DNA from: a bacterium
GTDB taxonomy: Bacteria > BMS3Abin14
Assembly (NCBI GenBank): GCA_048061075.1
Contig: JBGMRC010000002.1
Coordinates: forward strand, 1 to 27,201
Direction of reading: 5' to 3'
Length of the DNA: 27,201 nucleotides
The translations under genes and the position numbers were made by a program. Positions 1-27,201 of the stretch are shown here, piece after piece (the first letter of the stretch is position 1; each line of letters opens with the position of its first letter). The notes under the pieces are model-generated. The model was not told the origin of the DNA and searched no databases. It saw only the letters and a list, made by a program, of their open reading frames with translations.

Positions 1-2
1 AC

Positions 3-797
3 GATCCGGTAGAAGTTCTACACTTTAACCGCAGCCTGGAAGAAGACGCTACCCACTATACCGGACAGAACTGCCTCGACTGCCACGACCACGCCGCAAC
101 AGTGGCCTTTGAACCTTCGGACTGTGACACCTGCCACGGTGACGGCGCCGGGAGCAACTGGCCGCAGACCGTTGCTACAACTGCCTCCATACATCCAGAT
201 CGCGCGGGGGCTCACGACAAGCACGTAACGGCGATAGAAACGGGCAACAGTTCCTGCAGAACCTGCCATCCCGGCAATCCTCCTGTCGGTCATCCGGACC
301 TGATCGCTACCGGTACTTCCCTGGCTGAACTCAGCCAGATGGATACCAACGGCGACAGCGTTGCGGATACCTGGCTTAGCACCTATATAAAGAACAGCAT
401 CGGCGCTACCGATACGGATGCCTATTATAATGTTGTTGCTCAGGCCTGCGGCAGCGTTGACTGTCACTCAGGAAGCACCACGCCTGACTGGTATAGCGGT
501 GGCCCCCTGGATTGCAACTCATGCCATTTGTCCCACCCTGGCACAGGCCAGCATAAAAAACACGCCAACACAAACATGAACTACTCCGAGTGCGACAATT
601 GCCACGGGGACGCCACGTGGTCTCCTTCCGGTAATGCTACGGGCGGCAGTGCCTACACAACCGGTGGTCCTGCAGGCAGCCCCCACAACGATGGTGTAAA
701 GACTCTCTACTTCCCTAATAATAATGCCATCTGGAACAGCCCCAACTGTACCAATGTGGACTGCCACCCCGACCCCGGGTCATACAAATGGTGGTAA
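3..797 (+). CDS. Multiheme c-type cytochrome, Geobacter-type CxxxxCH/CxxCH family (C-terminal part; gene starts upstream of the window)
   Basis: The frame is open from base 3 (DPVEVLHFNRSLEEDATHYTGQNCLDCH...), so the GTG at 102 is not the true start. The visible part has 5 CxxCH motifs (CLDCH, CDTCH, CRTCH, CNSCH, CDNCH) and 2 CX4CH motifs (CGSVDCH, CTNVDCH). Stop is TAA at 795-797. Confidence 0.92.
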   Translation, partial: DPVEVLHFNRSLEEDATHYTGQNCLDCHDHAATVAFEPSDCDTCHGDGAGSNWPQTVATTASIHPDRAGAHDKHVTAIETGNSSCRTCHPGNPPVGHPDLIATGTSLAELSQMDTNGDSVADTWLSTYIKNSIGATDTDAYYNVVAQACGSVDCHSGSTTPDWYSGGPLDCNSCHLSHPGTGQHKKHANTNMNYSECDNCHGDATWSPSGNATGGSAYTTGGPAGSPHNDGVKTLYFPNNNAIWNSPNCTNVDCHPDPGSYKWW

Positions 798-842
798 CTG
801 AGCGTTGCACAGTAAATGTTCGATTATTAGGAGATGGCTATA

Positions 843-3176
843 ATGTCGACCAGGCTGCTTAATAATATCCTGATGATGGTTCTCATCGCGACCCTTCTGA
901 ATGTGACCTCAAGTCACGGTCAAGAGGTGGTCAGGGATGAGTTCGAGAATTCGGGCTCTTCCACACAGCCTGTTCAGGGGATCCAGGGCTGGGGGTTCAC
1001 GCAGCGGACAGACGAGTTCGTCCTCGAGAATCCGGAGCTTGTGGATTACTCGATCAACCTGGGTCCGGCCGGGCAGGGGATCATCTCTTTTGACCTTATG
1101 AAGATCGAAGGGGACTTTTATGATGACCGGACGGTCTTTGCGCTTCTTGACCAGGATGAAGTACCACTCTTTGAAATGGAGATAGCGTGGAGCGCTGTCT
1201 TTGATCCAGATGTCCCAGTTGCAAACTTCAGCGGAAGGGCGTTCTACAGGGAAGGACTCAACATGTGGAGCCCATGGGTTCCACTTGACAATAAGGTCGA
1301 GCCCGGCCAGTGGGTGCACTTCGACATCGTGTGGAATGATGCCGATGAACGCTACTTTCTGTTTGTTGACAACCGTTTACAAAATCCCGGCGGCGACTAC
1401 ATTGACCACCGAACCGGCCAGGTGCAGGCCGATCCCAGGCTGGGAACTATAGCTGAAAGAATAGCCAGAGGGGAGGAGCCAGACTTCTTTGCAGGGAAAT
1501 TTGCGGATATCGCGCGGAGGGTTGCCATACTGCGCCTCGGTATACACACCGTCCCCAGTAATCCCGGTATAGGTACGTCGCCCCTTGCCAATGCTGTTCT
1601 TGACAACTTTTCCATCAGAGTGGGGCAGATGAAATTGATCTCCTCAGTTTCCCATAATGCCTTCTCCGTTGCCGGCTTTTCAGGGAGGCTGGTGGCTGGA
1701 GACACAATAACCGTTATCATGAACGGTGAGCCCGGCGGGCAGGCCACCTTTGATCTGGGTGACGGGATCACCACTGTGTCCATGGCCGAGGACCAGGCTA
1801 AGCCCGGCACCTATAGGGGAACCTACGCGGTAAAACCGGGTGACTATGTGGAATCAGGTACGCTCACTGGCCGCCTTGTAGGCAGACTGGGTCTTCGAGC
1901 TGTTCCGGTTGCCGCTACCAGAACCATCGACATCGACGGCACTACCCATTTTGATGTTAAGGCAAGTAACGACCTGATTCCCGCTGATGAAGAATCAAAG
2001 GCTGGTTTTACCGTAGTAGCGAGAGATGCCAACGATAAACCGGTTCGGGATCATGAACTTCTTCTCACCATGTCCACTACCGATGAGTACACAGGTATTG
2101 TCGGGGGAGGTGCATTTGCAGATATGGTGGGCGGTGAGATGGACGTCGACTGGGGCAGTGTGACTGACTCCTTTGGCGAGGTTTCCGCTCAATATATTTC
2201 CGGTTTCGCTGCCAAGACGGTCCTGGTAAGCGCAAAGGACATGGTTTCCGGCGATGTGGGTGTTGGTTATGTAAGGTCCTTCATTACCGGTACCGTAGAT
2301 GTTCTGGTGAAAAAGCCCCAGGCTGCGGCCCTGAGCCTCTCCGGGTCCATGGAGGTATCGTTGTCCAGGGATTGGCTCACTGCGGATGGTCATAGCCGTT
2401 CGCGCATAACAGCAGTGGTCAGGGACGAATCCGGGGACCTGGTTGCGGGTGAGCGGATCAGGTTCACTCTACTTGGTGATAATGGCTCCATAAAAGAGAT
2501 AAAGTCCCACACCGACTCTCGCGGCCGTGCTTTTGCCGATTACATAGCAGGAACTGTGATAGGTGAGGTTCAAATAGAGGTCCGTGACTTGACCGGCGGG
2601 CATGTAGCTGTGGTCTCCATCGAGCTTCGATCCGACGCTCCTGCAGAGATCGCCCTTACGGCTGAGCCCGGAGAGATATTCACCGATGACAAGACCGGTT
2701 CTGTGATAACCGCGAAGGTAAGTGACGCCAACGGCAACCCCAACTTCAACACTGATGTTCTGTTCGAAGTTGCCTCAGGCGGCGGTACCATGTCGGCGGA
2801 TAGCGCTGTAACAGATGAAAAGGACGGTATTGCCTCTGTTAATTTCCTTCCCGGCAGCGAGCCTGGTCTATCAACGATCAAGGCTACGATCATCAGCCGT
2901 GCCCCGACTGCCGATGAGGTGGCCGCTGCAGAGGGCGCCGTGTTCCTGTTTGGTTTGGATGATGACCCCGGTCGGCTTGAGGTGATTGAATGGCTCGCCG
3001 GGCCCGGTGATGAGGTAAGCGAAGGTCAGGACCTGGTTAAACTGGAAGACAGGCGTGGAACTGTCTATATGGTAAAAGCTCCCAGGGACGGTATTGCCTC
3101 GGTGTTCACGGCAGAGGAAGAGGACAGGGTAGAGTACGGTCAGACCTTGGGATACATTCTGCCTTTGGTAAAATGA
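843..3176 (+). CDS. Secreted multidomain protein: N-terminal LamG/ConA-like beta-sandwich, invasin/intimin-type Big_1 Ig repeats, C-terminal biotinyl/lipoyl-like domain
   Basis: The ORF runs 834-3176, but AGGAG at 829-833 is well spaced for ATG 843. Signal-peptide-like N-terminus (MSTRLLNNILMMVLIATLLNVTSSHG). WVHFDIVWNDADERYFLFVDN resembles LamG. Three Big_1-like units (...IPADEESKAGFTVVARDANDKPV; ...LTADGHSRSRITAVVRDESGDLV; ...IFTDDKTGSVITAKVSDANGNP). The last ~75 aa align by eye to lipoyl domains. Confidence 0.75.
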   Translation: MSTRLLNNILMMVLIATLLNVTSSHGQEVVRDEFENSGSSTQPVQGIQGWGFTQRTDEFVLENPELVDYSINLGPAGQGIISFDLMKIEGDFYDDRTVFALLDQDEVPLFEMEIAWSAVFDPDVPVANFSGRAFYREGLNMWSPWVPLDNKVEPGQWVHFDIVWNDADERYFLFVDNRLQNPGGDYIDHRTGQVQADPRLGTIAERIARGEEPDFFAGKFADIARRVAILRLGIHTVPSNPGIGTSPLANAVLDNFSIRVGQMKLISSVSHNAFSVAGFSGRLVAGDTITVIMNGEPGGQATFDLGDGITTVSMAEDQAKPGTYRGTYAVKPGDYVESGTLTGRLVGRLGLRAVPVAATRTIDIDGTTHFDVKASNDLIPADEESKAGFTVVARDANDKPVRDHELLLTMSTTDEYTGIVGGGAFADMVGGEMDVDWGSVTDSFGEVSAQYISGFAAKTVLVSAKDMVSGDVGVGYVRSFITGTVDVLVKKPQAAALSLSGSMEVSLSRDWLTADGHSRSRITAVVRDESGDLVAGERIRFTLLGDNGSIKEIKSHTDSRGRAFADYIAGTVIGEVQIEVRDLTGGHVAVVSIELRSDAPAEIALTAEPGEIFTDDKTGSVITAKVSDANGNPNFNTDVLFEVASGGGTMSADSAVTDEKDGIASVNFLPGSEPGLSTIKATIISRAPTADEVAAAEGAVFLFGLDDDPGRLEVIEWLAGPGDEVSEGQDLVKLEDRRGTVYMVKAPRDGIASVFTAEEEDRVEYGQTLGYILPLVK

Positions 3177-3177
3177 G

Positions 3178-3212
3178 TTTCAAGTTTCAGGTTTCAAGTT
3201 CCATGTTCCAGG
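3178..3212. repeat. Degenerate 7-bp tandem repeat (5 units)
   Basis: tttcaag tttcagg tttcaag ttccatg ttccagg, directly after the stop at 3176. Confidence 0.85.
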
Positions 3213-3260
3213 TACAACCAACAACAAACAACTGATCTCTCAGGATCGCCCGTCGCACGA

Positions 3261-3303
3261 CCGGTTCTACTCCGATTCTCCGGTTCGCCGTTTCCCCGGT
3301 TCA
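3261..3303. repeat. Degenerate 8-bp tandem repeat (5 units)
   Basis: ccggttct (act) ccgattct ccggttcg ccgtttcc ccggttca. Confidence 0.8.
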
Positions 3304-3335
3304 TTCATAAAATCGCGCCAGAGCTTCAGTCTCGG

Positions 3336-3382
3336 GACCCAAGACCCAGGGCCCAGGTGTTGGTCCAAGATCCAAGATCAAC
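3336..3382. repeat. Degenerate 7-bp tandem repeat (GACCCAR/GATCCAA units)
   Basis: gacccaa gacccag ggcccag ... ggtccaa gatccaa gatcaac. The 13-mer ggacccaagaccc (3335-3347) recurs as a reverse complement at 14941-14953. Confidence 0.8.
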
Positions 3383-3434
3383 TAACCGCTACACCAAATA
3401 ACCCAATCTTGCGTCATTTGCCCCAAAATACCTT

Positions 3435-3449
3435 TTCACAAATTGTGAA
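3435..3449. promoter_or_regulatory. Palindromic candidate operator upstream of the beta-barrel gene
   Basis: TTCACA-aat-TGTGAA in the AT-rich region upstream of 3627. The cognate regulator is unknown. Confidence 0.3.
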
Positions 3450-3626
3450 TAAAAACTCAAAACTAGCAGAATCCGCCAAATTATAGTAACTTACCGTGGT
3501 CTTGTTTTATATTTCTCAAGGTATGGGCATTGCACTGTCAGTTGATTGGCCGGCCCCATGTTTTTTGTCTGATGCTGTTGCAATCTAGTAACTCAAAGCA
3601 TTTTATACGGAAGGGAGTTCCTGAAT

Positions 3627-5432
3627 TTGAGGGTGGGAAGACAGTCTCTGAGCGTTCCGGTACGGGTGTTCGGATGTCTTATTTTCTCGATTCTGTTTCT
3701 CCCAGGTATCCTCCTGGCCGGAGTGCCGGGGTTTTCTATAGATAACTCCTATGAGCGGGAACAGGAATTTGTGGTCGATGACTGGGTTGTTACGGAGACT
3801 TTTGGCCAGGATTACACCTTTGACTGGGACGAGACCTTCAGTGACAGACTGGATGTGAATCTGGAGTTTAGGCTTACTATAGAAGATATTTTCAAATCCA
3901 ACGATGTGGATACCAAGGAAGTGACTCCCTCACTGGAACTGGACCTTTCAAGCATCATCTGGGATTTGGGATTCAGCGCCGAGGATACTATCGAATATAC
4001 GAACGAGTTTAACAAGGAACGAAAGGACGCTTTAGAGTTTAGCGCTGAATTGGACCTAGCTCCAGACTATTTACCCACCTTCAATGCAACATTACAGAAG
4101 CTTATCAACGAGCAGCAGAATCTGGAAGATACGAATGAGGAGAAAATAGACCTTATCACGACGTATGGATTCGGTGAGGTTATCACTCTGGATGCTTCCT
4201 ACAAAAGGGAGAAGCTGGATGACCGGCTGCTTAATAACAGCGACAAAGATCTCACGAGATGGGACTTTACGACGTCCTTTAACCAGCCCATGGCCCCCTC
4301 TTTGAAACTTAACATCGATACAACCCTGGAAGGAGAGACGGAAGATACTCTCAACAACTCAGGCCAGGTTATCCTTTCTGAGCGGTCCAGGACTCTGGAA
4401 AACAGGGCCAGGCTTACTCTAGAAACGTGGCCAAACATCAGTTCTGATCTTGAAATAACCGATGAACGGGAGTTGGTGGACGATACCGATACGATTAAAG
4501 TTGATTTCGATTTCAAGATCAGCCAGGAATTTCTTCCTATTGGAATCCTCACGGAAAGATTGGAGTTCGGAAGGGAAAGAGTAAAGAGCCCCATACCGCA
4601 GGATGATGTGAGAGACCTTGATATCGGGTTTACACTGGAATTCGCGGGCAACCCTTCAGATTATCTGGACTACTCGGTGAAACAGAGTCTTGATCTTACC
4701 GACTCGGAATTCGCCGATACTACAAAAAATACCGATACCAGGCAGCGGGATTTTGATCTTAGCATCACTATCACTCCTGCCAAAGACCTGAGCCTTGATC
4801 TTGCGTACAACAGGTCTACTGTGTACACAACAGGATCTGTTACAAGTGAGAGCAGGAGTTATAAAATTGAGCTGACCTACGAGGGGGAAGCCTTCGATTT
4901 TCCCAACCTCACCTTCAATCCTTCGGTGGAATTCTCGACGGATAACGACAGGGTCACCAACGAGACAACAGATAAACAGACCATCGACCTGGAGTTTACA
5001 TACACCTTCAATTTGCCCAAGGTCTTTGTTCTGGTGCTCGAACCGGGATATACTTTTGAGCGAACAGATGGGGTAACAGAAAATGTGGACCTCAAACTGG
5101 CATACGAAATGGCGTTTATCCTTCAACACGCCGACTGGGAGTTCTCAATTGAGAACGACGGAGAATATACGAATAACTTTGGGGCAGATGATGATTATAA
5201 CAACGACATCAGTGTCCAGATATCAGTTGGTCTTCTGGGCAATATACAGTTTGATGTGGAATACCAGTATCAGACCTCTGACGATAGTGATAACGAAGAC
5301 ACCCTTGAAGCCTCCGTGGACATGGAATTCGACAACGCGACTTTAAGTGTGTCCTACGAAAACGACAGGGCCTTCTCAACAGAGAAGGATGTGGTGAGGA
5401 CCTGGGAAGTTGAGTTCTTAATGGAATTCTAA
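3627..5432 (+). CDS. Large acidic outer-membrane beta-barrel protein (candidate porin of a porin-cytochrome conduit or export channel)
   Basis: TTG start with AAGGGAG at 3611-3617. Signal peptide (…FGCLIFSILFLPGILLA). Repeated amphipathic strands with alternating hydrophobic residues (e.g. LNLEFRLTIED, FSAELDL, YKIELTYE). Very D/E/T-rich. Ends ...RTWEVEFLMEF with a terminal Phe typical of BAM substrates. Confidence 0.75.
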   Translation: MRVGRQSLSVPVRVFGCLIFSILFLPGILLAGVPGFSIDNSYEREQEFVVDDWVVTETFGQDYTFDWDETFSDRLDVNLEFRLTIEDIFKSNDVDTKEVTPSLELDLSSIIWDLGFSAEDTIEYTNEFNKERKDALEFSAELDLAPDYLPTFNATLQKLINEQQNLEDTNEEKIDLITTYGFGEVITLDASYKREKLDDRLLNNSDKDLTRWDFTTSFNQPMAPSLKLNIDTTLEGETEDTLNNSGQVILSERSRTLENRARLTLETWPNISSDLEITDERELVDDTDTIKVDFDFKISQEFLPIGILTERLEFGRERVKSPIPQDDVRDLDIGFTLEFAGNPSDYLDYSVKQSLDLTDSEFADTTKNTDTRQRDFDLSITITPAKDLSLDLAYNRSTVYTTGSVTSESRSYKIELTYEGEAFDFPNLTFNPSVEFSTDNDRVTNETTDKQTIDLEFTYTFNLPKVFVLVLEPGYTFERTDGVTENVDLKLAYEMAFILQHADWEFSIENDGEYTNNFGADDDYNNDISVQISVGLLGNIQFDVEYQYQTSDDSDNEDTLEASVDMEFDNATLSVSYENDRAFSTEKDVVRTWEVEFLMEF

Positions 5433-5464
5433 ACGGATGAGTTTACTCGGAGAGTGAAAACTGA

Positions 5465-5484
5465 GACAGATAGATATATCTGTC
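5465..5484. other. Short perfect inverted repeat after the beta-barrel gene (hairpin or operator)
   Basis: gacagata-gata-tatctgtc: 8-bp stem, 4-nt loop, no U-tract. Confidence 0.45.
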
Positions 5485-5532
5485 AGGAAGAGTTGGGCCG
5501 AGCACGGAATTTTGTTGTGAAATCAGGTAAAA

Positions 5533-5548
5533 TGGCTCATTTTTTGCG
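5533..5548 (+). promoter_or_regulatory. Candidate sigma54 (-24/-12) promoter for the lipoprotein-NHL-TlpA-decaheme genes
   Basis: TGGCTCATTTTTTGCG: GG and GC separated by exactly 10 nt, with TTGC at -12, about 80 nt upstream of ATG 5626. Confidence 0.45.
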
Positions 5549-5625
5549 TTACGTCGGACAATTTAGTGAAGTGGCATTATTGCAGAATAAATGGTAGTGA
5601 TACTTCATCGTTCAAGGAGGACAAA

Positions 5626-6336
5626 ATGTTAAGAAGAGTCGCCCGGAAATCTGTTTTGAGCATTGCCGTATTTCTTGCCTTCGCTCTTGCCGGCTGCTCC
5701 GGTTCACCGTCAGTGAAGTCGATCAGCAAGCCGTCGGAGAGCAAGAGGCAATACCTTGGACTGAAGAAAGTAGCTATCCTGCCCTTTACTAATCTGGGCG
5801 GTGATAAAGGGGCCGAAGACCAGGCTGTGGATATCGTAAAGTTAGAGCTTAACTTGTTGGGTACTTTCCCGGAGGTAGAGAACCCTCTGTATGTAGCGGA
5901 TGTCTTCAAATCCCTGAAGATCAGGAAGCTTGACACGCTGGACCCGGAGACAGTCAAAAAACTGGGCTCGGAGATGGGGGTACAGGCGCTTCTTCTCGGT
6001 GATATCAATGCCTGGGGACTTGGGGAGGGCAGTGAAGCTGCCATGCACGTTTCCCTGACTCTAACACTTATCGACACTACTACAGGAAAGCTGCTCTGGG
6101 TCGGGAGCGGCTCACAGAGGGCAAGTTTCACCTGGGGCAGGGTTTTCGGTCTGAATGAAGGTCCCACCGATCTGGAGATCGGAAGAAAGGTAGTATCATC
6201 CCTGCTCAAGTCCATGTCCAAGGAGATCAAGCGAAGACGGGAAGCCGAAATGGTCAGAATAAAGGCGGAGGAGGCGGCAAAACTCAAGGCTGCCGCTGAA
6301 GCTGAGAAAAAGCGGCTGGAAGAACAGAAGAAATAG
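5626..6336 (+). CDS. Outer-membrane lipoprotein, PelC/GNA1162/CsgG-like alpha/beta fold, with a charged C-terminal coiled coil
   Basis: AGGAGG at 5615-5620 supports ATG 5626 (the ORF track starts at 5566). Lipobox LAGC. Motifs KVAILPFTN...LG..MGVQALLLGDI..W and VSLTLTLIDTTTGKLLWVGSG are typical of this fold. Tail EAAKLKAAAEAEKKRLEEQKK. Confidence 0.75.
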   Translation: MLRRVARKSVLSIAVFLAFALAGCSGSPSVKSISKPSESKRQYLGLKKVAILPFTNLGGDKGAEDQAVDIVKLELNLLGTFPEVENPLYVADVFKSLKIRKLDTLDPETVKKLGSEMGVQALLLGDINAWGLGEGSEAAMHVSLTLTLIDTTTGKLLWVGSGSQRASFTWGRVFGLNEGPTDLEIGRKVVSSLLKSMSKEIKRRREAEMVRIKAEEAAKLKAAAEAEKKRLEEQKK

Positions 6337-6345
6337 GAAAGAAAA

Positions 6346-7377
6346 ATGCCTTCGCATCGATTCTGCAGCATAGACCCCGCCTGGGCGGCCGGGTATCGTG
6401 GGTTTTTCAACTGGAGGACTTTCTCATTCCTGATTATCACGTTTTTTGTGATCGTTACAGCCTTGTTCCCTGGATCATACGCAACAGCCGACGGCGAAAT
6501 TGTCCTGCGTAATGACGCGGTTCCACTTTCCAGTGACCTCATAGTGGGACGTTTCGGAGTCGGCAAACTTTATTTTGATGATCCTTCCGATCTGGACACC
6601 GATGAAGAGGAGAATGTCTATATCCTGGATTCGGGAAATTACCGTATCCAGGTTATGGATGAGGATGGGGATTTCCTCAAGGAATGGGGTGGACGAGGCC
6701 TTGATGATGGCGAGTTCAGAGAGCCTGTGGCCCTGTCTCTGGATTCAGACAACGAATTTGTCTATATTCTGGACAAAGAGAGGTATCTTGTCCAGAAATT
6801 CGATCTGGATGGCAATTTTATCCTCTCTTTCGGGAAGAGAGGTATTAGAAAAGGCAGGTTCGATGATCCGGTTGACCTGACTATAGATTTTCAGGGTTAC
6901 ATCTATGTACTTGACCGTGACAGAGGCGCCATCATCAAGTTTCATTCCAGCGGCGCTTTTGTAGATGAATGGGGTGACATAGGCAGGAAGAGGGATGAGT
7001 TTTCCGATCCGGTTTCCCTTACTTTTTCCGATGTGCGTCTCGGCAGCATATATGTTCTGGACATTGGCAGAAAGGCGATCCTCAAGTTCGACAGGAAGGG
7101 AGACTACGAGGAAACAATACCACTGCTTCCTGAAGAGATTGCCGATGGAAATCCCGTTAAAATACGCTCAGACGACAGTGGAAACCTTTTTATCCTTGAA
7201 TCGAAACAGGGTAAACTGCTGAAATTAAAGGGATTCACATATAGTGTCTTCAGCCTTGTCAGTGAGAAGAACAGAATGGGAAAACCCAGTGGCCTGACCG
7301 TGGATGAAGAGGGTCGCGTCTACATCACTGACCTGGCCAAAAATAAAATAGTCAGGTACAGGATGGAACTGGAATGA
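6346..7377 (+). CDS. NHL-repeat six-bladed beta-propeller protein, exported or membrane-anchored
   Basis: Six NHL-like repeats (FDDPSDLDTDEEENVYILD, FREPVALSLD..VYILD, FDDPVDLTID..IYVLD, FSDPVSLTFS..IYVLD, GNPVKIRSDDSGNLFILE, KPSGLTVDEEGRVYITD). Hydrophobic N-terminal segment. Confidence 0.9.
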   Translation: MPSHRFCSIDPAWAAGYRGFFNWRTFSFLIITFFVIVTALFPGSYATADGEIVLRNDAVPLSSDLIVGRFGVGKLYFDDPSDLDTDEEENVYILDSGNYRIQVMDEDGDFLKEWGGRGLDDGEFREPVALSLDSDNEFVYILDKERYLVQKFDLDGNFILSFGKRGIRKGRFDDPVDLTIDFQGYIYVLDRDRGAIIKFHSSGAFVDEWGDIGRKRDEFSDPVSLTFSDVRLGSIYVLDIGRKAILKFDRKGDYEETIPLLPEEIADGNPVKIRSDDSGNLFILESKQGKLLKLKGFTYSVFSLVSEKNRMGKPSGLTVDEEGRVYITDLAKNKIVRYRMELE

Positions 7378-7814
7378 GAGAGGGTGTTTTGATGTTCCGT
7401 GTAACCAGACTACTTGTGTATTTTCTTCTGACAGTCGTAGTTACTTTTCTCACGGTGTTTGCGACAAGTTCCCTTTCCGCGGATGAAAGTGATCAGGAAA
7501 TGACACCCATCCCCATGATCAGTGGACTAGAGATGCTGAAAAAAGGGGATAAGGGACTTCAGGTGGTGGGTATTGCCATCGACGGTTCACCCATGAAAGG
7601 CGCCATCGAGGCCTTCATGAAGCAGGAGAACTTCACATTTACAGTTCTTATAGATCAACTTAATCCGGACGAGTCCTTCAAGGTTTCCGATCCATATAGA
7701 GTTGCGGGGACGCCCACCCTGTACATCATAGACAGTGAGTGGATCGTAAAGTTCGCCAACGTGGGCAGGACAACCAGGGAGAAGCTGGTAGAAGCTCTCA
7801 ACAGTATTCTCTAA
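7374..7814 (+). CDS. TlpA/redoxin-like thioredoxin-fold protein lacking the N-terminal strands and the CxxC active site (possibly an internally deleted gene)
   Basis: The C-terminal half is TlpA-like (DKGLQVVGIAID..., YRVAGTPTLYIID with cis-Pro, G.TTREKLVEAL). It has an N-terminal signal/TM segment and no cysteine in the whole ORF. The start may be ATG 7392. Confidence 0.75.
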   Translation: MREGVLMFRVTRLLVYFLLTVVVTFLTVFATSSLSADESDQEMTPIPMISGLEMLKKGDKGLQVVGIAIDGSPMKGAIEAFMKQENFTFTVLIDQLNPDESFKVSDPYRVAGTPTLYIIDSEWIVKFANVGRTTREKLVEALNSIL

Positions 7815-7838
7815 GAAAAAGCGGCTTCTGGTCCGATA

Positions 7839-9176
7839 ATGAGGAAAGCCCGTCAGCCCCATCAGAGCATAGTACAGCTTTTAATTACGGCGTCTTTACT
7901 GCTTATTATTGTCTATACAGCAGTCCCCCGGCAAGCCACCTCTGCAATAATTTCAACAGGTAAAAGAGCAATACCTTTCTCAGGTGTAGGTCTCAATAAT
8001 GAAAAGATCGATATTGAGCCTCTCATCGGCAAGGACGGGAAGGTTGCCAAGGTCATGAAGGGATATGAAGAAGAAGAAGAGCTTAAGTGGCTTCACAAAT
8101 ACATTGAAGCCCTGGTGAGCGAGACACCGATTACGCAACTTGCGGGAATAGGTGAGGAGGACGAATTCGAGATCCTCTTTCCTACTAACTTTACCAAGAC
8201 ATTTCAGGATTCCATATATGTAATTGGCATGACTCCTGAGAGCGGAGTCAAATTGACTTTAAGCCTTAACGGAGGCAGCAGGCAGGAAATAGTCTCTGGA
8301 AGGGAAATCTTCTATTTCAGGACCCCGGTTTCTCTGGGGAGCAACTATATCGAAGTCTCCAGGACCGGCCCGGACGGCAAAAAGACCAGCAGAGCAATCG
8401 TTCTCTTCCGTGAACCCAAGATGGGAAAGGGATTTGAAAGCGAGTTCCCTGTCTTCAAATTCCACATCAGGGAAAATGAGGAGAAATGTAAAAAATGCCA
8501 TGAGGTGGAACCACCCCAGACAACCGACAGAAATTTCATGATGATCACCCAGAGGTGTATGGACTGCCACAAGGAGTTGGCCGACAAGAACTACGTCCAC
8601 GGACCTATCCCTGTGGGCGGGTGTGCCCCCTGTCACGATTTCGGGTCTCTTCCTGCCCGGTATGAGCTTTTTACAACAGGATCCGATCTGTGTTACGGCT
8701 GCCACCAGGAAAAGCAGGAGGAGTTTGCCAAGTCCTTCGTTCACGGTCCTCTGGCGGCGGGCTTATGCTCGATCTGTCACAGCCCCCATGGCTCCAATGA
8801 GAAGTACAACCTCCGCCTTCCTCAGGGACAGATGTGTACAACCTGTCATCAGAAGATAAGGGAAGAGTCAGTACGCTCCAATCCCCACAAGCCCTTTGAT
8901 GAAGGCGCGTGTGCCGGCTGCCATAACCCCCATTCTTCCAATAACCCCGAATTCTTTCTGGAAGGTATGGGAGAGGATCTGTGCTTTCAATGTCATAATG
9001 AAGAAATAATGGAGGGTCATCGACATCCGGTGGGCGTTGTCCCCAATCATACTTTTCCGGGGATGAAATTAACCGAACTGGGTGAATTGATGTGCCTCTC
9101 ATGTCATAATCCTCATGCTGGAGATTCAGAAGCTCTGCTGCCCTCTAAAGGCTGTGCAGCCTGCCACGCTTATTAG
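7839..9176 (+). CDS. Decaheme c-type cytochrome (paired-CXXCH/cytochrome c3-like family) with an N-terminal non-heme Ig-like domain
   Basis: Signal peptide. Ten CxxCH motifs: CKKCH, CMDCH, CAPCH, CYGCH, CSICH, CTTCH, CAGCH, CFQCH, CLSCH, CAACH, with the HGP..G.C..CH.PH pattern of the doubled-CXXCH family. A ~200 aa heme-free N-terminal region has a beta-sandwich pattern. Confidence 0.93.
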   Translation: MRKARQPHQSIVQLLITASLLLIIVYTAVPRQATSAIISTGKRAIPFSGVGLNNEKIDIEPLIGKDGKVAKVMKGYEEEEELKWLHKYIEALVSETPITQLAGIGEEDEFEILFPTNFTKTFQDSIYVIGMTPESGVKLTLSLNGGSRQEIVSGREIFYFRTPVSLGSNYIEVSRTGPDGKKTSRAIVLFREPKMGKGFESEFPVFKFHIRENEEKCKKCHEVEPPQTTDRNFMMITQRCMDCHKELADKNYVHGPIPVGGCAPCHDFGSLPARYELFTTGSDLCYGCHQEKQEEFAKSFVHGPLAAGLCSICHSPHGSNEKYNLRLPQGQMCTTCHQKIREESVRSNPHKPFDEGACAGCHNPHSSNNPEFFLEGMGEDLCFQCHNEEIMEGHRHPVGVVPNHTFPGMKLTELGELMCLSCHNPHAGDSEALLPSKGCAACHAY

Positions 9177-9353
9177 AGGGATCTGATATTCGGAAGAAAA
9201 ATAGGCGGAATAGTGGTATATAAAATCACCGAGGGCAACATCAAACAGTCCACCCTGCATGCCGTTCAGGATCTTGTGACCTCTGTAGAAAAAGTGACTG
9301 AAAGGAGATGGGAGACAGAATCCTCAAGATGATCACCGAATTCCTTCTGAAGG

Positions 9354-11141
9354 TTGAAAGTGAAATCAAGAGCCCGTAAAGGGAGCCCCGGCAGACTCCG
9401 GGATAGTAGAGTTATGAAAACTCACCGCCCGAGACCGACAGGCTACATTACCCTGTTTATCCTGCTGCTTGCCATTCTGCTCCTCGCCATTATTCTGGCT
9501 TCCCTGGGACAGCGCAGCCTGAAAAGGGAAAAATCCCTCCTGCTGGATCTCAAAAGAAGACAGGCAACCCTCATGGTGAGGTCCATCGCCTCTGCTGCCC
9601 GCATCAGCACGATGATGCTGGAATCCGGGGACCGCAACCTTGTTCGTTTTGTAAATGATTCTGCCGAGTCGGAGGAGGTGCTTTTTGTCGCGCTTTACGA
9701 TAACTCCGGCCGATTTCTCACGGGTAGCCATCGTTTCATTCCCGACCTACACGGACTTTCTCTGAGGGAGCTTAACAACAGGCTGGCAGGTGCGGATGAA
9801 TCCTACGCTCTGGAGGAACTGCCCGAACTGGGCAGGTTGTTCCTTTTTGTTAGCCGGTTCAATCCTCTGGACAGTTCGTGGATACACCTCAGGATGCTGG
9901 AGATTCCCTCAATACCGGGAGTGACCGAAGAATCCGAGGAAGCTGAACATGGATACTATGTACTGATAGGAATGGACACTACAGATCTTGATGAAGCTGT
10001 GGGGGAGAGCACAAAACAGCTTCTGCTCAACGGTTTCATGTTCCTGCTCCTCGGTACGACAGGATTTTACTTCCTGATAGTGATGCAGGGCTACTTCTCG
10101 GCACGGAAAGCCCTGGCCGATGTACAGCAATACACCGTGGATGTTATCGATGGGATGGCTGAGGGACTTGTGAGCATAGACGAGGAGGGTATTATCAGGA
10201 CCGTCAATCCGGAAGCTCAGAGAATGCTCAATGTTAAATCAAAAGAAATCACAGGAAAACACTGGAGTGATTTCTTCAACGAAGATCAGTGGGAGAACAT
10301 GAGTACTCTCCTCTCAAGGGGGATGCCCTTTTACGATCAGGAAATGCCGGCGCAGGACAAAGATGGGCCCCATCTGGCCGCGACGATGATACCTGTCAGG
10401 AGTCAGGTGGGGGGCGGAGGATCGGTCCTTTTCCTCAGAGACACCGGTGAGGTCAAACTGCTGCAGGACGAAGTCAGGCGGTCAGAAAGACTGGCAGCCC
10501 TTGGCCGTCTTGTTGCAGGGATGGCACATGAGATCAGGAATCCTCTGAATTCCATACGCGGTTTCTCACAGCATCTGAGTCAACGTTTCAAGCAGGATAG
10601 CCAGGAGGGCCGTTCCATCAAGATCATAATGAAGGAGGTAGACAGACTTAACCGGGTAATTACTGAACTGCTGGATTTTTCCCGCCCCCGCGAACCGGTA
10701 CTTGAAGAACTCGATCTGAATGAAGTTGTGAGGTCAGCCGCCTCCCTGGTTGAAAGGGAGTCTATCAGTCAGGGTGTAAAAATGGTCGAGAAACTCCGGC
10801 CTGAAGGGCTTTTTATAAACGGGGATGGGGACGGTCTGAAGCAGCTTCTGATAAATCTCTTTCTCAACGCGTTCCAGGCACTGCCGGAAGGTGGAGTTCT
10901 CACGATCACCACTTCCCTGGCCAGAGATTGCGCCCAGCTGGAAGTTTCCGATACAGGCACGGGCATCACTGGCGAAGACCTGGACAGTATTTTCGAGCCC
11001 TTTTTTACGAGGAAGGCGGAAGGTACAGGTCTTGGCCTTGCCATAGTTCATAGAATAGTTCAGGATCATGGAGGAGAGATAAGGGTCTTATCTACTCCCG
11101 GCAAAGGAACGACTGTTATGGTAAAATTCCCCAAGCTCTGA
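9354..11141 (+). CDS. zraS: Membrane sensor histidine kinase, ZraS/HydH-like (2 TM, periplasmic sensor, PAS, HisKA, HATPase)
   Basis: TM1 YITLFILLLAILLLAIILA; TM2 LLLNGFMFLLLGTTGFYFLIV; PAS (VIDGMAEGLVSIDEEG); H-box GRLVAGMAHEIRNPLNSI; N, G1, F and G2 boxes. The true start may be ATG 9414. The symbol denotes family resemblance, not proven orthology. Confidence 0.85.
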   Translation: MKVKSRARKGSPGRLRDSRVMKTHRPRPTGYITLFILLLAILLLAIILASLGQRSLKREKSLLLDLKRRQATLMVRSIASAARISTMMLESGDRNLVRFVNDSAESEEVLFVALYDNSGRFLTGSHRFIPDLHGLSLRELNNRLAGADESYALEELPELGRLFLFVSRFNPLDSSWIHLRMLEIPSIPGVTEESEEAEHGYYVLIGMDTTDLDEAVGESTKQLLLNGFMFLLLGTTGFYFLIVMQGYFSARKALADVQQYTVDVIDGMAEGLVSIDEEGIIRTVNPEAQRMLNVKSKEITGKHWSDFFNEDQWENMSTLLSRGMPFYDQEMPAQDKDGPHLAATMIPVRSQVGGGGSVLFLRDTGEVKLLQDEVRRSERLAALGRLVAGMAHEIRNPLNSIRGFSQHLSQRFKQDSQEGRSIKIIMKEVDRLNRVITELLDFSRPREPVLEELDLNEVVRSAASLVERESISQGVKMVEKLRPEGLFINGDGDGLKQLLINLFLNAFQALPEGGVLTITTSLARDCAQLEVSDTGTGITGEDLDSIFEPFFTRKAEGTGLGLAIVHRIVQDHGGEIRVLSTPGKGTTVMVKFPKL

Positions 11142-11175
11142 TCACTTTTGAAAAAATCTCTGGAGGAAACAAGCT

Positions 11176-12570
11176 TTGGCCAAAGACGATCGCAAGGCTG
11201 CTCATAAAATACTCATAGTTGACGATGAGGCTTCCCAGAGGGAACTTCTTGAAATGGTTCTTGTTGAGGAGGGTTATACAGTAGAAACCGCCGGCAGCGG
11301 TGAAGAAGCGGTAGGGAAAGTACAGGAGAACTTTTACAACATAGTTATTCTGGACCTTAAGATGGCCGGGATCGGGGGCCTCGAAGCCTTGAAGCATATC
11401 AAGGAGATCTCCCAGGCCATTCAGGTCCTGATCGTCACTGCGTATGCCAGTGTTGATTCGGCGGTGGATGCCATGCGATCGGGAGCCCTGAACTACCTGA
11501 CTAAACCTGTGGATCTGGATGAGCTGAAGGTCCTGGTGGAAAAGACCATGGAGGTCTCGGACCTTGCCGTCGAGAATGAATCCCTTCGAGCACAATTGAC
11601 CAGCAGCCTGCAGATCAGCGATATTATAGGTAACAGCCCGAAAATAATGGAAATATTCGAGACCATAAAGATAGTTGCGCCCACAGACGCGACAGTGCTC
11701 ATCCTCGGCGAGAGCGGGACAGGCAAGGAACTTGTAGCAGATGCTATTCATCGTAACAGCCCCAGGACATCACATCCCCTGATAAAGGTAAACTGCGCGG
11801 CTCTTCCGGAATCCCTGCTCGAGAGCGAGCTGTTCGGACACGAGAAGGGATCTTTTACCGGGGCTGTTTCCAGGCGTGAGGGCAGGTTCAAACTGGCAGA
11901 TGGCGGTACACTCTTTCTGGATGAGATAGGCGAGATGAGCTTCGTTCTTCAGGCAAAGCTGCTAAGGGTGATCCAGGACAAGACTTTCGAGAGAGTAGGG
12001 GGTACTGAGACTATTGCCGTGAATGTTCGACTTATAGTCGCAACCAACAAAGATCTGGACAATGAGGTTAAGGAGGGTCGGTTCAGAGAAGACCTTTATT
12101 ACAGGCTGAATGTATTTCCGATCACTCTGCCCCCTCTAAGGGAAAGGCGGGAGGACATCCCCATACTGGCCGAATACTTCCTCAATATTATTTCGGGGCG
12201 GAACAGAAAGAGGATTCGTGGTTTTTCTCCGTCTGCGATGGATCTCCTTATAAGAAATCAATGGAAGGGTAACGTCAGGGAGCTTGAAAACGTTGTGGAA
12301 AGGGCTGTGATCATGGCTCGCGGAGATCTGGTTCAGACAGAGGACCTGCCCGCCAACCTCCGCCAGGGTGAATCGGAAGAACCCGTCGGAGTGACCCCTG
12401 GCAGGCCCCTGAGTGAGGTCGAAAAAGAGGCAATAATCAGGACATTGGAGTTAACCGGCGGCAACAGGACAGAGGCTGCGAAACTCCTTGGCATCGGTCG
12501 CAGAACCCTGCAGTATAAGCTCAAAGAGTATAGGCTGTCATCCTCAGGTGAGCAAGAAGTGCGCAAGTAG
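11176..12570 (+). CDS. zraR: Sigma54-dependent response regulator (REC-AAA+-Fis HTH), ZraR/HydG-like
   Basis: TTG start with GGAGGA at 11162-11167. REC (ILIVDDE, LDLKM); Walker A GESGTGKE; [15 protein letters not shown]; GNVRELEN; [39 protein letters not shown] and RNRK.I.GF.P.AMDLLI resemble ZraR. The symbol denotes family resemblance. Confidence 0.9.
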
Positions 12571-12666
12571 TGTCAGTGAATGTTGCATTTTTTGCACAAA
12601 TTCTGTAGTATGGAAAAACTGACAATTTTTTTTACTTGCAAAAGTGTTTTATTTTTCAGTGTCTTA
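12571..12666. promoter_or_regulatory. Candidate enhancer (UAS) and IHF site for the downstream sigma54 promoter
   Basis: TGCA-N5-TGCA dyad at 12584-12596. TGTCAGT (12571-12577) and ACTGACA (12618-12624) form an inverted pair. AT-rich tract with TTTCAGTGTCTTA (12654-12666), two mismatches from the IHF consensus WATCAANNNNTTR. Confidence 0.45.
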
Positions 12667-12692
12667 TGTTATTATACTATTGAAGTAGAGCA

Positions 12693-12708
12693 TGGCACAA
12701 CATGTGCA
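12693..12708 (+). promoter_or_regulatory. Sigma54 (-24/-12) promoter
   Basis: TGGCACAACATGTGCA versus consensus TGGCACGNNNNTTGCW. GG-N10-GC spacing is exact. Predicted +1 near 12719. Confidence 0.8.
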
Positions 12709-12718
12709 TTACAATTTT

Positions 12719-12850
12719 GAAAGCAAATCGGTAACCTGCTAAGCCCCCAACTTCATCCGGTCTTTGGCCGGATGAAGATGCACCCCCAATGCTCGGTCCT
12801 ATACCGAGCCGACCCCTCAACGGCCCCCAACGTTGAGGGGTCATTTTTTT
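12719..12850 (+). ncRNA. Putative sigma54-dependent small RNA (~130 nt, three stem-loops, three RCCCCCAA motifs)
   Basis: Begins at the predicted sigma54 +1. Stems at 12751-12777 (12 bp), 12791-12809 (7 bp) and 12811-12842 (12 bp perfect), followed by a T7 tract. RCCCCCAA at 12743, 12782 and 12823, all in unpaired regions. No credible ORF. Confidence 0.72.
12811..12850 (+). terminator. Intrinsic (rho-independent) terminator
   Basis: gacccctcaacg-gcccccaa-cgttgaggggtc followed by aTTTTTTT. Confidence 0.88.
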
Positions 12851-12867
12851 GTCTTAATTTTGTTAAG

Positions 12868-13023
12868 GTCGTAAAAAGTCCATCCGTGGCTTTTTGCTCC
12901 TCGGGAAGTGAAAAGCGACGTTTTCCCTTCCCTCACGAATCCATAACTCACGTTGCAGGTTATGGATTCGGGCGCCCACGCTCGGGCGCGATGATAATAT
13001 GCAAGTCATTGATTTTGGCGCCC
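12868..13023. repeat. Multi-hairpin intergenic element (MITE/REP-like), probably incomplete
   Basis: Starts GTCGTAAAAAGTCC. Four consecutive hairpins: 12873-12895, 12903-12932, 12936-12970 (12-bp perfect) and 12972-12989. 13001-13023 is an 18/23-identical second copy of 12955-12977. Confidence 0.55.
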
Positions 13024-13034
13024 CTCAAGGTGAT

Positions 13035-13108
13035 AAAGCAGGGAAGAGGGAGGAGGGTAAAGAGAGGAGTTTTGAGATTCTTTTTTCCTCCTCCCTCTTC
13101 CCTGCTTT
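13035..13108. repeat. Perfect 22-bp purine/pyrimidine inverted repeat with a 30-nt spacer
   Basis: aaagcagggaagagggaggagg (13035-13056) is the exact reverse complement of cctcctccctcttccctgcttt (13087-13108). Confidence 0.92.
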
Positions 13109-13160
13109 CCACGATTCATGTTATATGTTTCGGTATTTTCGCTATGGTGAAATCCGATTA

Positions 13161-13176
13161 TGGCCTGGATCGTGCT
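13161..13176 (+). promoter_or_regulatory. Weak candidate sigma54 promoter upstream of the cobM-like gene
   Basis: TGGCCTGGATCGTGCT: GG-N10-GC with 3 mismatches to consensus, about 100 nt upstream of ATG 13274. Confidence 0.35.
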
Positions 13177-13273
13177 ACAAAAGGTGAATGATGAACGGTT
13201 TGGTAATTAAACTCGTTCTTCCTACTCCCTGTGAAAAATACAGGAATCTAAAGGAATAGAGAGAATCTAAAAC

Positions 13274-14074
13274 ATGAATAGAGCCGATATGAAAAAAAAG
13301 GACAAAAACAAAGTCTACTTCATAGGCGCCGGTCCTGGAGACCCGAAATATCTTACCCTTGAGGGGAGGGAGGTTCTGAGTGAGTGTAGTTTTGTCTTTG
13401 CAATGCGACCTTATCCTGAAACCTTTGCTGAGTTTCTGGAGGGGAAGGACCTGGCGGACCCTTTCGAATATGACTTTAAAAAGATCGATCAGGAGGTTAA
13501 CAGGCAGCTTAAGAACGGTTCGGTAGGTTTTATTATCCCCGGTGATATGATGGTATTTTCCCCGTTCCTGCCCCTTGTGGATTGGTTCGGTGAGCGGTCA
13601 AGGGTAATAGCCGGTGTCGGGATCCTGAATGCGGCCGCTGCCCTTCTGAAGAGGACTCTGGATATGACGTCCGTTAGCCACTGTGTAGTTCTGACGAGCC
13701 CTAAGCACATAGACCGCGATGGCGAAAAGGGGGAGCTTGCCAGGCTCGCTGCCCTGAGCGGAACCCTGGTTCTTTATATGAACAACAGGCCCATTTCCCA
13801 ACTGGTCAGTGAACTGGGAGACCGTTATGCACCCGAAACACCCGTGGCCGTTATTTACCGTATCGGACTGCCGGAGGAAAAAGTATACAGGGGTACTGTC
13901 GCAACCATAGCCGATGTAGTGGGCGATGATGACCTTTTCGGCCTTGAGTCAGGAGAGCCGTCCATGGCCATAATTATTATAGGAGATGTCCTGACATCCA
14001 GGTCCGATCCCAAATTCTGGGACAGGCGGAAGAAGCAATTCTGGGACAAACGATACAGGGTACACAGGGTTTGA
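13274..14074 (+). CDS. cobM: Tetrapyrrole methylase, precorrin-4 C11-methyltransferase (CobM/CbiF)-like
   Basis: KVYFIGAGPGDPKYLTL; GD...F; VIAGVG...AAAA; TLVLYM; ETPVAVIYR...PEEKVYRGT, all typical of CobM/CbiF. The sequence is divergent. Confidence 0.7.
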   Translation: MNRADMKKKDKNKVYFIGAGPGDPKYLTLEGREVLSECSFVFAMRPYPETFAEFLEGKDLADPFEYDFKKIDQEVNRQLKNGSVGFIIPGDMMVFSPFLPLVDWFGERSRVIAGVGILNAAAALLKRTLDMTSVSHCVVLTSPKHIDRDGEKGELARLAALSGTLVLYMNNRPISQLVSELGDRYAPETPVAVIYRIGLPEEKVYRGTVATIADVVGDDDLFGLESGEPSMAIIIIGDVLTSRSDPKFWDRRKKQFWDKRYRVHRV

Positions 14075-14161
14075 CAGGGAATGATTTAGATAAAGAAAGC
14101 AACCGGGATTTTGGGTTTACGACCCTATCAAGACTGATTGAACATAAAAGCGAGGTTATAG

Positions 14162-14908
14162 TTGGAACAACAAACGGCTATTAGCATCAAAGACCTGAAC
14201 TACACATACCCCGACGGGACCTGTGCCCTCAAGGGTGTGAGTCTTGAGGTTGGGGATGGTGAAAAAGTCGCGATTGTCGGGCCGAACGGGGCGGGAAAAT
14301 CAACCCTGATCCTTCACCTGAACGGGATCCTTTCGGGGGGGCAGGGGCAGGTGTTCATTCAGGGACAGGAGGTATGCAGAAAAAACCTGAAGGTGATCAG
14401 ATCGAAGATCGGTATTGTGTTCCAGGATCCTGATGATCAACTGTTTTCTCCAACGGTTTTTGATGATGTCGCCTTCGGTCCGCTGAATATGGGGCTAGGT
14501 GAGGAAAACGTGAGAGAGCGTGTAAAGCAGGCCTTAGAGGATGTGCGACTTTCAGGGTTCGGTGAGCGGTCCGCACACCATATGAGTTTCGGTGAAAAAA
14601 AGAGGGCGGCTTTGGCCACAGTTCTTTCCATGAAGCCTGATATTATTGTCCTCGACGAACCATCGAGCAATCTGGATCCCGCCAACCGCCGGCAGGTCAT
14701 CGAGCTCCTGTCGTCACTGAAAAGGACCATGCTCATTGCGACCCACGACCTGGAGCTGGCCCTTGATGTGTGCACGAAGGGTATTCTTCTCGACTCGGGA
14801 AAAGTTGTAGCGTCAGGTGGAATGGAGGAAATACTCGGCGACGGGGCACTTATGACGGGGCACAACCTGGAGGTGCCCCTGTCTTTGATGTTGGGACTCA
14901 GGAATTAA
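14162..14908 (+). CDS. cbiO: ECF transporter ATPase (CbiO/EcfA, cobalt/nickel type)
   Basis: Walker A GPNGAGKST; Q-loop VFQDPDDQLFSPTV; DVAFGP.N; signature MSFGEKKR; Walker B VLDEP; ATHDL. Confidence 0.85.
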   Translation: MEQQTAISIKDLNYTYPDGTCALKGVSLEVGDGEKVAIVGPNGAGKSTLILHLNGILSGGQGQVFIQGQEVCRKNLKVIRSKIGIVFQDPDDQLFSPTVFDDVAFGPLNMGLGEENVRERVKQALEDVRLSGFGERSAHHMSFGEKKRAALATVLSMKPDIIVLDEPSSNLDPANRRQVIELLSSLKRTMLIATHDLELALDVCTKGILLDSGKVVASGGMEEILGDGALMTGHNLEVPLSLMLGLRN

Positions 14909-14911
14909 CCA

Positions 14912-14961
14912 GTCCCACGACCCATGCCCCAGGTAAACCCGGGTCTTGGGTCCTGGGTCGC
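14912..14961. repeat. Imperfect hairpin built from 7-bp units (possible terminator/REP-like element)
   Basis: gtcccac gacccat gccccag ... gggtctt gggtcct gggtcgc. Related to the 3336-3356 repeat. Confidence 0.6.
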
Positions 14962-14982
14962 AAATCCATAAGGATTTAACCA

Positions 14983-15513
14983 GTGACAAAAACCGCCGAA
15001 AGAATAGCCGAAATCGCGATCGTCGCTCTTCTCGTCTTTCTCGGGATTCAGTTTCTCCCGAGTCGGACTCCCACGACCGAAATATCCATCAATATACTGG
15101 CAGGAGCCAGGGTAAAATCCATGGATCCGGTTGAATCCGCATACTTCAAAAAGGAGCTTGCGCAGGCAAGGCTGGTCGTTGACGGTGACGGCGATGCGGC
15201 CGATATTTTAGAAGAGCTTAAGAAGAAGTATCCCGGCCGCCACGAGGTCTGGGCCCTTTCGGCCCGTTTTCTGGAGGTCGAGGGAAAAAACCTGGAGGCG
15301 CTTTCACACTATGCTCGCGCGGTGCGTCTTAACCCCAACTATATAGAAGAGGATTCCCCCATTTTTCTCGGCCACAGGATAAAGAGTCTGACTAATAACG
15401 TTTTGGAGGACCTGATATTAAAAAAGAGGAGATCCGGGCTTTCACCCGGGGAATCGGAGTACCTTAAGATAGCCTACTTTCTCCGTCGGCGTATGGCAGG
15501 GGGTTGTGAATGA
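14983..15513 (+). CDS. Membrane-anchored TPR-like hypothetical protein with a C-terminal ...AGGCE
   Basis: N-terminal TM (IAIVALLVFLGIQFL). TPR-like helix pair (VWALSARFLEVEGKNLEALSHYARAVRLNP). ATGA overlap with yedE. Confidence 0.75.
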   Translation: MTKTAERIAEIAIVALLVFLGIQFLPSRTPTTEISINILAGARVKSMDPVESAYFKKELAQARLVVDGDGDAADILEELKKKYPGRHEVWALSARFLEVEGKNLEALSHYARAVRLNPNYIEEDSPIFLGHRIKSLTNNVLEDLILKKRRSGLSPGESEYLKIAYFLRRRMAGGCE

Positions 15514-16571
15514 AGTGGCTCAAAGGTGACGGTCTTCTCATAATGGCCAGCGGCCTTGCCCTTGGGTTTTTCGGGGCCGCGCTTGTCTTCTGGGGGAACC
15601 CTGCCAACTCAGGGATCTGCATCTCCTGTTTTACGGAGAACCTGGCCGGTGCGCTTGGACTGCACGCCAATACCCGCATGGCCTATCTCAGACCTGAACT
15701 TGTGGGGTTTATTGCGGGGGCTTTCCTCGTGGCCCTCGCTGGAAAAGAGTTCCGACCTCGGGCTGGCAGGCTTCCGGTTCACGGATTTATCCTCGGTGTT
15801 TTTCTCATTGTCGGTTCTTCCGTGTTCATGGGGTGCCCCATAAAGGTAATACTCAGGCTCGCTGCGGGTGACATGACGGCTCTGGCCGGTTTAGGCGGGC
15901 TGGCGGCCGGAATTTTCATCGGAATCCGCTTCCTGAAATCCGGCCTGGACCTGGGGGACGAGACTGCCCCGTCCGCACCCTTTCAGGGTGCAATAGTGCC
16001 GCTCATCTTTATCGCGCTTTTCATCCTTTCCCTGGCGGTTCCCGGACTGCTTATCAGGGGGGAAACCGGTCCCGCTGCCCATGCAGCACCCGTGGCAATA
16101 TCCCTTTCTGCCGGACTTCTGATAGGCGCACTGGCCCAGAGGTCCCGTTTCTGCGTTGCCGGGAGCTTTTCAAACCTGTTTCTGGCAAGGGATTGGAGCC
16201 TCATGAGGGGGTTGCTGATCCTTCTTGTTTCAGCGACGGCGGTCAACATCTACCTGGGTTTTTTCAGGATGGGGATGATGGACCAGCCCGGCTCCCATCC
16301 GGATCATTTATGGAACGGCATGAGCATGCTTCTTGTGGGTTTTGCGTCCGTGCTGGCAGGAGGCTGCCCCTTCCGTCAGCTGGTTCTGGCGGGCGAAGGT
16401 CTCGTTGATGCTTCAGTTGTCATAGTCGGTATGGTGGTGGGAGGCAGCATTGTTCATCTATGGCAGATAACCAGCACTGCGGCCGGACCGACACCCGCGG
16501 GGAAAGTAGCGGTCCTCCTGGGATTGATTTACTGTTTCGCAGTAGTCAGGTTCCACAGAAGGGAGGGTTGA
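15510..16571 (+). CDS. yedE: YedE-family putative selenium/sulfur transporter (YeeE/YedE)
   Basis: GNPANSGICISCF..N.AGALGLH...YLRPE..GF..G; two GCP motifs (GCPIKVILRL, GGCPFRQLVLAGEG); QRSRFC; multiple TM segments. Confidence 0.88.
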   Translation: MKWLKGDGLLIMASGLALGFFGAALVFWGNPANSGICISCFTENLAGALGLHANTRMAYLRPELVGFIAGAFLVALAGKEFRPRAGRLPVHGFILGVFLIVGSSVFMGCPIKVILRLAAGDMTALAGLGGLAAGIFIGIRFLKSGLDLGDETAPSAPFQGAIVPLIFIALFILSLAVPGLLIRGETGPAAHAAPVAISLSAGLLIGALAQRSRFCVAGSFSNLFLARDWSLMRGLLILLVSATAVNIYLGFFRMGMMDQPGSHPDHLWNGMSMLLVGFASVLAGGCPFRQLVLAGEGLVDASVVIVGMVVGGSIVHLWQITSTAAGPTPAGKVAVLLGLIYCFAVVRFHRREG

Positions 16572-16716
16572 AGATCCTCAGTAGAAACCCGGACACTCTG
16601 GCCGCCGAATCGGGATTTGGGCTCACCTTGCCAAACAGGCCTGCGGATGGTATCAGTTCGCAGGGAAACACTGTGGGATGCCCGATCCGCAATGCCCCGC
16701 CGGAGTGTAAACCGTT

Positions 16717-17892
16717 ATGACACGCAATAAATTCGTATATCTGAATAATGCAGCCACGAGCTGGCCAAAGCCCGAACAGGTAATTGAGAAAGTGTTATGG
16801 GCCTTGCGGGAGCTTTCCTCCACCCCCGGAAGGGCGGGGTATTCGGCCCTTCAGGGTGAACGGGAGATATTCGAGACAAGGGAGGAGGTGGCGCGGCTTA
16901 TCGGCGCCCAGGACAGTTCGCGGATAATATTTACCTCCAACGCCACACAGGCACTGAACCTTGCCATCACGGGTTTTCTCAGGGAGGCCTGTCACGTAAT
17001 TACGACCTCCATGGACCACAATTCTATTGTAAGGCCCCTCGCCAGAGCTGAAGATGAAATTGGTGTGGAGGTGACACGCGTTCAGGCCGACGAAAAAGGC
17101 ATGGTCGGGGTGGGCGCGGTAACAGAAGCGATCACTCCCCGAACCAGACTGATCGTTCTGACCCATGCATCCAATGTCGTCGGATCCATACAACCCGTGG
17201 AGGAAATATGCGGTGCACTGGGAACCAGCGATGGGGTTCGGCCGGTTGTGCTGGTAGATGCCGCTCAAACAATTGGTGTTCTTCCACTGAATGTGGCCAA
17301 AACGGGGATCGATCTGCTAGCCGTACCGGGTCATAAATCCCTGTATGGACTTCAGGGAACAGGCTTTCTGTACATTGCTCCGGGAGTGGATCTCGTACCC
17401 ATTATTGAAGGAGGTACAGGAGGGCAGTCAACCCTTGTCAGGCAGCCGGAGGTACTCCCGGAAAAGTTCGAGGCCGGCACTCCGAACACGCCGGGAATCG
17501 CGGCGTTGGGAGAGGCCATCCGTTTTATACATTCACGGGGGATCGACAACATCAGAAACCACGAACAGAAGCTTATTGAGATCCTCATTGAGGGTCTTTC
17601 GAAGATCCAGGGGGTTGTTCTGTATGGGCCCGCCTCTCCCGATGAGCGGGTAGCAGTCCTTTCCTTTAACGTAAAAGATCTTGATCCTGCCGAGGTGGAG
17701 TCGTTTCTGGAGCAGACCAGGAGCATTCAGTTACGAGTTGGCCTGCACTGTTCTCCCATGTCCCACAGGACCATTGGAACATTCCCTGAAGGTACTGTTA
17801 GGGTGAGCCCCGGGATTTTCAGTACAGAAGAGGATGTCCTTTCCCTCGTGGAGGGGGTACGGGAGCTTCAGAAGTTCAGGAGGAAAGATTGA
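16717..17892 (+). CDS. Cysteine desulfurase/selenocysteine lyase family, class V aminotransferase
   Basis: YLNNAATSWPKP; FTSNATQALN; THASNVVG; DAAQ; PLP lysine in PGHKSLYG; FEAGTPN; catalytic loop RVGLHCSP. Confidence 0.92.
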   Translation: MTRNKFVYLNNAATSWPKPEQVIEKVLWALRELSSTPGRAGYSALQGEREIFETREEVARLIGAQDSSRIIFTSNATQALNLAITGFLREACHVITTSMDHNSIVRPLARAEDEIGVEVTRVQADEKGMVGVGAVTEAITPRTRLIVLTHASNVVGSIQPVEEICGALGTSDGVRPVVLVDAAQTIGVLPLNVAKTGIDLLAVPGHKSLYGLQGTGFLYIAPGVDLVPIIEGGTGGQSTLVRQPEVLPEKFEAGTPNTPGIAALGEAIRFIHSRGIDNIRNHEQKLIEILIEGLSKIQGVVLYGPASPDERVAVLSFNVKDLDPAEVESFLEQTRSIQLRVGLHCSPMSHRTIGTFPEGTVRVSPGIFSTEEDVLSLVEGVRELQKFRRKD

Positions 17893-18215
17893 ACGCTGAT
17901 CCAGGATCCTCTCGGGAAACCTCCTCAAACTCCTGTGTGGCTGTGTTTAAAACGACCCACCTGACCCTGAAGGCGGAAAAAGCGCTCAAAGATACCGGAG
18001 TCGAGCACCGTACAGTCATGAAGCCGCGGAAGATAAGCAGTGACTGCGGCCTCGCGATACGGCTGGATCCCTCCGATGTGGACAGGGCGAAGGATGTTTT
18101 TCTCAGCTCTGCCTGCCTGCCTGCCAGGATCTTTCACCTGGTTGGCAGGGAGTGGGAGTGTATGATGGAAGTGGATTCTGAGAACCTTTCAGGAACAGTG
18201 ATCCGGGAGTGGTGA
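17889..18215 (+). CDS. DUF3343-family protein (selenium/sulfur-cluster associated)
   Basis: F.TTH.TLKAEK.LK..G......KPRKISSDCGLAIR matches the DUF3343 pattern. TTGA overlap with the desulfurase stop. Confidence 0.8.
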   Translation: MNADPGSSRETSSNSCVAVFKTTHLTLKAEKALKDTGVEHRTVMKPRKISSDCGLAIRLDPSDVDRAKDVFLSSACLPARIFHLVGREWECMMEVDSENLSGTVIREW

Positions 18216-18216
18216 T

Positions 18217-19164
18217 TTGAGGAAGTACGAAGATCTTGAATCCATCAGAGAAAAAGAAGTCGGCTGTGTTGCTGCTGTAGGCAACTTCGATGGTGTTCAC
18301 ACTGGTCACCGGGCGATCTTTCGGGAAACTGTTTCAAGGGCCGAAGATATTGCTGCCGATGGCCTTGTCCTCACCTTTTCGAGGCACCCCGCTGCCACCG
18401 TAATGCCGGATAACAAGCCCAGTGTGATAATGACTGTGGCAGATCGCCTCCGGATCGCCTCCGGCCTGGGGGTGAACGCCGCCCTGGTCCTGCCCTTTGA
18501 CAGACAGACAGCGTCAATGATCCCGGAGCAGTTTGTCGAAGAGGTTCTTGTGAATACACTGTCAGTATCCGCTGTTGTTGCCGGGCAGGGGTGGCGGTTC
18601 GGAAAGGACAGGGCAGGGGATGTGGATCTTCTTTCGGCCCTTGGGCGGGAGAGAGGGTTTTGTGTTTACAGTGTCCCGTCTGTTTTTTTTAAGGGACTTC
18701 CCGTCAGCAGCACCAGGATCAGAGATACCCTTTCTGACGGTGACGTTGAGGGTGCGAGAAATCTGCTGGGCAGACCCCACTTTGTCAGAGGTACTGTAAT
18801 TGAAGGCCAAGGGCGGGGGCGGGGACTCGGTTACCCCACAGTGAACCTGGATTGTGGTGATGTGATATTGCCCGCCAATGGTGTATACGGAGCGGCTTTT
18901 TCATTTGAGGGACGATCCGGACCTGCTGCTGTGAATATCGGGACCAGACCAACATTCGGAGGGGGGCCCCTTACGGTTGAGGCGCATCTTTTCGAGATCG
19001 ATGAGAGACTGTATGACAGTGAGATAACGCTGTCTTTTCTCGCAAGGCTCAGGGACGAGATGACATTCGAGGATGAACATTCCCTGAGGGAGCAGATATC
19101 AGAGGATGTAAAAAGCGCGGTAAAGATCTTCTCACAGATCAGTTCGAGAGGCATCTCATTTTGA
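18217..19164 (+). CDS. ribF: Bifunctional riboflavin kinase/FAD synthetase
   Basis: GNFDGVHTGH; SSTRIR; GRGLGYPTVN; NIGTRPTF; VEAHLF; LR.E..F. Confidence 0.96.
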   Translation: MRKYEDLESIREKEVGCVAAVGNFDGVHTGHRAIFRETVSRAEDIAADGLVLTFSRHPAATVMPDNKPSVIMTVADRLRIASGLGVNAALVLPFDRQTASMIPEQFVEEVLVNTLSVSAVVAGQGWRFGKDRAGDVDLLSALGRERGFCVYSVPSVFFKGLPVSSTRIRDTLSDGDVEGARNLLGRPHFVRGTVIEGQGRGRGLGYPTVNLDCGDVILPANGVYGAAFSFEGRSGPAAVNIGTRPTFGGGPLTVEAHLFEIDERLYDSEITLSFLARLRDEMTFEDEHSLREQISEDVKSAVKIFSQISSRGISF

Positions 19165-20039
19165 AAAAGATATCTGACCGACCGAGGTTATACGTTATCG
19201 GCTACCCGGTGTCCCATTCGGTTTCACCGGAAATTTTTAATGAGGCGTTTCGGGACACTGGGATGGAAGTTGAATACAGGGCTCTTCCGATCTCCCCGGG
19301 TGATCTTTCTCATGAAGTTGCCAGGCTTATCGCCGAAGGCGCCCTTGGGTTTAATGTAACTTTGCCCCACAAGAGAGCGATAATACCCCTCCTCGATATC
19401 GTGGATCATATGGCCTCTGAGGTGGGGGCGGTGAATGTTGTTGCCGTAGACGAAAAAACAGCCAGAGGATATAATACTGATATCTTCGGTTTTGAGTCCA
19501 GTTTAGATTATCTGGGAGTGTCGGACATCTCCGGCGGAAGTGCCCTTCTCCTGGGAAGTGGGGGTGCTGCCCGGGCGGCGGCGATATCCCTGGCGCGTAT
19601 GGGAGCCGGCAGGATAATAATAGCCAATCGAACACTAAGCAAGGCAACCGAACTCGCCCGGACTCTGGAGGGCTTATATCCGGAAACAGAGCTTTTGGCT
19701 GTGGACATAAGATCTGAGTTATTAAAGAGTTCTGTCGGTGATCTCGCTATCTGTGTTCAGGCTACATCTCTGGGACTGTCCGGGGATGATCCTCTGCCCA
19801 TGGATCCTTCGACCCTGCCGGGAGGCTGTTTCGTGTATGATCTCGTTTACGGAAAAGATGAGACAGCCTTTGTTCGGAGGGCAAGAGAGGCAGGTCTGGT
19901 CTCTGTGGACGGCAGGGAGATGCTCATCAGACAGGCTGCGGGTGCTTTTGAGATCTGGTTTGGCATGCCAGGACCTCTTGAGGCAATGAGGAGGGGGCTC
20001 GAAAGGGCACTTGGTTGCGGTAACCTCTTGACAAGATAA
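19161..20039 (+). CDS. aroE: Shikimate dehydrogenase
   Basis: IGYPVSHSVSP; GFNVTLPHK; GAVN; GYNTD; GSGGAARA; NRT; YDLVY; MLIRQAAGAFEIW. Confidence 0.95.
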   Translation: MKKISDRPRLYVIGYPVSHSVSPEIFNEAFRDTGMEVEYRALPISPGDLSHEVARLIAEGALGFNVTLPHKRAIIPLLDIVDHMASEVGAVNVVAVDEKTARGYNTDIFGFESSLDYLGVSDISGGSALLLGSGGAARAAAISLARMGAGRIIIANRTLSKATELARTLEGLYPETELLAVDIRSELLKSSVGDLAICVQATSLGLSGDDPLPMDPSTLPGGCFVYDLVYGKDETAFVRRAREAGLVSVDGREMLIRQAAGAFEIWFGMPGPLEAMRRGLERALGCGNLLTR

Positions 20040-20108
20040 CAGATTCGAATATAGCCTATAGGGTGGAACGCAGATAATGAAAACATACCTGAGAGGACGG
20101 AGAAATAT

Positions 20109-21902
20109 ATGGCCGCAGCGCGATTAGGTGAGATGCTGGTTAAAGCCAACCTGATCAGCGAGGATCAGCTTAAACAGGCCCTTGAAGAACAGAGTAAATC
20201 CGGTGGCAGGCTCGGCTATAATCTGGCGAAGCTCGATATCATGGAAGAAGGCGATATCGTTGCCTTTCTGAGCAAGCAGTATGGAGTACCCTCTATAAAC
20301 CTTACCGAGTTCGAGATCGATTCCAATATCATAAAACTGATTCCGGGAAAGACAGCCAAGAAATATCAGCTTATTCCTGTTAGCAGAACCGGCGGTACCC
20401 TGACGCTGGCAATGGCGGATCCTACCAACGTTTTCGCCCTGGACGATATCAAGTTCATGACCGGCTACAACGTTGAGCCGGTTGTGGCATCCGAGACCGC
20501 CATCGAAGACTCCATCATGAAGTACTACGAGTCGGGGGGATTCGGTGGGGGCAAGGCATCCATCGACGCAGCCGAATTCGATCTCAGTGAGCTGGACGGA
20601 GGTACATTCGACGGGGAGATGGAAGCGGGCCCTGTAATGGACGTGGATGAATTCGACAACCTGGTCAAGGGTGCCGTGGACGAAGTCGAAGTCGTGGAAG
20701 ATATTCAGGATGATATCCTGTCTGGTGAGGTGGACGCGCCCATCGTAAAGCTTGTTAACGGTGTCCTCATAAAGGCCTTCAAGATGAAGGCCAGTGACAT
20801 TCATATCGAGCCCTACGAGAAGATCATGAGGATACGCTACCGCCTGGATGGTGTCTGCAAGACCATGATGAACCTCCCCCTCAAGATCCGCAACGCGGTG
20901 ATCTCCCGCGTAAAGATCATGTCCAAACTGGACATCGCCGAGAGACGTCTTCCCCAGGACGGCCGGATCAAGATGAAACTCGGCCGACGCGCCGAGGTGG
21001 ATTTCAGGGTTTCAGTGCTTCCGACCCTTTTTGGTGAGAAGGTTGTCCTCAGGCTTCTGGATAAATCAACCCTTCAGCTCGACATGACGAAGCTCGGATT
21101 CGAGAAGCTGGCTCTGGGGGAGTTCAAGGAGGCTATTCACAAGCCCTACGGCATGGTACTTGTCACGGGCCCCACAGGCAGCGGGAAGACGACTACTCTT
21201 TACTCCGCGCTGGCGGACCTGAACCAGGAAGATGTGAATATCATGACGGCTGAAGATCCTGTTGAGTTCAACCTTATGGGTATAAACCAGGTGCAGATGC
21301 ACGATGAGATCGGGCTGAACTTCGCCGCTGCCCTGAGATCTTTCCTTCGCCAGGATCCGGATATTATCCTCGTTGGAGAGATCCGTGACTACGAAACGGC
21401 CGAAATAGGGATCAAAGCCGCCCTTACAGGACACATGGTGCTGTCGACCCTGCACACTAACGATGCGCCCAGCACGATCAACAGGCTGCTTAATATGGGT
21501 GTTGAGCCGTTCCTGGTGGCTTCGGCCGTTATCATGGTTGTCGCCCAGAGGCTGGCGAGAAAGGTCTGCGACTCATGTAAACAGGTTATCGATGTCCCCG
21601 CCAAGGCTATGGAAGATATCGGCTTTACGAAAGAAGAGGTCAAGGAGGGCATCACCTGTTATGCCGGCGAGGGCTGCAACACCTGCGGTGGTACAGGCTT
21701 CAAGGGCCGGGTAGCCCTGTATGAAGTCATGTTTGTGAATGATGAGATAAAGGATGTGATCCTTCAGGGAGGGACTACATTCGAGATAAAGGAAGCCGCG
21801 ATTCGTGCCGGAATGATGACCCTGAGAATGAGCGGTTTACATAAGATAAAAGATGGTGTAACGACTATTGAAGAAGTTCTCAGGGTTACCTTCGGAGATT
21901 AA
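20109..21902 (+). CDS. pilB: Type IV pilus extension ATPase
   Basis: N-terminal MshEN-like RLGEMLV...; ASDIHIEP; ERRLPQDGR; Walker A GPTGSGKT; LRQDPDIILVGEIRD; HTND; Zn-binding CxxC...CxxC (CDSC, CNTC); GRVALYE. Confidence 0.97.
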   Translation: MAAARLGEMLVKANLISEDQLKQALEEQSKSGGRLGYNLAKLDIMEEGDIVAFLSKQYGVPSINLTEFEIDSNIIKLIPGKTAKKYQLIPVSRTGGTLTLAMADPTNVFALDDIKFMTGYNVEPVVASETAIEDSIMKYYESGGFGGGKASIDAAEFDLSELDGGTFDGEMEAGPVMDVDEFDNLVKGAVDEVEVVEDIQDDILSGEVDAPIVKLVNGVLIKAFKMKASDIHIEPYEKIMRIRYRLDGVCKTMMNLPLKIRNAVISRVKIMSKLDIAERRLPQDGRIKMKLGRRAEVDFRVSVLPTLFGEKVVLRLLDKSTLQLDMTKLGFEKLALGEFKEAIHKPYGMVLVTGPTGSGKTTTLYSALADLNQEDVNIMTAEDPVEFNLMGINQVQMHDEIGLNFAAALRSFLRQDPDIILVGEIRDYETAEIGIKAALTGHMVLSTLHTNDAPSTINRLLNMGVEPFLVASAVIMVVAQRLARKVCDSCKQVIDVPAKAMEDIGFTKEEVKEGITCYAGEGCNTCGGTGFKGRVALYEVMFVNDEIKDVILQGGTTFEIKEAAIRAGMMTLRMSGLHKIKDGVTTIEEVLRVTFGD

Positions 21903-21953
21903 TTCAGCAACGGACTGCAACTGAACTGATCGATATTTTTTTGGAGGTGCTTT

Positions 21954-23147
21954 ATGGCACAGGGTACGGGACAGGGACCGGCAGCCTCCGGGAGGGAAGG
22001 GGCTGAATTATCCGGAAAAACTACCAATATTCACCAGCTCCTTAAATTCATGGTGGAAAACGATGCCAGCGATCTCCATATAACACCGGGAACGCCCCCA
22101 CAGCTGAGAGTTGACGGGAAGCTCAGGCCGCTTAATGTGGATATGATGGGACCTGCTGAGACGAAAAAGGTAGCCTACAGCCTTCTGACCGATGCGCAGA
22201 AGCACACTTTCGAAGAGGAAAGGGAACTGGATTTCTCCTTTGGTGTAAAAGGGCTGTCCAGGTTCAGGGCAAATATGTTCATGACCCGGGGTTCGGTGGG
22301 TATGGCCATCCGTACGATCCCCTTCGAGACCTGGACCTTCGAAGAGCTGGGCTTGCCTCCGATAGTCGAAGAACTTACGAAGAAACCCACTGGTCTTGTT
22401 CTTGTAACGGGGCCCACAGGGAGCGGTAAGTCAACGACCCTTGCGGCGATGGTGGATCGAATAAATACTTCCCGGAACGAGCACCTCATCACTATCGAGG
22501 ACCCCATTGAATTTCTCCATCCCCATAAGAACTGCGTGGTGAACCAGCGTGAGGTGGGCTCCGATACGGATTCTTTCAGGAAGGCACTTAAATACATCCT
22601 CAGGCAGGATCCCGACATCGTCCTGATAGGTGAGATGAGAGATCTGGAAACGATCGAAGCTGCACTGAAAGTGGCCGAGACGGGCCACCTGGTGTTTGCC
22701 ACGCTGCATACCAACGGTTGTGTCCAGACCATTAACCGGATCATCGATGTATTTCCTCCCTATCAGCAATCCCAGGTCCGGGCGCAGCTCTCCTTCGTCC
22801 TGGAAGGTGTTCTTTCCCAGACCCTCCTTCCAAGGAAAATGGGTGGGCGCATGCTGGCCTTGGAGATAATGATCCCCAATGCAGCAATTCGCAACCTGAT
22901 CCGAGAAGACAAGGTACATCAGATCTATTCCAGTATGCAGGTTGGGCAGACAAAGTACGGTATGCAGACCATGAACCAGTCCCTCCTGGACCTCCACCAC
23001 AAGGGTGTTGTCCACCTTGATACTATCCTTGGCCGAACCACTAACCCGGAGGAGCTGCGCCAGATGCTCAGCCAGGCCGGAGTCAATCTAACCGAGGTAA
23101 GCGGCTCAACTGTGAGGGTCGAAAGTCCCGCCGGACCACGGCGGTAG
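21954..23147 (+). CDS. pilT: Type IV pilus retraction ATPase
   Basis: ASDLHI; GPTGSGKST; TIEDPIE; QREVG; LRQDPD; GEMRD; AETGH; AIRNLIRE motif. Confidence 0.97.
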   Translation: MAQGTGQGPAASGREGAELSGKTTNIHQLLKFMVENDASDLHITPGTPPQLRVDGKLRPLNVDMMGPAETKKVAYSLLTDAQKHTFEEERELDFSFGVKGLSRFRANMFMTRGSVGMAIRTIPFETWTFEELGLPPIVEELTKKPTGLVLVTGPTGSGKSTTLAAMVDRINTSRNEHLITIEDPIEFLHPHKNCVVNQREVGSDTDSFRKALKYILRQDPDIVLIGEMRDLETIEAALKVAETGHLVFATLHTNGCVQTINRIIDVFPPYQQSQVRAQLSFVLEGVLSQTLLPRKMGGRMLALEIMIPNAAIRNLIREDKVHQIYSSMQVGQTKYGMQTMNQSLLDLHHKGVVHLDTILGRTTNPEELRQMLSQAGVNLTEVSGSTVRVESPAGPRR

Positions 23148-23175
23148 TGATCCCGTTAAATCGGGGAGGTAACTG

Positions 23176-24387
23176 ATGCCTGTATTCAAGTGGGAAGCTC
23201 GGACAAGGCAGGGAGATATAAAGAAGGGTGAGTTGGAAGCCCAGAATACAGAAGCTGTCCACTCAGCCCTGCGCAGACAGGGGCTCAGCCCCATCAAGGT
23301 CAAGGCCAAGCCGAAAGAGATCAAGATAAATATCCCCGGACTGCGCGGCAAGAAGATAAAGGAAAAGGATATTGTCGTCTTCACGCGACAGTTCGCGACC
23401 ATGATCGATGCCGGACTGCCCTTGGTCCAGTGTCTCGAGATACTTGCCGGACAGGCTGATAACAAGATGCTGGGGAGCACGCTTTCCAATATCCAGTCCG
23501 ATGTTGAGGGTGGAGCCTCCTACGCTGAAGCACTGGAAAAACACCCCAAGGTGTTTGATACGCTTTATGTGAACATGGTGGCCGCGGGGGAGACCGGCGG
23601 TATTCTCGATACTATCCTGAACCGTCTGGCCGTCTATATGGAGAAGGCTATTGCTCTGAAGAAGAAGGTTAAATCCGCTATGGTCTATCCCCTCTCCATC
23701 CTTGCAGTCGCTGTGCTGGTGGTGGCTATCCTCATGGTATTTGTTATCCCCAAATTCGCGGATATGTTTATCGGCTTTGGAGGAGAGCTGCCTGCTATCA
23801 CTCAGATAGTGATTAATATCAGCCATTTTGCGGCGAGTTGGAAGATGGGTGTGGTGGTGGCCGGTTTTTTCTTTTTTGTATTTATCATGAAGAGATATTA
23901 CGGCACCGAGAATGGCCAGAGGAGGATCGACCGCATTTTTTTAAGGCTCCCTGTGTTCGGTATGCTCATCCGGAAGGTCTCAGTGGCAAAGTTCACCCGG
24001 ACCCTCGGGACAATGCTCTCGAGCGGTGTGCCCCTGCTCGATGCTCTGGAGATCTGTGCCAAAACTTCGGGAAATAAAGTGGTAGAGGACTCTGTCTTCT
24101 ACACAAAACAAAGCATCAGTGAAGGTAAGACGGTAGCCGAGCCCCTGGAGGAGACAGGGGTATTTCCCCCGATGGTTGTTCAAATGATCAGCGTGGGAGA
24201 AGCTACTGGTGCCCTTGATGCCATGCTCAGCAAGATCGCTGATTTCTACGACGAGGAAGTAGACACGGCTGTGGATGCCCTTACCTCGTTAATGGAGCCG
24301 ATGATGATGGTCTTCCTCGGGGGCGCCATCGGTTTCGTGGTCATCGCGATGTACCTGCCGATCTTCAAGATGGCCGCACTGGGCTAA
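23176..24387 (+). CDS. pilC: Type IV pilus inner-membrane platform protein
   Basis: FTRQFATMIDAGLPLVQCL; GETGG.LD; AMVYP; SSGVP; GEATG.LD.ML.KIADFY; EP.MMV...AMYLPIF. Confidence 0.97.
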   Translation: MPVFKWEARTRQGDIKKGELEAQNTEAVHSALRRQGLSPIKVKAKPKEIKINIPGLRGKKIKEKDIVVFTRQFATMIDAGLPLVQCLEILAGQADNKMLGSTLSNIQSDVEGGASYAEALEKHPKVFDTLYVNMVAAGETGGILDTILNRLAVYMEKAIALKKKVKSAMVYPLSILAVAVLVVAILMVFVIPKFADMFIGFGGELPAITQIVINISHFAASWKMGVVVAGFFFFVFIMKRYYGTENGQRRIDRIFLRLPVFGMLIRKVSVAKFTRTLGTMLSSGVPLLDALEICAKTSGNKVVEDSVFYTKQSISEGKTVAEPLEETGVFPPMVVQMISVGEATGALDAMLSKIADFYDEEVDTAVDALTSLMEPMMMVFLGGAIGFVVIAMYLPIFKMAALG

Positions 24388-24395
24388 AGGAAGAT

Positions 24396-26069
24396 ATGGC
24401 CAAAGGGGCTTACAGCGCCCGCTCAGCACAGACGTCAGGACTGGATTTTCTACTAAAAGTCCTGATGCTATTCAGGGTGGTTACTATCACCCTCCTGCTG
24501 GGAGTGACCGTGGTTGCCCAGGTAAAGGGCAGCCAGATCCTGTTCTTCGCTCCCCTCTACTATATCTATCTCCTCATAGTGGCGGTTTATCTCGCCACGA
24601 TCCTGTTTTCATCGGTCTTTCACCAGGTCACGGATATCAAACAGTTCAGTTTTATCCAGGTTGGCTTCGACCTTGTCCTGTATACCATCATTGTTTTCCT
24701 TTCAGGCGGGTATGAGAGCCCCTTCCCGTTTCTGTACCTCTTCTCGATCCTGTGGGCGTCCCTGGGCTTCCCGGGCGGGGGTTACTGGACCGCGTCCTTT
24801 TCATCTATCCTGTACGGCGCTGTAGTCGACCTTGGGTACTACGGCATTCTGCTGCCTCCTCACAAGGAGGCCCTGGCCCTCATCTCATCTTCCAACCCCT
24901 GGGATATAATCGGCAGGATCATGCTGTATATAACCGCATTTTTCGCCGTTGCCTTTCTCGGCAATCAGATGGGAAAAAGGTACAGGAGTACGGAGGAGGC
25001 CCTCACGGAGAAGACGGCGGATCTTGTCAGTCTCCAGCATCTTAGCGATATTGTTTTCGACAGTATCAACAGCGGTATTGTGGTCCTTGGTCCAGATGGG
25101 CGTGTTATTACGGTCAACTCATCCGGTGCAGATATCCTGGGGATCGATAACCCTGATGAGATCAATACCTTTGCCGGTGATATCTTTAACGATGTTCCCA
25201 TCGAAAATCTGTGCGAGAGCGCCGCGTCCGGTATGCTGAACCGGTGGGAGGGGATTTTCACCGACACTTCCGGCCGGCACTGTATCTTCGGCCTCTCCAT
25301 ATCAAGGCTCAAGGACCCCGAAAAGGGTTATGTGGTTGTCTTCCAGGATCTGACTGAATTCCGTGATATGGAGGAGAAGCTCAAATCCGCTGAAAAGCTT
25401 TCCGCTGTGGGACGCATGGCGGCGAGCATCGCCCATGAGGTAAGAAATCCCCTTGCTTCCATGAGCGGATCCATTCAGATGCTGAAAGATTCCCTGGAAC
25501 TCGGTACTGAGGACAACGATTTAATGGAGATAGTCCTGAGGGAGACTGGAAGACTGAATACCCTGGTAGAGGAGTTCCTGACCTACGCCCGTCCTCCTTC
25601 TCCCAGGTTCGAAAATGAGGACCTGAGAAAGATCGTCACTGAAACGATCACGATCCTGGAGGGGAGCGCCGACTCCAACGGTATTGTCCTTAAAGAGGAA
25701 ATACCCGACGGGCCTGTTATTATGGCAATGGATCCCGGACAGATGTACCAGATCCTTCACAACCTGGCCAAGAACTCCCTGGAGGCCATTGACGGCGGCG
25801 GGGAGATACTTATCAAACTTGAAATTCATGAAGACGAGGATCCACCTCGGGCTGTTCTATCTGTCGCTGACACGGGAAGCGGCATATCGGATGACATCCT
25901 CCCGGAGATCTTCGAGCCTTTTAAGACGACCAAACCCAAGGGCACGGGACTGGGACTCGCGATAGTCTACCAGCTGGTTCAGATACACAAGGGCACCATA
26001 GACGTTTTAACCGATCCGGAAAAGGGTACGACCATCACGATCACCCTTCCGGCCAGGAGTGAAGGATGA
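24396..26069 (+). CDS. pilS: Membrane sensor histidine kinase of the pil locus
   Basis: About 6 N-terminal TM helices; PAS; H-box GRMAASIAHEVRNPLAS; HATPase (DTGSG, FEPF.TTK.KGTGLGL). Lies between pilC and pilR. Confidence 0.9.
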   Translation: MAKGAYSARSAQTSGLDFLLKVLMLFRVVTITLLLGVTVVAQVKGSQILFFAPLYYIYLLIVAVYLATILFSSVFHQVTDIKQFSFIQVGFDLVLYTIIVFLSGGYESPFPFLYLFSILWASLGFPGGGYWTASFSSILYGAVVDLGYYGILLPPHKEALALISSSNPWDIIGRIMLYITAFFAVAFLGNQMGKRYRSTEEALTEKTADLVSLQHLSDIVFDSINSGIVVLGPDGRVITVNSSGADILGIDNPDEINTFAGDIFNDVPIENLCESAASGMLNRWEGIFTDTSGRHCIFGLSISRLKDPEKGYVVVFQDLTEFRDMEEKLKSAEKLSAVGRMAASIAHEVRNPLASMSGSIQMLKDSLELGTEDNDLMEIVLRETGRLNTLVEEFLTYARPPSPRFENEDLRKIVTETITILEGSADSNGIVLKEEIPDGPVIMAMDPGQMYQILHNLAKNSLEAIDGGGEILIKLEIHEDEDPPRAVLSVADTGSGISDDILPEIFEPFKTTKPKGTGLGLAIVYQLVQIHKGTIDVLTDPEKGTTITITLPARSEG

Positions 26070-27201
26070 GTGCTGGAGCCAAGGGTCGAATTCTGGTTGT
26101 GGACGATGAGAGAAGCATGCGGGAGATGCTGGATATTTTCCTCGGGCGGGAGGGGTACCAGGTAACTGAATGCGCCTCCGGGACGGAGGCCCTGCGCCTC
26201 CTGGACCAGAAGGAACCCTTCGACCTGGTAATAACCGATATTAATATGCCGGGTTTGTCCGGCTTCGACCTCTTAAGAGAGATAAGGGATAAATTTACAG
26301 ACCTTCCTGTTCTCATGATCACAGCGTACGGATCTCCCGATTCGGCAGTGGAAGCCATGAAGCTGGGTGCCACGGATTACATCACCAAGCCGTTCCGGAT
26401 CGAGGAGATAAAGGCCAGGATCAGCGCCTCTGTGGAGAGAAGACGTCTGGCAGAGGAAAACATCGAGCTGCAGCGGCTTTTGGACAGCAGGTACGGGTTC
26501 GACAACATTATAGGAAAGAGCGCCAAGATAAAGGGCGTATTCGACATGATCGGACGGCTTTCCGACATGGACAGCACTGTGGTTATTTCAGGGGAGAGCG
26601 GTACCGGCAAGGAGCTGATAGCCAGGGCCCTGCACCATCACAGCCCTTCCGGAAAGGGGCCTTTTGTCACGCTGAACTGCGGCGCTCTGGTTGAAACTCT
26701 CCTGGAAAGCGAGCTATTCGGCCACAAAAAAGGATCTTTTACGGGAGCCGAGTCGGACCGGGTGGGTCTTTTTGCCACTGCCAGCGGCGGGACCCTCTTT
26801 CTTGACGAGATCACTGAGACATCCATGGCGCTGCAGGTGAAGCTGCTCAGGGTTGTTCAGGAAGGTGAAGTAGTCCCCGTGGGTGACACACAGGCCCTGA
26901 GTGTGGATGTGCGGATCGTGGCCGCGACAAACAGGGATCTTGCCAGGGAAGTCAAGGAGGGGCGTTTCAGGGAGGATCTCTACTATCGCCTGAATGTAAT
27001 ACATATCCACGTTCCTCCCCTCAGGGAAAGGAAAGAGGACATCCCTCTTCTGGTGGAACACTTCCTGAAAACTCTGTCAGAAAGGCAGAATCAGGAAGTA
27101 AAGGAGGTGGCCCATGAGGCGATGGCAAGACTGATGGAATACAGCTTTCCAGGGAATGTCAGGGAACTGGAAAATATAATTGAAAGGGGCGTTGCCCTTT
27201 C
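26066..27201 (+). CDS. pilR: Sigma54-dependent response regulator PilR (3'-truncated by the window end; absent from the supplied ORF track)
   Basis: ATG 26066 overlaps the pilS stop (ATGA). Reads MSAGAKGRILVVDDERSMREML...TDINMP, then [23 protein letters not shown], and ...[16 protein letters not shown] in the same frame at the window edge. Confidence 0.92.
   Translation, partial: MSAGAKGRILVVDDERSMREMLDIFLGREGYQVTECASGTEALRLLDQKEPFDLVITDINMPGLSGFDLLREIRDKFTDLPVLMITAYGSPDSAVEAMKLGATDYITKPFRIEEIKARISASVERRRLAEENIELQRLLDSRYGFDNIIGKSAKIKGVFDMIGRLSDMDSTVVISGESGTGKELIARALHHHSPSGKGPFVTLNCGALVETLLESELFGHKKGSFTGAESDRVGLFATASGGTLFLDEITETSMALQVKLLRVVQEGEVVPVGDTQALSVDVRIVAATNRDLAREVKEGRFREDLYYRLNVIHIHVPPLRERKEDIPLLVEHFLKTLSERQNQEVKEVAHEAMARLMEYSFPGNVRELENIIERGVAL

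Follow-up and report, generated by a model that had tools for sequence, protein, structure and literature searches.

Porin-cytochrome conduits allow many bacteria to pass electrons to and from minerals and electrodes, and only a few types of them have been studied. The outer-membrane barrel of one such conduit, MtrB, consists of 26 strands. Two further clusters join multihaem cytochromes to beta-propeller/NHL proteins and to outer-membrane channel or lipoprotein components, namely the osc (omcS-companion) cluster of Geobacter sulfurreducens (PMC13194489) and the Uet cluster of Ca. Tenderia electrophaga (bioRxiv 10.1101/2022.05.06.490989). In polymer export, PelC forms a ring under the PelB barrel, according to the title of PDB entry 9h80. 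Here we describe a cassette made up of a giant non-MtrB barrel, a PelC-like lipoprotein, an NHL propeller and a thioredoxin-fused, MtrA-like decahaem cytochrome, a set that is conserved in many uncultured lineages and that is described in no paper we found; a literature search for thioredoxin-decahaem fusions likewise returned none. The cassette lies at positions 3627 to 9176 of the window, by which we mean the whole stretch of 27,201 nucleotides that was analyzed (contig JBGMRC010000002.1 of assembly GCA_048061075.1). New here is the in-frame loss of the CxxC segments of both thioredoxin modules in one genome, while relatives at 82-89% identity have full-length modules. The window is in effect a natural experiment in which both thiol active sites are gone and all else is kept, in the same kind of habitat as the full-length strains. 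Because this natural deletion strain stands beside full-length strains, the role of the thioredoxins in maturation or in electron transfer can be tested directly.

Gene content of the locus and its conservation

An ORF check of the window found seven consecutive co-oriented genes, all on the forward strand, as the initial annotation had reported, and apart from one domain label each gene matched its description. The signal-peptide-like, lipobox and N-terminal anchor sequences that had been claimed are likewise visible in the translations, and the only Cys-rich proteins of the cassette are cytochromes. The first gene (3..797) encodes a C-terminal fragment of 264 aa from a multihaem cytochrome with five CxxCH and two CxxxxCH motifs, which matches TIGR01904 (CxxxxCH/CxxCH domain; 30.2 bits against a cut-off of 27) and is a candidate for a surface-exposed outer cytochrome. 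Its 5' part is missing because the contig begins at window base 1, and a BLAST search with the N-terminal part of a related giant cytochrome found no similar contig elsewhere in the genome. That giant, from the cassette neighborhood in genome G011, has ~1880 aa and about 35 haem motifs and is 31% identical to the fragment over 191 aa. The second gene (834..3176) encodes a secreted protein of 780 aa in which Pfam recognizes two Big_1/Invasin_D3 Ig domains and a C-terminal Biotin_lipoyl-like barrel-sandwich domain. The label that did not hold concerns the N-terminal ~260 aa of this protein, which had been called LamG; the region has no Pfam match, and its best PDB sequence match is not significant (E 0.63).

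The third gene (3627..5432) encodes an acidic outer-membrane beta-barrel of 601 aa (pI 4.05, 21.5% Asp+Glu) with a signal peptide and a C-terminal Phe. Its AF2 model is all-beta with about 28-30 strands, at low confidence (pLDDT 64.7). The family is small, with 19 clusters in 5.8 billion proteins and 42 representatives in 1.84 billion. The barrel is not a member of the MtrB/PioB family: PF11854 was unmatched at E <= 0.1 in all 25 barrel-family members, there was no NCBIfam (TIGR03509) match, and the family profile had no match among PDB sequences. In structural comparison MtrB ties for the best VIA-align Z with the model (15.1, rmsd 13.5 A, TM 0.49), which is the level reached by generic large barrels. 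Since Foldseek and VIA-align returned only such barrels (LptD, TonB-dependent receptors, SprA and MtrB), no family is assigned. A prediction of the complex between barrel residues 32-601 and haem-domain residues 196-445 scored 0.00, which is neither support nor counter-evidence.

The fourth gene (5626..6336) encodes a basic lipoprotein (lipobox LAGC, pI 9.6) with an alpha/beta domain of the PelC/GNA1162/LpoB type and a Lys/Glu/Ala-rich C-terminal helix of ~55 residues. The PelC-like fold proposed for it is borne out by its model (pLDDT 80), for which PelC is the best PDB match (Foldseek E 1e-11; TM by target 0.75-0.81 for 5t0z, 5t10 and 5t11), followed by GNA1162. The fifth gene (6346..7377) encodes a periplasmic six-bladed NHL beta-propeller, identified by its domain and sequence matches, with an N-terminal signal or anchor; the propeller is present in each cassette copy that was read through that position. 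The sixth (7374..7814) and seventh (7839..9176) genes encode a thioredoxin-fold remnant and a decahaem c-type cytochrome, to which we return below.

Downstream on the same strand lie a PAS histidine kinase (9354-11141) and a sigma-54-dependent response regulator (11176-12570), which are possible regulators of the cassette. A search for sigma-54 promoters gave 8 matches where 10.9 are expected by chance; one of them falls in the spacer between barrel and lipoprotein genes (5533-5548) and is not significant, and this spacer is only 32-44 bp long in distant relatives. Scans for sigma-70 promoters and terminators, and for tandem repeats in the 450-bp spacer, gave nothing above chance. Within the phylum the regulator pair is a conserved neighbor; L006, a close relative, and other lineages have a GAF-GGDEF protein in its place.

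The order barrel, lipoprotein, NHL propeller, ResA-like thioredoxin and thioredoxin-decahaem fusion forms the core of the cassette and is kept in all eight distinct loci of relatives that could be read through to the end (L002, L003, L005, L006, L008, L021/L022, L104 and L105), with a TPR protein in the lipoprotein's place in L105. BLAST places the cassette also in genomes G001 and G011. The order persists in more distant loci whose barrels are 14-21% identical to that of the window, and the barrel family was found only alongside a decahaem gene in every context read through the cassette. The two genes are thus co-inherited without being adjacent, three genes lying between them. The sources are hydrothermal-vent and sediment metagenomes, with MAGs labelled Deltaproteobacteria, Deferrisomatales and others. 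A search for related loci with a narrow barrel alignment recovered only two close relatives that were already known. A metagenome scan with an alignment of the fusion worked through haem-motif patterns; most of its matches were generic paired-CXXCH cytochromes, and it also yielded L024 and L025.

The claim of a conserved envelope gene set unlike MtrCAB therefore passed the synteny check for the five-gene core, across barrels less than 20% identical, while conservation of all seven genes as a unit stood in part. The two upstream genes, for the CX4CH cytochrome and the Big_1 protein, are separated from the core by a distance that varies (0.45-8.6 kb within the phylum); in L002 and L005, whose contigs reach 5.4 kb further upstream, neither was seen. 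The full order, minus the thioredoxin gene, recurs once, in the distant contig L025, where the decahaem cytochrome is also thioredoxin-less. There a GSu_C4xC__C2xCH cytochrome holds the position of the first gene, and an orthologue of the Big_1 protein (32% identity over 558 aa, E 5e-75) holds that of the second.

The thioredoxin modules and their deletions

The decahaem cytochrome of the window (445 aa) consists of a signal peptide, a remnant of a thioredoxin domain, an Ig-like domain and an MtrA/DmsE-like ten-haem domain with ten CxxCH motifs in paired-CXXCH domains. It scores 128.8 bits against the DmsE family TIGR03508, whose cut-off is 192.2, and the full-length protein of L006 used as query is homologous to MtrA (PDB 6r2q_A, E 1.3e-11). 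Judged by its sequence, the cytochrome is related to the MtrA/DmsE family and lies outside the curated threshold. In the full-length relatives, the last gene encodes a thioredoxin-Ig-decahaem fusion with a CSSC or CSTC motif (533 aa in L006), and the gene before it encodes a stand-alone ResA-like thioredoxin of 191-196 aa with a CEPCKxE motif (E 1.8e-20 to ResA, 4nmu). Both modules have the TlpA/ResA fold. The CS[ST]C motif of the fused domain is kept in about 110 of 120 clusters, among those listed, and across about 110 clusters its FGSIYCS[ST]C segment and cis-Pro loop are nearly invariant.

Both modules are truncated in the window. The stand-alone thioredoxin, now 146 aa, has undergone an in-frame deletion of 165 bp (junction 7549|7550) that removed the CEPC segment, and in L006 the corresponding block is flanked by TAAGG repeats. 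The decahaem gene has undergone an in-frame deletion of 267 bp (junction 8024|8025) that removed the CS[ST]C segment of its thioredoxin domain and is bounded by 9-bp ATCGGCAAG direct repeats. Neither product retains a CxxC active site, the former being free of Cys and the Cys residues of the latter belonging to haem motifs only. The initial annotation had recorded a TlpA-like protein and a decahaem cytochrome; both are indeed present, and what had been overlooked is that deletions produced them, from a ResA-like thioredoxin and from a thioredoxin-decahaem fusion. We conclude that both thioredoxin modules lost their active sites through recent, repeat-mediated in-frame deletions.

After both deletions the five core genes remain open, with neither frameshift nor stop. 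Pairwise dN/dS against L006 is 0.07-0.27 across the five genes and lowest (0.07) in the haem domain; these values are the basis for regarding the remaining parts as still under constraint, but, the deletions being recent, they mostly reflect the time before the deletions. The same genome has a second multihaem cluster that also includes a Redoxin-TPR protein, and it carries maturation genes of the ResB/CcsA type. The genome, which is 78% complete, yielded no gene for CcdA/DsbD, the expected electron source of a ResA-like protein.

A proposed conduit and the alternatives to it

We put forward a hypothetical mechanism, to which we give an even chance, in which the cassette encodes an MtrAB-like porin-cytochrome conduit with accessory proteins and the thioredoxins assist without being essential, probably in attaching haem. 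It is based on homology, size and synteny. The MtrA-like ten-haem domain would be threaded through, or docked in, the large acidic barrel, by analogy with MtrA in MtrB, leaving the N-terminal Ig domain of the cytochrome, and ancestrally its thioredoxin domain too, in the periplasm. On the periplasmic side, the barrel would be collared or anchored by the PelC-like lipoprotein, with the NHL propeller as a scaffold. Likely partners at the cell surface are the products of the two upstream genes, the CX4CH/CxxCH cytochrome and the Big_1 protein, which would take the role of MtrC or OmcB. The CEPC thioredoxin and the fused CSSC/CSTC domain most probably keep the CxxCH cysteines of the apocytochrome reduced for haem attachment. 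We propose that these thioredoxin parts are dispensable because L025 keeps the order without a thioredoxin and because the genes of the window stayed open after the deletions. Several points weigh against this reading: the barrel has no link to MtrB/PioB at the level of sequence and its low-confidence model resembles only generic large barrels, the barrel and cytochrome genes are three genes apart, unlike mtrAB, no CcdA/DsbD gene was found, and the fused CS[ST]C domain varies so little within the family that thiol chemistry could be central rather than accessory.

The structural match of the lipoprotein to PelC lends itself also to another reading, which we consider unlikely, in which the barrel and a PelC-like ring form a PelBC/CsgG-like translocon for the multihaem cytochrome, the Big_1 protein or both, with the NHL protein as a chaperone-like scaffold and the decahaem cytochrome as cargo or periplasmic donor rather than as a wire within the barrel. 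The initial annotation had likewise proposed an assembly/secretion machine, and for the lipoprotein and propeller we keep this as a suggested role. In the osc cluster of Geobacter, a role in OmcS assembly has been proposed for NHL/beta-propeller proteins and for lipoproteins that resemble channels (PMC13194489, citing Shen et al. 2025), and the Uet cluster likewise joins a barrel, NHL proteins and cytochromes. Among about 80 unrelated metagenome loci with paired-CXXCH cytochrome genes, NHL genes are nearby in roughly half and PelC/LpoB-like lipoprotein genes in about 15, and the Big_1 protein and giant cytochrome are recurring neighbors. Against such a machine, the cassette has no ATPase or other energy source, and the candidate cargo is not always adjacent to the core. 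Moreover, Pfam and NCBIfam scans of the window matched no named filament cytochrome family (OmcS, OmcE or OmcZ) and found no PPIase gene of the OscH/UetB kind, so that the filament-forming cytochrome once suggested for this locus finds no support in these scans. The barrel and lipoprotein could also be an export pair, for polysaccharide or another substrate, with a PEP-CTERM-type, TIGR03016-like barrel that merely sits beside periplasmic cytochromes. TIGR03016 barrels are indeed among the structural and feature neighbors of the barrel, the NHL protein finds its best NCBIfam match, far short of the cut-off, in ScyF, a PEP-CTERM protein, and the response regulator scores 430 bits on a PEP-CTERM regulator model with a cut-off of 502.6. 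Yet the constant company of barrel family and decahaem gene extends across very deep divergence, and the window has no glycosyltransferase, exosortase or pel gene, and we regard this as very improbable.

The conservation of the fused thioredoxin domain bears on a further alternative, which we hold to be quite unlikely, in which thiol-haem coupling was the ancestral function. The periplasmic CS[ST]C domain would exchange electrons with haem 1 of the wire, the ResA-like protein serving as relay; an extracellular donor or acceptor would in this way be coupled to the periplasmic chemistry of dithiols/disulfides or sulfur compounds, and the copy in the window would be disabled or repurposed. The nearly invariant motif and cis-Pro loop are consistent with this, as is the N-terminal position of the fused domain, where, if the arrangement resembles that of MtrA in 6R2Q, the periplasmic end of the wire would lie, and the joint loss of both thiol modules is expected of a functional pair. 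If it were true, extracellular minerals or electrodes could oxidize or reduce periplasmic thiols, and the double deletion in the window would be a natural uncoupled mutant coexisting with full-length strains in vent communities. Against it, the stand-alone thioredoxin matches ResA, a maturation factor, with the same CEPC-type motif. L025 retains the remaining module without a thioredoxin, and the loss of both CxxC segments in the window brought no frameshift or stop. To our knowledge, there is also little precedent for direct electron transfer from disulfide to haem without a flavin or quinone.

Comparison with known systems

The stand-alone thioredoxin of the full-length relatives resembles ResA/CcmG-type oxidoreductases in its similarity to ResA, its CEPCKxE motif and its TlpA/ResA fold. 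The cassette differs from these in the fusion of one module, with its unusual CS[ST]C motif, to what is presumably its substrate, and in that both modules of the window are without an active site. The PelB barrel is far smaller than the cassette barrel appears to be. The likeness to the PelBC exporter lies in a lipoprotein that can be superposed on PelC (PDB 5T0Z, 5T10 and 9H80) and whose gene follows that of the barrel. The lipoprotein of the cassette is 14-18% identical to PelC, basic rather than acidic, and extended by a long C-terminal helix, and the barrel lacks a TPR domain; the window has no PelB-like TPR-barrel protein, pel gene or glycosyltransferase gene.

With the osc and Uet clusters the cassette shares a general class of components, namely an NHL propeller and a PelC/GNA1162/CsgG-like lipoprotein. 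Scans of the window show no named OmcS-type family, tri-haem c7 protein or PPIase gene, and a thioredoxin-fused decahaem cytochrome is absent from the cited descriptions of the two clusters. The MtrAB, PioAB and MtoAB conduits (Mtr complex, PDB 6R2Q) have in common with the cassette a paired-CXXCH decahaem cytochrome homologous to MtrA, a very large outer-membrane barrel and a nearby candidate for a surface multihaem cytochrome. In contrast to these conduits, the cassette barrel lies outside the MtrB/PioB family and, with about 30 strands in its model, may exceed MtrB in strand number, and the decahaem cytochrome falls below the DmsE-family cut-off and carries an additional Ig-like domain, joined in the ancestral form by a thioredoxin domain. 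Between barrel and cytochrome, the cassette carries a PelC-like lipoprotein, an NHL propeller and a ResA-like thioredoxin.

Genes of the window and identity of their products

Seven ORFs, all in one orientation (forward strand), occupy bases 3-9176 of the window, which is one entire contig of a 1.69-Mb MAG that is 78% complete. They encode the C-terminal part of a multihaem cytochrome that matches TIGR01904 and has five CxxCH and two CxxxxCH motifs (3-797), a secreted protein of 780 aa that has two Big_1/invasin Ig domains and a C-terminal domain of lipoyl-like type (834-3176), a 601-aa acidic protein (pI 4.05, C-terminal Phe) modeled as an all-beta barrel of ~30 strands (3627-5432), a lipoprotein with the lipobox LAGC (5626-6336), an NHL propeller (6346-7377), a 146-aa thioredoxin-fold protein with no Cys (7374-7814), and a 445-aa cytochrome with ten CxxCH motifs (7839-9176). 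This agrees with the initial annotation except for its LamG label for the 834-3176 protein, for which neither a Pfam scan nor a PDB sequence search gave any support. The last five genes form the cassette, and our analysis shows that envelope targeting is common to all of its products.

The barrel is not a member of the MtrB/PioB family, as none of 25 members of its own family scanned has an MtrB_PioB match, nor is there an NCBIfam match. No PDB sequence matches it, and structure searches returned generic large barrels, including LptD, TonB-dependent receptors, SprA and TIGR03016 barrels, with MtrB joint top at Z 15.1 and an rmsd of 13.5 Å to what is a low-confidence model (pLDDT 64.7). The haem domain of the decahaem protein shares homology with MtrA from the structurally solved Mtr complex (6r2q_A, E 1.3e-11), and on the DmsE decahaem model the protein scores 128.8 bits, below the cut-off of 192.2. 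The lipoprotein model (pLDDT 80) is best matched by PelC, followed by GNA1162, LpoB and CsgG; this protein is basic, whereas the barrel is very acidic. The NHL protein is an ordinary six-bladed propeller. In relatives, the stand-alone thioredoxin matches ResA (4nmu, E 1.8e-20) and carries the motif CEPCKxE, and the thioredoxin domain fused to the decahaem also has ResA as its best match, with CSSC or CSTC in ~110 of the 120 clusters listed.

Several further features surround these genes. The 450-bp spacer 5' of the barrel gene (3177-3626) holds short tandem repeats of 7 to 16 bp (AGTTTCA x3.6, TCCAAGA x2.3 and one 16-mer x1.9). A sigma-54-like -24/-12 motif (TGGCTC-N5-TTGCG, 5533-5548), with two mismatches and at a frequency not above chance, sits in the 194-bp barrel-lipoprotein spacer, which is just 32-44 bp in distant relatives. 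Downstream of the decahaem gene are a PAS histidine kinase and then a sigma-54 response regulator. A sulfur/selenium handling run (14983-18215: TPR protein, Sulf_transp membrane protein, cysteine desulfurase-like class-V aminotransferase, Se/S carrier-like protein) is followed by FAD synthetase. After aroE (19161-20039) come pilB, pilT, pilC, pilS and pilR, the last cut at its 3' end (20109-27199), in an order that we take to resemble the Geobacter type IV pilus locus; a pilin gene would lie past the contig end.

Conservation of the cassette and of its surroundings

The barrel family is very small, with 19 clusters among 5.8 billion proteins and, by profile search, 42 representatives among 1.84 billion. 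In all contexts read through the cassette the five genes keep one fixed order, with the barrel first, then a lipoprotein of ~240 aa, the NHL propeller, a 191-196-aa thioredoxin and a thioredoxin::decahaem fusion of 510-550 aa. This order is present in loci L002, L003, L005, L006 and L008, in genomes G001 and G011 of the window's phylum, and in L021/L022, L104 and L105, where the barrels are 14-21% identical to that of the window (a distant family branch) and where L105 has a TPR protein in place of the lipoprotein. The barrel occurs in 7 of the 16 species genomes of the phylum in the genome collection, and the cassette is single-copy in the window's MAG. With 568 proteins matched at E ≤ 1e-10, the fusion family is the broader one; every one of the 120 matches listed derives from a metagenome or MAG, and ~110 are thioredoxin::decahaem fusions of full length. 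The locus comparisons show the decahaem to be strictly co-inherited with the very large barrel.

The distance from the Big_1 gene to the barrel is 0.45 kb in the window, 1.3 kb in L007, 1.8 kb in G011, ~6 kb in G001 and 8.6 kb in L003, and no Big_1 protein is seen in the 5.4 kb of upstream contig sequence available for L002 and L005. Directly 5' of the Big_1 gene in G011 lies a cytochrome of ~1880 aa with ~35 haem motifs (28 CxxCH, 4 CxxxxCH and 3 CxxxCH; neighbourhood L109:4108-9765), a hint of how long the gene truncated in the window might be. On the distant metagenome contig L025 the layout of the initial annotation recurs in full, beginning with a GSu_C4xC__C2xCH cytochrome and a Big_1/lipoyl protein (E 5e-75, 32% identity across 558 aa). 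Next come a barrel whose hhalign match is full length (E 2.8e-14, probability 98.2%), a lipoprotein of the GNA1162/LpoB-like type, an NHL protein and a ten-haem cytochrome. The locus has no thioredoxin gene, and its ten-haem cytochrome has no thioredoxin domain; the thioredoxin parts are therefore optional. The conserved gene set expected in the initial annotation is thus borne out, as a five-gene core in relatives and as the entire layout minus thioredoxin in L025. Given its variable distance and its recurrence in L025, the upstream pair is a recurrent yet separable partner. The lipoyl/biotinyl-like domain (2940-3176) is kept in the L025 orthologue (L025:1346-4333) and is therefore a stable feature of the Big_1 secreted family.

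Elsewhere, the MAG has ~15 ORFs with at least four haem motifs. A second multihaem cluster, on contig C26 (L111:3771-9750), encodes a Redoxin-TPR protein, a CcmH-like TPR protein, a tetrahaem c3, and 15-haem, 5-haem and 11-haem paired-CXXCH cytochromes, and is adjoined by another histidine kinase and sigma-54 regulator pair. ResB and CcsA-type genes are present in the MAG, and no CcdA/DsbD was found in its 78% complete sequence. Among ~80 unrelated metagenome loci drawn via paired-CXXCH motifs, about half have an NHL gene close by, and ~15 have a gene for a PelC/LpoB-like lipoprotein; both accessory classes therefore widely accompany this cytochrome superfamily.

Deletions in the thioredoxin modules

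Alignment with relatives shows that 55 residues bearing FWSIFCEPC are missing from the 146-aa protein and that the decahaem lacks 89 residues comprising FGSIYCS(S/T)C and most of the thioredoxin domain. Relative to the DNA of L006, a close full-length locus, 165 bp are gone in frame between two TAAGG repeats (junction 7549|7550) and 267 bp in frame between two 9-bp ATCGGCAAG repeats (junction 8024|8025). Because relatives at 82-89% protein identity (L006, P0067) are still full length, the deletions are recent. Logan contig L009, identical to the window over 9415 bases (100%), is probably from the window's own source sample. The decahaem junction is bridged by a contig from the independent sediment run X6; for the thioredoxin gene junction, no bridging contig was found in the independent samples checked. 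In vent runs X3 and X4, an abundant strain ~87% identical to the window diverges from it precisely at each of the two junctions, and at the decahaem one its loose ends match the full-length L006 sequence. A low-depth variant in the same runs, near-identical to the window, has an additional in-frame gap of 105 bases (7998-8102), which spans the thioredoxin-domain remnant and suggests either ongoing erosion of it or a larger deletion that arose independently. Across the five genes, pairwise dN/dS against L006 ranges from 0.07 for the haem domain to 0.27 for the two thioredoxin remnants, which is weak evidence because most divergence from L006 is older than the deletions. The thioredoxin parts are shown to be dispensable in two lineages.

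Proposed working and relation to known systems

We propose, at about even chances, that the cassette encodes an MtrAB-like conduit with accessory proteins and with thioredoxins as helpers. The ten-haem domain would sit inside the barrel, as MtrA does in MtrB, with the N-terminal domains periplasmic. The PelC-like lipoprotein and NHL propeller would be structural or assembly accessories, and the upstream giant cytochrome and Big_1 protein would be the surface partners. The most likely role of the thioredoxins would be to hold the CxxCH thiols of apocytochromes in the reduced state, because the cassette encodes no Cys-rich products other than the cytochromes, the free thioredoxin resembles ResA, and another cytochrome cluster of the genome has its own redoxin.

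That the set is instead a translocon for surface cytochromes seems to us rather unlikely, and slightly less probable again is that thiol-haem coupling was its true ancestral function, a reading to which the near-invariance of CS[ST]C still lends some weight. That the genes are unrelated neighbours is highly improbable. The order is kept across relatives and the whole layout appears again in L025, so the layout is not due to chance. The filament assembly machine suggested in the initial annotation finds no evidence here, as family-model scans of the window ORFs matched no PPIase gene, no named OmcS-type family and no tri-haem c7 protein. We conclude that the region is a real, conserved, uncharacterised variation on the porin-cytochrome theme in a recently thioredoxin-deleted form, of moderate to high relevance for specialists in extracellular electron transfer.

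We found no publication on a thioredoxin-fused decahaem. The class of predicted conduits, PCC3 among them, is already diverse. The proposed working of the cassette is like that of MtrAB, PioAB and MtoAB, but the cassette lies outside these families because the barrel fails the family test and the cytochrome scores under the curated threshold. With the Tenderia Uet cluster it has in common the theme of cytochromes, a propeller and a channel or lipoprotein. The same theme is shared with the Geobacter osc cluster, as outlined in PMC13194489 with reference to Shen et al. 2025.

Follow-up and report, generated by a model that had tools for sequence, protein, structure and literature searches.

A lipoyl-type domain without the modifiable lysine in an exported Ig-repeat protein encoded beside multihaem cytochromes

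The locus raises the question of what a domain of the lipoyl/biotinyl type does at the end of an exported Ig-repeat protein encoded beside a multihaem cytochrome. The window, that is the whole stretch of DNA analysed, comprises 27,201 nt of contig JBGMRC010000002.1 (GCA_048061075.1; positions 1 to 27,201 of the forward strand) from lineage BMS3Abin14. The first-pass annotation of this DNA had proposed an unmodifiable lipoyl fold reused as a docking or oligomerisation module, in an architecture not known to have been described. No paper describing the architecture was found in the literature searched, and none combining Big_1 with Biotin_lipoyl. For Ig-like domains together with multihaem proteins, a search returned only an unrelated selenoenzyme, and a peat preprint contained nothing of relevance. 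The claim of novelty holds for this literature, but not for annotation pipelines, which already flag homologues with PF00364: the match is precomputed on them, and JGI labels several ‘biotin carboxyl carrier protein’.

Layout and fold of the exported protein

The features of the locus are collected in Table 1. A start at 843 is an alternative for the gene of the lipoyl-like protein and yields the 777-aa form present in the public protein collection. Reading of the N-terminal sequence indicated a basic n-region, a hydrophobic core and a likely cleavage between SHG and Q; a lipobox was not seen in this signal peptide. Three Big_1/Invasin_D3 stretches were detected by Pfam (84.5 bits), as had been proposed for the stalk, and the model adds an extra Ig domain. 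The LamG-like assignment of the N-terminus is supported only at the level of the family; the jelly-roll region of the window protein itself had no Pfam match. In structure comparison, the whole-protein model resembled FdeC (4e9l), invasin (1cwv) and InvD (5ldy).

Table 1. Coordinates of the lipoyl-like protein, its parts and its neighbours in the window
Feature	Position	Strand	Residues or length	Basis
Multihaem c-type cytochrome, C-terminal part, cut by contig start	3..797	+	264 aa	TIGR01904 CxxxxCH/CxxCH match
Gene for exported jelly-roll, Ig, 3x Big_1 and lipoyl-like protein (P0001)	834..3176	+	780 aa	
Sec-type signal peptide	834..920	+	1-29	read from sequence; model helix 4-22
N-terminal jelly roll, concanavalin A / LamG / pentraxin type	921..1628	+	30-265	family-level matches and model
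Stalk: Ig-like, then three Big_1/Invasin_D3	1629..2903	+	266-370; 371-495, 496-600, 601-690	Pfam and model
Linker helix PTxEExxAAxG, conserved	2904..2936	+	691-701	alignment and model
Lipoyl/biotinyl-type barrel-sandwich hybrid domain, contiguous, net charge -10	2937..3161	+	702-776	Pfam, profile, fold
Beta-hairpin tip E738-D739-R740-R741-G742, in place of E-T-D-K-A	3045..3059	+	738-742	alignment; model strands 733-739, 744-748
Adjacent conduit module, separable	3627..9176	+		gene content of related loci
Porin-like barrel	3627-5432	+	601 aa	
LpoB-like lipoprotein	5566-6336	+		
NHL propeller	6346-7377	+		
Thioredoxin-like protein	7374-7814	+		
DmsE-like decahaem cytochrome	7839-9176	+		

Positions 2940-3176 translate into VFLFGLDDDPGRLEVIEW...GYILPLVK*, the C-terminus of the reading frame 834..3176. 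The lipoyl-domain pattern noticed here was confirmed at several levels. Pfam Biotin_lipoyl (PF00364) scored 24.2 bits on residues 690-780 and 23.4 bits for the domain in a six-frame search of the genome (cut-off 22.1); on the whole window protein, the score of 21.8 bits lies just below this cut-off. Within the family, 82 of 85 C-termini matched the profile. Used as a query by itself, the domain retrieved true E2 lipoyl domains from 1.8 billion representatives with E values down to 2.5e-9, and the family profile matched E. coli E2p (7b9k, E=6e-26) and 9y7v (8e-23) in the PDB. The AlphaFold2 model of the domain (pLDDT 88.4) had TM scores of 0.75-0.86 to BCCP and lipoyl domains; Foldseek returned BCCP 2d5d (TM 0.81, rmsd 1.7) and the lipoyl domains 1iyu (TM 0.80) and 1ghj (TM 0.75), and the matching AFDB clusters are lipoyl-binding domains. 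The C-terminal 75 residues are thus truly homologous to the lipoyl-biotinyl carrier domains of E2 and BCCP; the profile, representative-library and fold searches rule out a chance similarity.

A membrane fusion protein (MFP) type of domain, rather than a carrier type, was ruled out by PDB, fold and Pfam comparisons. MFPs were absent from the top PDB matches in the profile and fold searches, and the matches of family C-termini to Biotin_lipoyl_2 (12/85) and HlyD_3 (8/85) are weak. The domain model shows neither an alpha-hairpin insert nor a coiled coil. A recent duplication from an E2 of the same organism was also rejected as the source: the genome encodes only two BCCP-size ORFs with PF00364, and the whole phylum is without E2. 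The net charge was considered as a functional clue and discarded, as the whole protein is likewise acidic and distant members are near neutral.

Lysine position and export

In HMMER alignments, the modified lysine of genuine ETDK lipoyl domains aligns with R741 (nt 3054-3056). The reading of the lysine turn as EDRRG is correct, and the position is not conserved among the 85 homologues: the column holds Arg (26), Ser (13), Ala (9), Asp (7), Lys (5), His, Val and Asn (4 each), among others. The lysines at the canonical column include Deferrisoma LEGRKAS and P0056 DIDKVE. The neighbouring R740 is conserved in 64/85 members. A conserved lysine was found neither elsewhere in the domain nor in the family consensus of these homologues, and the domain contains no MKM biotinylation motif.

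The protein had been considered secreted, in agreement with the Sec-type signal peptide predicted from the sequence pattern of the window protein and nearly all homologues. After Sec export, the folded domain would therefore never meet lipoate or biotin ligases. Genomes of the small candidate phylum to which the window belongs contained neither an E2 catalytic domain (0/16) nor a LipA over the cut-off (0/16). On these grounds, the phylum appears to have no use for a lipoyl carrier. The loss of the cofactor role since the fusion is the best explanation for these sequence features.

Family, conservation and pairing with cytochrome genes

Two findings would have counted against the first-pass proposal: the lack of a profile match, and restriction of the fusion to this assembly as a chimera. 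Neither applies. The profile match is described above, and the fusion recurs in more than 80 homologues, which come from separate, independent assemblies in NCBI, JGI, ENA and Logan and include the cultured Deferrisoma camini; a chimera or assembly artefact is thereby dismissed. Homologues with the domain span several phyla, down to ~35% overall identity. In the tree, all Big_1-linked lipoyl-like domains form one clade (100/99) with a long stem, which is best explained by a single fusion of the domain onto an exported Ig-repeat protein. The domain is always the last one in the protein, followed by no more than ~20 residues. One branch of the family, with proteins of ~795 aa ending in ...DYxFF, is without the lipoyl-like domain; even these proteins retain the linker helix.

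Mean pairwise identities were 64% for the lipoyl-like domain, 58-67% for the Big_1 core and 23% for the jelly roll. The Ig and Big_1 stalk as a whole is the conserved core (49-67%), and the jelly roll is the most variable part. More than one explanation exists for this gradient along the protein. The charged motifs LEDR, APRDG and AEERDRVEYG are kept in the domain across the family. Judged by these alignments, the domain is under strong constraint.

The location beside multihaem cytochromes was observed in the window and beyond. The truncated cytochrome upstream has five CxxCH and two Cx4CH motifs. Upstream DNA is available for 17 related loci, and in each of them the gene directly before it on the same strand encodes a multihaem cytochrome, usually a giant one; the equivalent upstream genes encode cytochromes of 1187-2674 aa with 19-46 CxxCH. 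D. camini has two tandem cytochrome–partner pairs, and the pair is also found alone, without the conduit module. The domain is dispensable for the core cytochrome pairing, since the domain-less branch also pairs with giant cytochromes. The C-terminal ends of the partner cytochromes were examined for a docking motif that tracks the presence of the domain, with a negative result: the end GWN[KR]VTPW occurs with domain-bearing and domain-less partners. The window cytochrome has a different end.

Proposed role and known systems

With moderate confidence, the Lys-less lipoyl domain is considered a modification-free protein–protein interaction module on the partner protein of the cytochrome. A carrier domain would have been fused once to the exported protein and would then have lost its cofactor role. 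It would be placed at the conserved, cell-proximal end of the partner of giant secreted multihaem cytochromes, and the variable jelly roll may form the distal end or the one that confers specificity. Because the cytochrome is the only invariant genomic neighbour, the likeliest ligand would be either the cognate cytochrome or the domain itself, in a further copy. The hypervariable apex residue argues against the hairpin tip as the contact.

A broader proposal is tentative. The giant cytochrome and its jelly-roll/Big_1 partner may form an unrecognised two-gene unit in several phyla, in which the Ig stalk would hold the cytochrome at the cell surface, or display it there, and the Lys-less domain would act as a specific clasp to the cognate cytochrome or the cell.

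Several other roles were weighed against the interaction module on the cytochrome partner. Homo-oligomerisation of the stalk, similar to the side-by-side ring packing of MFP lipoyl domains, is unlikely. MFPs share the fold, the weak Biotin_lipoyl_2 and HlyD_3 matches point in this direction, and a high conservation independent of the gene neighbourhood fits a self-contact. The domain is, however, contiguous and lacks the hairpin insert, and all of its best matches, in sequence and in fold, are carrier domains. The isolated E2 lipoyl domains 1ghj, 1iyu and 1qjo were solved as single-chain NMR structures, which reflects the monomeric state of these domains.

Attachment of the stalk to the adjacent outer-membrane barrel, the LpoB-like lipoprotein or both, which would anchor the cytochrome–partner pair to a porin–cytochrome conduit, is somewhat less likely again. 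The conservation of the C-terminal end would be in keeping with an anchor that is itself conserved. In the window and in four further loci (L004, L017, L018 and G011 C66), the gene is followed by those for the barrel, lipoprotein, NHL, thioredoxin-like and decahaem proteins, and a porin-like 611-aa protein is encoded near a distant homologue (L021). This link between the lipoyl-like protein and the barrel–decahaem conduit is a gene adjacency in some genomes only. Homologues of the barrel or the lipoprotein were found neither anywhere in two genomes (G005, 100% complete, and G012, 97%) nor beside the extra copy of the gene in a third (G011, on C69), yet all three copies keep a well-conserved domain with 58-66% identity. 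The downstream genes in G005 are OYE, TrkA and TrkH, and no such barrel was present in the 23.6-kb Deferrisoma locus examined. The converse also occurs: G002 has the barrel module and lacks the protein with the lipoyl-like domain. The module is separable, and the domain is therefore probably not an obligate dock for the barrel. The barrel and lipoprotein, named earlier as candidate partners, are unlikely to be obligate ligands.

An evolutionary leftover, retained as a stable C-terminal cap without a binding role, is quite improbable. The loss of the domain in one family branch and the hypervariable apex at the lysine equivalent would agree with such a cap, but the domain is conserved like the Big_1 core among distant homologues in several phyla, and its charged motifs persist at places where maintenance of the fold alone would allow substitutions. 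A surviving carrier function, with a lipoyl, biotinyl or other acyl group on a lysine, would fit the few canonical lysines and the carrier-protein name given to some homologues by JGI, but for the window protein it is nearly refuted by the arginine in a variable column, the lack of any conserved lysine or MKM motif, the signal peptide, and the phylum genomes in which E2 and LipA were not found.

The finding adds a new use, of modest scope, to a well-known fold. Taken by itself, the reuse of the fold is an incremental step, since the principle is already established by MFP proteins. If the domain is the clasp between the Ig stalk and the giant cytochrome, the protein would be an unambiguous example of a cofactor carrier put to structural use outside the cell: a module of central metabolism co-opted into the hardware of extracellular electron transfer, in a lineage without lipoate metabolism. 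We know of no settled answer in extracellular electron transfer to the question of how such cytochromes are retained at the cell surface. A domain acting as a clasp would help to explain the retention of non-lipoprotein cytochromes with ~20 to 46 haem-binding motifs. For metagenomes, the cytochrome and its partner offer a marker gene pair for giant-cytochrome systems, and the carrier-protein name on homologues is exposed as a recurrent misannotation.

The domain shares with E2 lipoyl and BCCP domains sequence homology, a contiguous eight-strand barrel-sandwich hybrid, the GD.V and P..G turns and a tryptophan before the first turn. It differs in the tip of its beta4-beta5 hairpin, where R741 replaces the modifiable lysine of the carrier motifs E-T/S-D-K-A and M-K-M. 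E2 and BCCP domains are cytoplasmic or lie in the organellar matrix, with their cognate ligase and E1/E2/E3 or carboxylase partners, whereas the window protein carries an export signal peptide. E2 lipoyl domains reside on flexible Ala/Pro-rich linkers; in the window protein, the short conserved helix 691-701 precedes the domain after the Ig stalk. A context of E1, E2 or E3 is missing, in a lineage without E2 or LipA.

MFP lipoyl domains (HlyD, AcrA, MacA, CusB) are the established precedent for a structural use of the Lys-less lipoyl fold outside the cytoplasm, and the window domain resembles them in lacking the lysine and in its proposed structural role. In contrast to the contiguous, terminal domain of the window protein, the MFP domain is interrupted by an alpha-helical hairpin and has beta-barrel domains beside it. 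By Pfam matches, the window family is much closer in sequence to the carrier domains (PF00364 82/85 vs 12 for Biotin_lipoyl_2 and 8 for HlyD_3).

The tandem Big_1/Invasin_D3 rod is shared with invasin, intimin and FdeC. In place of their N-terminal LysM or 12-strand beta-barrel translocator, the window protein has a jelly roll, and in place of the C-type-lectin tip the lipoyl-like domain. Its genomic partner is a cytochrome and not a host-cell receptor system.

The operon in the window, with a porin-like barrel, an NHL propeller, a DmsE-like decahaem cytochrome and a giant secreted cytochrome, resembles extracellular electron-transfer clusters, namely the Mtr/Pcc porin–cytochrome conduits and the Uet and OmcE/OmcS clusters, in which a barrel is accompanied by beta-propeller lipoproteins. 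Comparable sets of barrel, propeller and cytochromes are described for Uet (PMC10734462) and OmcE (PMC13712944); neither an Ig-stalk nor a lipoyl-like partner appeared in the searched passages of the two papers. The window type differs further from such clusters in that its cytochrome–partner pair also occurs on its own.

The C-terminal domain of the window protein

ORF 834..3176 of the window encodes 780 amino acids, and the peptide quoted in the first-pass annotation is the C-terminus of its product. Pfam matched residues 717-775 to Biotin_lipoyl with a borderline score: the whole protein reached 21.8 bits, below the cut-off of 22.1 bits; residues 690-780 on their own scored 24.2 bits, and a six-frame genome search gave 23.4 bits. 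Three independent tests settled the assignment. A search of 1.8 billion representative proteins with residues 695-780 retrieved the protein's own family first, followed by bona fide E2 lipoyl domains in tandem that carry ETDK, at whole-library E-values down to 2.5e-9. A profile of 85 family C-termini (alignment A1) matched solved E2p lipoyl domains (7b9k, E=6e-26; 9y7v, E=8e-23), with 46.5 bits as top single-domain score. The AlphaFold2 domain model made from A1 (pLDDT 88.4) superimposed on BCCP (2d5d; TM 0.81, rmsd 1.7 Å) and the lipoyl domains 1iyu and 1ghj (TM 0.75-0.80), and matched E2 lipoyl-binding domains among the AlphaFold DB clusters. The lipoyl-type domain proposed earlier is thus confirmed by Pfam, library, PDB-profile and fold searches. 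PF00364 was matched by 82 of the 85 C-termini.

The proposed loss of the lysine was borne out. HMMER alignments placed Arg741 in the column of the modified lysine of ETDKA. This column is variable among the 85 members (R 26, S 13, A 9, D 7, K 5, H 4, V 4, N 4, others), the preceding Arg740 is kept in 64, and the domain consensus contains no lysine.

Architecture, homologues and evolution

The table lists the domains resolved in the full-length model (pLDDT 87). Pfam found the three predicted Big_1 domains (Big_1/Invasin_D3). The LamG assignment held only for the family as a whole, whose jelly roll is LamG/pentraxin-like (Laminin_G_3 in 10 of 24 members; family jelly-roll profile against pentraxin 3flp, E=7e-4), but the jelly roll of the window protein itself had no match. 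The whole model resembles the Ig-domain strings of FdeC, invasin and InvD; no NCBIfam model covers the whole protein. Mean pairwise identity increases along the chain, from 23% (jelly roll) over 49% (Ig) and 58-67% (Big_1) to 64% (lipoyl-like domain), and the strongest constraint therefore lies at the C-terminal end. Nearly all homologues start with a basic, hydrophobic signal peptide of the A-x-A type, in which sequence reading revealed no lipobox. Judged from the sequence, the protein is probably exported.

The fusion recurs in more than 50 full-length homologues (56-83% identity) from NCBI, JGI, ENA and Logan assemblies, and an assembly chimera was rejected. More distant homologues of about 1000-1300 amino acids, one from the cultured Deferrisoma camini, combine fn3, Big_1 and Biotin_lipoyl. 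When 68 canonical domains were included in a maximum-likelihood tree, all Big_1-linked domains formed a single clade (support 100/99) on a long stem, consistent with one recruitment. An 85-aa fragment, not a canonical domain, falls into this clade as well. The sister of the clade is the stand-alone 78-aa metagenomic protein P0148, also lacking the lysine (ETERG for ETDKA) and without signal peptide.

A family branch of about 795 amino acids (P0075-P0097) has no such domain: one strand follows the linker helix, and the chain then ends with ...AVTDY[KNE]FF; this aromatic C-terminus resembles beta-signals of outer-membrane proteins. A divergent subgroup (EYTVGRS...EYWD; P0066, P0067, P0070, P0071, P0077; loci L022, L025, L029) has a Pro-rich tail after the domain, ending ...PRRR-COOH, with a possible role in sorting or anchoring.

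Features of the window and related loci (L numbers)
Feature	Location	Strand	Remark
Multihaem cytochrome, C-terminal end	3..797	+	cut by contig start; 5 CxxCH, 2 Cx4CH, TIGR01904 match
Window protein	834..3176	+	
Signal helix	residues 4-22		full-length model
Jelly roll	residues 30-263		full-length model
Ig domain	residues 269-368		full-length model
Three Big_1 domains	residues 372-493, 505-599, 605-687		full-length model
Helix	residues 693-700		full-length model
Lipoyl-like domain	residues 702-776		full-length model
EDRRG	residues 738-742, nt 3045-3059	+	window protein
Cytochrome-partner pair	3-3176; L002, L003, L004, L005, L019-L033, L040, L041		
GWN[KR]VTPW-type cytochromes	L003:4792-9942 and 13601-21622; L004:2341-8847; L005:3-3908; L021, L023, L024, L027, L041		
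Domain-less partner	L005:4010-6385		
BNR/sortilin-type beta-propeller	L004:482-2242; L041:16521-18284; L003:664-4874		just upstream of giant cytochrome gene
BNR/sortilin-type beta-propeller	L021:11536-12861		just downstream of partner gene
LpoB-like lipoprotein	5566-6336		homologues G003:C85:902-1663, G001:C33:115078-115809
Small sulfur or selenium trafficking set	15510-18215		Sulf_transp membrane protein; class-V aminotransferase (cysteine desulfurase or selenocysteine lyase type); Se/S carrier-like protein
pil genes	20109-27201		pilB (MshEN+T2SSE), pilT-like ATPase, pilC (T2SSF), pilS (6TM_PilS kinase), pilR (sigma-54 regulator), in order; cut by window end

Gene pair with giant cytochromes

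The invariant pair of giant cytochrome and Ig-stalk genes is a more interesting lead than the domain itself. The annotated multihaem cytochrome neighbourhood was recovered in the ORF upstream of the window protein, and each of the 17 related loci with upstream sequence has a multihaem cytochrome gene directly before the Ig-stalk gene on the same strand. The cytochromes have Sec signal peptides without lipobox and are usually giant (1187-2674 aa, 19-46 CxxCH). The pair occurs in a candidate phylum, in Deltaproteobacteria/Thermodesulfobacteriota MAGs, in a Nitrospirae-labelled MAG and, as two tandem pairs, in D. camini. The domain-less branch is likewise preceded by a multihaem cytochrome gene. 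Most partner cytochromes share the C-terminus ...CH[RN]x(8-20)GWN[KR]VTPW-COOH, with domain-bearing and domain-less partners alike; that of the window differs (...CHPDPGSYKWW). The recurrent BNR/sortilin-type beta-propeller is a possible third component beside cytochrome and partner.

Downstream in the window follow a porin-like barrel, an LpoB-like lipoprotein, an NHL propeller, a thioredoxin-like protein and a DmsE-like decahaem cytochrome, then a histidine kinase and a sigma-54 regulator. Each of the two lipoprotein homologues in the table, both from relatives, was reported with one in-frame TGA; the codon may be recoded, the gene may be a pseudogene, or the TGA may be an artefact of the start region. 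The order of the pil genes is also that of the Geobacter type IV pilus locus.

Proposed role of the domain and comparison with known systems

The lipoyl-like domain is a carrier-domain homologue without the lysine, strongly conserved, strictly C-terminal, genomically tied to giant cytochromes and, judged by the signal peptide, exported. At the conserved end of the cytochrome partner protein it would serve as a binding module that needs no modification, and the most likely ligand would be the cognate cytochrome or a second copy of the domain. The first-pass observation is confirmed and its interpretation partly supported, the docking or oligomerisation role being putative.

The barrel or the lipoprotein is a less likely ligand. 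The window, L004 and contig C66 of genome G011 share a fully syntenic layout. The pair and the barrel module separate between genomes: G005 (100% complete) and G012 have the conserved partner protein and no barrel or lipoprotein homologue, G005 continuing after the pair with OYE, TrkA and TrkH; an additional partner gene of G011 (contig C69) has no barrel beside it, and G002 has the module but no gene for the partner. Given its conservation, the domain is unlikely to be a vestigial cap.

For this protein, a function as cofactor carrier is nearly excluded. Many homologues have a precomputed PF00364 match, and several bear the name "biotin carboxyl carrier protein" at JGI. The genome of the window is one of a small lineage of 16 species genomes in one family, 10 of them at least 90% complete. 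Neither the E2 catalytic domain (PF00198) nor LipA above cut-off was found in the 16 genomes; the lipoyl-type domain is therefore maintained without apparent lipoate metabolism. The window's own genome has two BCCP-size PF00364 ORFs only, plus one BirA-size ligase ORF.

The literature searched contained no mention of Big_1 together with Biotin_lipoyl. Published work on Uet (PMC10734462) and OmcE (PMC13712944) describes clusters with barrel and propeller; the passages searched on these two systems contain no Ig-stalk/lipoyl-like partner protein. The likeness of the stalk to invasin is limited to the Big_1 domains. The lipoyl domains of MFPs are a precedent for lysine-less extracytoplasmic use; a helical hairpin splits them, however, and their sequences lie further away than those of E2 and BCCP. 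The E2 and BCCP carrier domains are closest in sequence and fold, whereas the domain has neither their defining lysine nor, probably, their cytoplasmic context, which makes it a lipoyl fold and not a lipoyl carrier.

Follow-up and report, generated by a model that had tools for sequence, protein, structure and literature searches.

A conserved, structured small RNA with three C-rich motifs at a predicted sigma54 promoter beside an NtrC-type two-component system

The locus and its structured RNA

The DNA analysed here (hereafter the window) is a stretch of 27,201 nucleotides from a metagenome-assembled genome that is 78% complete (G000). It encodes a sensor histidine kinase and a response regulator that resemble AtoSC and ZraSR and score below the NCBIfam equivalog cut-offs, followed by a predicted small RNA (Table 1). 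Farther downstream lie genes for a tetrapyrrole methylase, an ABC ATPase, a TPR protein, a YedE-like protein and a cysteine desulfurase. The block of genes for an NHL protein, a decahaem cytochrome, the kinase and the regulator is syntenic between G000 and the related genome G003, whereas the downstream genes are not. The putative regulatory circuit described below sits at the end of this conserved multihaem-cytochrome gene block.

Table 1 Features of the locus, in window coordinates
Feature	Position	Strand	Basis or remark
Multihaem cytochrome c gene	7839-9176		Upstream of the kinase gene
PAS-domain sensor histidine kinase, AtoS/ZraS-like	9354-11141	+	Pfam HisKA, HATPase_c, PAS
Sigma54-dependent response regulator: receiver, AAA+ sigma54-interaction, Fis-type HTH	11176-12570	+	Pfam
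Palindrome TGCA-T6-TGCA, probable enhancer (activator-binding site)	12584-12596	+	109 nt upstream of the -24 box
Sigma54 -24/-12 promoter element TGGCAC-N5-GTGCA (TGGCAC-AACAT-GTGCA)	12693-12708	+	Pattern match
Predicted sRNA transcript, ~132 nt	12719-12850	+	+1 inferred from box spacing; conserved core 12738-12850
C-rich motif 1 (GCCCCCAA), single-stranded 5' leader	12743-12750	+	In 10/12 genome homologues; degenerate in G007 and G013
Stem-loop 1	12751-12777	+	Compensatory changes at 9/11 pairs
C-rich motif 2 (ACCCCCAA), linker of stems 1 and 2	12782-12789	+	Invariant CCCCCAA in 12 genome homologues
Stem-loop 2, GCUCGGU ... ACCGAGC	12791-12809	+	Sequence nearly invariant
Stem-loop 3, Rho-independent terminator: 12-bp stem, A, T7	12811-12850	+	Terminator scan; paired region 12811-12842, then A, then T7 at 12844-12850; 10/12 pairs compensatory
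C-rich motif 3 (GCCCCCAA), 8-nt loop of stem 3	12823-12830	+	Invariant in 12 genome homologues

An earlier note on this DNA had described three stems ending in a terminator, three RCCCCCAA motifs that are always single-stranded and a near-consensus sigma54 promoter, and the coordinates it gave proved exact. The minimum-free-energy fold consists of these three stems (-58.2 kcal/mol, z = -7.2), none of 200 shuffles folds as well, and a terminator scan identifies stem 3 as intrinsic. The motifs, beginning at 12743, 12782 and 12823, are the sole three occurrences of RCCCCCAA on both strands of the window, and of the 119 CCCCCAA sites in the 1.69-Mb assembly only those in the RNA form a cluster (at least two within 80 nt). 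The motifs are also predicted to be unpaired, as the earlier note had maintained: across 26 distinct homologues, the mean unpaired probability of the C5 core is 0.85 for motif 1, 0.97 for motif 2 and 1.00 for motif 3. Motif 3 alone occupies a hairpin loop, with motifs 1 and 2 placed in linkers.

A MAFFT alignment of the 12 genome homologues contains compensatory changes at 17 of the 30 pairs, and among the 26 distinct sequences 96.9% of the cells are paired and 21 of the 30 pairs are compensatory, a count that none of 500 shuffles reaches and that falls to 3-5 pairs when the partners are slid. Stems 1 and 3 drift freely in sequence with strong covariation, and the CCCCCAA motifs are invariant or near-invariant, so that the putative seeds are both conserved and predicted to be accessible, as expected of an sRNA that base-pairs through C-rich seeds. 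In stem 2 the sequence itself is conserved, and not the pairing alone, which may point to a protein or some other partner that recognises it; in the larger set this invariance is in part a product of the search pattern, which contained stem 2, but it is also seen in the 12 sequences found by BLAST. That the RNA is read from the forward strand follows from its numerous G-U pairs, from the promoter and from the T-tract.

The earlier note had seen no credible ORF in the segment. An ATG-initiated ORF of 139 aa (12772-13191) does overlap the RNA and could be taken to favour a coding reading, but it has no Pfam match, and alignment indels of 1 and 2 nt break the reading frames, which rules out a coding function. 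The element is also single-copy in G000 and is not the high-copy repeat that the earlier note had named as a possibility to check. With its synteny fixed over at least eight genera and its strong covariation added to these points, the idea that the element is a chance arrangement, a fragment of a repeat or mobile element, or part of the coding ORF is scarcely credible.

Promoter, regulator and phyletic range

In the window the pattern TGGCAC-N5-KTGCW matches only at the promoter element, against an expectation of 0.03 matches. A -24/-12 box was found at 11 of the 12 full-length genome loci and at most metagenome loci, agreeing with the consensus at 10-11 of 12 positions in nine loci and at 7-8 of 12 in G007 and G013; G014, like its relatives among the metagenome loci, has no recognisable sigma54 box. 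A promoter of this class, at the right distance from the RNA, is therefore kept across orthologous loci, and rpoN is encoded in all five near-complete relatives. Joint conservation of the box and the CCCCCAA motifs in homologues, which the earlier note had proposed as a check, is thus observed: the box at 11 of 12 loci, motifs 2 and 3 without change and motif 1 in 10 of 12. In the clade that includes the window, ~30 nt separate the promoter from the conserved core of the RNA downstream, and 35 nt separate it from motif 1. Because C12707 is placed at -12, transcription would start near 12719 and produce an RNA of ~132 nt.

Farther upstream, a TGCA-N5/6-TGCA dyad recurs 109-112 nt from the box in four genera (G000, G002, G003 and G010), and related TGCRCA half-sites occur at other loci. 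Among the 49 sigma54-like boxes of G000, the box of the RNA promoter alone has the upstream dyad, which is a probable enhancer for the regulator, itself presumed to activate the RNA gene. The locus thus has both a gene for a cognate enhancer-binding protein and, upstream of the promoter, a site to which that protein is predicted to bind.

The association with the adjacent NtrC-type two-component system, which the earlier note had implied for the window, extends throughout the group. Leaving the small ORF described below aside, an orthologue of the regulator gene is located directly upstream of the RNA at all 12 full-length genome loci, and tblastn places one directly upstream at 15 metagenome loci (70-98% identity). 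The RNA-linked regulators form one clade (support 100/99), and a long branch divides it from seven paralogues of the same genome. Conversely, the four genomes without a full-length RNA (G001, G004 and G012, which are 73-81% complete, and G008, 97% complete) contain only paralogue-level matches to the regulator, at no more than 50% identity. The orthologue is therefore present with the RNA in 12 of 12 cases and missing with it in 4 of 4, meaning that the RNA and the regulator co-occur.

The GTDB family, order and phylum of the window comprise the same 16 species genomes. BLASTN recovered the element from 11 of the 15 other genomes of the family and from none of 45 genomes of other families. A covariance model built from 12 homologues (model R1), against which the window scores 127 bits, has matches in 13 of the 16 phylum genomes, including all 10 of at least 90% completeness; the copies are full-length in 12 of the 13, the exception being G008, with a weak (31-bit), divergent version of 83 nt. 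The same model, run on 135 genomes from outside the family, returned a single weak match of 28 bits and nothing else. When 185,579 species genomes were scanned for an exact pattern and the hits rescored with the model, members of this phylum alone were recovered, among them entries named "Proteobacteria bacterium SZUA-178", "SZUA-204" and "bacterium bin47", and the same pattern added 20 homologues from metagenome contigs. The sequencing runs listed as containing the sequence are DNA metagenomes only, sampled at hydrothermal vents, in marine sediment and at cold seeps, and no RNA run was among them. Weak matches of the covariance model behind cold-shock protein genes were dismissed as ordinary terminators.

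No Rfam family reached its gathering threshold in a scan of the window, and the models of Qrr, GlmY/GlmZ, NrsZ, CrcZ, Pxr and 6C gave no hit even at E <= 10 in 12500-13300, in agreement with the earlier note, which had not recognised the RNA as a named family and had suggested an Rfam search including Pxr. A long perfect hairpin produced the many Rfam microRNA matches at 13034-13109, which are artefacts. The RNA is thus very probably a real and hitherto uncatalogued small regulatory RNA gene, and the earlier proposal of a structured sRNA gene holds up for a predicted transcript that is conserved, covarying and unmatched in Rfam. It represents a new family of a known kind of regulator. It is the first riboregulator to be defined for an uncultured phylum of hydrothermal vents and sediments, and its covariance model is suitable for submission to Rfam.

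Free-standing and 3'-UTR forms of the RNA

In G003, G006, G010, G011, G015 and 11 metagenome loci, the sigma54 box is situated ~50 nt upstream of an ORF of 92-96 codons whose stop codon abuts motif 1, and the RNA there is therefore the 3' UTR of what is predicted to be a sigma54-driven small-protein gene. The window has no ORF between promoter and RNA; its RNA is not 3'-UTR-derived in the manner of CpxQ, as it is in these five genomes and many metagenome loci. The free-standing sRNA gene of the earlier note is accordingly an accurate description of the window's lineage and fails for many relatives, in which the RNA is the 3' UTR of the small ORF. The encoded protein (93 aa; 54-84% identity; very basic C-terminus) has just 17 relatives among 5.8 billion proteins, and neither Pfam nor NCBIfam has a family that matches it. 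Its AlphaFold model, of moderate confidence (pLDDT 72), has no significant counterpart in the PDB, the best being an RNA polymerase epsilon-like fold at E = 0.07.

Could the element be merely a cis-acting 3' end, that is, a terminator with stabilising hairpins and no function in trans? It would then belong to the mRNA of the small ORF in many relatives, and in the window to the transcript of the kinase/regulator operon. The abutting stop codons in the five genomes and many metagenome loci agree with such a role, as do related copies that follow unrelated ORFs, namely a second and diverged one in G003 and the 83-nt variant of G008, which sits in another 3' UTR. In the window, moreover, the gap between the regulator gene and the promoter contains no convincing terminator and its fold is not significant (z = -1.4), so read-through from the regulator gene may contribute to the RNA. 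Termination, however, does not need three invariant single-stranded heptamers, and the history of the small ORF points the other way. The ORF is missing from 11 of the 16 genomes, including that of the window, and the ORF-bearing and ORF-less states require 3-4 changes on the regulator tree. At least three lineages without it, the window's and at least two others, keep the RNA together with a sigma54 box 13-86 nt upstream of the RNA core, and at metagenome locus L103, where the first 41 codons of a truncated ORF remain, RNA and box are both kept. This retention of promoter and RNA where the ORF is gone argues that the RNA has a function of its own and disfavours the purely cis-acting role, which we regard as improbable. 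What stays with the two-component system is thus the RNA, whereas the ORF varies.

Most instructive in this family is the way the RNA alternates between a 3' UTR and a free-standing gene while one sigma54 promoter is conserved. This provides a clear natural example of one sRNA that is a 3' UTR in some genera and free-standing in related ones, with the same promoter, and as such bears on the origin of sRNA genes.

Proposed mechanism, known systems and candidate targets

The closest parallel in seed chemistry and general design is sX13 of Xanthomonadaceae (RF02232), an RNA of ~115 nt that, like the one described here, has three stem-loops (PMC3771888). The exposed C-rich motifs of sX13 repress mRNAs with G-rich motifs at their translation starts, independently of Hfq (PMC3771888). 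It was also the sole sRNA-type family to appear in a permissive Rfam scan, weakly: the sX13 model scores 13.1 bits against the RNA (E = 8.9), far from the gathering value of 50 that defines membership. The two differ in design and context. The motifs of sX13 are 4C or 5C and all lie in apical loops, whereas those of the present RNA are CCCCCAA, two in linkers and one in the terminator loop, stem 3 being the only one with a loop motif. sX13 maps to the polA locus, with no known dependence on sigma54, in contrast to the two-component system and -24/-12 promoter found here. C-rich seeds have further precedents. The 6C sRNA of Actinobacteria is described as having C-rich loops that bind targets without chaperones (PMC6486639), and the Rsa RNAs of Staphylococcus as having C-rich unpaired motifs that bind G-rich mRNA sites independently of chaperones (PMC2790875). 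Both come from unrelated lineages, have other structures, are not sigma54-driven and lack an Rfam match here.

In its genomic setting the RNA recalls another group. Qrr, GlmY/GlmZ, NrsZ and CrcZ are sigma54-dependent, and qrr1 adjoins luxO as glmY adjoins glrKR. Pairs of sRNA and two-component system include Qrr1-5/LuxO, GlmY/GlmZ-GlrKR, NrsZ/NtrBC and CrcZ/CbrAB (Table 1 of PMC7602753). The likeness lies in direct output from an NtrC-family regulator through a -24/-12 promoter and an upstream enhancer, all predicted in the present case, and, for qrr1-luxO and glmY-glrKR, in the RNA gene adjoining the regulator gene. None of the four matches the RNA in sequence or structure, and their seed chemistry differs from the three C5AA copies found here. 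Qrr and NrsZ act with Hfq, and GlmY and CrcZ are protein or RNA decoys, whereas no Hfq was found in five relatives of 98-100% completeness; CsrA is present in one of these five. CpxQ, in turn, is presented as a 3'-UTR-derived sRNA of the CpxAR-controlled cpxP mRNA (Chao and Vogel 2016, via PMC7602753). The ORF-bearing relatives resemble this case in that their two-component system is predicted to drive a small-protein gene with an sRNA in its 3' UTR. By contrast, CpxQ needs Hfq and RNase E processing and has a sigma70/CpxR promoter in place of a sigma54 one, and, unlike CpxQ, the RNA described here also occurs free-standing, with the promoter moved adjacent to it, as in the window. The seed chemistry is that of sX13 and 6C, and the RNA belongs to none of the families compared.

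By analogy with these systems, the best-supported model of its action is that the C-rich motifs pair with G-rich sites in mRNAs and need no chaperone to do so. We put at about 60% the probability that 12719-12850 specifies a trans-acting sRNA of ~130 nt whose C-rich seeds pair with G-rich mRNA sites without Hfq. In the corresponding circuit, the PAS histidine kinase would phosphorylate the NtrC-type regulator, which would bind the TGCA-N6-TGCA dyad ~110 nt upstream and then activate RpoN-RNA polymerase at the -24/-12 box, with transcription ending at the stem-3 terminator. The three CCCCCAA copies, two in linkers and one in the terminator loop, would serve as redundant seeds that most likely pair, without Hfq, with UUGGGGG or G4-5 at or next to the ribosome-binding site (RBS) of several mRNAs, repressing their translation or stability. 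The RNA would then be the post-transcriptional output arm of the adjacent two-component system. Sensor kinase, sigma54 activator, enhancer, promoter and sRNA would together make up a complete and testable circuit, one that builds on themes already familiar (sRNAs dependent on sigma54, and C-rich seeds where Hfq is missing) and opens no new one.

Searches for targets gave mixed results. The earlier note had speculatively proposed the GGGGGT at 15499-15504, in the Shine-Dalgarno (SD) position of yedE; this candidate falls away, with pairing of only ~7 bp and a G5 that is missing from the RBS of the G003 orthologue. At the strongest site in G000 (C35:5658-5676), motif 2 is perfectly complementary over 16 nt to the RBS of a DUF2779 gene, or over 19 nt with one G-U pair; the site was rejected as a conserved target since six orthologues, including that of the congeneric G002, lack it. 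In the comparison with the complete relative G003, which covered 86% of that genome, exact TGGGGG near starts was common to G000 and G003 only for a FadL-like outer-membrane protein and a membrane protein. A duplex-energy screen of 1341 G000/G003 orthologue pairs yielded 6 that were jointly in the top 5%, against 3.4 expected, and hence no enrichment; many of the top pairs were spurious antisense ORFs. Clusters of UUGGGG sites proved to be simple repeats, and an antisense 17-mer in G012 is a chance match inside a coding region. None of these searches found a conserved target with full UUGGGGG complementarity.

This outcome lends some weight to a different use of the motifs, in which the RNA would be a protein sponge or decoy whose C-rich motifs, and possibly stem 2, titrate a protein that binds C-rich single-stranded RNA, in parallel with the titration of CsrA by CsrB/RsmY and of Hfq/Crc by CrcZ. 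Candidates for the captured protein are Rho (with the motifs as rut-like C-rich tracts), a KH-domain protein and the co-transcribed 93-aa basic protein. Three identical, evenly spaced motifs and a stem 2 conserved in sequence as well as pairing would suit such a role, and many relatives are predicted to co-transcribe the RNA with the conserved, very basic orphan protein. Sigma54-driven sponge RNAs are also known, for example CbrB and CrcZ (PMC7602753). Three sites are few for a sponge, however, and the exposed C-rich motifs have several precedents in base pairing. No bacterial regulator is known to recognise CCCCCAA. The small protein, for its part, has no recognisable RNA-binding domain or fold and is missing from 11 of the 16 genomes, the window's among them, in which the RNA is unchanged. 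On balance, we consider a sponge rather unlikely, and its most specific form, a sigma54-induced C-rich counterpart of CsrB/CrcZ whose three CCCCCAA sites and stem 2 capture Rho or the 93-aa protein, more doubtful still. Were it true, the 93-aa protein, if it is the one captured, would form a small ribonucleoprotein with the RNA, and the decoy would constitute an undescribed class of sponge in a phylum without Hfq and mostly without CsrA.

For the base-pairing model, which we prefer, a few leads emerged from the RBS regions themselves. Of the conserved genes, 4.4% in G000 and 8.4% in G003 have a G5 in the RBS region, and 15 orthologue pairs share one, against 3.8 expected. The mRNA of the FadL-like outer-membrane protein has a G4-7 tract just 5' of the SD in eight of nine orthologues and carries CAUUGGGGGG in G000. 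The shared G5 sites and the FadL-like G-tracts are only suggestive, and we treat them as leads and not as findings. Candidate target 5' UTRs are those of the FadL-like outer-membrane protein, AtpD and an Fe-S subunit with AAAGGGGGUGAU.

Genomic setting of the RNA and its two-component system

The block at window positions 6346-12570, which encodes an NHL-repeat protein, a decahaem cytochrome, the PAS histidine kinase and the sigma54-dependent response regulator, is syntenic with G003:C1:1193229-1199696, an arrangement shared by two genera of the phylum; the genes downstream of the small RNA are not syntenic between these two genomes. In function, the kinase-regulator pair and the RNA may be part of the cytochrome cluster, which is of an extracellular electron transfer-like type. 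A second NtrC-family activator in the window is 50% identical to the regulator at 11176-12570, and at least nine such paralogues are encoded in the window's own assembly (G000).

Coordinates of features related to the RNA, its promoter and its candidate targets
Feature	Location	Strand	Remarks
Orphan protein, P0001 family	L022:1616-1894	-	92-96 aa; G010 locus
Diverged paralogous RNA copy	G003:C1:2561239-2561353 (L034:1501-1615)		91.8 bits
Diverged paralogous RNA copy, 83-nt variant	G008:C178:11609-11691 (L033)		
Second sigma54-like box (TGGCATACCGGTTGCA)	G003, region C1:574364-574620 (L161:14364-14620)		
FadL/TodX-like outer-membrane protein gene, 5' UTR	G000:C12:14742-14780	-	Orthologues L253-L264
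Degenerate 8-nt tandem repeats	G003:C1:676240-676420		Also downstream of the RNA terminator in G003, G010 and G011
Second NtrC-family sigma54 activator	Window 26078-27199		Start near the window's 3' end

An orphan protein, diverged copies and a second box

At the G010 locus and in G003, G006, G011, G015 and 11 metagenome loci, a gene of the P0001 family lies under the same sigma54 promoter as the RNA, which forms its 3' UTR. The encoded proteins share an invariant G-H-x-G-A-G motif, a tail rich in lysine and arginine and a terminal F-H. The family is rare (only 17 relatives among 5.8 billion proteins), has no match in Pfam or NCBIfam, and its AlphaFold model (pLDDT 72) returned no significant fold match in the PDB.

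Both diverged copies of the RNA are located behind unrelated ORFs, with no sigma54 box visible at either. In the G003 copy, motif 2 (the second C-rich motif) is degenerate and stem 2 differs. The G008 variant keeps three C-rich motifs but lacks the T-tract. The second sigma54-like box of G003 is preceded, ~130 nt upstream, by TGCA/TGCGCA dyads. Downstream of the box come C/U-rich tracts (CUCCCCUCCUU) in a segment of ~100 nt, together with a hairpin resembling a terminator. The region may represent another activator-dependent small RNA; BLASTN found no homologue of it in G000.

Candidate pairing sites, tandem repeats and a neighbouring hairpin

A 19-nt stretch at G000:C35:5658-5676 (L122:1659-1677) is complementary to motif 2 plus flanking sequence (AGCAUUGGGGGUGCAUUUU) and directly precedes the start codon, ATG, of a DUF2779/RNase H-like gene. 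The site is species-specific, being missing in the orthologues of G001, G002, G003, G009, G011 and G014. Across the phylum, eight of nine FadL/TodX-like orthologues carry a G4-G7 tract in their 5' UTRs, 0-4 nt upstream of the Shine-Dalgarno sequence GGAAAGGAG. Several intergenic regions of these genomes are filled by degenerate tandem 8-nt repeats, either GATTAGAG-like or CTAAGAAC/ATCCAAGA-like, and these account for apparent UUGGGG clusters.

Between the RNA terminator and the methylase gene, a long, near-perfect hairpin (window 13034-13109) pairs a purine-rich arm, GGGAAGAGGGAGGAGG, with its pyrimidine-rich complement, perfectly over 22 nt. It produced many sub-threshold microRNA matches in Rfam, which we rejected as spurious. 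Within G000 the hairpin does not occur as a high-copy repeat, and just one 21-nt match lies elsewhere (on C44); contig C81 ends in a similar purine-rich run.
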